A stretch of DNA of 64,000 nt, taken from NCBI GenBank assembly GCA_001179505.1, contig CDMY01000466.1, forward strand, positions 1 through 64,000. Direction: 5' to 3'. The first letter of the stretch is position 1. Every line of letters starts with the position of its first letter. This document shows, one piece after another, positions 1-64,000 of the stretch. The translations under genes were made by a program, and so were the position numbers. Below the pieces are notes generated by a model. The model worked only from the letters and a program-made list of their open reading frames with translations. It made no database searches and was not told where the DNA came from. The DNA is from Vitrella brassicaformis CCMP3155. Its lineage: Eukaryota; Protista; Chromerida.

Positions 1-115
1 CCTCTCGTGGTGAAACCACAGCTCCGCTGGCTCGCCGTACCACTGCAGGAAGTACTGCGTCAGGTCGGGGAAGAGGCGATCGACACCCTCGAGAATGGCC
101 TGGCGGCGATCGAAT
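1..115 (-). mobile_element. Degenerate, 5'-truncated non-LTR retrotransposon reverse-transcriptase fragment running off the left edge
   Basis: The minus strand reads RQAILEGVDRLFPDLTQYFLQWYGEPAELWFHHER. It is preceded by AAT TCG ATC (N-S-I) one base out of frame, giving NSI-x-RQAILE. This resembles the 'AFNSI.R.AIL...FP.L..Y....Y' segment of non-LTR RTs, upstream of the QGDP motif. Sequence upstream of about 115 has an in-frame stop. Confidence 0.6.
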
Positions 116-270
116 TCTCACTTGCGAGCTTGTAATTGCCACAAGCTATTGCTCTGTCTCAAGCCCTCCCCTGCTCCACGTATCATCGCAGCAGTGATCT
201 GATCTGCCATCCCAATCGCATCCGCCCCCTCCCTCGCCCTCCCTCTCAGTCCCCCTTTCTGTGTGTCGCG

Positions 271-1342
271 ATGATGCTGCGCGTGAGCGCTGCCGCGGTG
301 TCTGTGGTGCTGGCGGCCCTTGGCCTGATGCAGCGGGTCAGCGGCCAGGCCTACTCGCCCGGGCAGACGGCCCTCAAGTTCCGATCTCAGTTCAAGACGG
401 AGGACTTTGTGTTCAACCTGGCGGCCGCCAAGGCGGGCGATGCGGGCAAGGGCGGCGAGCTGCGGGTGGCCGCGGTGGCCGCCATGCCCTCACTCGCGGG
501 AAATGGCGTCTCGCAGGCACTCTACAGACTCTACCCTTGCGGCATGAACAGGTGGGTGTCAGGCAGCATCGATATATTGCATCCCCAAACCAGACGCACA
601 CACAGACGTGCACCTGTGTGTGTGTATGTGTGTGTGTGTGTGTTTGGTGTGTCCACTGACTGCAGTGTGCAGATGCATCCGCGTGCGACAGAGCTGTTTT
701 ACGTCATCAACGCGACGGAGCTGCATGTGGGCTTTGTGGAGGAGAACGGTGGCAGAACCATCGAGAACGTCCTCAAGACGGGCCAGCTGTCCTTCGTCCC
801 CAAAGGCCTCCTCCACTGGCACTACAACGCCGGTCGGTGCGCACCCACACACACAGGGAGAGAGGGAGAGACCACAGGGGGGTGTGTGTGTGTGTGTTGA
901 TGGATCTGTCAGGTTGTGAGGACGCGATCTTTCTGTCGACGTTCAACCACGAGGACCCCGGTGTGCTGACGATCGTCAATGCCCTCTTCGACATCAACAG
1001 CACCTCACTCCAGGCGGCATTCAACGTAGACGCCGACCAGATAGCCGACATCAAGAGCAGCATACCCGCTTCACCCGTCCCGGGCATCGCTGAGTGCCTC
1101 GCTAAATGCGGTCAAGAAGGTATGTAAAGGAACAACACTCACTCACACACACACACGGTGACACATGCGTGTGTGAGTGGGTGGCTGTGTGTGTAGCTGT
1201 GGACCCGTGTGAGCTGAAGAAGTGCGGCGAGAATGAGGTGTGCAAGACCGTCGAGGGCAAGGCCCAGTGCGAGTGCAAGAGCAGACACGTCAGGGACGAA
1301 AACGGTGACTGTGTGTCCGACGGAGGATTCGGCAGCGGATAG
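271..1342 (+). CDS. Secreted germin/spherulin-like cupin with C-terminal EGF-like domain (4 exons)
   Basis: Signal peptide MMLRVSAAAVSVVLAALGLMQRVSG. Germin box CGMN-SVQMHPRATE and cupin motif 2 GQLSFVPKGLLHWHYN. The last exon encodes a 6-Cys EGF pattern (DPCELKKCGENEVCKTVEGKAQCECKSRHVRDENGDC). GT-AG introns at about 552-665, 832-912 and 1120-1196 keep the frame. Stop TAG ends at 1342. Confidence 0.85.
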
Positions 1343-2692
1343 AGAGAGAGATAAGCTGTGTGTGCGGGTGGGTTTTTGCGTCTGGATGTCGGCCTCCCCT
1401 CCCTCCCTCCCTCCCTCCCTCGTCGTCTGTGCCGCTTCTTCTTTCCTTGTCTCCTTGCTCGACTACTGACTGCAACTTACTGTCTCGTGTGTGTGTGTGT
1501 GTGTGCGCGTCTAGCCTTTTTTGTGCCCCCTGGCTGGCTGAGGAAGTGCGCCGAGAGGGATGCCTTGGGTCTGTCTGCCATGTGGGTTGAAGGATGATAT
1601 CTATACTTTATCCGGTTCGGTACTTTAAGCCATGCCCCACGCACCCCTTCCACCGCCATCCATCCATCCATCCACCCACCGCCCCCCACCCCTCACTTGG
1701 TCAGCGCTTTTTTGGTGGCTGCCCGGCTGCCTGGCTGCCTGGTTGGTTGGGTGCGTGTGTGCTCATCCAGAGCACTGAGTGCATATATGCAACGCACGAA
1801 CGCTGCCTGCCGCTGGCTGTCTGTCTGTCTGCCGGTCCATACATCTCTTGATCCACCCCTGTCTGTCTGGTGGGGCGGTTGTTGCTTTGTTGCCGATCGC
1901 TACACACGAGGCGTAGGTACGTCTCACTCACTGGCTCGTTTGCCCCCTATCGCACTCTCATTCTCTCTCTCTGTCTTGGCTTTTCTTTATGGCCTGCCTT
2001 GTGTGGTGTGTGTGTTGGTAGTTGGCTGCCTATTTATTGACCCTTGCCTGCAGTGATGATTGAGTGATGGAGTGAGTGAGTGAGTGCAGTGGATGGATGG
2101 ATGGATGGTATACTAACCTACCTACGGGCCTGTATGTATGTCTGTATGTGTAGTGCTGCTGATGGATTGACTGAGCGAGAGTGAGTGAGTGCCTCGATGG
2201 ATTTTGTTTGATCATCACTACGCGGACGCAGGCAGACAGCTCGCCAGGGCCCGACGGACAGTGTGAGTGTGTTCATGGGCTGTGTGTATCTGTGTGTGAC
2301 GTGCGATGGATCAGTGCGGGCCAGCACGGCCGATCGCACCGATGGATGGATGGATGAATGAGTGGATGGAGGACCGTGCGTTCGTGTGCGTGTGCGTGTA
2401 TTCAACGACAAACATTGTGCGTAACATATGTACACATCCATCGATCGACGGTGACATCATGATGCACGCCTCCCTGCCACTCAGTCAGTCAGTCAGCCAG
2501 CAAGTCAGATAAGCTATGCACAGTCACACAGCTAGCTGCCGTCTACACATGCGACCCTTGCCCCCGTGCCTGGGTGGTGGGTGGGTGGTGTCTATCATCC
2601 CCCGTCTGTCTCCTGCCACCGTCAAAGTCACCCCTCCTCTCTCGGGCATCGTAGCACCACACAAGTCGCTCGCTAACAAGATGGCCCCGCAC

Positions 2693-5600
2693 TCACAGAT
2701 AGACGTGTCGAGTGGCCGTGATGGCCTGTCGGCACCGGGGACACAGCCGCTGGGCCACTGGCTTGGACATCAAGACCGCAGCACACACACCGCACAGACA
2801 GAAGTGGCGCTGTAAACACACACACACACACACACACACATACGTGGGCAGCGCATGGCTGAGAGGGACAGGTGAGTCGTTGTGCCTGTGGGTTGGCTTA
2901 CACAGGGGATGAGTACGATGGACTTCTTCTCAGCCATGCAGATGTCACACTCAGTGCTCTCCTCGAGTCTGCAGCAAACAAGACAACCACAGCAGCAGTG
3001 ACTGCGGTTGCCCATTTGTGTGTGTGGGTCAGGTGTTGGTTGGGCCTACCTGTCCTTTTCGCGCTTGATGTCCTCTTTTTCTCTAAGTATGGCCTCGTTT
3101 GTCCTCTGCATGGCCTCCTTCTCCAGCCGCATGGCCTCGAGCTGCTGGCGCATCAACTGCAACTCACTCACCTCACCACCACACCTGCAGGCAGACACGC
3201 ACGCAGGCACAGTGACTGTTGTCTGTCAGTCTCGATTCTTCAGCTGCTCTGTCCATTGATGTGTGCGTACCTGTCGTGACCACTGCGGCCCTCCACCTCC
3301 ACCGCCGTCTGCAAACTGCTACTGCTACTGCCCCCGGCTGCCAATGGGGGGAGGCCAGTATGGCCACAGCCAAGACGGCTACTGGATGGTGCTGGTGTGG
3401 GTGTGGGTGTGGGTCTGTGTCGGCTGGGAGGCTGTGGGGGCGGGGCGGCCGGGCGGGGCGGCAGAGGGAAGGGCACGGCTGGCGCGTTGTGGGGGCCGCC
3501 ACACACTGACGAGTTCGATGATGAGGGCCGCGTCGACTCGGACGAAGACGAAGACGGGAAGACTCCCGAGCTGAACACACAGGCACACCGGAGTAGTCAG
3601 TGCTCAGTGTTGTGGAGTGCTTTGCTGGGTCTTACTTGTCATCTCGTTTGTCAGCCGTGTTGGTCTGCTGCTGCTGCTGTGTGTGGCCGCCAGTGTCTTT
3701 GCCGCCCCTCTTTTTCCGGCCGACGGTGATGAAGCCGCCGCCATCATCGCCACCACCACCCGCCCCTTGCTGCTGCCCCCTGCCGCCCCCCACCGACACA
3801 GAGGTTCCGCCGGCAGCTGACGATGAGTATGAGCATGATGGTCGGGGAGGGGAGGGGGGCGACGGGCTGGGGGGACCTGGAGGGCCATGATGGTCTTCGG
3901 CGTCCTCCTCCTGGTGGTCGGTGCGGTCTTCGGATGTGCCAATGGCGGCAGCACTGTCCGCAGACATCCATGCGCATCAATCATCAATCAGCTGAGTAAG
4001 ATGAGGACCCAATTGGTCTGTTCTGTCACCTGGATGATGATGTCGTCTCGGTGCTGTTGTCCCCCCTGCCGCCCCTCTTGCCGCCTTTCGACTTCTTGCC
4101 GCCCTTGGTGCTGCTAGTGGTGCTACCTGGTGCTAGTGGTGCTACTTCGGCCAGCAGCTGTGCGTCGGCCCACTCCTTGGCCGCACTCTCTATCTCGTCA
4201 AACAAATCCAACAACTGGCGCTCAACACATGCAATGATATGGATACGGCCCGTGTGAGCGTCACGTGTGCATAACTTCCCACCTCCTTGGGCGCTGTCAG
4301 TTGCTGCTGCTGCTGCTGCTGCCGCTGGTGTCCCTTACGTCGTCCATTCGGCTGCCGGACAGCGGCCGCCCGCATCGCCTTGACGGCCTCGTGCTGTAAA
4401 ATGGCTCGTGTGACGCCATTGGGCCGGAACTTGCCCCCTCGGCTGCTCACTCGATCACCATAGCTGCACCGACAAGACATCCACAACACACGCAGGAATA
4501 CCCACCATCCTCAACCAAGACGCCAATTGCCCACTGCAGGCGTGTGTGTGTGTGTGTGTGTAGACCTGACGAGTGCCTGAAGGGTTCTGACGGCGAAGTC
4601 TATAAAGCCGTCCACCATGTGGTGGTCGATCTGACCGTTCTTGATGCAGGCGATGGCCACGTCACACAGCGCTCCTGGAAGGCCGTCACGCACAGCGATC
4701 TGAAAATGGGCAACACACAATGGCCATGGCCGCATCCATCCATCCATCCGTCCGTGCTGACCTTGGCGCGCACGTCGGTGAGGTCTGTGTCGCGTCCGAC
4801 GATGTTCTGAAGACTCGCCGCACAGTAGCCACCTCGTCAACTGACTCCTTGTCGAGGCGCTTGGCGATATCCGACGCCATCGATATGCATCCGGAAGAGT
4901 AGACGGCATCACGATGGCCACACACTGCCACAATGCACACATTAGCGCAACACACCCACAAGGACACAGTGATGTAACACTTCCCTCCCACGCAGCCTCC
5001 CTCGTGTCATTCGCTCACCGGCCAGCATCTGCGGGACAGCCAGGGGCAACGTGGTAGTCGTAATTTTAGAAACAAGAGTAGTGGCGAGGCTCTTGACGGC
5101 CGTGACGTATGCCTGCAGGGCCTTGGGCGCTCTCATCAAACGTTGGACGGGCCCATCCGGCAAAGTAGCAAAGTAAGCAGTACCTGCCCAGACGCACACA
5201 CACAAGCAGCCAGCAATCGATGCGATGCCACACCCCCACACACGGATGGAGCCTGTCTGTCCGTCCGTCCGTCCGTCGACCTATCTCTTTGGCATATATT
5301 GCGAAAACGGAGCAGCAGTCGAAGATGTACACGCAGCAGGTGGTGGCCCCGTCTCGCACAACGTCGTCTGCGTCAGGGGACGTCAGCAGGCCGCAAAACG
5401 TGTCGACGAACGGGAAGATGTCTTGTCGCATCGCAGCCAGATACGCAGCACGGTCATCTTCCGACCCTGAAAGGAGGCGCACGACGGCCAGTCAGTGACA
5501 TCAACCACATTGTTCAGTGAAGATCTGCCTTGTTTGGCTCCGTACCGCTTTTGGCCACGTATTGTATGTTGGAACAGAGCAACGTGCCGACATAATGCAC

Positions 5601-6402
5601 ACCCACGGCGCGCCTAAAAAGTGAAGAACAAGTGCAAAAACAACAACATCCTGCACATGCAGCAAGCCACTCACATCTTGTCTCGCGTTTCCGCCTTCCG
5701 ACTTGTGAGGCACTCCACCAGCGCGCGAAACACTCCCACACAGACACAGACGGGCATGACTGTGGGTGGGAAAGGCGGGCCGTCTATCGGGACCGTATCG
5801 AACACTGTCCTGATGAAGGCCAGCGCCGTCCTGCCGCAAGGATGATCCTCTGCTATCTTGGCCACCATCGAGAGGGCCTTGTCGAGGATGGCGGGGCAGT
5901 GCTTGATCAGATGGTCTCGTGTGTCGACCGCGTTGCCCTCTTGTCGGCCCAGGACCATGGCGCCCGCCAGCAGGGTGAATGCGCTCATTTCCAGCCGAAA
6001 AGCAGTGGTCTGGGTCAGCACGGACGCCAGCATGCTGATGAATGTTCGCGGCGATCCAGCGATGGGGATGAGATAACCAGCAACTTCCCAGGCGCTGTCC
6101 CTGGCGTCGGCCTTCCGCTGGCACAGGAACCACAGCACGCTGGCCGCCATCCCCTGGCGGGCCGGGTTGCCGCCATCTGTGAATGCGTGATAGGCGCGCC
6201 TCAGCAAACGCTGGTTGAGGAGCTTCTTGCCCAGGGCCTCCCAACTTCCTCCAGGACCTCCGCTCAGAAAAGCGTCCGTGGCATTCGCCCCCACCACCTT
6301 CAGGCTACTGTCGAAGGCATCATCTGGCAGCTCCTCCGGCGACGAGAGGAGAGCGATGGCCGCGTCGAAGCCGGAGGGACGAGAGTTTCCCAAGCTGGTC
6401 AT
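2693..6402 (-). CDS. Helical-repeat (ARM/HEAT-like) / coiled-coil / C-terminal C3HC4 RING protein, putative E3 ubiquitin ligase (paralog 1)
   Basis: Long first exon MTSLGNSRPSGFDAAIALL... is rich in amphipathic helices. It is followed by a low-complexity linker and a coiled coil (ELQLMRQQLEAMRLEKEE). The spliced RING reads CDICMAEKKSIVLIPC|RHFCLCGVC...LCPRCR, ending RHVYL* with TGA at 2695-2693. Internal exon boundaries are approximate. Confidence 0.8.
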
Positions 6403-7220
6403 GACTCAGACGCCCCGGCGTAGATCAGGGCTAATCTATGTCGTCAGGAGGCTGGCCCGACAACACGCGCTGCCACACGGTGGGCAACCGACGCCAAACG
6501 GACGAGAGGATGAGTAGACCAGCACCTACAACGAGCAGCACGTATGGCGCTTGTCGATGGTTCTTTTCGTGCCTTTTTCATCTCTCACCCTCGGAAGTGA
6601 TATACAGGACCTCTGGGCGTTACTAATAGGCTGCCACCTCTGTCGCGAGGGGCTGGTCTGTCCTCTCGTGACTGCGAGCTGGAATGCCGATCGCCGCGGC
6701 GAAAAACCATCGCTTCTGAGGTTCCCACTCATCATATAGCCAGCGCCAGCCGTTGGATCTGTGGGTTCATCCATCGCTTTCAGCCATCGTCGTGATGATG
6801 TTATCTTATCGGTTCGCGTCGGTGTGCGGCGCTCCCTATCAGGGCGGCCCTCTCTGCTTCACTGTCCCCGACGCAGACAGCCTCCTCTGCCCTGTAGGCA
6901 ACCGCGTCAACGTGTTTCAGACCTGTCGCTGACGTCGTTGGTATGGACAGTGCTGCGACGCTCTGAACTCATTGAGTGTGTTGACAAGAGGTACGAACAC
7001 ACCACAGAGCAGACAAGCTCATCACGAAACTGCGCATCCGTGTGCTCTCCGGTGCGTCCTCTCAGCACCCATGTGAGGCGTTGCTGTTGTGTCCTGTCAG
7101 CAAGTGCTGATCTAGCCCATCAGGTGGGTGCGGTGCACACACAGGCAGGATGGCATCATATCATGCCCTCTCACTTATCTGGCGGCCGTGTCGTGTGATG
7201 GTTGCTCTTTATCAGACCAC

Positions 7221-7565
7221 ATGGGCTCCTATATCGAGCGCGAGACGACCTCCAAAGGGCTGCCGTGGCCTTCCATTCTGCCCACAGACGACCTCATGGG
7301 TGTGGAGCTCCTTCACGACGAGGGGGCCAATGAGAGGGCCAGAATCATTGGTTTCAACGACCACAGCTCTGTGCCGGCGAGCGTACGGGACAACCCAATG
7401 TATCAAGCCGCGGTGGACGTGCCACAACTGAAAACGATCTGCGTGTCGTTCGGCTATCCCCGTGATTACTTCACGCCCCACATCCTGACCCTCGATGATG
7501 GTAAAGAGATCGCCAGTGTGTGGATGGAAAACCGCCGGACCTATCGCGTCAGATTCGGTCAGTGA
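7221..7565 (+). CDS. Hypothetical protein (114 aa, MGSYIERETT...YRVRFGQ); possibly has upstream exons
   Basis: Microsatellite-free ORF with protein-like composition, starting just after an acceptor-like TTTATCAG. I recognise no family. Confidence 0.45.
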   Translation: MGSYIERETTSKGLPWPSILPTDDLMGVELLHDEGANERARIIGFNDHSSVPASVRDNPMYQAAVDVPQLKTICVSFGYPRDYFTPHILTLDDGKEIASVWMENRRTYRVRFGQ

Positions 7566-7650
7566 CTGAGCGGTAGCATTCCTTCGTGAGTTGGGCTTGG
7601 ATGTGTCTGTATGTTTGCTGCGATGTGTGTGTTTTCAGAGCCCAAGTCGG

Positions 7651-7741
7651 TCAGCCCACCACAACCACCACCACAGCCCACCACCACAGCCCCCCACCGC
7701 CACAGCCCCCACCGCCACAGCCCCACAGCCGCAGCCGCAGG
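7651..7741. repeat. Short imperfect minisatellite of about 14-15 nt (cccaccgccacagcc-like units)
   Basis: Direct reading: cagcccaccacaaccaccaccacagcccaccaccacagcccccaccgccacagcccccaccgccacagccccacagccgcagccgcag. Confidence 0.6.
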
Positions 7742-8492
7742 CCTCTGGGCACAATAGGGGAGTGTGGTGGGGTCGCTTCCGCTGGCCCTTTCCACACATG
7801 CGACAAGAGTCGGAGGATTAGACGAGCCACTGCTGCCGAGGCGGCCCTAGGTAGCTGGCTTGCGTCGGTGTGGGTAGCCAGCGGGGAGAGGGGCGTTCGC
7901 CGCGCCCTGCTCTTTTCATGCTCCATATGCATGTGACCTTGTATCATTTTTGTGATCGACCGACCACTGGCGGGTATTTTTTGATTGCCACGGCAGATGG
8001 CAAGTGAGAACAGTGGGGGGAAGAGAGAGAGAGGGTGGTGCGTACGTGTCGTAAAAGACAGTTTGCCGATCAATCAAATGCGTGAGCGAGCGAGCGAGGC
8101 GCCTCGATCTCTTCTGTCTGTCTGTCTGTCTGTAGCGTCTGTCGTGCCCGTCCATTCATGTGTGAGTGTGAGACCTTCATCATAGATTTCAGGCTGGCTG
8201 GATACACAATCAATTACTGCTAGCTGTGTGTGATCACTGGCAGCGTGCGGAGGGCCACGATGACCGCGTTGAGGGCCGAGGGTGGGGGAAGACCCAGGAT
8301 CTCATTTATGACAGACAATACGGTTAATGAACCGAGTCGATGGATGAATTAAAGGCGGCAATGACCGACAACAACAGCGGGCACAGGGATGGACAGTCAG
8401 AGAGACAAAGCGGTCAGTCACTCACTCAGTCAGCCAATTGATCAGTCGGTCAGTCAGTGAGTCCCTGAGTGTGTCAGTCACTCACTCACTCA

Positions 8493-10088
8493 CTACTCGA
8501 CTGAGTGCACGATGGCCTGACTCGCCGCGGGGTTCTTGGACCGACACGCAAGCTGCAGCCAACGCAATGCACCCACCCACACACACCATGCCATCCATCC
8601 ATATATGCCAGCAGTGTGTGCGACGCATCCAGCCATCGATCTGTCCCTCCCTCCCCCCCCGCCGCGCACCTTGAGTAGGCAGCCGTAGCTCTGATCCAAA
8701 CCAATCAGCGCCTTGCACAACACCTGCATCCATCGTAACACACACACACACACACACACATGCACAAGGGCTTGCTCCGTCTGGGTCTGAATGAATGCCC
8801 CTCCCCCTCCGACCTGTAGTCCGCCGATGAAGGTGCCGCTCAGCAGGAGTGTGTGCCCCCTGGCCGTGGTGTCCACCTTGTCTGACTTGTCGCACGGTGC
8901 CATGTTGAGTGAGGTGGTCAGGCCGGTGGCGGCGCTCTCGAGCGTCTTGAAGTTCAAGCTGAACTTGGACACCGCCTCGTCGGCCTGGTGGGAGGGAGAC
9001 ACACAGACAGACAGACAGACAGACAGGGGGGAGGCCATGGGTGTTTGTGTGTATGTGTGTGTACCTGTTGGAGTGATTCCCACATAGATTTGAACTCGCC
9101 GGGGCGCAGGTGACGGGGGACCATGTAATCGCCTGCAGACAGGAAGAGATAGATAGATGGTTGCTGTCTGTCTGTTGGGGGGTTCCCCTCGCTCGTCTCG
9201 TGTGGCACACACGGCCCGCCCACCCGCCCACCCATTGCAATGGTGACATTCTCCATGGGGTATGTGTCGCGATAGCCCAAGTCATCACCCTCCTGCAGAT
9301 TCGTCACGTGTGCAGTGCACCCCATCACACACACGCACAGGATCCAACCGGCCCGCCTTGTTGTGTCTGTTGTGTTTGTTATCACGTCACCTCTTTGACG
9401 GTGTAGTCGAGAGCCGCTTGAAACGTCCCCAGGAGCGTGCGCAAACCTGCAGACGCCGCAAATCGAGCCACGCGTCATTTCCGTGATGCATTCCCCCAAG
9501 GGTCTCTCGCTCTCTCTCACCGTCGTCGCCCTCATGCATCTTCTGCAGTACGACATATGCCGATGCGGGTCTGTCGTATGGCAGTGCCTCGATGCCCAGG
9601 CGGCCCAGCTCGCCCCACGACGAGGGGTCCCCGATGGTGAACTTGATGTCAACATCCTCCAACACCTACACACACACACACACACACACACACCGATGAC
9701 ATCACATCACATCACACCTTGTGCGAGCGAGTTGTGTGGGGTGAGTTGGGTGGGGTGGTGTGTGGTGTGTGTGGATACCCACCTGGTCTTGTAGAGTGTT
9801 GGTGGTGACAAACTCGAGAACGACGTGGTTGATGTACATGTGTTTGATGACCTGCACCACGTACTCGGCCTCGCTCTCCGTCGCCAACTTGGGCTTGCAG
9901 CTGTGCTGAAGAGCACCTGACAAGCCACACATACACACACAGAGAGAGAGAGAGATGCATCGATCTGTCTGTCTGTGGTGTGCGGTGTATGTGTGTCTTT
10001 TTACTGACGCACCGAGGTCCTCAGCTGAGATGAGGTCTGCAACTTTGGCGGCGATGTCGGGGGCCGAGGGGGCCGACACAGGCGACTG

Positions 10089-10120
<32 letters not shown>

Positions 10121-10373
10121 AGAGAGAGATGGATGAATAGATGGCCGGTGGTGCGTTCCGTCCCGTGACATCCCGTTCTCACAGGGGCCTCCGCTTTGCC
10201 GGCAGCAGGTGCCTTGGTGGGCTGAGACACCAGCAAACACATGACTGAAGCGTGTTGTTTGTGGTGTGGCTGACTGACTGACTGACTGACCTCTTTGGCC
10301 TTAGTTTGTGCCTGCTGCTTGGCGGCGTTGATGGCCTGCATGGCCGCCTTCTGAGACTCATACGCCTCTAAAC

Positions 10374-10404
<31 letters not shown>

Positions 10405-13400
10405 TATGCCTATAGATACCCATGGATCTGCGTGCCTCTGTGTGTGAGAGGTATACCTTCAGTGGGCACCGCCTTGACGTCGAATGGGAGTTCAGGCTGT
10501 GCAGCGATGTGCGCCTCCAGCGTCTGGCAGAGGGCGTCGAGGGAAAACTCGAGGTCGGCCTTCATCAACACCCCGTTGAACTCTACCAACAAGTCACCAT
10601 CCTGCAGACACACGCGCGCGCACACACAAAAAGGGACAAGGATTGCCTTGATGTGATGTGTGTAGTGAGGGGTGGCGTGATGTGATGTGTGTCGTCTTGA
10701 CCAACCTTGCCGCCCATCTTTCCCTCCAGCATGTTGCAGTAGAGGTTGGTGCGGTCGCGGACCTCATCGTCGTTGTCAGTCGTGCAGCTTAGGTGGACAC
10801 ACACACACGCACACACACACACATGGGTCGACGCGTGCTTTTCTCATGTGTGTGGTGTTCCGTTGTGCTGAGTGGCATCGTCACCTCTCCAGGAGTGTGA
10901 GAATGTCTTTCTTGAGTGTGGGGCATTTGAGTGCGATCTTGGTGAGCGCATCCACACCAGCGGCGCGGACCAAGGCGTTCTCCTGCACGCCATGCGACCC
11001 ACACACCACACATCACATCCATATGTGACACAGACGCTGCAAATGGCTCCGTGTCCGTCGTGTTATCGATGAACCCCCCCACCAGAATGAGTCTGTTGTA
11101 GATAAACCGGATGAACTTCGATGGCGACGATGTGGTGGGCGTCTCGTTGCCAAGAAACGACAAAATCTGCACGCAGACACGGGGAACGAAGCCAATGCAT
11201 CCACCCGCACGCGTGTGTGTGCGCGAAGTACGCACCTTGGTGCAGAGCGATGGGTACTCGCAGTCCTCAATGAACTCACACAGATGCAGCAATCCCGTCT
11301 CCTTCGCCTAAATGCCACACACAAACACACATACACAACACATCCAATCACACACACATGAGTGCCTTCTCTGTCTCTCTTTGCCTTTGTGTGCACCCAC
11401 CGCCCCCCCCCACTTGTGGAATTTGTTCGACGAGTAGGATGAGGGCGTCGACGATGTCCTTTTTGAACTCTGCGCTGCCCTCCTCCCGCAGGTTGGACGA
11501 CAGGAAGGCCATCAGCACCTTGTACTTGCTGGGGTAAGTCAGGCACAACGTCTTCACTGCACGAACCACCTCTACCTTGAAGTTGTCAGATATCTCTACA
11601 CACACACACACACAGGGGAGAGGGGATGGAGGGAGGGAGGCCTGCACGCGTCTGTGTGGCTCTGTGTGGCTGGTTGACCCACCCACCGGTCATGAAGGTT
11701 GTGATCTGTTTGATGAGTCGATCGACATTTGATTCGTGTCCCGTCTTCAGGAGCGTGGTGAGTGCCAGCGTGGCGATGTTTCTGTTCTGGTCGGTCAGCA
11801 ACGGCTCCATGTCCACGTTGCAGCGGGACACGACGTGCGGGCGGACTTGGGCCAACTGACACACACACACACACACACATAGGCGGATGCACACAGATGG
11901 AGTGGTCGCTGATGCGTTTGAGTGTGACCTTGTTGAGCATTCTGATGGAGGCGAATCTGACCACAGGCTTGGGCGACGTCAGGAATATCTGAAGCACTGC
12001 ACACCACACACACACACGCACACGCACACAGAGCGACTGCATACCTCGCCCTGCAACACATTGGGCTGGTGAGCAGAGGTACGTACCTGTGAGTGCTGGC
12101 AGCATGTCGTATCCGAACACAGTGGCGCCGCCCGAGCCCTGCTCGTCGACGACTGCCAGCTCGCAGAATGCCTTGGCGGCCTCAAACATGGCCATCTCGC
12201 TCTTGTGCCGCAGACAACTCTCCAGGTAATCCATCAACGCCTATCACAAATACAGACAGAAAAGGAGACAGACAAGAATGTCCATTCTGGTGTCCTTTCC
12301 CGGAGTGCTGCTCTGTCGGCTTATTCATCGCTTTACGTGTTCAAGGGCCGAGTCTCGCTCCGCCTTGAGCACCTGGGTGGCATACCTACACACCCACACA
12401 AACACACACACACACACACGTGTCCACCGTGGGGAAATGCCTCTCTCTGTCTTTGTCTCTCCGTGTGGTGGGTGTGGCCATGCCATGCACCGCACTACAT
12501 ACCTGATGAGTAGGCACTCTGCCATGGGGCTTTTGCCGAACGACTTGGTGAGTTGCGAGACCACCTTGTGGAGCGCCAGCCGGTCGTTCCTCTTGAGCTC
12601 ATAGAGGAGGCCCAGTGCATGGAACTGCACCATGGGGCTCTTGGACGACACGCTCTCCGTCACCTCATTCACCCACCTTGGCAGACAGACACAGCAGGCA
12701 CACACATGGCAGGCAGCACAGTCGTCGGTCGTCTGTGTGTGTGGTGTGTGGTGTGAGTGCGTGTCCCGTGCAGTCAGTCAGTCAGTCAGTGAGTCAGCCA
12801 CCTTCTGACGACTTCGGGTGCAGATCTCATGAGGTTGATGCCGCAGATGATGGCCGCCGACGCCACGAAGGGGCTCTTGTCCACTATGGCCTGAAACGGA
12901 CGCACACAGACACAGCGTCAGTCACACGTATGGGCTCATTGGCCTGTGCGTCTCTGTTTGTTCGTTTGTGTGTGTACGTTTTTGAGGTATCTGTCGATCT
13001 GTGCGGCCATTGAGGGGTCCAGAATGCGGCTCAACACACGGATGGCATTCGCACGGTAGCAGTCAGACTTGCTGCTCATGTCCTGCACACACACACGCAC
13101 ACACACACACACACACACAGATTTAGCATCTCCGGCACCCATCCCATCAGCCAGCGTGTGTATCTGCGTAATCAATCATCCATCTGTGTGTATCTCCCTC
13201 ACCTTAGTGAGTGTGGATGTGACGATGAAGACCTCTGTCTCGCTGACTTTGATGCTCTTGATGAGGAGGTACGTCATCCGCCGCAGCCGCTCGCTGCTCG
13301 ACTGGAACAGCTTGGTCGCACCGAAAAACAAATCTGTCGTCTCCTTCGACGACAACTTCTCCCCCTGACACACACACACACACCCCATCCCACACACAGA

Positions 13401-13790
13401 CAGACAGGTGCGCCTTGCTATCTGTGTTTGTGTGGTGTGTTGTGCTCACCTGTGTGATGAGGTATAGGACTTTGGTGAGGAGGTGGCAGCATTTCTTGGC
13501 GTTGAGGTGCGGCTCGCTGAAGGCGCGGGTCTCCAGCAACACAGTGCTCTTCTCGCCCGCATACGGATTCACAAACGCTGCGCACACAACACACACGCAC
13601 ACACGCGGCACAAACAGTGCAATGGCAGTGTGCTTGCGGAGATCTTGCAGCCATGTCTGTGCGTCTGCCTGTGGCCATCTGTGGTCCTGACTGTCTGTCT
13701 GTGTGGCCACCGCTGCGTACGTTTCTCTTCGCTCTTGAAGTTCTCCTTGACGGCGGCGGTGATCTTCTCTCGGATCGTCTGGGCGTTCAT
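8493..13790 (-). CDS. COPG: Coatomer subunit gamma (gamma-COP), multi-exon
   Basis: Exons encode diagnostic gamma-COP segments: [158 protein letters not shown], and the appendage ...[12 protein letters not shown] at 13790, TAG ending at 8493. Confidence 0.95.
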
Positions 13791-13840
13791 GGCGGCGGTG
13801 AAGAGCCTCACTACTATCACGCCGGATCTACGTCACTCGT

Positions 13841-13849
13841 AAGCTCGCA
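13841..13849 (-). promoter_or_regulatory. Candidate promoter motif TGCGAGCTT (sense orientation), 51 nt upstream of the COPG ATG
   Basis: The exact 9-mer also occurs at 123-131, 15568-15576, 27525-27533 and 61761-61769, each in an intergenic region upstream of a start codon or in the duplicated copy of one. Confidence 0.45.
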
Positions 13850-14120
13850 TATTGTTTGGCGCGGCCTGCCCTAAAGCCCGGAAACGGAGCTTTTGAGGCC
13901 TTTTTCCGTCTTACGTCCAGCAGAAGTCTCCCGGCCCATCGTGGTTGTTGCGAGGGTATGCGCCAGCATGCTTCGTTTCGTGCACATGATGCGTCAATTG
14001 TGATGCGTGTGACATCTCTCTCTTGGTTTCTGTGCTGTAGGTTGACTGCTTCGACAAGACAAGCAGCAGCCTGCTGCCCTCTCGGAGGCCCACCCGCTGA
14101 TCAAGGAGCTGGACAGATCG

Positions 14121-15113
14121 ATGGCGTCTGTCTGGAGGTGCGCGAGAGTCACACACAAATGCAACACAGACGGGTGTGGCCGCATTGTCTGCCTTGTCTG
14201 CAGGCTGCCCATTGTGCTGCTTCTTCTGTCCGTCGCCCTGTCACCGCTGCCGTCGTCTGCGGCCTTCGTCCGGCCCATCCGGCTGACACACACAGGGCCC
14301 ATCCGAGTGGCACATCAACCGCAGCCCACACCGAGATCAGCCGGAGGGAGGCCGGTGACCGCTCTGAGTGCTGGCAGATTCAACCTTAAGAAGCATCTCA
14401 GCCAGCGGGACATCGCCTGTGTCAACGTGGGGGCATTAAGCGGCGTCCTGATCTCTCGGTTGTTGTTCCTCACGGCCGCCATATTGGTGCAGTACATCGC
14501 CGCCATTGACATCAGGTATCTTGCGTGAGGGTGGCTGCATCGTAAATCAGTCAATCGGCTTATCCGTATCTGTCTGTGTGTGCATCTGCGTGCAGTTCGA
14601 GCGGCCAAGAGATCGTGATAAGGTTGGCGAGTGTCGAGGTTGACGCCGCTGCCGTGCTTTCACGGTTCGCCGCGACCACACTGCTGGTGGTGCCCATTAT
14701 CGTCTTCTGGTGGAGCAAGATCCCGGAAAGCTCCACCATACCGAGAGATCGTAAGCGGTGGGCGGATGCACATGCACATCCGTGGACATCTCTTTGTGCA
14801 TGTGTGTGTCATTGATCAATCAGGTGACGTGCCGTCGGATGTACAACTGCTCGAGAACAGCTCGACAAGACCAGCGGCAGGAGAAACAGCAATTAGGCTG
14901 CGGGATCGCAATTGCGTGGGTCTGGGCATCACCGTCGGCTGTCTGCTGTACAGCTACTTCGAGGCCTTTTATGCTGTAGCATCTTACAGTATGGGGGGTG
15001 CCGAGGGGGCCGCACTCGTGCTGTCGGCGATGTTAACGTTTGCCTTGCCCACGTTGTTCTGGGGGAATTGGATTGCCTTCTTGTGGAAGGCGGTCGCATA
15101 CGATGATGAGTGA
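14121..15113 (+). CDS. Putative plastid-targeted polytopic membrane protein of unknown function (copy 1, 4 coding exons)
   Basis: Spliced N-terminus MASVWR|LPIVLLLLSVALSPLPSSAA-FVRPIRL...PVTALSAGR has a signal peptide, a Phe at the cleavage site and a basic transit peptide. About four hydrophobic segments follow. Introns at 14138-14203, about 14516-14596 and about 14751-14823. Ends YDDE*. Confidence 0.7.
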
Positions 15114-15823
15114 TGGATGGATGGATGGATGGATGTGACGCAGAGAGAAGGTCCACAGCAAAGGTTTTCATACGTATGAGGGGGATTTAAGTCAGTAGGT
15201 CGGCTGTTTATGTGTGTATGTGAGTGCTTGGCGGCAGAGCACATTAAGGTACACGCAGGAGCAGAGGCAGGGCAGGCAGCTGAAGGTGCAGGAGGGCGGG
15301 CGATTTTGGTTGTGTGGCTTCGTACCCTCGCTCATGGGTCACTGGCCTTGATGAGCAAGTTTGATGTGGGGTGAGAGCGGGTGGCTTGGACGGACCACGG
15401 GAGGACTGTTGTGCTGGGAGGTCTTGAGCCATGCGACGTCCATTGCATTCTGCGTGTACCTGTTGCCTGTTTGGTGTGTTCTGTGGACAGAGAAGATGCC
15501 GAGTAGCGCTGGGCTTAGGGACAGGTGTCTCGTCAAACCCTTAACGACGACCGACCGACGTCACTCCAAGCTCGCACATCGTTTGGCGCAACCTGGCTTA
15601 AAGCCCTGGAAGGAGGCTCGTGGGGACCTGCAGAAGTCTCCCGGCTCATCGTGGTTCTTGCGAAGGTATGCGCCGGCATGCTTCGTTTCGTGCAGATGAT
15701 GCGTGGATTGTGATGCGTCTATTGGTTTCTGTGCTGTAGGTTGACTCCTTCCTTCACAAGACAAGCAGCAGCCTGCTGCCCTCTCGGGAGGCCCACCCGC
15801 TGATCAAGGAGCTGGACAGATCG

Positions 15824-16845
15824 ATGGCGTCTGTGTGGAGGTGCGCGAGAGTCACACACAAATGCAACACAGACGGGTGTGGCCGCACTGTCTGCCTTGT
15901 CTGCAGGCTGCCCATTGTGCTGCTTCTTCTGTCCGTCGCCCTGTCGCTGCCGTCGTCTGCGGCCTTCGTCCGGCCCATCCGACTGACACAGACAGGGCCC
16001 ATCCGACTGGCACACCAACCGCAGCCCACACCGACGTCATCCGGAGGGAGGCCGCTGACCGCCCTGAGTGCTGGCAGATCCAACCTTTACAAGCATCTCA
16101 GCCAACGGGACATCGCCTGTGTCAACGTGGGTGCGTTACTCATCATCCTCGTCTTTCAATTCTCCGACATCATTGGGCCCATACTCTTGGAGTACATCAG
16201 CGCCGTTGACATCAGGTGACTAACTGACAAGGCTGGCCGCATCGTAGATGACGTATGTGTGCGTGTGCGTGTGCGTGTGCGTCTGTCTGTATGTGCATCC
16301 ACGTGCAGCTTGAGCAGCCCTGAGATCGTGGCCAAGTTGGCGAGTGTCGAGGTTGACGCCGTTGCCGTGCCTTCTCGGCTCCCCGTTATCGCAGTGCTGG
16401 TGCCCGCCATCCTGTACTGGTGGAACAAGATCCCGGAATCCAACACCATACCGAGAGATCGTAAGCGGTGGCCGGATGCACATCCACATCCGTGGACATC
16501 TTTTTGTCTGTGTGTGTGGCGTTGATCAATCAGGTGACGTGCCGGCGGATGTACGACTGCTCGAGAACAGCTGGACAAAACCACGGCAGGAGAAAAAAGG
16601 GTCCCATGAGGCTGCGGGATGTGAGAGTGCGGGATTTCAATTGCATGGGTCTGGGCCTCGCCGTTGGCGGCTCTCTGTACAGCTGCCTTGAGATTCTTTT
16701 TGATGTAGTATCTTGGAGTATGGCGGGTGTCCAGGTGAAAGACCCCCTGGCGCTGTCGCTGATGGCCGCCTACTTCGCCGTGGCCACGTCGTTCTGGCGG
16801 TCTACGGTGGCCTCCTGGTGGAAGGACGTCGTAGACGATGAGTGA
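15824..16845 (+). pseudogene. Paralog of the 14121-15113 gene (copy 2), with an apparent frameshift in the last exon
   Basis: Same leader and exon structure as copy 1. The last exon starts in the RDVPADVRLLEN frame, but the homologous C-terminal TM region (MRLRD..CMGLGLAVGG..DDE*) is in the +1 frame. The shift is near 16581-16606 and includes an A6 run, so a homopolymer error cannot be excluded. Confidence 0.55.
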
Positions 16846-17525
16846 TGGATGGATGGATGGATGTGACGCAGAGAGAAGGTCCACAGCAAAGGCTTTTGTA
16901 CTGTATGAGGGAGGGATTTAAGTCAGTAGGTCGGCTGTTTATGTGTGTATGTGAGTGTGTGGGCATAAGGTACACAGGAGCAGAGGCAGGGCAGGCAGCT
17001 CCAGATGCATGCAGGTCGGGCGATTTTGGTTGTGTGGCTTCGTACCCTCGCTCATGGGTCACTGGCCTTGATGAGCAAGTTTGATGTGGGGTGAGTGCGG
17101 GGGGGCTGAACGGACCACGGGAGGACTGGTTGGATGGCTTTTTGAGTGGACAATCGGCGATGAGAGGATAAAGTGTGTGTTTGCTACTTCTGTGTGTCGT
17201 GGGTGGGTGCGCATGGAATTGCGTTGATGGAAAAGGACATGAGGGCGTGTCAGTCGAAGAATGAAGACGTCAATGGCCAGCCGGCATAAGATGGACTCAG
17301 CCGTCCAGACAAATAGTGCATCATGCGACCGACTTCCGCGTCTTTCACTGCACAAATAGACCAGGAACAACAAATCGGACTTACGAGACGACACCTGTCT
17401 GTCTGCCTGTCTGCACACAGCCCTGGCTCCTCCCTCCCTGCTGGAGCACCGGCTTGTTAGTCACCAACGCACACAAACACACACTCACACACCAACCACA
17501 CATCAACAATCGTCCTGTCTGTCGG

Positions 17526-18428
17526 CTAGCCCTGTTCCCTGTCCTTGAGCCTGGTCCGCCTGCTGCGGGTTTTCTCGTCGAGGCTCTCTGTGACGGGCAC
17601 CGCTTCAGCCACCACCATGGGATCATGGATGCGCAGATTCAACGCCACATCCTCAACACGCGCCTGCAGCCAGTCAGTCAACACCCACGCAGGAATCGCG
17701 CGCACACTCTTTCCTTGCTTTGCTTACGATGGCGTCCTCGTATGCGACGGCCTCTGAGTGTTTCTGGACGGTTGTCCAGAGCTGCCGCGCCTGATCGATG
17801 CTCATGTGGGGGACGTGCCTGCACAGGGCGGCCACAAAGCCGTCCTCCGTGTACTCGGGATCGTCATACACTATCACCTGGAAGAAACACACACACACAC
17901 AGAGAGAGAGAGAGTGTGTGTGTGTGTGTGTGTTGACTGACTGACGGCTCTGAATGGTTGCCTCCTTCCTGACCATGCCTTGTGGGAGCTTCTTCTTGGT
18001 GCCGAAGACAGCGGTCTCCTCGGGCACCAGCTCCTCGTCACTCCACGGCTGACATGCACACTCACACACACACACGGGCACACGCATCCGCAGACGGACA
18101 GACCGAGGCCATTCGCACACACCATTCATGTCCTTCTCTTATGTACCTGTGCCTCGTCTTCGCGCACTCTGTCCCTGGTCTTGAGCCGGGGTGTCAACAG
18201 CTGTTTGGAACCAATGGCCTCTTGAGGTTTGGGCTGACCCAACGCACCGCCGTCACTCGACATCAGCAGCAGGCGGACCGAAGCACGCCGCCTCAGTTTG
18301 TGAGATGGGAGTGACCGCCACTCATCGATCTGGTGCAGTGATGTGAAGGCGATGGACAGGGAGGGCAGCTCGGCGATGAAGGGCAGGAGAAGATACCAGA
18401 CCAGCGCTGAGAGGTCGGGGTGAAGCAT
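17526..18428 (-). CDS. Putative plastid-targeted ClpS-like N-degron adaptor
   Basis: Leader MLHPDLSALVWYLLLPFIAELPSLSIA-F followed by an Arg-rich transit-like segment. The spliced core VIVYDDPEYTEDGFVAALCRHVPHMSIDQARQLWTTVQKHSEAVAYEDAI|ARVEDVALNL aligns by eye with the ClpS core (VLLHNDD..FVV.VL...PGM....A..IM..AH..G.AV). TAG at 17528-17526. Confidence 0.6.
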
Positions 18429-19025
18429 GGTCGTCAGGAAGCGCAGATCAGTGCTCCGGCTATTCTACGGAGATGAGGCCGATGAAGCTGCTTTTGGGCA
18501 GAGGTTTCACGATTCAGGGTTTTCGGCTTCCAGGGTTTGAACCTTCGAGTCAGGAGTGCCATGAAGGTTGAACAAAAAGGGTCTCTTCTCCCACCGACCG
18601 CGTCATGCAGCTAGATAGTTGTGTCAAGGCTTGTCTACGGATGCAGCATCCATGTCAGCAGAGTGCTGACACCATGTGGTGTGAGTGTCGCCACTGCCAC
18701 CTGATTGATGGACGTCGCTATGCTATGCTATGTATGCTGAGTGAGTGAATGAGTGAGTGACCACCCCTCTGGTGTGAGCCGCAACCTACCACCCACCCGA
18801 CCACTCTCAGCCAGCTGACTAAGCGAGAGACCGACCAGACCAACTCAGACACACAAACCACCACACATCACACATCACACTGCACACTACTCTCACAACG
18901 CCCACCACACACACACACACACACATCACCCGATATCATCACACACATCACGTGCCACGAAACGAACCAGGAATGGATAAAGGGATGATAAAGCCTCTCT
19001 CAATCACTCAGACGGCGCACTGCAC

Positions 19026-19781
19026 TCAAAAGGGCGCCGCGACGTTGTCGGCCCTCCTGAGATGGAACCTCTGCCCTGCAAACAAACAAACAAACAAACA
19101 AACAACGATGAGTGAGTGAGTGCACAGAAAGCTGTATCTCAGTCCATGCGCACCTCTTGGCGTCATCCTCCGCAAGTTCACATCGTCGACCTCCCCATTT
19201 GTCTCAAGTGTCTCACCCGCCTACACACACACCACACCACAACAGACACAGACACGCCATCATAAGTGCATCCGTGACCACGTCTGATCGACAAGTCGCT
19301 GTCTGCTCGTCGAGCCCACCCCACCTACCTGATCCGCTGCGGTCGTGTTGGTGATGAACTCGATGATCTCGTCCGCCGGATGGTATCCGTCAAAAGTAGC
19401 GGGCGTCTTGCCCTTTATGAAGAGCCTGAGGCTCGGGTAGCCCGGCAGAGCATATCTGTCGCACACGTCGGGGTTGCCGTCGGCCTCGCAGTCGACCTTG
19501 ATGAACTTGACAGGCGGCTCGTGCGAGGTCAGATTCGCCGCCGCGGTGTCCATCGCAGGCAGGGTCCGCTGAGACCACCCACACCAGGGGGCGTAGAACA
19601 TGACCATCACGTATCGGTTGCCCTTGATGATCTCGTCGAACTCCGCCCCTCCAGTCACATTCAGCACCTCCGCTGTCACAGTGGCGTTACCCACCTGCCC
19701 GCTCACCGAGGCGGGATAGCCGCTGAGCAGGAGGAGGGGCACAGCAAGATTGATCAAGAGGCGCGGCTGCATGGCTGGCAT
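19026..19781 (-). CDS. Secretory-pathway single thioredoxin-domain (PDI-like) protein with WCGWS active site
   Basis: Signal peptide MPAMQPRLLINLAVPLLLLSGYPASVSG. Thioredoxin a-domain motifs VMVMFYAPWCGWS, FIKVDC and ALPGYPSLRLF. The 3' exons beyond the donor near 19329 are tentative. Confidence 0.8.
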
Positions 19782-19932
19782 GGCTGGTCGGATAGAGAAA
19801 AAGGTGCTGATGGTGAGCGTCGGCGGCGTGTGTGCTGGGAGGGTCACACTCGATGGCGAGGGAGGAGGGGACGAAGGGGAAGAGAGGGGAGGAGAGAAAA
19901 AACGCAGATCTCTCAAACTTCGGTTCCTTTCA

Positions 19933-19963
19933 GGGTTTTGGGTCAAGGGTTTTGGGTCAAGGG
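19933..19963 (+). repeat. Five GGG tracts with 4-nt loops (14-nt direct repeat agggttttgggtca); G-quadruplex-compatible and telomere-like
   Basis: gggttttgggtcaagggttttgggtcaaggg, read directly in the divergent intergenic region between the PDI-like and PHD-PINIT genes. Confidence 0.6.
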
Positions 19964-20088
19964 TTTGGAAAACCCAAGAGCCAACGTGTCACCTGCACAA
20001 CAATGAGAAGGTCCGCATCAGAGATGCAGAGGTGAGGGAAGGAGGAGGCGCAAGCAGGGCGACAGGCAGTGCATCTGTGTTAATGTGA

Positions 20089-23000
20089 ATGCACCTCACA
20101 CACACGTCCCCAGTCGACAACGACCAGCCGGCGTCATCCAGTGCGTCGGCTGCCGCTGCTGCTGCTTCGGCCGGAGGAGGAGGTGGCGGTGGCAATGGCG
20201 TGGTGTCTGATGCGTGTCTGTGCCAGTGGATGGTGGACAGAATGGCAGATGTGGGTGAGCAAGGAGGAGCCACCCTTCCCTGCACACTGTGCCAGCAGAT
20301 ATACGTACGCACGGGAGAAGGAAAAGGAAACAAAACGAGACGCTTGATGTGTGTAGCTCTGTGTGTGTGTGTGTGTGTGTGTGCAGCACGAGGGGTGCGT
20401 GCAGTACTACGGCGAGAGGCGCCTGTTCGTCTGCCACATGTGCCGCTTCCGACAGATGGACCCTGGCAGACAATTAGTACACACATTCGCCACACACAGC
20501 ACACTGCAGCACAGGACACGAGTGTCGTCGTGGGCATGGACGGATGGATGGATGGATGGATGGCAGGTTGGGCGTCCCATGTGGTTATGTGCGCTGGGTG
20601 GCGGCAAAGACAGACGGGACCACCTCATCGACATGGAGAGACTTCTTGACGGGCGCCTGTGGTGGTCAGCCATGCACGCAACACAGACATCCGCGCGCAC
20701 ACACACATGCCACGTCATGTTCGCTATGCTCAGGGAGCGGCAGGCGATTGTCGTGCGGTGTCTGTCGGCCCACGACTCCTCCCCCAGACAAACGTGGCCT
20801 GAGGAACTGGATGTGACCGTCAACAGCGAGGTGGGCACATACACACACACACACACATACACACGCAACACAGCAGCCACCCGTGTGTGTGTATGTTGGG
20901 TGCAGCTGGCGATCCGATTCAAGAGGCAGCAGGCCGAGCGAGAAGAGCCCAGAGATGTACTCGGCCGCACACACACACACACACAGTCCATCTGATCCAT
21001 GTGTGTGTGTGTGTGTGTGTGCAGGTGACAAGATACTTCCTCACACACACCGTCAGCAACGTCACCGTCGAGTACCGCAACCCGCCCTCAGACGTACCCA
21101 CACACCACACCACACCACACCACACCACACCGATGTATCAGTGGCTGGATGGATGGATGGATGTCATATGTGTTGTGGTGTGTTGTGGTGTGGTGTGGTG
21201 TGTTGTGGTGTGTGTGCAGATTCGTATCCTGGGGTTCTTCGTGACCTCTCACGACCCCTGGGCCGACACGAATGTGCGCCGTCCGCCGACAAACTCACAG
21301 ACACGACAGACAGACAGACAGGCAGACAGACAGACGACCAAACCAACCTGCCTGCGTCACTCTCTCTCCCCTTCTGTGTTTGCTGTGCTATGTGTGTTTG
21401 ATGCACCGGTGCTGCGTCCATCCATCCATCCCTGCAGAGTCCCACATCGCAGCGGCAGAGTCTCAGGGACTTCTACGACAACGGGCCAGCGCCAGCACAA
21501 CCGCCAGCGCCACCAGCAGCAGCAGCGGCAGCAGCAGCAGCGCCGTCCTCGAAAGTCTTGACGGGGCGCAAGGCGACGGGGGGCAAGGCGTGAGCAAAGC
21601 ACTCACTCCACACACACACACACACACACACAGAGACACCCATGTGAAGCGTCACTGGGTGTCGTTGTGCTGCATGCAGGCCGAGGAAACAGGTAGCGAC
21701 GCTGCGCAGTGCCCCAGCAGCTGCCGCCAGTGCCGCAGCAGGGGCATCACCACCACCAGCAGCAGCAGCAGCAGCGCCGTCCTCGAAAGCCTGGACAGGG
21801 CGGCTCATGTGAGCAAAGCACTCACTCCATACAGACGCACACGCACACGCACACGCACACGCACACGCACACACAGACACAGACACAGACACAGACACAC
21901 AGACACCCATGTGAAGCGGCACGTGTCTGAGGTGTCTTTGTGCTGCATGCAGGCCGAGGGGTCAGCTGGCGACGCTGCCCAGTGGGTGGTGTGGCAGGAT
22001 GCAGAACCTCGGTGGGCCGTTTCCTAGCGGGGTGGCGTTTCTTAGCGGGGTGCCGTCTCGGCCCCAACCAGCACGCGACACCGAGGAGGAAAGGTGGGCG
22101 GCTGGGTGGAGGCGGGAGACAGACGCTGCCAGATACGAGTATTCGCCCCTCACTCTCACTCTCACTGTCTGTCTTTCCGTCCCCTTAATGGCTGCAGCGG
22201 TGGGCCATCGCGCGGTCGTTCGAGCAGCGTCCCCCGGTGGGTGTCGGCAGCACCCACCAGCCCCTCGGCCGCCCCCAACAGGTCAGCGTCGGCTCCACCA
22301 TCCCCAGCCAACAGAGAAACGTCTGCCGCCAGTGCCCCAGCAGCTGCCGCCAGTGCCGCAGCAGGAGCACCACCACCACCAGCAGCGGCAGCAGCAGCAG
22401 CAGCAGGTGGTGGTGGTGGTCCCATCAGGTGGCATTCAAGGACATGGCGGATGGACCTATCGGACGTCGCTGATGGGATGGATATGGATGACGACCGTAA
22501 CGGCCGGGACGATGACGACTCCGACTCCGACGAGGACATGCGGCCGATGAAGGAAAGGCTGGCCGGCCGGTTGCCGAAGGATGGCCTGGGGTTTTTCAGG
22601 TCCAGACGGGCCCCAAACATACCCGCAGAGTGAGCGGGGAAGTCGGCAAGCACAGACAGGACAGACAGTGATGAAGATGACCCCCCCCACCCCACACAGA
22701 CACACGTGGTGGCTGGACGTGTGTCTGTGTGTGCCAGGCCTGAGAGCCCAGGGGATCCGACCAAGTGCTGCTTGTGTAAGGTTGGCGAGCCGGCGGTGTG
22801 TCTGCAGCCGTGCGGCCACCTGCTGTGCGGAAGGTGCTTCGCCAGCAGGCCACTCGAGACTCTCGGCGGTCTCGAGAGGGCAGAGGAAGCCTTTGAGGCA
22901 GACCTGGTGCGTGCGGCAAACACCACCGACAAACACACATACTGCGTGAATGTGTGTGTCGATATGGGATGACTCCTCTCTCTCATTGTGTGTGTGTGTG

Positions 23001-26000
23001 TGTATTGGGGCGGTGGTCAGGACAATGTGTTGGACAGCAGGGACAACGAGCTCATCAGATCCTCATCATGCAGCCACGTCCACCGATGTCCCCGATGCAA
23101 CTGGTAGATCCACCCAGCTCTCACCCACCACCCACACTCCATCCATCCATCCATTCATCCACTCACGCACCTTTCTTCTCTCTTTAGGTCGGTGAACTGT
23201 ATCACGGAAGCGGACGGCAGCACGCCCGTGGACGGGTGGAGGTTCCTGGGGAAGAGCCTCAAGGACGTCCTCAGGCAGCGAGAGGCCATGGGCGACTCAT
23301 TGCGGATGGACCTCGAGGCTCTGCTCACCCGAGGCGACCTCAACGATGAGGGGGTGCGGGAGCAGATCAAGGCCATGATTTACCCCCGCCCTGCCGTCGC
23401 CAAGATGATCATGTCCAGGGGCATCGTCAAGGAAAACGATATGAGACAAGTAAGCAAGTCGGGCGTGGGTGAGGGAGGGAGGATAGACGGTCGTGAGGAT
23501 GACTGGCTGGCTGGATGCATGTGTCTGTGTCTGTGTGTTCGCGCTGTCTCTCTCTTTGTCTAATGTGTGTAGTTCTTCCCCGACCGGATGGCGTCTGTCA
23601 TTCGCTTCCTCCTCTTCAAAGGTACCAACACGACCAGAACCACCCGACAGACCAGGCCCCCATCGCCAATTTGTACCTGACCCCTTCCCCCCCGCCACCT
23701 CCCGCTGTCAGGCGATTGGTCCCTGGTCAACCAGCTGGTGCTGCACGGCCTCATTCCCCAACCTGAGCTCATCACCGTCCTCAGAGACGCATGCCAGCTC
23801 ATTCTCAAGGTCACGATGGCCGGTCGCGCCGAGTACCTGGCGCTCGTCGACACGCTCATCCCTCTGGCGAACATCAACCTCACCGATGACGATAGCTCCC
23901 CGCTGTCCATTCTCGCCAACAGAGAGGGCCCCTGCACACAGGCTGAGAGGGCCCTGATTGCCGAGTGCGTCCAGAAGCTGATTGACGGTGGTGCGCGTGT
24001 GGGGCGGTTCTCGCTTCGCCAGACGTTGCCGATGCCGCTGGTGCGGCAGCTCATCAAAGTCCCCAATTCTGACCTCACAGGTAGATTGATCAGGTCCACA
24101 GGCAGACCAGCACATCCACCGATGTATGTGGTCTGGTTGTGTGTGTGCATGTGTTCAGACATCCACCCCAACGGCGACACAATCCTCCACACGGTCATCA
24201 ACAGGATGTCACTCCAGGACTTCACGCGGCCCGTCGTCAAGCCCGACGGGTCCTACAACCCCGCCGTCGACGCCATCCTGACCATCCTCCGCATCCGCCG
24301 CCAGCCCGACGGCTCACTGCTGCTGCTCAAGGAGGGCAGACACTACCCCGACGCGCCGAGGGTGCCGGACAGAGTGGCGAGCATGGCCAACCTCGAGGGC
24401 CATCTGCCGCTGCATCGACTCATCAAGAAAGCCAGGGTCAGTCTGACAGTGTCTCTCACTCACTGCCTCTCTCTGTGGGCACTTGACACACTGCGGCCTC
24501 AACACAAGGGCAGGCGGGCAGGCAGGCAGGCAGGCAGAGGAGAGAAGTGGGGCGACAGCCGTGCGGCACTGCCTGCTTGCCTGTCTGTCTGTCTGTCTGT
24601 TTGTATGTTTGTATGTGTGTGTGTTAGGAGTGTGGCGGGTCGACCACGTGCAGTGCGGCCTTCGACCTGGTGCTCGAGGCGCTATTCAAACGAGGAGGCG
24701 CCCCATGGGTAATTATTATTGACGACATCGACAACATCAACTCGCACACACAAACACACCACACCCATGTGTCTGTGTGCATCTGTGTCTGTGTGAAGGG
24801 CTTCACCCGCAACCGCGCTGACCCCGCCAATGTTCATTTTGTGGACCCGCCCGTCTTCATCCATTGGAACGAGATCGTCCTGGGCGACGGCGACTGGATG
24901 CACAGGTGGTTCCACGACAAGCCGCTCCTGCGCAAGCTCTTCGCCAACGGGATGGACACCAACATCCGCGACACCAAGGGCAACACGCTGCTGCATCGAA
25001 GGTGGGGCGGGGCGGGGCGAGGCGAAGGGGGGGTGGGGGGAGAAGAGCAACACGGGCACTGACGAGAGAACCTGCACCCGTGCCCACTCTGTATGTGTGT
25101 CCCCGTGTGTGTGCGTGTGTGTGTGCAGCATCCGCCAGGGATCAGGTAGGTCACCCGTCAAACACGTGCAGAGATGCCATGACGACGCATTGCATTTCCC
25201 CCCGTTCTTTTGTCTTGCCTTTCCTTGCGTTGTGTGCAGCGGGTCGTGAGGACGTCGTGGGCTTCCTTCTCTCGCAGGGCGTCGACCCCTCCGCCCGCAA
25301 CCACGCCGGCGAGACCGCCCTCGGCATGCTCTACAATCTCATCGCCACTCGCCCACTCGCATTCGAGCCGGCGCACCTGCTGAGTGTGCTCGTGTCCCAC
25401 GGGGCCGACACCCACGACATCCGCCGCCACGATGGCCGCCCGCAGAGCCTCTTGAGCCTCTACAGGCCGCAGGGCATCCCGACCGCGGTGCGCCGTGGTG
25501 GGCCCGGCAGCACACCCCCACCGACCATCAGCGTGTCAGCGGAGCAGTATAGGGCTGTGAGCGATGCGGTGGCGTCTGGGGATCGAAATCAGTGGGTGCA
25601 CCAGACGGCATAATGGCATGTGTTGATCGACTGGAATGTGGTGCACGGTGTCGCATTTTGTTTGTATGTATGTATGCCAGGTTGGTGGGGGTGCTGGTCA
25701 ACATGTGTTTGATGAAGACCTTCTGGCCCGTCAACTCGCACATCCCACGGGTAAGTGAAGTTGGTGGGGCAGGGAGGGAGGGAGGGAGGGAGATGCGCAC
25801 GCACCCCGATACACACGACCATGGGTGTGTATGTGTGTGTGTGATGTGTCAGACCCCGTTGTGGCGTGAGGCATTGTTTGGTTCCCCCGGCCGTCTGATG
25901 AGTTACATGCGCATGGGGGCCCTCATCGACCCCATCCCGCCCGACCTTCGATCCAGACCAGCTACCGCCACCGTCATCCGAAGTACGCAACCCACCCGCA

Positions 26001-27245
26001 CATAACCGTGTGAACAACTATGGTCGCCTTTGCTTGTGGGTGGCGTCTGTCTGTCTGTGTGTGTGTGTGCAGCGTACCACTCGTATCTGCAGGGGAGCAA
26101 GAAGCGAGTCCGTTATGCGCTGGAGGGGTGGACGGCCGCCATGTCCGAACTCACCAATGACGTCCCGCGCGACTCGCCACTAGGCCACTTCCTCACCGAG
26201 CGGCTACCGGAGAGCCTCATGGCACAAGTCAGTACACAGCGACAGCCGACAAGACAAGACACACACACAGACATACTGACTATCTACGTATACCGACAGC
26301 ACCTGCACGTCTGTCTGTCTGGTTGTGGTGCGGTCCGCCGTGTTGGTTCAGTTTTATTCGTATATGCTGCCGCCGACGTTTGCAGCGCTGCCCTCCCATC
26401 TGTTCCCCGGCAACACGCCCTTCCACAATGCCTGTCGGGGCATCCTGACGTCGCATATGCACACCATGGCCACTGAGTGCGCCAAGGGACCCGGCGGCCT
26501 CGGTGAACCAGGAATCGGTGAGATCAATGACTGCATTACGTATGCGCTGCGCCATCTGTGCGGAGTGGATGGACTTTGCCTGTGTGTGTCTGTGTGTGCA
26601 GAGCTGCTCATCATGGCCTGTGTCATCCTCCTCGAGCCTGAAATACTCAAGGAGGGCCTCAGGGTAGGGTACGGTGCCAGAGTGGCCCCATGGAACTCCT
26701 CTGTCTGTCTGTCTGTCTGAGCTCAGGTTGGCATCTACGAGATGATTCCCCCGGCCACACCAGACCCACAGCAGCAGCAGCAGCAACAGCCATCATCATC
26801 ATCGTCATCATCATCGTCGAGCGGCGCTGCTCCTCTCCAGAGTGATGCATTCATGGCCCTCAGCGATGCCAACGCAGCGCTGTCGACACTCGAGGCAAGT
26901 GTGGAGGCCATCATGACGGCCCTACGCCAGGCCAAAGAGCAGGCTGCTGTCGACGGGGCGGCCAATGGGGGCGGCGGCGGGGGCGGGGGAGAGGCCGCAT
27001 CATCCCTCAACGCCGGACCACCTCAGCAGAGCAACAACAACGCGGCGACGGCAGCAGCCGCAGCCTCGGAGCCCGTAAGGCATACAGACACTTACATAGC
27101 AAGAAGGTGTGACCGGCCCTGGATGAGTGTTTGCTTCTTCCGTGGTTCCATTATGCAGGCGTCGTCCGCTGGTGTGGGTGTCCGGAGCGGCAGCGCTGGT
27201 GGTGTGGATGAGTCGGCAAGGCCCGCCCGCAGACAGAGGCTGTGA
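20089..27245 (+). CDS. PHD finger / PINIT-like / Ala-Pro low-complexity / C3HC4 RING / ankyrin-repeat protein (about 25 exons)
   Basis: GT-AG phases chain consistently from PHD (CLC...CTLCQQIY|HEGC...CHMCRFRQMDP) through PINIT-like (QTWPEELDVTVNSE, EPRD|VTRY, ILGFFVT), RING (CCLC..QPCGHLLCGRC...CPRC) and ANK (NGDTILH, DTNIRDTKGNTLLH, GVDPSARNHAGETAL). The model includes a 17-nt micro-exon at 25129-25145. The start codon and the last two or three exons are uncertain. Confidence 0.7.
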
Positions 27246-27569
27246 CTCACTCGCACATCGGCAGTCAGTCAGTCTGTCGGCCACAGCAGCAGCATAGCAG
27301 AAGACAGGCCAGCAGAAATCAATTAATTGATTGATGCAGGTCAATTGATTGATGCAGTGGGGAGGGCGGGAGGCAAGGAGGGAGTAATTTTGCCCCTAGG
27401 TGGGTTTTGACCTGGTCGGTCAGCGTGTCTGTGTGTGGCTTGCGAACCAATTGAACCGATTGTCTGGGCTGATCAACACAACTGCAATGCCCGAAGCAAT
27501 GACTTCGATCCCTCCTCACACACCTGCGAGCTTCTATCAAACGAACCAATAAACGAACGATGCTGGCGG

Positions 27570-27633
27570 TTCGGACTGTTTGGACACTCTGGATCTACCA
27601 GCAGTGTCGCAGATATGCAGCGTTATCGCAGCC
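27570..27633 (+). promoter_or_regulatory. Conserved 64-nt element with stem-loop, copy A, immediately upstream of and spanning an in-frame AUG
   Basis: Matches 33884-33947 with 7 mismatches, all transitions. Stem GACACT-CTGG / CCAG-c-AGTGTC at 27583-27608, loop ATCTA. Confidence 0.6.
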
Positions 27634-28901
27634 TCTTCGTCCAGTGTGGTTCCGTCCACACGATGGTGCGCCTTCTCCGCCTGCTGATCCTCTTCCTTCT
27701 TGCCGCAGCCGTGCTTGGCTTCACGTTGCCTCCTCATTCCCGCCGTTCTGCCATCGGTGCTTTCCGGTCTCGTAGAGAGGCAAGTCGACGCCGCAGGGGA
27801 CTCATGCACATGGTATGCACTGACGCAGCCAAGACGCTCACACTGTGTGTGCCTGTCTGCCTGTCTGTTTACTGCCAGGTGACGTTCCGCAACGTCAGAG
27901 AGGGCTCCGGCTTCCGCCCCATAATGGAGGAGGAGTGGCAGCTCAACCCGCTGGAGATCCGCCGCAACATCTCTGAGGGCGACTTTGGGACTCGAATTAA
28001 CACATCCTTCACGCTTGGCAAGGAGTTCGACCACCCCGCCGCCTTGCTTGGGACGCTGGTGTGGCCCATTGTGCAGGAAGTGGCCATCGCGGGCTACCCC
28101 AACTTAATTATGCACGCGCACAACCTGTGGACGCGATTCAGCCGCCAGACGGGCAAACTCATGGGAGAGGTACGGACGTACAGACAGTGAGAGATTGTCA
28201 ACCACACAGGCGAATTTCACGCCAGCACTCACTCCCTGGCCTGCCTCTATTGCTGTGAATATCAGCAGCCCGCCTTCGTCCTCACATGGGGTGAGACATC
28301 ACAGGCCGTTCTTCTGGATCGTCTTCGACGGCAGCGGTGGCCCACTCGACCTGGCCAAGACGGCCGCACACATCCGCAAGAAAAAACTCGGCAGCGTAAG
28401 CCAACACACAGGCACACCCAGCCACTCACACCCACACCCACTCACACACACACACGGGGACGGGTGTGTGTGTTCTTGTTGCAGCATGGGGCGGTGACGG
28501 ACGGGCTCGAGTGGTACATGGTGGAGCTGCCTGATGAGAAGGACAGCCCCGGACCGGATGAAAGGCTGGGTTTGTCCCGTATGAAGTCATGCGTCACATT
28601 CGACATCTGTGACCAGGTCAGCCGCACACACACACGCACATCTGTGTGTCGGCAGCTGCTTTAACGCATCCATGTGCTGCCTTGATGTCATTCACAACAA
28701 TATGCCCAGGCTCAGGATATCGTCGACTGGATTCTGGGCAAGCTGAGGGAGCGGGCGGCCGAGTGCCCAGAAGAGTGGGAGCACACGCCGGAGTGGCGGT
28801 CGACACGGGCAGCACGGGAGGAGGCCGAGAGGGCCGCACAGCTCGAGAAAGAGAAGAAAAAGAACCACAAGAAAAGTGGGCAGACGATGGCAACCACCTG
28901 A
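27615..28901 (+). CDS. Putative plastid-targeted protein of unknown function, possibly a degenerate restriction-endonuclease-like fold (5 exons)
   Basis: In-frame ATGs at 27615 and 27663. Signal peptide MVRLLRLLILFLLAAAVLG-F, then an Arg/Ser-rich transit peptide. Exons chain to ...GQTMATT* (TGA 28899-28901). Contains GAVTDGLEWYMVEL. The boundaries of the third exon are uncertain. Confidence 0.65.
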
Positions 28902-29312
28902 GCCTGAGGGCGCAGCCAGGTCGGTGGGTGGGTGGGTGGAAGGCGAGGGGGGCAGGGAGGGGCTGCCTGGGTGGCTGTCGGTAGGGAGAGGCAGACTCTC
29001 TCTCTCGTCGGGGTAGTGAGTGGGTGCATTTATGTCAGTCAGTCAGTGATGGACGGATGCTTTGGGTCTTTTTGCCGTGTACACAGTGATGCTTTGAGAT
29101 TTCATACACGGGTGCCTGTCCGCTCGCTGTGCGTTGCACCCAATCGCCTGGACGGATGCATGGACTCAGTTTGCGCCTTGATCATTGACGAAGTTCGTCT
29201 ACATACTGTCCAAATGCACCCTCCCTCCCTCCATTTGTCCCCCTGTCAGTCGCCGCCCCTCTCCACTGCAATCGATCAATCAAATCAATCAATCACAGAG
29301 GCAAAAACAGCC

Positions 29313-32300
29313 TCAACGAGCCATGGTTGCAGCTGACCAGCCCCGCACAAAGAAGGCGTCCATCGGCAGCTTGTACGTAACAGAAGCAAATGGCGCTCGC
29401 AGCATTGCCTTAGCTGTATCACTCTGATCCCGCTGACGACAATAGTAGGCCTGCAAGCTGCCATCCGCATGGTCCAGCCCCCACTCTTTATCGCTCTCGC
29501 AGTCGCTCATTGCATCGTCGTGACCCAGTCTCCCTCCCCCGTCTGATGTACCATCTCCATCAACCGCGCGATCGATCAGCCCCATGCCACCCTCGTGTTC
29601 CATCTGGCCAGAGCCCATTAGGCCTCCATCGGTGCTGCTGACGGCTGCCGTGAAGCCGAAGGAGACACACAGGGACAGTGGCACCAACGCATCGAGCTCC
29701 AGTGAAAAAGTGCACGTGACGGAGGATTTGCTGTCAATGGGGTCCAGCAAAACGCAGCGAGGGGACGAGTGACGGACGGATGAGCCGCAGGTGGAGAAAG
29801 TCCTGGGATGGAGCTGCAGTGTCGCGCTCAAATTCTCGAGCAAGCGGTGAGTCGTGTTGTGGATGTCGATGTGAAGCAGCAGCCCGACAGCAGGGATCAA
29901 GCGGGAAGCCTCGAGACGGCGGCAAAATCTGGAGAGGTCAGAGAGAGGAACCTCAACACAGCGGCACACATTGTGTCCTCTCACTTGGCTTGGTGTTGCA
30001 GGGTGATCATCAGTGGCGCCACGCTTAGCGTCACAGGCCGACCGAAGGTGTCAATTCCAAGCCCTTCAGACTGCTTCACGAGCCCGTGATGCCTCGTCAT
30101 TCCCTCATCGCTCCACTCCCAGTAAGCCGCTAGCCAGTCATCCCACTCCCATTTCTCCTCTCCTTGCAAGGTCTTCACATCCATAGATCTCTCGATGACC
30201 TGCCGCATCGATAGGAGGTAGTCGACTGGCCGATTCGCGTATGTTGACAGGACGGACTCGGGAATGGTGGCCTTCAAGTGTTCAGCGATGGCACGCTGAC
30301 AGCTCTGAAGCTCCTCTGCTGCTCTGTCGATCAGCTGCAGGCACTGAGGCAACCACTCGCTCGGCACTGACTGGGTGGGCAGTTGGTCGGCCAGCCCCGC
30401 AATCATTCTCATGATGGCCAGGTGGCGCGTCGGGTTGAGAATGCAGTCGTCTTTCTTCGATCGTCCGCTCAGGGCCCGCAGAAGGCCAACAAGGCAATGC
30501 AGACGGTGCATGAAGCCACACAGCGCCACCGACGGATCCGCTGCTCTCTTCTTTGCCACCAATCCCTTGCCCAGAGACCAGCAGACGATGTCAACGAAGG
30601 AAGGAGGGGCAGAAGGGTTTATAAAAGGGGCAATGAAGGTCGCCCACAGCACATGGCTGAAAGCCATGGTGCGCTCGACAAGGGTTGACCCCGCCAGTAG
30701 GTCAGCTGTCAGGCCCTTGTCGTCGACGGTCGCCTCGACAGTCACCACTTCCTTGTCGAGAGCCAGCTTGACTCCCTTGCTCTGTCCTCCCTTGGCAGCC
30801 GTCGTCATGCCTCTTGCCACCTCCACCCACGCGCCCATCGCATCGCTGCTCGCCTCGCCCACCACCGTGCCCCACTGAGCCACACAGCTGTCGAGAGAAG
30901 ACGGGAGAAGGCATCCCTTATGTGAAAGCTGCTTGGTGGCCCGCTCGGTCGCCTCTTCAGCACGAGACGTGCGGTAAGGCTCCACAGCAGCCCACTGGTT
31001 GACCGACAAATTGCGTGCCGTCGCCGCCGCCTCTCCTCGTGTCCCCTTCGGCTGCCGCCGCGGCGGTCCTGCTTGTCTCGTGCGCCCCCGAAGGAACGTG
31101 AACGGCTGGTCTTGCGCCTTGGGCCGCCGCCTTCTCGGCTGCACGGCCGTCGCTCTCACTTTGGCGTTTCTCTCGTGATATATCAGTCTGGTGAACGCAT
31201 CGGGGGCAGTAAGAGACGAGGCTGCATCCGTTGGGGCAGAGGGAGGGGGAGCTGAGGCGCGAGGAACAGCAGAGGACTTTTGCATTGACGCGGCTTGGTA
31301 GGATGACAGGGTCGCCTTGGCAACGTGGAGGGTCGTCAGATACCGGCGGACACGATGATGAGCGCTGGAAATGCTGTCCACCACGGCGGCTGTCGTACCT
31401 TCCCTCGTTCTCCTTGCCGGGAGAACCCTAACAGAGGCACTGATGGATGGTGGCTGTGCGCGTGGCGAGCAGGGCATGGCGTGGAGAGGCTGGATGACGG
31501 CCGACAGATGGCCGATGAACTCCAGTAGAGCAGCTGGCGTAGAGTCAGGGTGGGTGGTGCGGAGGGATGACGCAAAGTGCTCCAGCAGAGACAGGGTCGG
31601 TGGGGAGCCTGAAAGCGGAGTGAGAGTTTTCAGGCAGTGGTGTCCGTATGCCTGACTTACCGTCTTGTGTTGATGCCTTCTCTTCGTCCTTCCACACCCA
31701 CGGGCCCTTGCTGTCCCCCTCGGTCTCCATATGTCCTCTCAGACGTGGCAGGTCCACTGTGCTCGCAGGGAAAGCGACGGTCAGCGCTGCCTGCACGGCC
31801 TCGTCGACCCTGTCACCCCTGCTGGTCCTTTCGTCATCCGTGACAGCCTGTTGTAGTAGCCAGAGCATGACGGTAGCGCGGCAGCCGAGGAAGGAAAGAA
31901 GGCGCTGGCATGGGGGGTCCGGACGGGATGGGGATGGGGCCGACGGGTGTGGGAAGAAGGACTGGAGTGGTGATGGACTGGGGAGCAACGACAGAATGTC
32001 TGATACCACATGCCGGGCTAAGGCGAGAATCTGACGCAAAGACAGAAACACGGATCCGACGCGTTTACAGGCATTGGTCCATCCGCTGTGCCGCTTTTCC
32101 TTCCTGCCCTCACCTGTTGCGCATCTTGCCGCTCGATAGCCTCCCTTCCCCTGGCCCTCCCCATGACGGCTATGACGCCGAGCCGCCACAGCCACACCTC
32201 TTTCATCACTAGTCGCCTCACAACGTCATCGCCCCCCTCATCCTGCTGTAAATCGGCCACGCTCATGACATTCTCGCACTGCACATCCCATATGCACGGC

Positions 32301-33757
32301 AGACCGCACAGCGCCCAGCCCATGCCGGTGCCATCGCCACCCGACAGGAGCGCAGGCACCGACCGTACCACCTCGGCGAGCGATGGCAGGATGGCGGTGA
32401 GGAGGTCGTCATAGGTGGCGTTGTGCTCTGCGAGGAGGTCAACCAGGGTGAGGACGGCACAAGACGGATGCAGGCGACACTGCGACGCGTCGCTGTCTGT
32501 GGGGCGATGGAGGGCGGTGGATATGAGGAAGTCCAGGATTGAGAGCGATGTGGTGAATAGTGGCTGAATGGAATGGCGAAGAGACGGAGGCCCTCGCGAT
32601 GCCTTCTCGACCAGGGTGAGGGGGGACAGGGCTGCTTGAATGTAACGGGCACACATAGCGCGATCGCCAGACATGCTCAGGCCCTGCCAGCAATGAACCA
32701 ACCAAGACAGTCATCAAGATTGTGTCACAAAGTCGTCTGCTCTTTGTAAGTGACTGACCATGCCATCGCCGGCCGTGAAGGTAGCGTAGCTCGCAATCTC
32801 CTCCGCCGTGTCCTGTCCCCTCCTGTTGGTGAGATTGGCCACAAATGGCCACGCCAGGACCGAGGCACGCCCAGCCGCCTTGATCGCCCAACGACCCATC
32901 TCCACCACACCCATACCAATACCCACACCAGCAGAACCATCAGCAGAGGCCGGCGTGCATTTCACTAGGTCCACAAGAGCACACACGATGAACATGAGAG
33001 GGTCGACCGGCTCGTCAGATGAAGCATATGGCTGAGGGGGGTTGCGCAGCGGGTGAGTGCGGGTGGCATCCAGGAGGGTGGTGGCTGGATAAGACGACAC
33101 CACAAGCGCTTCGGGCACGTGTGCGATGAAGCGGAGGGCGGCGATGGCCAGACGCTCCTTGCCAGAGAGGGGGCTGTTAGCGTCCTTGTGCACGTTGCTT
33201 TTGTCAAGGATGGCTGCAAGTGTCGCATAGATGTCGTTCAGGGCAGCGACGATCAACAGCTCACCAAGACTGGCTTGACACGCATCGCCAGGGGAGGTGT
33301 CGTCCGCCGCCTCCTTCGCCAGCGGGTAGAGCCCCCTGCTGGCTGCCGATCCGCCGCCTAACACACAGCGGACAATCGCGGAGGCGTCTTCACGGCCAAG
33401 GGCCGCGCTCAAGCAGGAGACCATCATGTCGTAGGCCTGTATCTTGAGACTGGCAATCGATGCTTGTGCGCTGGCATCGCCCCGGGACTCACGGGATGGT
33501 GCGGCCATGAAGATGGCGCGGGTGAGGGCCGGCAGATAGGCCAGCGATGGGTGCAGCGCAGGCCTGGGAGAACGGAGAGCGTCTTCGAGCGACTTGGATA
33601 AGACTGTGAGTGAAGTCGCCTGAACACGTAACACACCACATCATTCACCACACACACGTGGATGCATTCAATGCATTGCTGAGAACTTCAGTCGTCTGAC
33701 CATCTTCTTGAGCCGCGCCTGACCATCTTCTCCTGCTCCATGAGAATCTTCCGCCAT
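29313..33757 (-). CDS. Large alpha-solenoid protein with a C-terminal adaptin/coatomer appendage-like segment (TPLATE/beta-COP-like, tentative)
   Basis: Six exons chain in phase from MAEDSHGAGEDGQARLKKM| to ...YKLPMDAFFVRGWSAATMAR*. The body is Leu/Ala-rich and helical. The C-terminal region has a beta-sandwich-like pattern (LLLHIDIHNTTHRLLENLSATL...VTCTFSLEL..LCVSFGF). The family assignment is inference only. Confidence 0.55.
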
Positions 33758-33883
33758 TTGCTTCGCATCCACAATCAGACCACTGCAGTGCCCAGAGATC
33801 TGAACAGCGGTTTCATGGAGGACCCTAGGCGGCCAAGGGTTTCGAAGCCTTTATCAGAGAGCAGATTGACAACGCCGGCGGCC

Positions 33884-33947
33884 TTCGGACTGTTCGGACG
33901 CTTTGAATCTATCAGCAGTGTCGCAGATATGCAGCGCCATCGCAGCC
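33884..33947 (+). promoter_or_regulatory. Conserved 64-nt element with stem-loop, copy B, immediately upstream of and spanning the TUTase AUG
   Basis: Homolog of 27570-27633. The stem at 33897-33922 keeps all pairs through two G-U wobbles and one compensatory G-C to A-U change. Confidence 0.6.
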
Positions 33948-34387
33948 TTTCGGTATCGGCAGTCTCTGCTCTATCGACACGGCTCACCCAGCCGACCACA
34001 CGGCCTCTCCCGCCTTGTTCAGGGCTGTCTTTGGCCCCTGCTGCCCCACCATGCCCCGCCACACACAGATCATGTGCATCAGCCGCATCGACAGTCACTG
34101 ATGGCGTCGGTGCCAAAAATGACTTTGATGCGGCACCATCGGTGCATCTGGCCTCTTCTTTCCTGGCGGGCCTCTACAGGCGGCACCCGGAGCGGTTCAC
34201 CCGCGAAAATGCACTTGCATTGCAGCGATACTGCGCTGACCATGGGTGCCCCGTTTCTGGTGCACGGGGCGGTGGGGAGGATGGGGACAGCCACAAGGAG
34301 AGGTACTTCAACCAGCTCACAACCGAGGTACGGGCACCAGAAAGTGAACCACACACACCACAGCACAGCGCACACATCTCTCTCTCC

Positions 34388-34420
<33 letters not shown>

Positions 34421-36495
34421 TGTGTGCTGTGTGTCAGTTGCGTGCGCACGACCGGCTGCTGAAGCCGACTCGCGATCAGTTTCGTCAGAAGAAGGATCTG
34501 GTGGCCCTCTTCCAGCCGCTACTCGAGTCGCGAGTCGGCGGCACGCTCCACACCTTCGGCAGCTGCGAGAACGGCTTTTGGATCGCCGGCAGCGACGTCG
34601 ACTCGTGCCTGGTGCTGAAACACTGTGCCACTAAACAGGCCTGCCTCTCGAAGCTGAAACTGGTACCTACCAAGTGACACAGCGAGAGGGACAGAGGGGG
34701 AGAGAGGGGGGGGGGGGGGGGGGGGGNNNNNNNNNNNNNNNNNNNNNNNNNNNNNNNNNNNNNNNNNNNNNNNNNNNNNNNNNNNNNNNNNNNNNNNNNN
34801 NNNNNNNNNNNNNNNNNNNNNNNNNNNNNNNNNNNNNNNNNNNNNNNNNNNNNNNNNNNNNNNNNNNNNNNNNNNNNNNNNNNNNNNNNNNNNNNNNNNN
34901 NNNNNNNNNNNNNNNNNNNNNNNNNNNNNNNNNNNNNNNNNNNNNNNNNNNNNNNNNNNNNNNNNNNNNNNNNNNNNNNNNNNNNNNNNNNNNNNNNNNN
35001 NNNNNNNNNNNNNNNNNNNNNNNNNNGTGCGTCTGTGTATGTGTGTGTCGCTGTGTGTGGGTGCAGGTGCGTTCATTGCTGCAGCGTGCAGCGGTAGCTG
35101 AGCGTGTGGACGTCATCCCTGCGCAGGTGCCCATCGCCAAGGTGTACGACAGGCAGGACCGCAACACGTGTGACGTGTCCATCAACAACACCGCCGCACT
35201 CGAGAACTCGCAGCTCGTCGGCACACTCAGCAGAATAGACACGCGCATCCGGCCGCTGGGGCGATTCATCAAGTACTGGGCCACACGCAGGCAAATCAAC
35301 AACAGGTCAGCCGCCGGGCAGGGCGAGTGAATGAATGGGGCGATTGGTAGATGGATCGATGGATGGATGGATGGTATCTGTTGTGTGTAGGTCTCAGGGT
35401 ACACTGAGCACCTACACCCTGATGCTTCAGCTCTTCTACTTCCTGCAAATAAGGGACCCGCCCATTCTGCCGCTCTACAAGTAGACACACACTGGCACCA
35501 TCAGCACCCACCGATGAGTGCAGCACATCACATGCTATCTGCGCAGGCTGCTGGAGTTCCCCGAGGCCGCAGCTCGTGAGTCTGAGCAGAAGGACATGGA
35601 CGAGACAATCAAAGACCTAGATACAGGTGCGTGGGTGAGGTGGACGCCCCCAAGACGCCCCGGCACTCGGCCACGTCGCATTTGTGTGTGGTGTGACCGA
35701 TGTGTTCAGACGAGAGTTCTGACGACGACAGGCCGCGGGATGAAGAAGGTGAGCAGCGATGGATGCACTTTTTGGCTACAGACATGCATCGATGGCTGTG
35801 TGTGAGTGAAGCTATGGGAGTATTGTCTTGTCTTGTCTTGTGGTCGGTCAGATGCAGTGGCGGCCGACGACAGGGAGTTCGACCACATGTCAGGGGAGCT
35901 GCGGCCGCTGCCGTTCCACTCAGACGTCAGGTCAGCTGGCCAACCAGACAATCAGCCAGAAAGTGGCTTGTGACATTGAATGTGTGTGTGCAGGTACATA
36001 TCTGAGCATTTGTTTCGTGAGAATCGCCGCAACCGCGACTCACTGGGGAAACTCATTCACGAATTCTTCATGGTACGTCCGTCGTGTCATGCTCAAAGAA
36101 AAGACACCCCAAAGGAAAATTCTTCTCCTGTCGTTATTTGTCTGTCAGCTGTGGGGTGACGAGCAGTTTGCCGGCGGCGGCATGGGCCGCACCGTTCAGA
36201 TCTACGACGCTACCAACCACGTATGTGCCACGATGGCAGATGGCAAGCCCATCCACACGAGTGGGTGCACATCTATCACTCTGTGTCTGTCCACTCATGT
36301 GTGCAGTTGAACGACCAGGGTGTGTTGGTGATGAAGTGTCCCCTGACCAAGAAGAACGTCAACCCTTTCACCATAGAGGTCTGGCAAACCATCTTCCAGG
36401 AATTCAAAAGGGCCAGGAGACTCCTGCTCACCGTGAGGGCGACACACATATACGCCTACCCCCCGTCGATGGATGCATCTGTGTCTGCCTGTCTG

Positions 36496-36529
<34 letters not shown>

Positions 36530-37778
36530 AGGGTGCATCCCTCAGTGAGGTGTGTGAGGCAGCGGCCGACAACCCCATCAGCCAGCGCGATCGGTGCCGG
36601 AGGCAGGAGCGGCTCAAGGCACAAATACTCGCGAAGGAGCTCGGCCTGCTCAAAGGCACCGCGCCACCCACCCTATCCTTCCTCACCAACATGGCCTCTC
36701 CAACCCCTCCCACCACCCCTCCCACCCGGCAGCACACACCTGACGTCACCCAAAGCACTTTGACAGACGAGCCATCTGCTGCTCCCGAGCCCCCTGCTGT
36801 TGAGTTAGAGGAGGCGGCCTTGGTGATGGACAGCGGTCATGATGGCGACACCAGCAGCAGCAGCAGCAGCATCCGGGAGGATGCCTTAGCGGCAGGATTT
36901 GAGGAGGTGCCTCCCTGGCTGACCGAGGCGGCTGAGGCGATGGCCATATCGGCCAAGAAGGCCGCTAAACAGAAGAAAAAGGCGGCTCGGCAACTGGCGG
37001 CAAACAAGGCTGAGGCAGTGCAGGAGATCCCTCTTGACCCGGCAGAGGCGGCCCCCACAGGAGAGGGCAGCAGCGAGCCTGCTGAGGTCCATCCTTGGAT
37101 CACCGCCGAGTCGACATGGGATGAGGACGAGCCTACGGCCACATCCACAAAGGCCGCCAAGAAGAGCAAGAAGAAGCAGGGGTTGCGTCATGGGTCGAGG
37201 ACGGTCCTGCCTAATCTGGAGAGTGACATGGCTGATCTGGCTGACCTCAGGGCACAGAGGCGTGAGATCGACCAGCGGATCAGGGCCCTCCAGGAGGCCG
37301 TCAGGAATCCGGTCGAGAACCACACCAAGCTGCAGAGACAACGGCGGGGCAAGGGGGAGGGGAGCGGGGACAGCGCTGCCCCTCCAGGCCCTGTCGCTGC
37401 TGGTGGTGCTGGTGGTGACAAGTCCGGTGGCAAGGCCAAGAAGCGGAGAAAAGACGCACAATCGCAGACGTACGTGGCCTAGTGATACAGACACGCTCAG
37501 ATCGTGACGCATCACAGATATGTATGTGTTTGTGTGTTTGTATGTCTGTTTGCTGCAGTGACGTTGCCACCGAGGACGACGGCAGTGACGATATGTGGAT
37601 GTCGGTGGGGGCAAAGCCAAGAGATGATCAGCCGACGACGTCACCATCCCCGCCATCGGCCCCACTGCCGTCGGTGGGTGACGACGGCAATGAGGTGGTG
37701 GTGGTGGCAGCCAGGCTGAGGGGGGCTGGGGAGGGCATGAGTACAGGGGTCCAACACAGTGATGCGTGCGTGGGGTGA
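33929..37778 (+). CDS. Cid1/TUTase/GLD-2-family non-canonical terminal nucleotidyltransferase with a mitochondrial-type presequence
   Basis: Signature FGSCENGFWIAGSDVD and third Asp in CDVSINN. Also RPLGRFIKYWATRRQINNR|SQGTLSTYTLMLQLFYFLQ and the PAP-associated region NRDSLGKLIHEFF. The N-terminus MQRHRSLSVSAVSALSTRLTQPTTRP is R/S-rich and lacks acidic residues. It has a long charged C-terminal tail. An alternative in-frame ATG lies at 33740. Confidence 0.9.
34727..35026. other. Assembly gap (300 N) inside a TUTase intron, preceded by a poly-G run
   Basis: N run seen directly. The flanking exons (..SKLKL| and |VRSLLQR..) join in phase, so no exon needs to be missing. Confidence 0.95.
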
Positions 37779-38397
37779 GATGCTTGTGGTGGTGGTGCTG
37801 GTCGTGGTGGCGGTGGTGTGTTGCTGCCGTCCTCCGGATGGACGATACGATAGATCGCATTCGTGTTGCCATGGCAATAGGGCTGGCTGGCAAATTTATA
37901 TGGGAGCGTCCAGGCCGAGATATGAATCGATCGATGGACTCATCCATCAGACACGTGTGTTCCTCGGTTCTCTGGCAAGTACCGATATCGATGCAGCAAT
38001 GCATTGCAGGCACATAAGAGAGAGGTCCGACCTAGCAAAAATGGCTGTACATTACCCGCTCACTGCTCTGCTCTGCACACACTACCGCCCCTCACTCACT
38101 CACCCCCCTCACCCTCCCTCCTCCTATCGTCCCCCCCACCCCGTCGCGCGTCGCGCCGGCGTGGTGGGCGCCGACTCCACGCCGATGGCCGTGGGGACAG
38201 CCAGCCGTGCGGGCACGGGCACACTCGGCCGCCGGCCACTGGGGCTGATGGCACCTTGGGCAGTGAGCGAGCGGTCGAACACCGTGGGGGCGTGGTGCGC
38301 CGGGGCGGGGAACGCCACACACGGCATATCGTGACGCTGCATGACAGCAGGAAGGTGAGAAACCTGGAAGTGTTGACGGCCGTTGTTGCTTACGTCG

Positions 38398-39159
38398 TCA
38401 ACTTCGCGAATACAGCCCTTGGGAAGATGCGCTGACAAAACACCACATCCATACAGACAAGAAGGGAGAGCCGCCCAAGTGAATATCATGCCGTCGGGGA
38501 TACACATGCATGTGTTGCGCACCAGGGTCCACCGTGAGTAGGGGGTGGTCTGCCGCAGAATCGTCACTATCTTCGTCGCCTGCAGCGGTCCTCTGGTCGT
38601 GCATGAGGCCCTCCTTGCGCTCGTCATACTCGGGCGGCTCCTTGAACGACGAGAACAGCCGAGCCACCATCCACCAAACCACTGACATACACACAGAAGA
38701 CAGGTAACACCACACACACAGAAGGCGTCATTGTGGTCTGTGGTGCCATGGCTGGACTCACCGGCGAATACGATTTGCAGCAGGACGATACCCACAACAA
38801 TGAGCATGGCCCTGATGAATGAAAGGACAGCCAGATACATGTAGCCATCGCATCCATCCATCCATCCCATCCATCCATCCATCCATGCCATCGTCTGTCT
38901 GGGGCGCACGCACCATCCGAGTTTTCCGCCGGGCATCACCTCGCACTCCTTGCGGTGGAGGCAGTGGCCATTCTTGCAACACCTGTACACACATGGCATT
39001 GGCGTGGATGCACACCCTCTTTTCCATCCCCTGAGATGCGCTATGCACATACCCGGAGTGGCAATAGAAGTTCTTGCATTTATCGTCCAGCTGTGCCGCA
39101 CTGCAGCCGGATGCGATGCACAGCAGCACCACCAACGCAACCGCCCGTGCGCCGGTCAT
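38398..39159 (-). CDS. Small type I membrane protein with a cysteine-rich ectodomain
   Basis: Signal peptide MTGARAVALVVLLCIASGCSA. Spliced ectodomain CKNFYCHSGCCKNGHCLHRKEC, then TM WAMLIVVGIVLLQIVFAVVWWMV, then an acidic cytosolic tail. The 3' end is uncertain. Confidence 0.6.
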
Positions 39160-39210
39160 TTTTCCCTCCTTTTCTTCTTTGTTTACATGCAAGTTGTAAA
39201 CGCTCACGGG

Positions 39211-39776
39211 ATGAGGCTGTTTTTTGTCTTCGCGTTCACTGCAGCAGCCTCTGCACTGCGCAGCAGCACCCTTGACACTCATCGAAGTGATCCTTCCCCG
39301 TCTTTGGCCCTCTATGCAGCCACACGGTATCCTGGGCGGCCGGATGCGGTGTACACCAGATCCGCTGCCATCCTGGAGGGCATTCTCTCTCGCCTGCAGT
39401 CCCGCAGGTACCTCTCGTACGCCCAGACAGTGCAAGTGGCCCGTGAGTGCGTGAGGGACAACCCCTGCCTGCGCATCCTCGGCAACGCCCCTCATCGATA
39501 TGACAAGACGGCGCAGGCGAGGCGGCTGACGGACCCAGAGAAGCGAGAAGTGGCGGATCTGCTAAAGCAGATATTGAGTCGACTCATGCAGCACACGTAC
39601 ATGGAGGAGTTCGCGGCAGAGACTGATACACCAAAGTATGTGAGCCGTTTTGTTGCTGTGTTGGTTCGTCTGTGAATGGGTGTGTCATGTTGTGTCGCGC
39701 GTGTCTGTGCATTGTGCATTGCAGGCACACTGTCAAGCAGCTGCGGGAGGTGCTGTCTGTCATCATGGCGCCCTGA
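39211..39776 (+). CDS. Signal-peptide-bearing hypothetical protein (2 exons)
   Basis: Leader MRLFFVFAFTAAASA, then a helical body. The intron after TDTPK splices in phase to HTVKQLREVLSVIMAP*. Confidence 0.6.
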
Positions 39777-39975
39777 CTGATTAGATGGATGGACGGGGGG
39801 CAGGCCGCCTACGGGCAGGCGATTCTAGGTACTGTGTGTATCTGAACCGACGAGTGACTGACTGGAAATGTATAAAGAGGGACACATGAACGAATCGCAT
39901 AAATCCATGCGGCGTCTGCAACTGTACCGATGGACAGCTCACAAAGACAGACACACGTGGCATATAAATGTGGGC

Positions 39976-42093
39976 TCAGCTGCCCAGCTCGATCCTTCGC
40001 CTCTTCCTCGGCCCGCCGTCAGCAGCTTCAACGTGCCCGGCGTCGCCACACCCTAACTCGATGAATGCGCGCAGGATGCCGGGCTTGGCTTTCTTCAGCA
40101 GAGACTCTATCCTAGCCATCATAACATCCCTCTGGCCTTTCTTGATCAGCGGCCCGAACACCCTCATGAAGGGCGCCAGGTCTGCCACGTGGGCATCCAT
40201 CACGGCGGTGGACCTGGCGGCCGTGGACACCTCGCTGCTGGTGCACTCGGCCAGGTGCTGCTGGCGGTCCCAGCCGGCCATCCATGCCGTCAGCACACGT
40301 AGCGGTGACACGCCGTCTGCCGAAATGGTGGCCAGATAGATGGCCATGTGCTCAGCTACCTGCCGACACACACAGCCACACACGTGAAGACCGAACGGCG
40401 CCATGTGTTGTTTGCACGTCGCCCACCTGTCGTGTGATGGCGGCGCCGACGCCTTGTATGTCTGCCCACTGGCCCTCGCGGATCATCAGGCGCAGGCAGT
40501 GCAGCGCCAGGCACCTCATTGGATAGTGGCGGATGGTCACAGACGCCTCGACAGACGCTAAAGGGGTGTCCTTGTCCTCGAAGGCCTGGCGATGGCGACC
40601 CTCGAATGGGATGATGAGCGTGCTGGTGGTCGTGCTGCCGGGGGTGCCCATGACAAACTTCCGCACCCGCCCTGCCGGCTCTCCCAAACCTTGAAAAAAT
40701 TCATGCGCCTTCTTCATCTTGATGGGCTCCTTGTCGGTGTCGATGGAGACGTCCACATGGAGCGAATAGCAGAAGACCGTCCTGCACACGAGACAAATAA
40801 AAGCAGGAGCTCGACGACAATCTCAGTCATCTCACAGTCATCACTAACCGCTCATTGGTCGGCCCGCAGTAGTCAGCAGTGATCTTGAATGAGGAGACGT
40901 CGGCCAACTGCAACTGCATGTCCTCAGCGTCATCTTCTGATAAGTCCGAATCGGCGTCATCCACGCTTGGGATGCCGTGCAGGGCGACTGAGTATCGCCC
41001 GTCATCCGTCTGGTTGCCTTCGCTATCTCCAGGCGACGTGATCTCCACAACCTGCTCCTCAGACAGCCTGCGCAATACCAAGATACAGCAAAGCACCGAC
41101 CAATGCACCAATACGTTTCCTTGTCGCTCGCTCACTTGCTGCACTCGAAGACCTCTGCAGCCGCCTCAGGGAAGGTCCCCGATCGTGTCACGTCGGTGAT
41201 GAACTTCTTGAGGCTCGACAGCGAGATGTCACACGTGCCAGCCTCCAATGAGCGAAGGAGGCAGGTGAGCAGCGTCACCATGTACTTTGCCAGAGTCTTC
41301 CTCGTCCAGGCCGCCTGCACATGATCCGCCTCCTCCACAACGAAAGGTGCGACGGCCCTCCGAATCTCCTGATGCTCCCGCACCAGCATCCTGCGCAAGA
41401 GGACACATGATAGATTAGTGCCTCAGCTTGGCAGACTCCCGATGCGCCCCTCACCTGACGAAGGGGTGGCGAAAGGATGCAGTGAGGATGTCTCGACAGA
41501 GAGCTGCGTGATTGAGCCACTGCTTGCGAATCATCTGCGTGGGACGACAGACAGAAGGATATGAGCATATGACCCTGAAGGTCCAGCAGGTGCGCCAGGC
41601 CCACCGGTCTGGCGATGGTTTTGCTCATGCTTTGCTTGGCTAAGGGCTGGAGGAAGTCCAAGGCCACGAGACAGTCAACCAAGTTCTGACAAAAGAGGGA
41701 GAGAGAGAGAGAGAGAGGACTGAGTGAGGCGAGTGAGTAGCTCCCACAGTGCAGCGCCTTCCTGCTCACCTCGTGTGTGAGGCCCCTCTGGATGTCGTCT
41801 TTCTTCTGCAGCAGGACGGTGGCGATTGGTCGTGATATCTGAGTGAGCGTCACACTCCGCTCAGACGACTCCGCAAACTCGCCATCGAGCAACTGCAGAG
41901 AAAGCACACACACACACACGCACACACACACAAACAGATGAGATGTGCATCTGACAGATGGAATCGGGCGTTGTTCGATGCACACCGACCACTTTGAAGA
42001 ACGAGTATGACACACAGGCTCTGACACTACAAGCGGGTCGCCGCCATCCCCAAACTGCACCTCCACGGTCGGTGCTTCTGATGCGACGTCCAT
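39976..42093 (-). pseudogene. BTB/POZ-domain family gene, copy A, with an exon-1 frameshift
   Basis: BTB motif LLDGEFAESSERSVTLTQIS and a C-terminal NLS-like RKRRRIE. Exon 1 reads GTG TGT CA TAC TCG TTC TTC AAA, whereas paralog B reads GTC TGT CGC CAG TAC ACC TTC TTC AAA. This is a 4-nt deficit that puts YSFFK out of frame with the ATG at 42093. Confidence 0.6.
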
Positions 42094-42362
42094 CTCTGCC
42101 CTCTTTTTGGTGCCTTGCTTTCAAGTTGGCGCTTTTTCCTCGCTCGCAACGGCAGGTCAACCCGTTGGGGCCGAATCAATTCAGGGCTTGCAGCACGCGC
42201 TCTAGCATACTGCAAACGATGAGGCAAACAAGCAGGCTGCGGCTGTCCAGAATTCATTTCAAGAACGCAGTCGGCCCGTACAAGCATCGCACCCATGCAC
42301 ACCACACACCAATCCCCGTTGCCTATCCACACATCCACACCCACTCATCCCCTCTAATCTGC

Positions 42363-44666
42363 TCACTGCGCCTCAATCCTGCGCCTCTTCCTCGGCCGGC
42401 CAGACACAGCTGACGGCTCACTGCCGTCATCGTCGTCGACAACGGAGAACAGCACACTAGACAGCACATCTAGGCAGTTGAACGCCACCTGCCCCACCGG
42501 GAGGAGCACATCCATCCTGTCCTCCACCAGACAGGCGAACACCCTCATGAACGGCACGATGTGCCGCTTGTGGGCCTCCAGCACGGGCCTGGCCATCGCG
42601 GCCTCGATGACCCGCCCTTTGTCCCACTCGTCCATGTGGCGCTGGCGGTCCCAGCCGCTCATCCATGCCGTGAGCACACGGAGCGGCGACACGCCGTCTG
42701 CCGTCATGTTGGCCAAATAGATGGCCATGTGCTCAGCTACCTGCAGCCAGCCACGTGACACACATGAAACGAGAATGGTCGATGTGACACCACTCTTTAT
42801 CTCTTTTTCGTTCTTGCTCATTCGTTTGCGCACCTCTCGTGTGATGGAGCTGCCAACGACCTGTATGTCTGCCCAGTGGCCCTCGCAGATCATCATGCGC
42901 AGACAGTGCAGCACCAGGCACCGCATCGGATGGCTGCGGATGATTATATGGTTCTTGGCCTGCTGCAGCTTCTTGCCCCACTCGCCGAATGCCTCTTTGT
43001 CCTCATGGTTGTCCCACGACTCAACGTGGGTCATGGAGCAGCGCAGGAGGCCCATGCTGAAGATGGGCATTCCAGCGCCGGTGTGCGGGTCCACGTGGGT
43101 GAAAGCGAAGCCTTCGCTTGCCACGATGCACGTGTCTTCCTCGAGCCCCTCCTCATCGTCCCCACACGTGCCCACTTCCACCTGGTGGACCGAGTAGCAG
43201 AAGACGCTCCTGCATGCATGGTCATCAATCAAACGACACACAATCCGACATTGGTGTGTATCCCACAGTGGCCACAGACCTCTCGTGCATCGCGGGATGT
43301 CGCCGGATGGCCACCTCGATGCGGCGGGTGTCCTTCAAGAGCACATCCTCACTGCTCTTCGTCTCCTCAGCGGGAGGCTCGACATTCATGTAGTGTCCCG
43401 TTATGCTGTCGTCCTCCTCTGTGAGGCCGCGTATCCAGGCTGAGAATCCGTCGCTCCTGGCTGGCGTCACGCTGCCGGGCTTGTCAGCCTCGATGCGGAT
43501 CTCCTCAGCCAACCTGCAGGCAGCCACATGCAGTAGACGGCCATGGCTAGAAACTGACGCATCATCGATTCAGTTGCCACCTACCGCTCACACTCGAAGA
43601 CCTCTGCGGCCGCCTCTGCAAAAGTACTGGAGTTGGTGACCTGCCGGACATACAAACACACACACCACACACACACACATGGCAATTCAATGGCACGGCC
43701 ATCCACAAGACATATACACAGACCCACCCACCTTCATCGTAAATCGTTTAATGGTCGACAGTGACGGACGATGGTTGCCCGATTCGATGCCCGCTAACAG
43801 GCGGCTGAGCAGGGAGACCACATACCTGCTGATGGTGTCAGGCCAGCTGCTGCTAGACCTCTCCCATCGGGCGCGGACGCGCTGGGCGTGCTCAAGCACG
43901 AATGGGCCACATGCCGTCAAAACGTCCCTGTAGTTCCGAACCAGCTCCCTGCACAGGCAGCCAAATATGGCGTTGCGTTTGATGTGAGCCTCGGGCATGG
44001 TGGTGGGTATTTGAAGGCTGACCTTACGAAGAGATTCTCAAAGGACAAGTTGAGAAGGCCGCGGCACAAACCACTACGGTCCAGCAGATGGTTGCGGGCG
44101 ATCTGGGTAGAAGCACAACAGACAAACCCGTAACACACGCATACATTCCATCTTCGTTGTGCACAGCTGCCGTACCGATCTGTTCATGGCCTCCCTCACA
44201 GCCTTCCCGTCAACAGGCTGGAGGAAATCGAGCCCAACCAAACAGAGCATCAGATTCTGCAGCAAGAAGGGAAAGAATTCTCATGATGAGCAGTGCGCAT
44301 GGAAAATGAATGCACTCACCTCACGAGTCAGCCCCTTCGCCATGTCATCTTTGTTCTGCAGCAGGACCTTCGCGATTGGCCGTGATATCTCCGTGAGCGT
44401 CACACTCCGCTCAGACGACTCCTGGAACTTGCCATCGAGCAACTGCAGAAGATACACGCCACACAAACACAGATGGGATGCATCTGACAGATGGAATGCT
44501 GTGTTTTTTGCTGCGCACTGACCCCTTTGAAGAAGGTGTACTGGCGACAGACCTCCTCCGACACCAACAGTGCCTCATCGCCGTTATCAAACTCGACGGC
44601 AACGCATCTTTTTAGCCTACTCAAGGGTCTACCAAATGTACTAAAGATGCTTCCTCTACCCGCCAT
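42363..44666 (-). CDS. BTB/POZ-domain family protein, copy B
   Basis: VAVEFDNGDEALLVSEEVCRQYTFFKG|LLDGKFQESSERSVTLTEISRPIAKVLL. Family-conserved MRCLVLHCLRMMI and VAEHMAIYLANMTADGVSPLRVLTAWM. Ends RPRKRRRIEAQ*. Confidence 0.75.
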
Positions 44667-45003
44667 GGCGCCAGGGAGCCAGGGGCAGAGGAATCTGTCG
44701 CTTGAGCTCGCGATTTCCTGGCCACTGGCCTTTTTCTGGCCGCGTACAAAAAATGTCTGAACGACGGAAGTCCCCTCCCCCTCCTCCGCCGGGCAAGAGG
44801 CACCCCAAACCACCACCACCGAAGAAGACAGCCAAGGCCAGGTTCGTCGCGGAGACGGCTGGTGCTCAACTGAGAACCCTCGAGGCTGCTGCTGCCCCTC
44901 AACCAGCGAAGCATGCTCAGCGGCCTCAGCCTCCAGCACGGAGGGTACAAAGGTAGTCAAAACGCACCATCGCGCCTTGCAGAGCAATTGCTTTTTCTGA
45001 TGA

Positions 45004-47389
45004 ATGCCACTCAGGCCGAGTGCGAGAGAGTCGCAGCCCGTTAGTGCGGCAGCAGTTCAGCAGTTCTATGAGCACATCCTCCGTCTGGCGGCGGCAGGCT
45101 GGCTGGGAGGATCCAGCAGCCAGACTGTGAGGGTATCCAGCGTCAAGGAGCTGTGCAGAGAGAGCGACAAGACCGCTCATGAGGAGCTGGCGAAGCGTCG
45201 CAGAGGGCCTGTCGCCTACGCCTGCGTTTCTCTTGGCGGAGATGGCACAAACGAGGGGAGAGCGGATCTGGAAGGGACACCATCAACATCTGAGTTGGTC
45301 GGCTGTGAGTGGGCAATGCTGCCCCTCAAGTGCTCATGGATGGCTGATGCCATGCGCAACGGTCGGTACACACTGCAGCTCAGCGGCAAGGAGTCAAGGA
45401 AATGTGCTGCATTGATGGCCTTCTCTTCATCTCAGGCGAAAAGCTGCGAGTCCTCGTGGGAAGATTGGCTCTCGGCCGATACCTGTCACACACGCCATCA
45501 CAAACCTTGCCGGATGCCGTGCCTTACGGATACTCGAGCGTTGTTCGGGGCCTGCCGTCTCGCCCGCCACAGGCACAGGCCGGCAGTGATGAGTGGGCTG
45601 CAGCCACCGTGCGAGTGAGTGACGCTGAGCAGATTCTCCCTGTGGTACGGGTAGAGGCCGAGGCGGCGCCAAAGAAAGAGAGAGAGCCGGACGAGGTGAG
45701 CGGAGATAGATACGCAAGCGAATCGAGTCTTCTTTCCTGCATCGGCCTGCCTGCCTGTCTGCCTGGATTGTGTCAGCTGCTGTGTGACGAGTGCGAGAGG
45801 GAGATTGCCACCGTCTACTGCCCTGCCGACAGAGCACACCTATGTCGTTCGTGTGATGTGGCGGTGCATGAGGGGCCGTCAGCCAACCCGCTGATGAGGA
45901 AGCACAGGAGATACCCTGTCTCTGAGGTGCACTCATACACAGTCGATGAGACAGACAGACAGACAAGTAGGCAGGCAGGCAGGCAGACAGGCCATATCAA
46001 ATGTCGATTGGTGTGGGTGTTGTGTGCGAGTTTTTCATTCAGTCTCCGCGTCAGTTTGGCCGGTGTCCGCAGCATCCGTCAGAATATCTAGAGTGGGTGT
46101 GCCTTAAAGTGAGTGACGGCGGATGGGCCGATGGCTGGGTGAGCGGATGCACCCATGCTCTGTGTGGCTGTTGCTGCTACCTCGAGCAGTGCTGGGTTGC
46201 CTTTTGTCCGCTATGCCTTCTCTTCGGGAGTCATTCAGACGTCGCAAGTGACCGTGAGACAGACAACAGTCGATCAGACCATCAGCTGGCATCCACGTTG
46301 TCTGCGCCTGTGCGTCATGCAGCCGAGTTCAAGATGCAGCACCCCCTCATATCGACGCAGGAGGCATACAGAGCCGCTCTCAAGAGGCAGTCACCTGTGA
46401 GTGTGCATCGCAACACCTCAGCAGCTGGTGGTCCATCTGTGTGTCTTGTGTTTCCCTCCAGAGTGAGAAGAAGCTGGCTGAGCGTCGCAGCGCTCTCCTG
46501 CGCGACCTCGACAGAAGAAAAACGTCAGCAATTCGACACACTTCCCGACCTCGGCTGAGAGTCGTGTCTCTCTCCGTTTCTGCAGCGAGTTGTATGACGT
46601 GCACGCCAACCTGGACTTGTTGCACACGCGGCTCAGCCGAGCACTCAAGTATGCCAGACGATGAAGAAGACAGCTAGATGGACACATGTGTAGTCATGAC
46701 ATGTGTGCATCTGTGCGTGGCTGGCTGCAGGCATCTGCTCGACCACATCCAGAAGTTCAAGAGATGCAAGGTACACACGCGAGGGAGGGGGAGAGGGAGA
46801 CAGGAAGAAAGAGACGAGACAGCACAGCCCTTTTGCACCGTGTTGTGTGTCAGTTGGCGTTTCTGGAGTCGATGAAGAGGCAGGTGCTCGCAGAGCTGCT
46901 CATGATGGAATGGATTGAGGTGAGGAGAATGAAGACACGAGCTCAAACACGCACGCACGCACGAACGAGTGTGATTCGATGCTCTGTGTGTAGGACTTCT
47001 CCCGACACGCGCGACTAGCTCTGCCCCCCGACACATTCCTTCAGTGCCATCCAAGGACCCTCACACTGGTGGCGAGAGAGAAGGAGTCAGACAAACAAAC
47101 GAACGAACAGCCAGGCACCCACATCTGCTCATTGCCGTGACTGCAGGTCGACTGGCTCTTCGGCGACAGACCTCTGCTGCAGATTGACGAGAGCCACCAG
47201 CCCCGATGGCTGTGCACGCCGCTGACCGTCCGTGGTACCATCAAAGTCACCTCATCTATCACCAAGCCGCTGGCACCCGGGGAGAGGGTGCATGCGCCTG
47301 GTCAGCGGCCGGCGTCGCCCTACCCCTTGGTGCCCATCTATGGCGACAATATGGACGAAGAGTATTTCAGGATGCAGAGAAGATGCTGA
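45004..47389 (+). CDS. Tandem B-box zinc-finger / coiled-coil protein with an N-terminal ADP-ribosyltransferase (PARP)-like segment
   Basis: B-box1 LCDECEREIATVYCPADRAHLCRSCDVAVH...MRKHRR. B-box2 CPQHPSEYLEWVCLK|CWVAFCPLC...H. N-terminal RVLVGRLALGRY..PYGYSSV..DEW...|ILPVVRV resembles PARP-catalytic-fold strands. TGA at 47387-47389. Confidence 0.78.
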
Positions 47390-47613
47390 CGGACTGTGTG
47401 TGTGTTGTGTGTTGTGCGTTGTGTGTGTTGTGTGTTGTGCGTTGTGCGTTGCGCGCAAGGGCTTGCGTACGCGACTAAGAAGCAAGGACAATTCAGGCAG
47501 ACGCAGTGTGTATTTATGCATGCATAAGGGTCTGCACGGACATTCACGCACCCAGACACCTCCGCACAGTCTACGCTTACCCTCCCCCCTCCCTGCCCAC
47601 CCCACAGACTCAC

Positions 47614-48514
47614 TCACTGCCGCACCACCACCCTTCGGTACTTGGCAAGGAATCCGGGCATGATGGTGTGCCATTCGGCCTGCACGGCCTGCACCAAGCA
47701 GCGGCCGTCATACCAGCCCTGCTGCACCAGGTAGGCCTCCACCAACTCAAACGCACCGAAGATCTTGTCCAATGTGGTCGGCCTGGGCCGGGTGTCCGTC
47801 ATGGATGAGGTGGGCGATGCGTCACCGGCATCGTCGTCAGGCGGTGATGGGGTGTCGGGCGGCTTGTACACGTTGGGCAGGCCCGCCTTGAAGTTGAAAT
47901 ACGCTGCAACAGCGAAGGCACAGGAGATGAGCCAGCGGCGTCCCTTCCCTCCCCTCCCTCCCCTCCCCTCCCCCTCTCTCTCACCCTGTCGTTTGTCCTC
48001 TTTGACGAATGTGAGCCATCCGATAATATTCTCAAACACTCCCTCTATGTCCTGCATGACAGACAGACAGAAGAATGCATCCACACATGCCGTACAGAAA
48101 CACAGACACACAGACACTGTCTGTCGAGGGTACCTCTTGTGTCATGGTCGTGAGCTCCTCCAGGCCCGGCACACGCAGCGGGGCGTCGAATCTGCCCTGC
48201 CACGCCGTGTGGACCTTCTTCCAGCGATTGGCGTCACGAGTGGCCGCCAGCTTCTCAGCTATGTTGATGCCGTCCTCATCATCCTCGCTCTCGTCACCAA
48301 CACCGTCAGCCAACCGCACATCTACCGACACGTCCTCTCCTGTCAGCGGGCGGAGGGACGCACTGGCCGATGGAAGCACCGGGGGGCGTGTCACCGCAGC
48401 ACCGGACGCATCAGGCATCGCCTCGGCAGCCGAAGCGGCCATCTCTACGTCAACTCCGCTTGGATCTCGGTCTTCCAAACCGATGGCGTCGTCATGAAGG
48501 CTCTCTCCATCCAT
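47614..48514 (-). CDS. Hypothetical protein with an acidic N-terminal region (3 exons)
   Basis: MDGESLHDDAIGLED... ORF, with exons DIEGVFENIIGWLTF and AYFNFKAGLPNVYKPP...YRRVVVRQ* flanked by GT-AG sites. I recognise no family. Confidence 0.55.
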
Positions 48515-48687
48515 TCTAAAGGCTTCTTCGCTACGATATCTCTGTGCCGGCCGGGAATCCTGGCCTGATCGCGGCCAGGATGAGATCTGGAAGCGCGCCG
48601 GCCTCAGATCTGATGGATTGGAGGGTATGGAGGGCCTGTCGCTATCGTGGGGTGACCCAAACCAGCTGAATCAAAGCTGAATTATCG

Positions 48688-49407
48688 ATGGCTTCGGCTC
48701 CCATCTTCGTGTAAGGGGTGCCAGCACGACTGAAAGCGTCTTAACAGACTGCCTGCTGCTTGTGTGCTGTGTTTGCAGGTACGGCTCCTTGATGGCGGAC
48801 GAGGTGAGTGGACAGCAAACACACACTTCACGACTTCTGCGCATCAGCTGCCACTCTGTGTGTGTGTGTGTGTTCTGCTCATCGTCAGGTGCTGACGACC
48901 CTCCTATCACGCATCCCCGAGTCACGAGCAGCCTCTGTGAGAGGCTTCCAACGCCTGTTCGTCAAGGGTCAGACTTTTCCCGCCATCATGAGGGCCGACG
49001 CGTCTACACCCGCCACTACAGCTGCACCGCCAATCGTGAGAGGTCGGCTGCTGCTTGATGTGACCGACGTGGAGCGTCAGATCCTGGATGCCTTTGAAGA
49101 TGATGGATACGAGGTTGAGGAGGTCATGGTGGAGTACGACGATGGCGCATTCGACTGGAGGGCAGTGGACGAAACACAGCCAGCAGATTCTGAGGGGTCG
49201 TCGTCCGATGCTGTCGCCGCCTCGTCGCCGCATCAGCATCAGCATCAGCATCAGCAGCACCACATGCTGGCAGTGGCGTACGTGTGGCCTCAGCAACTGG
49301 CGCACCAGTTGGATGACGTGCGCTGGAGCTATCGGCAGTTTCGGCAGATGCACCTTGAGAGGTTCGTCAGGATGGCCGGCGACTGGAGGAAACAGCTGCA
49401 GCTCTGA
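48688..49407 (+). CDS. AIG2-like gamma-glutamylcyclotransferase family protein (3 exons)
   Basis: Spliced MASAPIFV|YGSLMADE|VLTTLLSRIP...GFQRLFVKGQTFPAI...VERQILDAFEDDGY matches the GGCT/AIG2 'FVYGSLM' start and the 'LD.FE' catalytic Glu region. Confidence 0.85.
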
Positions 49408-50119
49408 CGCCTTGATGCGATAAACGAGAGCGGCATTGTTGCCCGCGCAGTTGCTTCTGACTGATGCACTGCTACTGACAATGACGGGACTGCTACTGAC
49501 AATGACGGGGTAGCCGTGGCACGTGATGGTGGTGGTGATGTGTGAGGGTGAGGGTGAGTGTGGGTGGGCTTGCTGCCAAAGGAGTGGGTGGCATGTATGT
49601 TGCGTTTAGTACCAAGGAGATTGGCTACATAGAGAGCGTCAGTGTGGACGCATCCCATCGCTGGCTTGTATGCATCAACCGACCCTGACACGTATGGTCC
49701 TGCAATCCAGGACTGACTGAACATCTGTAGGTGTCAGCGTGTGTGGGTGATCCACATACACACAAAGATGGGTCATCAGTCAGTCAGCGGTGTTGTAGAT
49801 TGCGTCATTCGTGTGATCAGAGCTATGGACAAAGCAGCCAGCCAGCCAGCCAGGCAGGGAAAGTAAGTCTGTACACATCGACCGGCCGACCGACCATATC
49901 CACCCACGCCTCTCTCTCACTCTGTCAGTCAGTCCGCCAGTCAGTCAGTCAGTCACATCTATGCTATGCACACACAGCTGCCACCCACCCACCACACCCG
50001 CCCCCCAATATGAATGGCTCGTCTATCGGCATGTCACTCATCCAACAGCCACCATCACCTCCTCTCGTGCGTCGTAGCACCAGACAAGTCGCTCGCAATC
50101 TATCAATATGGCCCCGCAC

Positions 50120-53100
50120 TCACAGGTAGACATGTCGTGTGTCCGTGATAGCCTGTCGGCACCGGCGGCACAGCCGTTGGGCCACTGGCTTAGACATCAA
50201 GGCCGCAGCACATGCACCGCACAAACAGAAGTGACGCTGTAGACACATACACATACACACACACCCACGTGTGGGCAGCGCATAGCTGAGAGGGACAGGT
50301 GAGTCGTTGTGCCTGTCGGCTTACACATGGGATGAGTACGATGGACTTCTTTGAGGCCATGCAGATGTCACACTCAGTGCTCTCCTCTAGCCTGTGTGCA
50401 GCAAACAAGACAGACGACCAGCCACGGCCAGCCAAGGGAGAGAGACGGGCGGCCGCCCATTGTGTGTGTTGGCTAGAGTTGCTAAGATTACCTGTCCTTC
50501 TCGCGTTTGATGTCTTCCTTCTCCTTGAGTATGGCCTCCCTCTCCAGCCGCATGGCCTCGAGCTGCTGGCGCATCAACTCCAACTCACTAACCTCCCCAT
50601 CACACCTGCAGCCAACCACACACACAGGCACAGTGACTGTTGTCTGTCCGTCTCGCTTCTTCGGCTGCTCTGTCCGTCAAAGCGTACCTGTCCTGACTAC
50701 TGCGGCCCCCGGCTGCCAAGGGGGCGAGGCCCTGCTCGTCACAGCCAGCACGGCTAGTGGATGGTGCTGGTGTGGGTGTGGGTGTGTGTCGGTTGGGAGG
50801 CTGTGGGGGCGGGGCGGCCGGGCGGGGCGGCAGAGGGAAGGGCAGGGCTGGCGCGTTGTGGGGGCCGCCAGACACTGACGAGTGCGATGAAGAGGGCCGC
50901 GTCGACTCGGACGAAGACGAAGACGGGAAGACTCTCGAGCTGAACACACAGGCACACCGGAGATGTCAGTGCTGAGTGTGGTGGATCCCTTTGGTGGGTC
51001 TCACTTGTCATCTCGTTTGTCAGCCGTGTTGGTCTGCTGCTGCAGTGCATTGCCGCCAGTGCCTTTGCCGCCCCTCTTCTTGCGGCCGACGGTGATGAAG
51101 CCGCCGCCATCATCGCCACCACCACCCGCTCCTTGCTGCTGCTGCCCCCTGCCGCCACCCATCGAGCCAGAGATGGCCGACGGCACCGATGCAGACGACG
51201 ATGAGTATGAGCATGAGGGTCGGGGAGGGGAGGGGGGCGACGGGCTGGGGGGACCTGGAAAGCCACGAAAATCTTCTGTGTCCTCCTCGTGCTCCTGGGT
51301 CACGGGCTCCACGTCTATGTTGTCAGCGCCAACACTGCGTGCAGACCGACAGACACACACCGTCTGCATGACAGCTTTCGCCCGTCTGTCCATCTCAGTC
51401 ACCTGGATGATGATGCCATTTCGTTGTTGTCGGTCGTCTTGGTGCTGTTGGCCCCCCTGCCGCCCCTCTTGCCCTTCGATCGCCTCTTGTCGGCCCTACT
51501 GCCGCTGCCGCTGGTGCTGATGTTGGTGTTCTTCTGGCCCTCATCTATGTGGTCATCTGCCAACTCGGCCGCTAGATTCGCCTCGGCCCGCTCGTTGGCC
51601 GCCTTGTCTATCTCGTCAAATAACTCCACCAACTGACACACAACATACAGTTAATGTGCCCCGTTACCATCAATCTGTGTGTCAGGTCATGTATGTCGCC
51701 TACCTCCTTGGGCACTGTCAAATGCTGCTGGTGTCCCTTGCGTCTCCCCGGCTGTCTGCCGGCCGCGCGCATCGTCTTGACCGAGTCGTGCTGCAGGATG
51801 GCCTGGGTGACGCTGTTGGGACGGAACGTGCCCCCTCGGCTGCTCACGCGATCGCCATAGCTGCACTCAGGAACACACAGAACACGGACAGCACTGTGAC
51901 TGACGTGCGAGAGAGGAAGCGCGTGATGGAAGCAGACGCGCATGTGTGTATGCCGACCTAACAAGAGCTTTCAGCAAGCCGATGGCGACGTATACGAAGG
52001 CTTCCACATAGTCCTGACGGATCTGGCGCTTAAGGAGCTCGAGCAGCATCTGACACATGGCTGCTGGGAGTCCCTCGCACACAGCAATCTGCATCCATTC
52101 ATCAGCAGCCACATAAGCAAAATGCGTCACCACCCATCCTGCCTGTCTGCCTGCCTGCCTGTCTGACTGACTGACTGACTGACCTTGGCGCGATCGCCAG
52201 TGAGGTCTGTGTCCGACCCTACGATGAAGGGCAGGTTGTATGCACAGAAGAGCAAATTCTCGTCCGCTATCTTGCTGATGGGTTTGCCGAAGTCCGACAC
52301 GATCGAGATGCATCGAGACCGGTACACCTCACTGCGATGCCCACACACTACGTTCACATACACGCAAAGACGCGCATACAGAGGCACTGCAGTCCATGTC
52401 TTGTTTCTGGCCCGTGCCCCACCCATTTCTCTCACCGGCCAACATAAGTGGGATGATAAGGGCCACCTTATTGCTGCCCATGGCTTTCGTGGCTGTGGCT
52501 GCGAAGGCCTCCAACGCCCCGGGCGATCGAACAAGACGCTGAACAGGCCCGTCAGCAAGACAGGCAAAGTAATCCACATCTGCAACCACAAACCGACACA
52601 AAAGGCATCAAGCCATGGAGACAGAAAGACGCAAAGAAGAAGGATCTGTCCCACCTATGACTTTGACGAAATCGTGGCAGAGCCAGAAGATGCTTGAGAT
52701 CTTCCGGGCGGCAGCAAAGCGCACTGACTCGTCCGCGTCGGAGGTCAGCGTGGCGGCAAATGTGTCAACGTAGGGGTAGACGTCCTTCTGCAGCGCCTCC
52801 AGACACTCAGCACGCTCCGCATAAGACCCTGAACAAGACGGCCGGACACCGACCATATTCAGGTTGTGTGTCCCGACCGACCTACCTACCTGTCTCAAAC
52901 ACAAATTTCATGTGTGTGCTGATGAGGTCCCTGACGCCCCAACACCTGAGGAAGAACAAGAACCAACGACAACAGGGAGGGACATTATTACGGAGGGCCC
53001 TCTTGGACCGGCCGGCTGGCACTCACATTTTCTCCCCCGGGCGTGTCTGACACTTGATCAGCACATGCCAGAGCCCAACCCACAGGAAGGTCGGCATGGG

Positions 53101-53712
53101 TGTCGGGGGGAAGGGCGGGACACCCTCATGGACCGACGCCTCTGACTCATACGCAGCAGCGAGGAACTCGAGTGCGGCGGCGGCCATTCCGGGGCCCTCC
53201 TCCTCTGCGATCTTGTCCGCGAACTCGAGGGACCGCTTGAGTACGGCGGGGTGATGCTGCAGCAGATAGCCGCGGGAGTCGGCCACGTTGCCCTCCCGCC
53301 GGCCATTCTTCATCGCGCTGGCCATCAGGTTGAAGGCCATCCCCTCGAGCGGCCAACTCGCAGGCAGCGGCAGCGGGATCATGTCTGCAAGGGCACGGAT
53401 GAATGGCCGTAGCCCAATGACCGGGATGAGCAAAGAGGCGACATGGTAACCTCCAGTAGAGTGCCACTGACAAATGCCGCCCAGCACGGTTCCCGCCAGT
53501 GCCTGGCGTCCCGGGTTGCTGCCGTCAATGAAGGCTCCAAACACACGCCGCAGCAGATGCTGGTCAGAAAGCTCCCTCTGCCCGTTCAGGGCATACTTGG
53601 CGACCGCTCTGAGGCTGTTGTCGAGGGCATCCTCTGACAGCTCGCCTGCCGTTGAGAGGAGAGCGATTGCCTCATCGGCGTCGGAGGGACGAGAGGAGCC
53701 CGTGCGAGTCAT
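50120..53712 (-). CDS. Helical-repeat / coiled-coil / C3HC4 RING protein (paralog 2 of 2693-6402)
   Basis: MTRTGSSRPSDADEAIALL... with the same exon plan as paralog 1. RING CDICMASKKSIVLIPC|RHFCLCGAC...CRRCR. TGA at 50122-50120. Confidence 0.8.
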
Positions 53713-53994
53713 CGCTGTAAGGGAGATGCCGGGGGTACCAGATCACCCGACAGCATATAGAGCAGCCGAAACCCAGATGGATGAATGTACGAGCACCTGC
53801 ACGAGCAAAGACCACGCACCAGTGACGCTGGGCCGCTCATGATGCATTTTCTTCCTTTTTAGCTTCTCCCACCTTCATGTCGGGTGCCGTGCAACGTCAG
53901 GCCCGTGATCTGTTCACTACAAAAGGAGATCCTTCCGCGAGCCGCAATGCGATCGGAAACGTAAATTACGGGGAGCGCCATCCAACGACACAAA

Positions 53995-56900
53995 ATGGCG
54001 GATAGGGAGGAGGAGGGTGTTTTCAGGACGCCCGAGAAGAAGGAGGGGTCTGCCGAGAGGAGAAACAGACCTCCCAGACCACCTGCATCAGTGGGCTCAT
54101 CCCTCAACCACAACCAGGGGTCAGCACACCACGACTGCACACACGAGGCCAGAGGCGGCACATACCGACACACCGCACCACAGAAAATCCATATTTGTTG
54201 CGTGTGGTCCATCGGATCACTGTTTGCAGACACCGAGGGCTTCTACCGTTCTCTTATCACCTTCCCAAGGCTGCCAAGGCCAAACAGGACTCGAGCAAGC
54301 CCCCCGGCCGTCCGCTGTCCCCTCCGCGTGTTGCATCTTCGTCTCGTTCAGACAGCCATGCCCCGCTGCTGGCCAAACAGCTGGCTGAGGGGGGGCAGGA
54401 AACAGTGGGCCGTGTGTCGCTGCTGACGTTCCGCTATGAGGGGCTGGCGCGTCAGTGTCAGTCGGCCATCATCTCCCACGGCAGCTCGTTTTCGCATCAC
54501 GGGCTGGGGCGGGATGGCATGGTGACGAGTGCCAGTGGGATCGTCATGTCGGGCGTGGGGGTCAATGCCACGCTTGACGGATTAGTGGGTGCTGACGGGG
54601 AGCAGGCCAATCAGCCAAGAGACCCCGCGGCACACGAAGGTCAGTCAGACGGTCACAAGGGCACGACGCGATGCGGTCTGACACCAATGTGTACATATGC
54701 CTTTGTGTGGTGTGTGGTGTGTGGTGTGGGTACGCCCTCAGATGGTTCAGAGATGCCTAATGTGTTGAGTGTGGAGCCGCCCCGTCCCATCAGCGACCCC
54801 ACATCCAAGCTCAAACCCAAGACAGACCGCCCCCCGCTGCCCAAGAAGCGGCCCATCGACCACACAGATGACCACCCCGCCCCCCTCACACCCAACATCA
54901 ACCCCGCCAGCGAGCGAGACGACGCGCCGTCGTCCGTCGACTCCCCGCTGTGGGAGTTCCTCAAACAGCAGCGCAAAATCGGCGGCGGCGGCGGTGGTGG
55001 TGGTGGAGATCTGAGTGGCCGCTCCAGCAAGCCTGCTGCGGCGATGTCGTTCGCTTCGATGGATGGCGGCACTGCTGCCGCTGCTGCGGCTGCCCCCAAA
55101 TCTGTGGCTGATGTGGGCGTCGGCGTGGGTGTGGGCGTGTTGTCGCCAGCGACCAGCAGTGGCATCTACCAGACCCCCCTGGACATCCCCCGCGCCAGCC
55201 GAGACAGCCGTCTGCCCCCACCCGCTGCTGCAGTTGCCGTGAGTGCAGCTTCCCAGACGGTGCAGGACTGCCAGCACACCGCTACCAACACTGACAGTGC
55301 CGTCGTCGCCAACGCGGGCGTGCAGAGCCGTCCCGCCATGCAGGACTCACACACGAGCCCCGTGGCAGCTCGGCTCACCCGATCTCAGGGCGGCGTCAAC
55401 CTCCGCAGCCCACCAGCACCCACACCCGTGGTCGTCTCGTCCACACAGACCGACTTCCACAACGAGCCACTGCCGCCGGTGCGTTCTCACCAGGTGGTTC
55501 GCAATGAGGTGGAGAGCCAGACAGTGGAGAGAGCGGCGAGCGTGCTGCGACCCATGACGGCTGAGCTGGCCACCAACACCGACCGAGTGGGCCGCGCTGA
55601 GGCGGCGGTGCAGGGTGGCGGCAACGCTGCCTTGGTGGAGAGCAGGGGTGTGGGTGGTGGACGAGCCATGGTGCGGATGGAGGAGGCCGGCACCGGGCGT
55701 GAGGGGGTGCTGATGGTGGAGAGGGGCGTAGGAGGGGGCCGACGGGCGGGGGGAGTGGGTCCCGGGGTGGACTGTGGTGTGGGTGACAACGATGTCTATG
55801 GGGGTGGTGAGAAGAGGGCCGACGCCGACAGTCAAGCGGCGTCCAAGCTCGTGACCAAGAACACCCAGACGACTGCTGTCAGCGCCTTGCTCAGAGAGGA
55901 GGGCAGACACATGGAGACCCAGACCACCAGCACCATCGCACACGCCGCCCACAAGAGGGAGCAGACGGCCAAGGAGACGCAGACGAGCCCCCCCGAGATG
56001 ATCAACAAGAAGCTGCAGGTCAACACCAAGCGGCTCGAGCTTCCTCTCGGCGTGAAGAGCGTCCTTTCAGGACCAGACGCCTCCTTCAAAGTCCGCACCG
56101 TCGAGACACAAACCCCTCCTGCCGGCCCTCTGCTCACCAACCCCACCCCCACACCCATCCGCATGCCGCAATCAGTCCCCGCAATCGCCCCATTCCGCTC
56201 CTTCAAGCCGGGCGCCACCCAATCGTATGCGTCGCCTGTAGCCGCCATCCATCACGGCTCACTGCACGGCGATGCCGAGCCCACAGCCCTCACCACACCG
56301 CAGAATCTCCCCAAGCCATCGAATCTGGCCGACGGAGGAGCGCCCAAGCGCCCCAAGCCGCCACCAAGTGGCGGTGGGAAGGCCAAGGTGGTGCCGGGCG
56401 TGGTGGGTGTGGGTGTGGGTGCTAGTGGCGGTGTTGGTGTTGTTCGCGGGGCGACTTCGTCAGGGGTTGGTAACCGTCATGCGATAGACACGGGCGATAA
56501 TGGGCTTAGTCATGGCCAGGGCCAGGGGCAGCACCCAATACCGTTTCAGCTGAGCCGGGATGGAGTGGAGAGCAAGGTCAGCACACAGAGCCAATACACA
56601 CACATATGGACGCAGAGAGAAAGCTCAATGATCTTGTGGTTGTCTGGTGGTGGGTATTTATCAGGGCGGCTCTCCCCATGTTGTCGGGATATCGCTCGCT
56701 GGCGGCGCTGCAGGTGCAGGTGGTGGTGGTGGTAGTGGTGCTGTGTCGTCACGCAATCGGGCCCTCTCTGCCGATGTCAATCAAGATGCCCTCGTGTCGC
56801 CCGACGCAAACAGTGTCCGAACGGTATGCACAGAGACATCACAACCAAACAGGGGCCAGGCAGGCCATTGGTGCATTGGTGTCCGTGTGCGTGCGTGTCC

Positions 56901-58147
56901 ATGTGTATGTCTCAGGCGATCCACCGTGAGAGCAACACGTCCACCCGCACTGTGATCCGCCGCAAAGAGCTGACCGACAAGCCCCCCACACCCCAGCTGG
57001 CAGACAAGACCCCCACAGCCCCCAGACACCCCCACCACCACCAGCAGCAGCAGCAGCAGCAGCTCAGCCCCCTGCCAGCACTCACCGACTCCCCATTCCT
57101 CCCCCACTCGCTCATCAACAACCGATCAGCATCGGCAGCGGCCGCGGGATCCGGTGGCCATCCAGAGGACAGCAGTGGTCGTTCGAGCAACATGGCCCCG
57201 TCATCCTACGACCCCCCTGGCGACAGCAATGAGAGCAGCGGCAGCAGGCTGGGGGCGGGCAGGCTGAGGTCGCTGGCAGAGGTGACCGACAACGAGAGCG
57301 ACCACCGGCAGCCAGCTGGGACGCCACTCGGACACGACACACAGCGGGGAACGCCGAACGCACCCATGTTTGTGCGGCGGCTGAATAAGGCCGGGGGCGG
57401 TATCGATGCTGGTGGTGCTGTAGAGAGGGCTGATGGGGTGGCGAGAAGGGGTCTTGGTGGTGGTGGTGCTGGTGTTGGGGGTGGCGTGAGAGATAGTGGG
57501 AGGGAGTTAGTAGAGGTGTGGACTGAGGAGAAATACGCTGACCTCGTCATGCGGTCCGCGCAGCAGGTCGGTTCAGAATGGGGGTTACGAAAGGGAGACA
57601 CAGGAGAGCTACAAGTGTAAGTGTGTGTGCGTGTGCGCGTGTGTGCGTCTTAGGCTGAGGATGCCAAGAAGATGGTTTTGCAGATGGAGGATCGGTCAAC
57701 ACACACACACACACACATCCTCCCACACATGCACTCTTCATCTGCATTCCCTGTTGCTGTGTGTGTGGTGGTCGAGCAGGTTGATGCGTCGCTGCCGTGA
57801 CATTCCGTCCATCGAGAACCCCCCGGCCGTTCCCCGACTCGACACGTTCCCACCACTATTCAACATCAACCTGCAAAACGGTACACACACACACACACAC
57901 ACGTGCCCACCTTCACACCGCCCATTGGCATATTCCCTTGAGCATGTGTGCAGCTGTGACCACCTTCATGGACTCCACCAGCAACAGCGAGGGGGGCGGT
58001 GGTCGTGATGGGGCGGCATCAGGTGCTGTTGCTGCTGCTGCCACGGGGGCCGCACCCCAGTCGGCGATCGTGCCGTCGGTGAGTCCTCCGCCGCCATCTC
58101 GCCCACCAGGTCCACCCATCGTACCGCAATATGCTATAAACCAACAG

Positions 58148-58188
<41 letters not shown>

Positions 58189-59470
58189 GTCAAGAGGTCA
58201 GCCAGCACACAGGGGAAGTCGCTGCATCGGACACATCTCTGTATGTCCTTCCCCCCTGGCTCGTGTGTGCAGTTGATTTGGTGTCTGCGTTGGAGGAAGG
58301 CATCCTCACCTGGTCACGATCGCCGCAGCCGCCGCGGCCACACCCACATCAACCATACCCAAGTGACACACATCGATATGTCGACCGGCATCCCTTCACC
58401 CACACCCACTCCCACCCGCAGCAGCACCAGCAGCAGTACCAGCAGCAGCACCAGCAGCAGCAGCGGCTGAACCAGCATGTGTATCAGCAGGGGATATACG
58501 CGGGGGGCCCTCCCCGGCTGCCATCAGTGGAGGAGTTGGCGCCCGACCATCGCCGCATGGAGGCCAATGTCAACATCACCAGCTCGCCTGACGTCTACCC
58601 ACACAGCGGACCGGGGTCCCCACACCCAGACGACGACATAGATGGGTGGGGGAGGGAGCTGGGGAGAAAGCCCACACACATAGATATCTGTCTGTCTGTC
58701 TCCATCTGTCCCTCTGTGTGTGATGTTTGTTGTGTGTGTGTGTGTCAGATATGGCGTCAATGTGAATGTGACTGACCACGTGGTGTCGTCCCTGCCCCTC
58801 CCCTACACCTTCCACCCCGACCCGCCCCCACCACCCAAAGTGGACCGCAACCGAGCTCACCTCCGACACAATATGCAGCCGCCCCCGCCAGTCCCGTTTG
58901 CACACCAGGCGGCAGCCATGCACATGCATCAGCAGCAACAGTACCACCACCAGCACCAGCAGCAGCGGGAGCAGCGCGGAAGCATCGAGCACTTTGGTGG
59001 GCCGTTGATCAGCCCGGTGCGGTACGATGCTGGCGCGGGGATGGGTGTGGGTATGGGTGTGTGTATGGGTGGGTCGTCGGCAGCTGCCGCCGCAGTGGAT
59101 CACGAGACGTATCGTGTGGTGGGTATGAGCAGTGAGGGCGGGAGGGGTGGCGTCATGAGCCCCAGCAACGACCAGCAGCTGGCCGCCATGTCATTCGCAT
59201 CCAACTACGTACCAAGTATGGGGGCGAAAAGGAGACATCCACAATATGCACACAACACTCACACCAAACCCATCCTCTGTGTGCTGTATCGTTCTGTCAG
59301 CCCCGCCAGCGCATGTAGCGATAGACATCCATCCGCCAGAGGTGTCGCGGCCCCACCCCACCCTCCCACCGCCATTCGACCAGGGGGTGGCCCCGTATGC
59401 ACAGTACAGCCGGGGGAATGGGCAGGGGCAGCGGCCGAAGGGGCGGGCCGACGAGGGCGGCTTGCACTGA
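53995..59470 (+). CDS. Large intrinsically disordered Pro/Gln/Gly-rich protein with multiple TQT-type LC8 (DYNLL) binding motifs
   Basis: An 846-codon ORF (54195-56735) is followed by further low-complexity exons, ending ...GRADEGGLH*. Motifs include SSTQT, KNTQT, METQT, KETQT, VETQT, ATNTD twice and ESQT. The first exon junction is unresolved. Confidence 0.62.
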
Positions 59471-59976
59471 CTGACCAAGGTAGCGTAGCAGAGAGAGATG
59501 CAGTGCATGGATGGATGGATGGATGTGGGTGGATGGACGACCGGCATTTTCTGAATGGATGGATGGACAAGGGTAGAGAGGTCGGATTGGATGCTGCTGA
59601 TTGACGGTGCCTGGCTGCTCATGGTGCTATCGCTATCGCTGTTCGAGTGGACACACACATGTCGCTCGTGTCGGTCGGTCGGTCGGTCAGTTGGTCGGTC
59701 TGGTCGATATCTGCTGGCGATGGATAGACAAACAGACAGATAGATAAGGAAAGACGGGACGAACAAAGCTCTCACTGGCTGAACGGATCTCCCACCAGCC
59801 GGCCACCGAGAAAACCCAACACTGGTCATTATGTACAGCACCAAAAATTGTGCCTGCCTTGTTGCCCTCTCTCCCTCTGTCTCTTCCTATCGACACACAC
59901 CCAGACTCAATAACCCATTGACCCATCGACCCATGCCATCCTCTCTTCGTCTCTTCTTGTATCTTCTCGGCTGGCC

Positions 59977-61733
59977 TCATATAGAGTTGGCGAGTGTCAT
60001 GTCTTGTTTGCGCCGCAGGTATCTCCTGCGGCCCTCCAAATACAGCATGAACTGGATGGAGAAGAAGGAAAGGAAATCAAGGACACGGACGACGATGTCG
60101 AGGAGCTGGTACATACCTCCTCGTAGTCGCGGGGCACTATCGTGGGCGGTGGGGCATCCACCTGCACACACACAGACATGCACAGCCGCACACATGAACC
60201 GCTTTCTGCCGCCACTGCTGTGTTGGCGCTTGTGTGTCTGACCGGTTCATAGTGGAAATGGAAGACGTTGGATCGGTCGCGGACACCTGTGGTGGGGTCC
60301 ACCTGATACGCATCCACCTGCACACATGATCCAATCGCACACGCAGATGGCGATCGGATGTTTTGCGACTCTCTCGTGTGCCGTTGTGTGTGTGTGTACC
60401 TACCTGCACTTGCATCTCGTCTGGTGCTGTGAAGATGGAGCGTGCGACGTACTGCACCATGGCACCCACCTCCACTGGCTTGAGGAAGAAAATGTTGTCC
60501 ACACCTGCACAATCCACACACATAACGTGCTTCCTTGTCCCTGCAGCTCGAGTCATGTGCCGACTGACTGACTGACCTCTGAAGATGATATCCCGGGACT
60601 TCATGAGGCACTGCACCGTCAGCCAGCTCAGCTCAAAGGCCAGCCGAGCGATGTAGCCGCCGAACATCTTGCAGTGCACATTCCGGTGCGTCGGCTGCAT
60701 CAGCAGTGTGGACTCCAGCCTTGTGGACGCCATCGCCACACCCCTCCTCAAATCGCCCCAGAACACGGGATCCGCCAGCATGGTGTCGCCGGCGTCGCTC
60801 TTGATCTGTTCGAATGAGATGGAGTTTTGCCAGAGTGCGTGGAGGATCTCCATCTCCTCTGGCCGGGGGGGCGATCGCATAAGGGTCTGCCGGCTCAGCC
60901 GCTTCCTATGTGCGTTGCGCTGCTCGGCTTCCAGGCAGCTGGCCTGCTCGCAGCTCAGAGGGGGCAGCTGGGTGGGCTTGGCAGTCTTGGCGTCCAGCGC
61001 CACAAAGACAAACATCGCACGCCCCACATAGTCGTCTTCCTGCATCCAGAGAACTCTGTGTGTGTGTGTGATCCTTTCTCTGTCGAGATCTCTCACTGGT
61101 CTCACCTCGTAGATGTGTCCGGAGACCTCGAGTGAGGTCTTGCCCACGTGTGTGACGTATGAGGTCAGCCGGAGGTCCGCGTGGATGCTGGGGTCGCGGG
61201 CCAGGTAGAAGCTGTCGATGCACGCAGTCACTATCGATATCGGTGTGTCCTCCCTGTAGCCACCCAACGCGTGACGATACGCAGAGTCGGCCGCTATGGT
61301 GTCCAAAGTCTGCACAACACACAAGACAACACACACAGAAGCATTGCAGCACCCTGACACCCCATGCAGTGTGACTGACCTCAAACATGCGCCCGTATCT
61401 GATGGCCTCCTTGTCTGCCCTGATGTACTCTTCTCTCAAAGCCGCGTTGGTCTTGAACGGGTAGATGACTTCGAGCCACGATGAGTAGACGCTCTTGCCC
61501 TCTGCACCTCCAGCCTCCTCGCTTGGCGGTGCATATGAAACCACAAAGCCCTCGACTGAATCAGAGCGGATGACCGTCTCGCGGGTGAGGGGAATGACCG
61601 CCTGGATTGTGCTTTTGTCGGTGGTTGTGAGTGCGTTGGCTGGCCGAGGGACAGGCGGAGCGTGGGAGCTCGAGTAGCATCGCGAAGCGATACGGCACAG
61701 CCGGTGCGTTGTGGGCAGCAGACGTCCATACAT
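59977..61733 (-). CDS. ACOT9: Acyl-CoA thioesterase 9-like double-hotdog protein, probably mitochondrial
   Basis: Presequence MYGRLLPTTHRLCRIASRCYSS. Conserved LREEY..IRYGRMFE|TLDTIA, IVTACID, VTHVGKTSLEV, HRNVHCKMFGGYIARLAFELSW, FLKPVEVG, SNVFHFHY, and C-terminal MLYLEGRRRY. Confidence 0.9.
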
Positions 61734-61858
61734 TGTCGATGAAAATCCGGTCTGCAAGCCAAGCTCGCATGTGTTAGGACATTTCGTGAAACCGGTCTCT
61801 CTCTGCAAGGGAACTTAGGAAGCTGAGGCGAAGAGGCGATCAGTCAAGAAGCAGCAGA

Positions 61859-64000
61859 ATGGCGGCATCTTCGGCATCTCAGCAGCAGCAGTCCATCACT
61901 GTCAAGTTCGAGGCTCAGGATGGCACCAGCGGGCCCCTCGTCATCTCTCGGCAAGTCGCACAGCAGTTCGGTTTCTTCAATGCGGTGCGAACACACGTGC
62001 ATGCAGGCTGGCGTGCGGAACACATGACATCGTTCTGTCCGGCAGATGCTTCGTGGCGAGTTCAGTGAGTCGAGTGAGCGGTCGGTGGTCCTGCGAGAGG
62101 TCTCCCGTGACGTGGCAGCGGTGGTGCTTCGGACGCCGAATGACATTGTCAGAGATCTGACACAGGAGGTGAGCAGCAGAATGATTCACTGCTGTCACTC
62201 ACGTCTGCGTGTGTGTGGCGCGGCGTGGTGATCGATCAGAACTTCATTGCCTGCTTAGAGGCCGTTGATTTCCTTCAGTACGAGAAGCCACGGAGCATCC
62301 TCAAAGCCATCAAACCAAAGGTAGCCACGGAAATGGGAATCCATTCGTTCACCGACTCTCATCATCTGTTGTTCAGGTGGTCCGCAATAGGTGGCTGTCC
62401 GACAATGACATCGCCAGTGCGCTGCTCAAGGCGTCCTTCCGGCGACCTCTCATCAGGTTCGTTCACTCGTAGGCATCTTGGTGTGTTGCCTGACCACGCG
62501 TGTGTGGGTGTGGGTGTGGGTGTGTATTCAGGCGTTTCATCTCCGAGCATGACGAGGTGCTGTCGGCATGTGGGCCCTTCGTCCTGCAGAGTGCAGGAGA
62601 AGTCGCGGCGGTGTGGGACAACGCACCACCATCCACATCCCAAGACGACGGCACGGACAACATTGAGGATGGTGACGGTGATGGGAAGCCCACTGCGGCC
62701 AGCAGTGCACCACTCGAGTATGTCATGTCACTGCTGAATCGCCTGTTGCGTTCGTTGGAGGCTGGCACCTATGACGTCTCGCTGTCGAGCCTCAAGCGCT
62801 TCGCCACTGACGCGACGCGGTCGGGAAGCTTCCCTGAGGCGGCTGCCGATATCTTCGAGTGCACCAAGTAAGGGGCAAGCAAGCCGCCTTGCATGCTGCA
62901 TTCATGTGTGGAGTGGATGCATGTGTGTTATGTATGGCTGTGGACATTTGCAGGTTGTCTGAGGAGAAGGCCGTGGAGATCACGTCACCCGGGGAGGGCA
63001 AAGGCGACAAGACAGATGACGGCCGATACGTCGCCGTTCTGCACGGCAGCGAGAGAGAGTGTGACGCCAAGCTCGAGTTCGACATCCGCAGCGGGCCCTA
63101 CGATGAAGAAAGTAGCAGTGAGGACATGAAGTTGGCCGGCGTCAGAACATTCGACATCACTGCCGACTACTGCGGGCAGGCCAACGAGCGGTCAGTGATG
63201 ACTGTGAGATGACTGAGGTTGTCGTCGAGCTCCTGCTATTCTCTGTCTCGTGTGCAGGACGGTCTTCTGCTATTCGTTTCGTGCGGACATCTCCATCGAC
63301 ACCGACAAGGAGCCCATCAAGATCGAGAAGAAGGAGTTTGATTTCTCTCAAGGATTGGCAAACATGCCAGTGTTTGTCATCGGCCTCCTTTGGACACAGC
63401 CTATCACCAACGTGCTCGTCATCCCATTCAAGGACAGCGAGGCCTTTGAGGGCAAGGACACCACTGTGGCGTCTGTCAAGGCGTCTGTGACGATCCGCCA
63501 CTATCCGATGAGGTGCCTGGTGCTCCACTGCCTGCGCCTGATGATCCGCGAGGGCCAGTGGGCAGACATGCAAGGCGTCGGCGCCGCCATCACACGACAG
63601 GTGCGCAACGTGCAAACAACACATGGCGCCGTCCGGTCTTCATGTGTGTGGCTGTGTGTGTCTGCAGGTAGCTGAGCAAATGGCTGTGTATCTGGCCAGA
63701 ATGACGGCAGACGGCGTGTCCCCGCTGCGTGTGCTGACGTCATGGATGAGCGGCTGGGGCAGCGAGCAGCACTTGGACGAGTGGACCCGCAGTGAGGTGT
63801 CGTACGCCGCCCTGTCCACCGCCGTGATGGAGACCCACATCCGAGACCTGGCGCCCTTCATCCGAGTGTTCGGCCAGCTGATCGCCGACAAAGGCGGCCG
63901 GGACGATTCGGTGGACAAGATAGTTTTGAGGTTGCAGGACGAACCCGACACCCTGCGCACATTCATCGAGTCCATGTTTGATGATGGGGCATCGGGAGGG
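61859..64000 (+). CDS. BTB/POZ-domain family protein, copy C (3'-partial, runs off the window)
   Basis: ITVKFEAQDGTSGPLVISRQVAQQFGFFNA|MLRGEFSESSERSVVLREVS. Shares RTVFCYS..IDTDKEPIK and IRHYPMRCLVLHCLRLMIREGQWAD with copies A and B. Confidence 0.75.

What the first reader, a model, noticed from the sequence alone, without database searches (positions are those of the whole stretch)
20089..27245. SIZ/PIAS-like PHD-PINIT module joined to a canonical C3HC4 RING and ankyrin repeats instead of an SP-RING
Seen: splice phases chain continuously from a PHD ending in the SIZ1-like 'CRFRQMDP', through a PINIT-like beta-domain (WPEELDVTVN, PRDVT), an Ala/Pro-rich spacer and an acidic patch (DMDDDRNGRDDDDSDSDED), to a RING (CCLC..PCGH..CGRC..CPRC) and ANK repeats. 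Established: in SIZ/PIAS SUMO E3s, PINIT is followed directly by the SP-RING (MIZ). I see no SP-RING here. Inference: a SUMO-ligase substrate-recognition module has been re-wired to a ubiquitin-type RING, possibly giving a new chromatin-reading E3 or STUbL-like enzyme.
Basis: partly seen in the sequence, partly recalled or inferred. Interest (0 to 1): 0.7.

Follow-up and report, generated by a model that had tools for sequence, protein, structure and literature searches.

The report
PHD–PINIT-like RING ligase with H3-tail copy
A chromerid alga (Vitrella brassicaformis) expresses one 1469-residue orphan gene that puts a PHD finger, a probable PINIT-type domain, a near-copy of the histone H3 tail, a classical RING finger and ankyrin repeats on one chain, an arrangement not described before, with its function untested.

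Summary
28 GT-AG exons between 20089 and 27245 (+) translate exactly to a public Vitrella brassicaformis CCMP3155 gene model (P0008, 1469 aa). Spliced RNA contigs from two studies bridge the supposed gene end at 22027 and join the acidic exon to the RING exon. The spliced model also predicts the exact lengths (971 and 399 nt) of two RNA unitigs.

- **Domains:** the Cys/His patterns are a full C4HC3 PHD and a full C3HC4 RING with a 45-residue loop. Ankyrin repeats pass Pfam thresholds. No zf-MIZ/SP-RING is found.
- **Weak point:** the PINIT call rests on a sub-threshold hit to the sister family PF25527 (E 0.009) and on language-model neighbours that are all PINIT clusters. PF14324 does not hit, no sequence relatives exist, and both AlphaFold models failed.
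the linker carries LTGRKATGGKAPRKQVAT, 14/18 identical to histone H3 residues 5-22. It is formed across a splice junction and is followed by a decayed tandem copy.
- **Paralogue:** a truncated copy (P0001) holds only the post-RING part, at dN/dS 0.66.

Verdict: a lineage-specific RING-type E3-like protein and a new domain arrangement. The "SUMO-module rewired to ubiquitin" reading is only partly supported. Another note of this scan reports an H3-tail mimic on a different ankyrin protein of the same genome (not checked).

The parts
20002..20088 (+). 5' leader. The RNA contig starts at 20002. It holds short uORFs at 20004 and 20083.
   Evidence: record 21 (X7) starts at 20002. Sequence read.
20089..27245 (+). 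Whole coding region: 28 GT-AG exons, 1469 codons plus stop. It equals the public Vitrella brassicaformis protein P0008.
   Evidence: exact translation match. for the source names.
20215..20443 (+). PHD-type C4HC3 zinc finger, aa 43-91, exons 1-2. Ligands: C43, C45, C65, C68, H73, C76, C88, C91.
   Evidence: Ligand pattern. Pfam PHD E 0.003, 18 bits, below the cut-off of 24. Best PDB hits are PHD fingers.
20567..21273 (+). PINIT-like beta domain, aa 103-225, exons 3-7. Contains WPEELDVTVN and PRDVT.
   Evidence: PF25527 E 0.009 over aa 139-188. Atlas feature neighbours are all PINIT/ZMIZ clusters at 0.88-0.89. The poor model is all-beta in secondary structure.
21552..21716 (+). Histone H3 tail replica, aa 264-288 (KVLTGRKATGGKA|PRKQVATLRSAP). 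It spans the exon 8/9 junction, with the intron at 21590-21679.
   Evidence: In a PDB phmmer search, all 60 listed matches (of 135) are histone H3 N-termini, E 6e-4 to 4e-3. The junction is proven by the 971-nt unitig.
21777..21986 (+). Decayed second copy of the H3-like unit, aa 309-330 (PSSKAWTGRLM|PRGQLATLPSG). It arose by tandem duplication of exon end, intron and exon start.
   Evidence: Direct repeats D3, D4 and D5 at 84-87% identity. Sequence.
22451..22537 (+). Acidic Asp/Ser patch, aa 451-479, in exon 11.
   Evidence: This exon is joined to the RING exon in RNA (joint 22629/22738).
22766..23098 (+). C3HC4 RING finger, aa 520-592, exons 12-13, with a 45-residue loop between ligands 6 and 7.
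   Evidence: Ligands. zf-C3HC4_3 E 1.4e-4, 22 bits, below the cut-off of 27, matching the first 32 of 49 profile positions only. Both exons lie in the 845-nt RNA contig.
23188..27245 (+). C-terminal, mostly helical region, aa 594-1469, with irregular ankyrin-like repeats. Pfam-detectable repeats are at aa 982-1042 (24922-25325). This part is duplicated in paralogue P0001.
   Evidence: Ank_4 39.8 bits. The homology to L001 starts at 23120. ANK-like GxTxLH motifs at aa 826, 901 and 1001.
25129..25145 (+). 17-nt microexon inside the ankyrin region.
   Evidence: The RNA joint 25001/25237 carries inserted letters in X1, X6 and X7.

Best explanation
This is one expressed, lineage-specific Vitrella gene for a multidomain RING-type E3-like protein.

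**Shown**
- The exon chain and the single mRNA.
- Complete zinc-ligand sets for a C4HC3 PHD finger and a C3HC4 RING.
- Ankyrin repeats.
- Absence of an SP-RING.
- A histone H3 (residues 5-22) look-alike in the disordered linker.

**Inferred**
- The domain after the PHD has the PINIT fold. On that reading the N-terminus resembles the chromatin and substrate-recognition half of plant SIZ1-type SUMO ligases.
- The RING recruits a ubiquitin E2 rather than Ubc9.
- The PHD, PINIT-like and ankyrin parts select chromatin-associated targets.
- The H3-like segment keeps the equivalents of R8, K9, K14, R17 and K18 but not the free A1-K4 end. It acts in cis as a pseudo-substrate or decoy. It could be an acceptor of the ligase's own ubiquitin, or a competitor for H3-tail readers and writers, including the protein's own ankyrin or PHD modules.
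For: **One gene**
- The P0008 gene model is identical to the 28-exon chain.
- RNA joints cross 22091/22196 and 22629/22738.
- The spliced model, with its 36-nt exact internal repeat, predicts k=31 unitigs of exactly 971 and 399 nt. Those are the observed contig lengths (records 21 and 17/22).
- A divergent thioredoxin gene ends about 150-300 nt upstream, so no further 5' coding exon fits.

**Domains**
- Ligand patterns.
- Pfam: PHD 0.003, PF25527 0.009, zf-C3HC4_3 1.4e-4, Ank_4 5e-10, and no zf-MIZ.
- Atlas neighbours of residues 40-235 are zf-MIZ/PINIT/SAP/PHD clusters. Those of residues 100-235 are PINIT clusters, with 192-195 of 256 features shared and 10 of 10 in one clan.

**H3 replica**
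- All listed PDB hits are the H3 N-terminus.
- The decayed second copy keeps H3's own 'QLAT', so the ancestral unit was closer to H3.

**Precedents**
- The SIZ1 PHD reads H3K4me3 (PMC6954211).
- The PHD+RING ligases UHRF1 and PHF7 ubiquitylate the H3 tail (PMC12704277, PMC10760634).
- The histone-mimicking linker of BAZ2B tunes its PHD (PMC5663869).
Against: - All three N-terminal domain hits are below the Pfam gathering scores, and PF14324 itself does not hit.
- No PIAS, Siz or SIZ1-PHD chain is found in the PDB at E<=10.
- Neither AlphaFold model is usable (pLDDT 39 and 44), so no fold test was possible.
- The N-terminal module has no relatives outside this genome. The C-terminal part has only one paralogue plus generic ankyrin hits.
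- The duplicated C-terminal region evolves at dN/dS 0.66, which indicates weak constraint.
- The RING has an unusual 45-residue loop, and Asn replaces the usual basic residue after the last Cys. Activity is therefore not assured.
- The H3-like segment is internal and lacks A1-K4. Classical PHD binding to a free H3 N-terminus cannot apply to it.
Confidence: 0.6

Rival explanations
1. This is a young chimeric gene with little or no selected function. Exon shuffling and segmental duplication stitched together a degenerate PHD/beta module, a captured fragment of an H3 gene, a RING and an ankyrin body. It is transcribed but evolves almost neutrally.
For: - No orthologues were detected.
- dN/dS is 0.66 against the paralogue.
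- The ankyrin body exists alone as a truncated duplicate whose breakpoint lies inside intron 13.
- The second H3-like copy has decayed.
- The linker is low-complexity: 64 Ala and 38 Pro in 278 residues.
- All N-terminal domain scores are sub-threshold.
Against: - All 16 zinc ligands of the PHD and RING are intact.
- The 4.4-kb ORF stays open across 28 exons.
- It is expressed and correctly spliced in two studies.
- The CDS is about 93% identical to the paralogue, against 87-89% for the whole duplicated segment including introns. So exons are more conserved than introns.
- The first H3-like copy keeps 14 of 18 identities.
Confidence: 0.25
2. The beta domain at residues 103-225 is not a PINIT domain but an unrelated beta-sandwich. 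On that reading the protein is simply a PHD-RING-ankyrin ubiquitin ligase with no link to SIZ/PIAS.
For: - PF14324 gives no hit at E<=10.
- No PIAS or Siz chain is found in the PDB. The only weak hits are XisI and an NFAT Ig-like domain at E 0.5-0.8.
- Atlas scores are under 0.9, which the tool rates as a lead only.
Against: - The only Pfam family hit is the PINIT-type domain of ZMIZ1/2. It covers exactly the WP..L.V.VN to P.DVT core.
- The ten best named Atlas neighbours all belong to the PINIT/ZMIZ clan, with high shared-feature counts.
- The domain sits directly after a PHD finger. From my own knowledge, not tested here, this is the order in plant SIZ1, and the motifs align with the PIAS1 PINIT motifs.
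Confidence: 0.2
3. There are two genes: a PHD-PINIT gene ending before about 22400 and a RING-ankyrin gene starting inside exon 11. The annotation and the reader joined them wrongly.
For: RNA contigs break between 22359 and 22391, so no single listed contig spans exon 11.
Against: - The break falls in a GCA/CCA low-complexity tract inside one uninterrupted exon and ORF.
- The contig on its left already carries the 22091/22196 joint and reads into exon 11. The contig on its right continues in the same frame into the RING exon.
- Depths on the two sides are similar in both runs (64.9 vs 99.7 in X6, 11.5 vs 18 in X7). The tool warns that contig depth is a weak measure.
- There is no in-frame stop and no ATG-led restart signal.
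Confidence: 0.06

Closest known systems
Plant SIZ1-type SUMO E3 ligases (SAP-PHD-PINIT-SP-RING-SIM)
   Same: A PHD finger sits directly N-terminal to a PINIT-type beta domain. The first ligand pair is C-x-C, and the last pair has a Cys-x2-Cys-R-x-R-x-x-D-P tail (similarity recalled from memory). The SIZ1 PHD reads the H3 tail (PMC6954211).
   Different: - No SAP, no SP-RING/zf-MIZ and no SIM.
- About 290 disordered residues separate the beta domain from a classical two-zinc C3HC4 RING.
- An ankyrin C-terminus is present.
- Sequence similarity to SIZ1 is too low to detect with phmmer or with Pfam PF14324.
PHD+RING ubiquitin ligases acting on histone H3 (UHRF1, PHF7)
   Same: A PHD reader and a RING lie on one chain. 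These enzymes ubiquitylate lysines of the H3 tail (PMC12704277, PMC10760634), and equivalents of K14 and K18 are present in this protein's H3-like segment. From my own knowledge, UHRF1 also acts on H3-like mimics in PAF15 and LIG1; a LIG1 methyl-lysine read by the UHRF1 tandem Tudor domain is mentioned in PMC7585203.
   Different: There are no UBL, Tudor or SRA domains. The H3-like sequence here is part of the ligase itself. No homology was detected beyond the generic finger types.
Ankyrin-RING E3 ligases with zf-C3HC4_3-type RINGs (plant XB3/XBAT, Mind bomb)
   Same: The RING subtype is the same: zf-C3HC4_3 is the best hit, with a weak RING_XB3-XBAT31 hit. It is combined with ankyrin repeats.
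   Different: - The order is reversed, with the RING before the ankyrin repeats.
- The RING carries a 45-residue loop insertion.
- There is an extra PHD/PINIT-like/H3-like N-terminal half.
Intramolecular histone mimicry (BAZ2B PHD-BRD linker; from my knowledge also the G9a and LIG1 ARK-type mimics)
   Same: A disordered linker next to a PHD finger resembles the H3 tail and could compete with H3 (PMC5663869).
   Different: Known mimics are short motifs or merely Lys-rich stretches. This one is an 18-residue stretch with 14 identities to H3 residues 5-22, including nine in a row (TGGKAPRKQ), and it is tandemly duplicated.

Membership tests
SIZ/PIAS SUMO E3 ligases | SP-RING (zf-MIZ, PF02891) | tested here: not met
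   No zf-MIZ hit at E<=10 on P0008 or on any sub-piece. The finger present has all eight C3HC4 ligands.
SIZ/PIAS SUMO E3 ligases | PINIT domain (PF14324) N-terminal to the catalytic finger | tested here: inconclusive
   PF14324 gives no hit. The sister family PF25527 reaches E 0.009 and 16.9 bits, below its cut-off of 26. Atlas neighbours are all PINIT clusters at 0.88-0.89. No PDB hit. The model failed.
SIZ/PIAS SUMO E3 ligases | SAP domain and SIM | tested here: not met
   No SAP hit. The CDS starts 87 nt after the start of the RNA contig, and a divergent gene lies just upstream. The only SIM-like motif lies inside a predicted beta-strand.
RING-type (C3HC4) E3 ligases | Eight zinc ligands in C3HC4 order with cross-brace spacing | tested here: met
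   C520-x2-C523-x11-C535-x-H537-x2-C540-x2-C543-x45-C589-x2-C592. The 45-residue loop is at the top of the accepted range of 4-48 (range from my knowledge).
RING-type (C3HC4) E3 ligases | Profile match above the curated threshold | tested here: inconclusive
   zf-C3HC4_3 scores 22-24 bits against a cut-off of 27, with E 3e-5 to 1.4e-4. Only profile positions 3-32 of 49 match, because the loop insertion splits the domain.
RING-type (C3HC4) E3 ligases | E2 binding and ubiquitin transfer | not testable with these tools
   This needs in vitro assays with ubiquitin E2s and with Ubc9.
PHD finger | C4HC3 ligand pattern, plus a profile match | tested here: inconclusive
   The pattern is complete: C43, C45, C65, C68, H73, C76, C88, C91. 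PF00628 gives E 0.003 and 18 bits, below its cut-off of 24. The best PDB hits are PHD fingers at E 0.01-0.5.
Ankyrin repeat proteins | Ank profile match above threshold | tested here: met
   Ank_4 39.8 bits (cut-off 22.7), Ank 30.5 bits (21.1) and Ank_3 25.8 bits (22.3), at aa 982-1042.
Histone H3 | N-terminal tail sequence | tested here: met
   Residues 266-283 align to H3 residues 5-22 with 14/18 identities. All listed PDB hits are H3.
Histone H3 | Histone fold core, and the tail at a free N-terminus | tested here: not met
   There is no histone Pfam hit in P0008. The segment is internal (aa 264-288) and lacks the A1-K4 equivalents. It is a mimic, not a histone.
SUMO-targeted ubiquitin ligases (STUbL) | Several SIMs plus a RING | tested here: not met
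   A pattern scan of aa 1-620 found one SIM-like motif, inside the beta domain. A pattern scan is a weak test.

The most novel reading that the evidence does not exclude
The protein is a chromatin E3 ligase that carries its own histone H3 tail replica. The replica would serve as a built-in pseudo-substrate or regulatory decoy, modified on the K9/K14/K18 equivalents and read by the ligase's own ankyrin or PHD modules. It would belong to a wider, undescribed habit in chromerids of grafting H3-tail copies onto ankyrin proteins. Scan note s1-212027 reports a second case in this genome, which I did not check.
Probability: 0.2. Interest if true: 0.8.

Novelty: new variant of a known kind. Interest (0 to 1): 0.55.

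Why it matters
If the fold assignment holds, this would be the first case I know of in which the PHD-PINIT recognition half of a SIZ-type SUMO ligase is combined with a classical two-zinc RING. That bears on how E3 specificity modules are shuffled between the ubiquitin and SUMO systems.

The H3(5-22) replica inside an E3-like protein is the longest and most faithful in-cis histone-tail mimic I am aware of. It offers a simple system for testing pseudo-substrate or decoy regulation of chromatin enzymes, in a photosynthetic relative of apicomplexan parasites.

Against this, the gene is a single-species orphan under weak constraint, and nothing about its activity has been tested.

Tried and rejected
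- **Exon-by-exon Pfam scans.** The pieces were too short. Only the RING exon gave E 3e-5, plus weak ANK and PF25527 hits.
- **The joined model.** I recovered the public protein instead. A 123-aa exon went to the search of protein representatives, which returned the paralogue P0001. P0001 went to the search for homologous proteins, which returned P0008. Exons were joined only inside scripts, to check identity with P0008 and to predict unitig lengths.
- **Relatives of the N-terminal module.** I searched residues 40-235 among proteins of 808-2570 aa and of 286-910 aa. Nothing but the protein itself came back.
- **Exon-16 search.** Apart from P0001, the hits were Calx-beta, SpaA and generic ankyrin proteins. 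I rejected them as compositional.
- **AlphaFold2.** Residues 38-240 from a single sequence gave pLDDT 39. Residues 600-1115 with the paralogue gave pLDDT 44. Both were too poor for fold search, so no fold search was run.
- **PDB sequence searches.** The PHD and the beta domain found no SIZ1, PIAS or Siz chains.
- **STUbL reading.** Rejected for lack of SIMs.
- **Hidden SAP exon upstream.** Rejected: a divergent thioredoxin gene lies there, and the RNA contig starts at 20002.
- **A full-length paralogue.** Rejected: L001 shows no match to P0008 residues 1-594.
- **Literature.** No paper links Vitrella with PINIT.
- **The search of earlier findings by sequence.** Blank.
Full report
**Organism and locus.** The window is a GC-rich (about 59%), intron-dense eukaryotic sequence. 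Earlier scan notes name Vitrella brassicaformis. This is confirmed here: the encoded protein is listed by NCBI/UniRef as an unnamed or uncharacterised protein of Vitrella brassicaformis CCMP3155, on a 369,086-bp contig.

**Gene structure.** Three-frame translation and splice-site inspection gave a chain of GT-AG exons.
- The 123-aa exon at 23714-24082 was searched against the representative library. It returned a paralogue, P0001 (961 aa).
- P0001 was searched in the word-indexed collection. It returned P0008 (1469 aa).
- A script that threads P0008 through the window finds 28 exons from 20089 to 27245, all GT..AG. Their translation equals P0008 exactly, stop included.

**One transcript.** Only contigs could be laid, not raw reads. 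Runs X6 and X7, from two different studies, contain spliced contigs and so derive from RNA.
- Joints with GT..AG ends were seen at 20663/20733, 22091/22196, 22629/22738, 23102/23187, 23449/23573, 23619/23710, 24077/24156, 24435/24627, 24707/24798 and 25001/25237. The last carries the letters of a 17-nt microexon.
- The 22091/22196 joint passes the TAG at 22025-22027, which lies in an unused frame.
- The mRNA contains a 36-nt exact repeat at 21707-21742 and 22330-22365. For k=31, the spliced model predicts unitigs of exactly 971 nt (20002 to 21736) and 399 nt (21713 to 22359). Contigs of exactly 971 and 399 nt are what one search lists (records 21 and 17/22).
- So exons 1-9 and 9-11 are spliced as modelled, including the exon 8/9 junction discussed below.
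- The only stretch not bridged is 22360-22390. It is a GCA/CCA low-complexity tract inside the open exon 11. The next contig (845 nt) runs from 22391 through the acidic patch, both RING exons and onward.
- Upstream, a divergently transcribed thioredoxin-domain gene occupies 19263-19946 on the minus strand. There is therefore no room for a SAP-encoding exon.

**Domains.**
- **PHD.** Residues 43-91 carry a complete C4HC3 pattern. Pfam PHD gives E 0.003 and 18 bits, below its gathering score. The nearest solved chains are PHD fingers (PHF24/KIAA1045, SP140, PHF21A), not SIZ1.
- **PINIT-like domain.** Residues 103-225 hit only PF25527, the PINIT-type 'GBD-like' domain of ZMIZ1/2. The match has E 0.009 and covers aa 139-188, from the WP..L.V.VN strand to PRDVT. 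PF14324 (PINIT) does not hit, and no PIAS or Siz chain is found in the PDB.
- **Language-model neighbours.** ESM-Atlas feature neighbours of residues 40-235 are zf-MIZ/PINIT/SAP/PHD clusters (0.87). Those of residues 100-235 alone are PINIT/ZMIZ clusters (0.88-0.89, 192-195 of 256 shared features, ten of ten in one clan). The tool rates hits under 0.9 as leads.
- **Models.** AlphaFold2 without an alignment failed (pLDDT 39), and no relatives exist to build one.
- **My estimate.** I put the PINIT fold at roughly 75%. It is not demonstrated.
- **RING.** Residues 520-592 have all eight C3HC4 ligands, with a 45-residue loop between ligands 6 and 7. zf-C3HC4_3 matches the first two thirds (E 3e-5 to 1.4e-4, below its gathering score). 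No zf-MIZ signal appears anywhere.
- **Ankyrin repeats.** They pass Pfam thresholds at aa 982-1042. Further GxTxLH-like motifs at aa 826 and 901, and an all-helical prediction, suggest an irregular ankyrin-like solenoid. The model was too poor to search (pLDDT 44).
- **SIMs.** Only one SIM-like motif exists in the first 620 residues, inside a beta-strand. The STUbL idea therefore has no support.

The 'Ala/Pro spacer' contains KVLTGRKATGGKA|PRKQVATLRSAP (aa 264-288). The bar marks the exon 8/9 junction.
- A phmmer search of aa 255-330 against all PDB sequences returns histone H3 N-termini as every listed hit (E 6e-4 to 4e-3). LTGRKATGGKAPRKQVAT aligns to QTARKSTGGKAPRKQLAT, with 14 of 18 identical and nine in a row.
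- The equivalents of T6, R8, K9, T11, K14, R17, K18 and T22 are kept. S10 is Ala, and the A1-K4 end is not conserved.
- The unit (exon end, intron, next exon start) is tandemly duplicated. The second copy (aa 309-330, WTGRLM|PRGQLAT) has lost five residues but keeps H3's own Leu20. The ancestral unit was therefore closer still to H3.
- There is no histone fold. This is a tail replica on a non-histone protein.
- Another note of this scan (s1-212027) reports an H3 N-terminal mimic on a different ankyrin protein of the same genome. I could not check it.

**Paralogue and constraint.** Window 23120-29106 is duplicated at 87-89% identity elsewhere on the same contig (L001 10512-16349).
- The breakpoint lies in intron 13, 17 nt after the RING's second exon.
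- The paralogue P0001 therefore holds only the post-RING region, behind an ad hoc 92-residue N-terminus drawn from another repeated intergenic segment.
- Over 853 aligned codons, dS is 0.094, dN is 0.063 and dN/dS is 0.66. Constraint is weak, although the CDS (about 93% identity) is more conserved than the segment as a whole.
- The direction of the event cannot be decided without an outgroup. It could be truncation of a copy, or fusion of an ankyrin gene behind a PHD-PINIT-RING gene.

**Interpretation.**
- *Shown:* a single expressed ORF with PHD, a beta domain, an H3-like linker, an acidic patch, a C3HC4 RING and ankyrin repeats, and no SP-RING.
- *Inferred:* it works as a RING-type ligase, most likely for ubiquitin. 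Its PHD, PINIT-like and ankyrin parts would choose chromatin-linked targets. Its H3-like segment would act in cis as a pseudo-substrate or decoy.
- *Precedents:* the SIZ1 PHD reads H3K4me3 (PMC6954211). UHRF1 and PHF7 are PHD+RING ligases of the H3 tail (PMC12704277, PMC10760634). The BAZ2B linker mimics H3 and tunes its PHD (PMC5663869). From my own knowledge, the ankyrin repeats of G9a/GLP bind H3K9me1/2. That makes an ankyrin-to-replica contact conceivable.
- *Main rival:* a young, weakly constrained chimeric orphan whose parts are not all functional.

**Novelty.** The gene is already in public annotation but uncharacterised. I found no paper on it and no described family with a PINIT-type domain next to a classical RING (one search found nothing relevant). 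I rate it a new variant of a known kind, a RING E3 with an unusual architecture. Interest is moderate. The H3 replica raises it, while orphan status, sub-threshold domain calls and weak constraint lower it.

**Limits.** No raw RNA reads were available, only contigs. Both structure predictions failed. 

Noticed in passing
window 19263-19946 (-): A thioredoxin-domain protein (PF00085, E 3e-18) with a signal-peptide-like N-terminus and an unusual WCGWS active-site motif. It is transcribed divergently from the E3-like gene across an intergenic region of 300 nt or less.
   Followed up: partly
window 23120-29106; L001 10512-16349: Segmental duplication at 87-89% nt identity on the same 369-kb contig. 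It gives a 5'-truncated paralogue (P0001, 961 aa) that starts at the homologue of exon 14, and it also copies the next downstream gene. dN/dS is 0.66.
   Followed up: yes
window 2639-6912 and 49794-51866; L001 5793-9753 and 16729-20323: A multi-copy family of 840-942-aa zf-C3HC4_3 RING genes, about 77% identical at the nucleotide level. Two copies are in the window and two flank the paralogue. Their RINGs are not similar to the one studied here.
   Followed up: partly
window 25129-25145: A 17-nt microexon inside the ankyrin region. It is confirmed by spliced contigs in three runs.
   Followed up: yes
window 20002-20088: The 5' leader holds a 10-codon uORF (ATG at 20004) and an ATG-TGA minimal uORF directly before the main ATG.
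   Followed up: no
window 24440-24627 (intron 17): GGCA/CTGT-type simple repeats collect thousands-fold contig depth and many loose ends in all four runs. This is a genome-wide abundant intronic repeat.
   Followed up: no
window 20305-21437 (introns 1-7): The introns are built of CA-rich 5' parts and TG-rich 3' parts, plus GGAT repeats, as another first-stage note (s1-218678) describes. I saw this but did not analyse it.
   Followed up: no
same genome, another piece (scan note s1-212027): A first-stage note reports a histone H3 N-terminal mimic (MARTKQTFRK) on another ankyrin protein. Together with the replica found here, it hints at recurrent H3-tail grafting in Vitrella.
   Followed up: no

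What the first reader, a model, noticed from the sequence alone, without database searches (positions are those of the whole stretch)
27570..33947. Conserved 64-nt hairpin element with compensatory base changes just upstream of in-frame AUGs of two unrelated organelle-targeted genes
Seen: 27570-27633 and 33884-33947 match at 57 of 64 nt, and all 7 differences are transitions. Both fold into the same 10-bp stem with a bulged C and an AUCUA loop (27583-27608; 33897-33922). All four differences inside the stem keep pairing: A-U to G-U, C-G to U-G, and a double compensatory G-C to A-U. A possible outer helix (CUGU/GCAG) also survives. In both copies the element contains an AUG 6 nt after the stem, in frame with the downstream CDS (MQRYRSL.. 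and MQRHRSL..). The two genes are otherwise unrelated: a plastid-leader protein and a mitochondrial-type TUTase. Inference: this is a structured 5'-UTR translational control element or a small mobile structured repeat that donates start codons.
Basis: partly seen in the sequence, partly recalled or inferred. Interest (0 to 1): 0.75.

Follow-up and report, generated by a model that had tools for sequence, protein, structure and literature searches.

The report
Copied 5' leader shared by neighbouring genes
An 85-base stretch (5' leader, a small hairpin, a start codon and six codons) was copied between two neighbouring unrelated genes of the alga Vitrella brassicaformis; it is transcribed, but it has only three genomic copies and no statistical sign of a selected RNA structure, so it looks like an ordinary small duplication.

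Summary
In detail: 27570-27633 and 33884-33947 match at 57/64, all 7 differences are transitions, and both fold into the same 10-bp stem. Homology really spans 27557-27639 and 33869-33952.

The window is Vitrella brassicaformis contig CDMY01000466.1. RNA contigs cover both copies, so the element lies in the mRNA leaders.

It is not a dispersed family. Genome contigs of two DNA runs, a covariance model and the assembly give three loci: gene A, gene B, and A', a paralogue of gene A about 80 kb away made by a 6-kb duplication (88-90% identity).

- In A' a transversion breaks a stem pair, and a deletion puts the element's AUG out of frame (10-codon uORF).
- A third paralogue, A'', has no element and starts at the Met that matches Met17 of gene A.
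- The stem is -12.5 (A), -7.8 (B) and about -6 kcal/mol (A').
- Covariation is at chance level (173/500 shuffles).

Best reading (about 0.6): a neutral or nearly neutral copy of a leader segment between neighbouring genes. It supplies gene B's start codon and an upstream AUG in the A genes. A regulatory hairpin is not excluded (about 0.2): the all-transition pattern is somewhat unusual.

The parts
27557..27639 (+). Copy 1 of the shared leader segment (5'UTR, AUG and first codons) of gene A
   Evidence: blastn 27557-27639 vs 33869-33952, 84.7% over 85 columns, E 1.7e-18. Covariance model score 112 bits. Covered by RNA contig X4 record 10, which starts at 27551.
27583..27608 (+). Hairpin of copy 1: 10 bp, bulged C, AUCUA loop
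   Evidence: -12.5 kcal/mol; 0.5% of random 26-mers of the window are as stable.
27615..27617 (+). AUG inside the element; annotated start of gene A (MQRYRSL...)
   Evidence: P0001 starts here. Context has G at -3 and C at +4.
27663..27665 (+). Second in-frame AUG (Met17), start of the signal peptide MVRLLRLLILFLL; probably the ancestral start of gene A
   Evidence: Aligns with Met1 of paralogue A'' and with the annotated Met1 of paralogue A'. Context has A at -3 and G at +4.
27560..27562 (+). Copy-1-specific upstream AUG, 9 nt from the start of the RNA contig; opens a 71-codon out-of-frame ORF
   Evidence: Absent in A' and in copy 2.
27615..28901 (+). Gene A (303 aa, CEM-type unnamed protein, signal peptide plus transit-like leader), an orphan family confined to Vitrella
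33869..33952 (+). Copy 2 of the shared leader segment, in gene B
   Evidence: RNA contigs X4 record 11 and X5 record 15 contain it near their 5' ends.
33897..33922 (+). Hairpin of copy 2: same architecture, with two G-U pairs and one A-U in place of G-C
   Evidence: -7.8 kcal/mol; 8% of random 26-mers are as stable. 64-mer z-score +0.14.
33929..33931 (+). AUG inside the element; the only in-frame AUG of gene B exon 1 (33929-34327)
   Evidence: ORF list. Splice reading GAG|GTACGG after 34327 and CAG| before 34438, both phase 0. The next exon hits the MTPAP-like palm domain.
33929..37778 (+). Gene B, an MTPAP-like nucleotidyltransferase (annotated from 34209, 749 aa; contains an assembly gap at 34727-35026)
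29313..33757 (-). Intervening gene (1365 aa) transcribed divergently from gene B; only 171 nt separate its ATG from gene B's ATG
23113..29083 (+). 6-kb segment duplicated (88-90% identity) at positions about 107.5-113.3 kb of the same contig, reversed. It carries paralogue A' with the third, decayed copy of the element (L005 9933-9995).

Best explanation
The element is an ~85-nt piece of mRNA leader: about 58 nt of 5'UTR with a small hairpin, an AUG, and 6-7 codons. It was copied once between the leader of the gene A lineage and the leader of gene B, which lies 6.3 kb away on the same strand. The likely route is a short local duplication, a templated insertion or an ectopic gene conversion. 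The copy was made before the 6-kb duplication that produced A and A'.

Since then the copies have drifted at about the rate of other duplicated DNA in this genome. In gene B the element's AUG serves as the start codon. In gene A it is an in-frame upstream AUG, 16 codons ahead of the ancestral signal-peptide Met. In A' a deletion has turned it into a 10-codon out-of-frame uORF.

Shown: the homology, the copy number, transcription of the element, and its decay in A'. Inferred: the copying mechanism, its direction (B to A weakly favoured, because paralogue A'' lacks the element), and neutrality.
For: 1. Homology is one contiguous tract with no similarity in the flanks.
2. There are only three loci genome-wide. 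Two DNA runs laid at 80% likeness show only A, A' and B. The covariance model finds nothing else in the window or in 42 kb of related loci.
3. Divergence of the tract (85-89% identity) equals that of the 6-kb A/A' duplication (88-90%).
4. A' has a stem-breaking C-to-A transversion, a 3-nt deletion before the AUG and a net 37-nt deletion after it. Its hairpin drops to about -6 kcal/mol and is absent from the minimum-energy fold of its 62-nt context. A' is nevertheless expressed and spliced.
5. Paralogue A'' has no element within 200 nt upstream, and its Met1 aligns with Met17 of gene A.
6. Covariation is at chance level.
7. In the element's reading frame 5 of the 7 differences are non-synonymous (my reading), so no coding constraint explains the identity.
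Against: - The six differences between copy 2 and the inferred A/A' ancestor are all transitions. The local A-versus-A' spectrum in well-aligned parts is 12 transitions to 15 transversions. That gives P about 0.003-0.007, or 0.05-0.09 with a transition share of 0.65-0.67.
- All three stem changes on that branch keep pairing, and one is a double compensatory change.
- The G-U pairs make the copy-2 stem work only as sense-strand RNA.
- An in-frame AUG in two unrelated genes would be lucky for a purely random insertion, though out-of-frame insertions would be selected against.
- The third copy could simply be a decaying paralogue, which would say little about A and B.
Confidence: 0.6

Rival explanations
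1. The hairpin is a selected cis-regulatory RNA element of the 5' leader, a protein-binding site in the manner of an iron-responsive element. It would co-regulate translation of gene A (a plastid-leader protein) and gene B (an organellar-type nucleotidyltransferase).
For: - The element is transcribed in both mRNAs.
- The same stem architecture is kept through 4 changes, including one double compensatory change.
- All differences between A and B are transitions, against a local transition share of about 0.44.
- The copy-2 stem pairs only on the sense RNA strand.
- The hairpin sits 6 nt before the AUG in both.
Against: - There are only three copies, and one of them (A') is broken yet expressed.
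- Covariation is not above shuffles (173/500).
- The copy-2 stem (-7.8 kcal/mol) is within the range of random sequence.
- Stems this weak have no passive effect in yeast (PMC7445769).
- No Rfam family matches.
- No conservation outside this genome could be shown.
Confidence: 0.2
2. The selected feature is the start codon with its basic N-terminal tip (MQR-Y/H-RSL). The cassette would give an alternative, longer N-terminus that changes organelle targeting (dual targeting by alternative initiation) in gene A, and would provide the presequence start in gene B.
For: - The AUG is in frame in A and B.
- The tip is Arg-rich like a presequence.
- Gene A has a second, better-context AUG at the signal peptide, which allows two isoforms.
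Against: - In A' the AUG is out of frame.
- A'' lacks the extension altogether.
- Codon 4 differs between A and B (Y versus H).
- There are no targeting data.
Confidence: 0.12
3. It is a small mobile structured repeat (MITE-like), or a DNA-level promoter palindrome recognised by a transcription factor.
For: - The segment has sharp 5' and 3' limits.
- It contains an inverted repeat close to the transcription start.
- One RNA contig (X5 record 15) carries 31 unrelated nt exactly at the 5' limit of the strong homology.
Against: - Only three loci exist, two of which are related by a 6-kb segmental duplication.
- I saw no terminal inverted repeats or target-site duplications in the flanks.
- The DNA palindrome is degraded in copy 2 (8 of 10) and in A'.
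- In gene B the element lies at least 30 nt downstream of the RNA start.
Confidence: 0.06

Closest known systems
Short interlocus duplication / ectopic gene conversion that transfers a 5'UTR and start codon between genes (5'-end capture)
   Same: One contiguous tract of about 85 nt, on the same chromosome and strand, 6.3 kb apart. Flanks are unrelated, and divergence equals that of another duplication in the same region.
   Different: The tract is unusually short and ends up in frame in both genes. The mechanism and the direction were not shown.
Iron-responsive element (IRE) and similar protein-bound 5'UTR hairpins shared by unrelated mRNAs
   Same: A small hairpin with a bulged C in the 5' leader of functionally different mRNAs, too weak to block scanning by itself.
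   Different: The loop is AUCUA, not CAGUGN. The bulged C is on the 3' strand, 4 bp below the loop. No Rfam hit. Only three copies, one of them broken.
Upstream AUG / uORF leaders and alternative initiation for dual targeting
   Same: In A' the element's AUG opens a 10-codon uORF that overlaps the main start. In gene A it is an in-frame upstream AUG ahead of the signal-peptide Met.
   Different: No evidence that either AUG is used. In gene B it is the only candidate start.
Miniature inverted-repeat transposable elements (MITEs)
   Same: A short, structured, repeated segment with sharp ends near genes.
   Different: Three copies only; no terminal inverted repeats or target-site duplications seen.

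Membership tests
Iron-responsive element (IRE) | Six-nt apical loop CAGUGN | tested here: not met
   The loop is the pentaloop AUCUA in all three copies. CAGUGU occurs only inside the 3' arm.
Iron-responsive element (IRE) | Unpaired C on the 5' strand, five base pairs below the loop | tested here: not met
   The bulged C is on the 3' strand, four pairs below the loop.
Iron-responsive element (IRE) | Match to the Rfam IRE covariance models | tested here: not met
   No Rfam family at E up to 1 over 9 kb. Only three chance-level hits at E up to 10 over 151 nt, none of them an IRE.
Iron-responsive element (IRE) | Binding by an IRP/aconitase protein | not testable with these tools
   Needs a binding assay.
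MITE / dispersed mobile repeat | Many dispersed copies in the genome | tested here: not met
   Contigs of two DNA runs at 80% likeness show only A, A' and B. The covariance model finds nothing else in 64 kb plus 42 kb.
MITE / dispersed mobile repeat | Terminal inverted repeats and target-site duplications | tested here: not met
   None seen by inspecting the flanks of the three copies. The homology fades gradually on the left.
Spliced leader (trans-splicing) | The shared sequence forms the extreme 5' end of mRNAs and joins at an AG acceptor | tested here: not met
   RNA contigs carry 19-45 nt of locus-specific genomic sequence upstream of the element. There is no AG at 33882/33883 or 27568/27569.
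Local segmental micro-duplication / ectopic conversion tract | A contiguous tract of significant identity with unrelated flanks | tested here: met
   85 columns, 84.7% identity, E 1.7e-18. No other non-repetitive homology between 26500-28600 and 32800-35000.
Local segmental micro-duplication / ectopic conversion tract | Divergence in line with neutral duplicates of the same genome, with no excess conservation | tested here: inconclusive
   85-89% identity against 88-90% for the 6-kb A/A' duplication. A' has a stem break and deletions. The A-versus-B differences are all transitions, which the local spectrum (12 transitions to 15 transversions) makes somewhat unlikely.
Selected RNA secondary structure (generic) | Covariation above shuffled and slid controls | tested here: not met
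   29 of 30 cells are paired, with 1 compensatory pair. 173 of 500 shuffles reach the observed values. P(all pairs kept | 4 transitions in the stem) is 0.13-0.18.
uORF / upstream-AUG leader | An AUG in the transcribed leader upstream of the homologous main start | tested here: met
   A': AUG at L005 9990, 11 nt before the main ATG at 10001, 10 codons, out of frame. A: AUG at 27615, 48 nt before Met17. Use by ribosomes was not tested.

The most novel reading that the evidence does not exclude
The hairpin-plus-AUG cassette is a genuine post-transcriptional control element, bound by a protein. It would couple translation of the Vitrella-specific plastid-leader protein family (A/A') to that of an organellar-type terminal nucleotidyltransferase, a small RNA regulon for organelle RNA processing in a chromerid. 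Plastid transcripts of chromerids are known to be poly(U)-tailed (PMC3894158).
Probability: 0.12. Interest if true: 0.6.

Novelty: new member of a known kind. Interest (0 to 1): 0.27.

Why it matters
If the best reading holds, this is a tidy but ordinary example of how a short duplication can hand one gene's 5' leader and start codon to a neighbour. It also shows how such a piece decays in a paralogue. It corrects two gene models: the start of gene B, and the missing first exon of CEM22697.1.

Only if the hairpin proved functional would it matter more. It would then be the first described 5'UTR control element in chromerids, linking two organelle-directed genes.

Tried and rejected
- **Rfam:** nothing over 9 kb at E up to 1, and only chance-level hits over 151 nt at E up to 10.
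- **Metagenome scan with the 22-mer core:** one hit in an AT-rich unrelated contig with unrelated flanks, so chance. I did not follow it further.
- **Covariance model from the two copies:** no further copy in the window, L005 or L006 apart from A'.
- **Earlier scan notes:** nothing by sequence or by words on this element.
- **Conserved upstream coding extension:** rejected. Both ORFs are open upstream, but 5 of the 7 differences are non-synonymous in that frame.
- **Spliced leader or upstream exon as the source of the 31 nt on RNA contig X5 record 15:** no AG acceptor, and the 31-mer is absent from the window and all fetched loci. Left unexplained.
- **Divergent allele:** I first read the second version of gene A seen in the reads this way. 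It is in fact paralogue A' on the same contig.
- **Gene A function:** Pfam finds nothing. A single-sequence AlphaFold model is unusable (pLDDT 42). The ESM Atlas gives only a weak PD-(D/E)XK / HsdR-N-like lead (TM 0.38-0.46).
- **Gene B exon 1:** no relatives of similar length. The length rule hides full-length kin.
- **Literature:** no paper on 5'UTR hairpins in Vitrella.
Full report
**1. The observation**

The two stretches are as described. 27570-27633 and 33884-33947 match at 57 of 64, and the seven differences (element positions 12, 17, 20, 23, 29, 54, 55) are all transitions. The shared exact 24-mer never appears in 100 shuffles of the window. A sensitive blastn between the two neighbourhoods returns one real hit, 27557-27639 against 33869-33952 (85 columns, 84.7% identity, E 1.7e-18). 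Otherwise it returns only low-complexity matches, so the homologous tract is about 85 nt with unrelated flanks.

Both copies can form the same 10-bp stem with a bulged C and an AUCUA loop (27583-27608 and 33897-33922). The four stem differences keep pairing. The ATGs lie at 27615 and 33929, 6 nt after the stem.

**2. Where this is**

A look-up of the annotated protein places the window at positions 1-64000 of Vitrella brassicaformis CCMP3155 contig CDMY01000466.1.

| Gene | Window position | Notes |
|---|---|---|
| Ankyrin-repeat gene | 20089-27245 (+) | upstream of gene A |
| Gene A | 27615-28901 (+) | 303 aa, starts MQRYRSL |
| 1365-aa gene | 29313-33757 (-) | divergent from gene B |
| Gene B | annotated 34209-37778 (+) | 749 aa, MTPAP-like palm domain |

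The annotated start of gene B is not the element's AUG. However, an ORF runs from 33929 to a GAG|GTACGG donor after 34327. The CAG acceptor before 34438 is also phase 0 and leads straight into the palm-domain exon. RNA contigs of 2.3 and 2.9 kb begin just upstream of the element. I therefore take 33929 as the likely true start. Codon statistics are only weakly in favour.

**3. Transcription**

I laid contigs of four public runs on 27400-28000. X1 and X2 retain the 66-nt intron 27813-27878, so they are DNA. X4 and X5 skip it (GT..AG) and have no depth inside it, so they are RNA.

- In X4, the contig of the upstream gene ends at 27493.
- Nothing covers 27505-27546.
- A gene A contig starts at 27551 and runs through the element into the spliced exon 2.
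- Gene B contigs contain copy 2 with 45 nt (X4) of genomic sequence upstream of it.

Contig ends are only lower bounds for the transcription starts.

**4. Copy number**

At 80% likeness, the DNA runs X1 and X2 placed only three kinds of contig on the element: locus A itself, copy 2, and a divergent second version of the gene A region. A covariance model built from the two copies found nothing else in the window with filters off; the next best hit had E 0.29. A 22-mer scan of the metagenome collection gave one chance hit.

The second version turned out to be a paralogue. An exhaustive HMMER search with mature gene A found only two clusters, and both contain Vitrella proteins.

- **A' (CEM15504.1, 294 aa)** lies on the same contig about 80 kb away, in reverse orientation. 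It sits inside a 6-kb duplicated segment, window 23113-29083 against L005 5586-11411, at 88-90% identity.
- **A'' (CEM22697.1)** lies on another contig and is 55% identical.

The "family" is thus three loci, and two of them are related by a segmental duplication. It is not a dispersed or mobile repeat.

**5. What the third copy says**

The A' leader (L005 9933-9995) keeps the first 42 nt of the element with three changes.

- G4 to C, a transversion.
- C16 to A, a transversion that breaks the C16-G37 pair.
- G at position 17, shared with copy 2. The G-U pair at 17 is therefore ancestral, and the A-U pair of gene A is derived.

A' also lacks GAT before the AUG. After ATGCAG, 39 nt are replaced by 2. 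The AUG is now 11 nt before the main ATG and opens a 10-codon out-of-frame uORF.

The annotated A' protein starts at MVRLF..., the equivalent of Met17 of gene A. Only a 7-bp upper stem can form (-6.1 kcal/mol), and the hairpin is absent from the minimum-energy fold of the 62-nt context (z +0.42). Even so, A' is expressed and spliced.

The deeper paralogue A'' has a transcript whose Met1 (MRVVYVLLISLALVPAVFG) aligns with Met17 of gene A. It has no element in the 200 nt upstream. So the native start of this family is the signal-peptide Met. The element was acquired in the A/A' ancestor, or lost in A''. Its AUG is dispensable there.

**6. Is the structure selected?**

| Test | Result |
|---|---|
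| All 10 pairs survive, given 4 random transitions in the stem | 13-18% |
| At least 4 of 7 transitions in the stem and all pairs kept | 1.5-2% |
| Three sequences: cells paired | 29 of 30, one compensatory pair |
| Shuffles that do as well | 173 of 500 |

Core stabilities are -12.5 (A), -7.8 (B) and about -6 kcal/mol (A'). Of random 26-mers from the window, 0.5% reach the first value and 8% the second. In yeast, 5'UTR structures weaker than about -22 kcal/mol have no measurable effect (PMC7445769). A passive block is therefore unlikely, and any function would need a binding factor.

Two points favour constraint:

- The six differences between copy 2 and the inferred A/A' ancestor are all transitions. 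The well-aligned A-versus-A' differences listed are 12 transitions to 15 transversions. That gives P about 0.003-0.007, rising to 0.05-0.09 at a transition share of 0.65-0.67.
- The G-U pairs make the copy-2 stem an RNA-sense feature only.

This is a hint, found post hoc on a handful of sites. It is not a demonstration.

**7. Best explanation**

A short leader tract was copied between neighbouring genes and has since drifted. Its identity (85-89%) is the same as that of the adjacent 6-kb duplication (88-90%). One copy is visibly decaying. Nothing beyond the three loci exists. In the element's frame, 5 of the 7 differences are non-synonymous, so coding constraint does not explain the identity.

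The direction B to A is weakly favoured, because A'' shows the A family without the element. In gene B the AUG is the only in-frame Met of exon 1, so the tract matters there as the start codon. I give this reading about 0.6, a selected regulatory hairpin about 0.2, a selected N-terminal or alternative-start module about 0.12, and a mobile or promoter element about 0.06.

**8. Comparison with known systems**

It works like a 5'-end capture by micro-duplication. It resembles an IRE only superficially: the loop, the side of the bulge and the Rfam models all fail. It is not a MITE (three copies, no TIR or TSD). It is not a spliced leader either, because locus-specific sequence lies upstream in the RNA contigs and there is no AG acceptor.

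**9. Limits**

- I could not search the whole Vitrella assembly or any other chromerid genome by DNA. The genome-wide statement rests on Logan contigs of two DNA runs (from which a filter may drop records) and on the annotated proteome.
- The single read-laying run covered copy 1 only. The statements on copy 2 RNA come from contigs that overlapped the homologous 65 nt.
- One RNA contig (X5 record 15) carries 31 nt before the element that match nothing available. Since 31 is the assembler's word length it may be a tip artefact, but it remains unexplained.

Noticed in passing
window 23113-29083; L005 5586-11411 (contig CDMY01000466.1, about 107.5-113.3 kb, reversed): A 6-kb segmental duplication at 88-90% identity. 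It carries the 3' part of the ankyrin-repeat gene and all of gene A. It produces paralogue A' (CEM15504.1) about 80 kb away in inverted orientation. Short stretches such as gene A exon 2 are identical between the copies, which suggests patches of gene conversion.
   Followed up: partly
window 33929-34437: The annotated CDS of the MTPAP-like gene starts at 34209 in a frame that does not continue into the palm-domain exon. A model from ATG 33929, with intron 34328-34437 (phase 0 at both ends), does continue, and it adds about 133 residues with a presequence-like N-terminus.
   Followed up: partly
L006 9824-10000; L004 26-331: The annotated protein CEM22697.1 (paralogue A'') starts at MISYRNM and lacks its first exon. 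The transcript contig L004 shows an upstream exon that encodes a signal peptide, MRVVYVLLISLALVPAVFG.
   Followed up: partly
RNA contig X5 record 15, laid at window 27570 (equivalent to 33884): 31 nt at the 5' end of a 2.9-kb gene B mRNA contig (CTACAGCGGAGAGGAGCTGGACTACAGAAC) replace the genomic upstream sequence exactly at the 5' limit of the strong homology. They are absent from the window and from all fetched loci. The cause could be an assembly tip of word length 31, a chimera, or an RNA-level junction.
   Followed up: partly
window 27615-28901 (gene A), L005 10001-11224, L006 about 9824-10990: The gene A family seems confined to Vitrella: three paralogues, and an exhaustive HMMER search of 1.84 billion representatives finds only their two clusters. 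All have a signal peptide followed by an Arg-rich stretch with F or W right after the predicted cleavage site, as in chromerid plastid leaders. The ESM Atlas model gives a weak lead to PD-(D/E)XK / HsdR-N-type nuclease folds, mostly cyanobacterial (TM 0.38-0.46). An AlphaFold model without an alignment was unusable.
   Followed up: partly
window 27560-27775: An AUG 9 nt from the start of the gene A RNA contig opens a 71-codon out-of-frame ORF that overlaps both candidate starts. It is specific to copy 1: A' has AAG here, and copy 2 has no AUG.
   Followed up: no
window 34727-35026: A 300-N assembly gap, preceded by a poly-G run, lies inside gene B between the two palm-domain exons, so part of the catalytic domain may be missing from the assembly.
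   Followed up: no
window 33757-33929: Only 171 nt separate the ATG of the divergent 1365-aa gene from the ATG of gene B. The gene B RNA contig already starts at or before 33839. This is a very compact bidirectional promoter with short or overlapping leaders.
   Followed up: no
L003 231-270: The transcript contig of A' uses a different splice pattern from the annotated gene A model. An extra exon piece (cagcccgccttcgtcctcacatgggg) is included and a 14-nt stretch is retained. The annotated A' protein carries the corresponding RPAFVLTWG residues, so the gene A model may miss a small exon.
   Followed up: no
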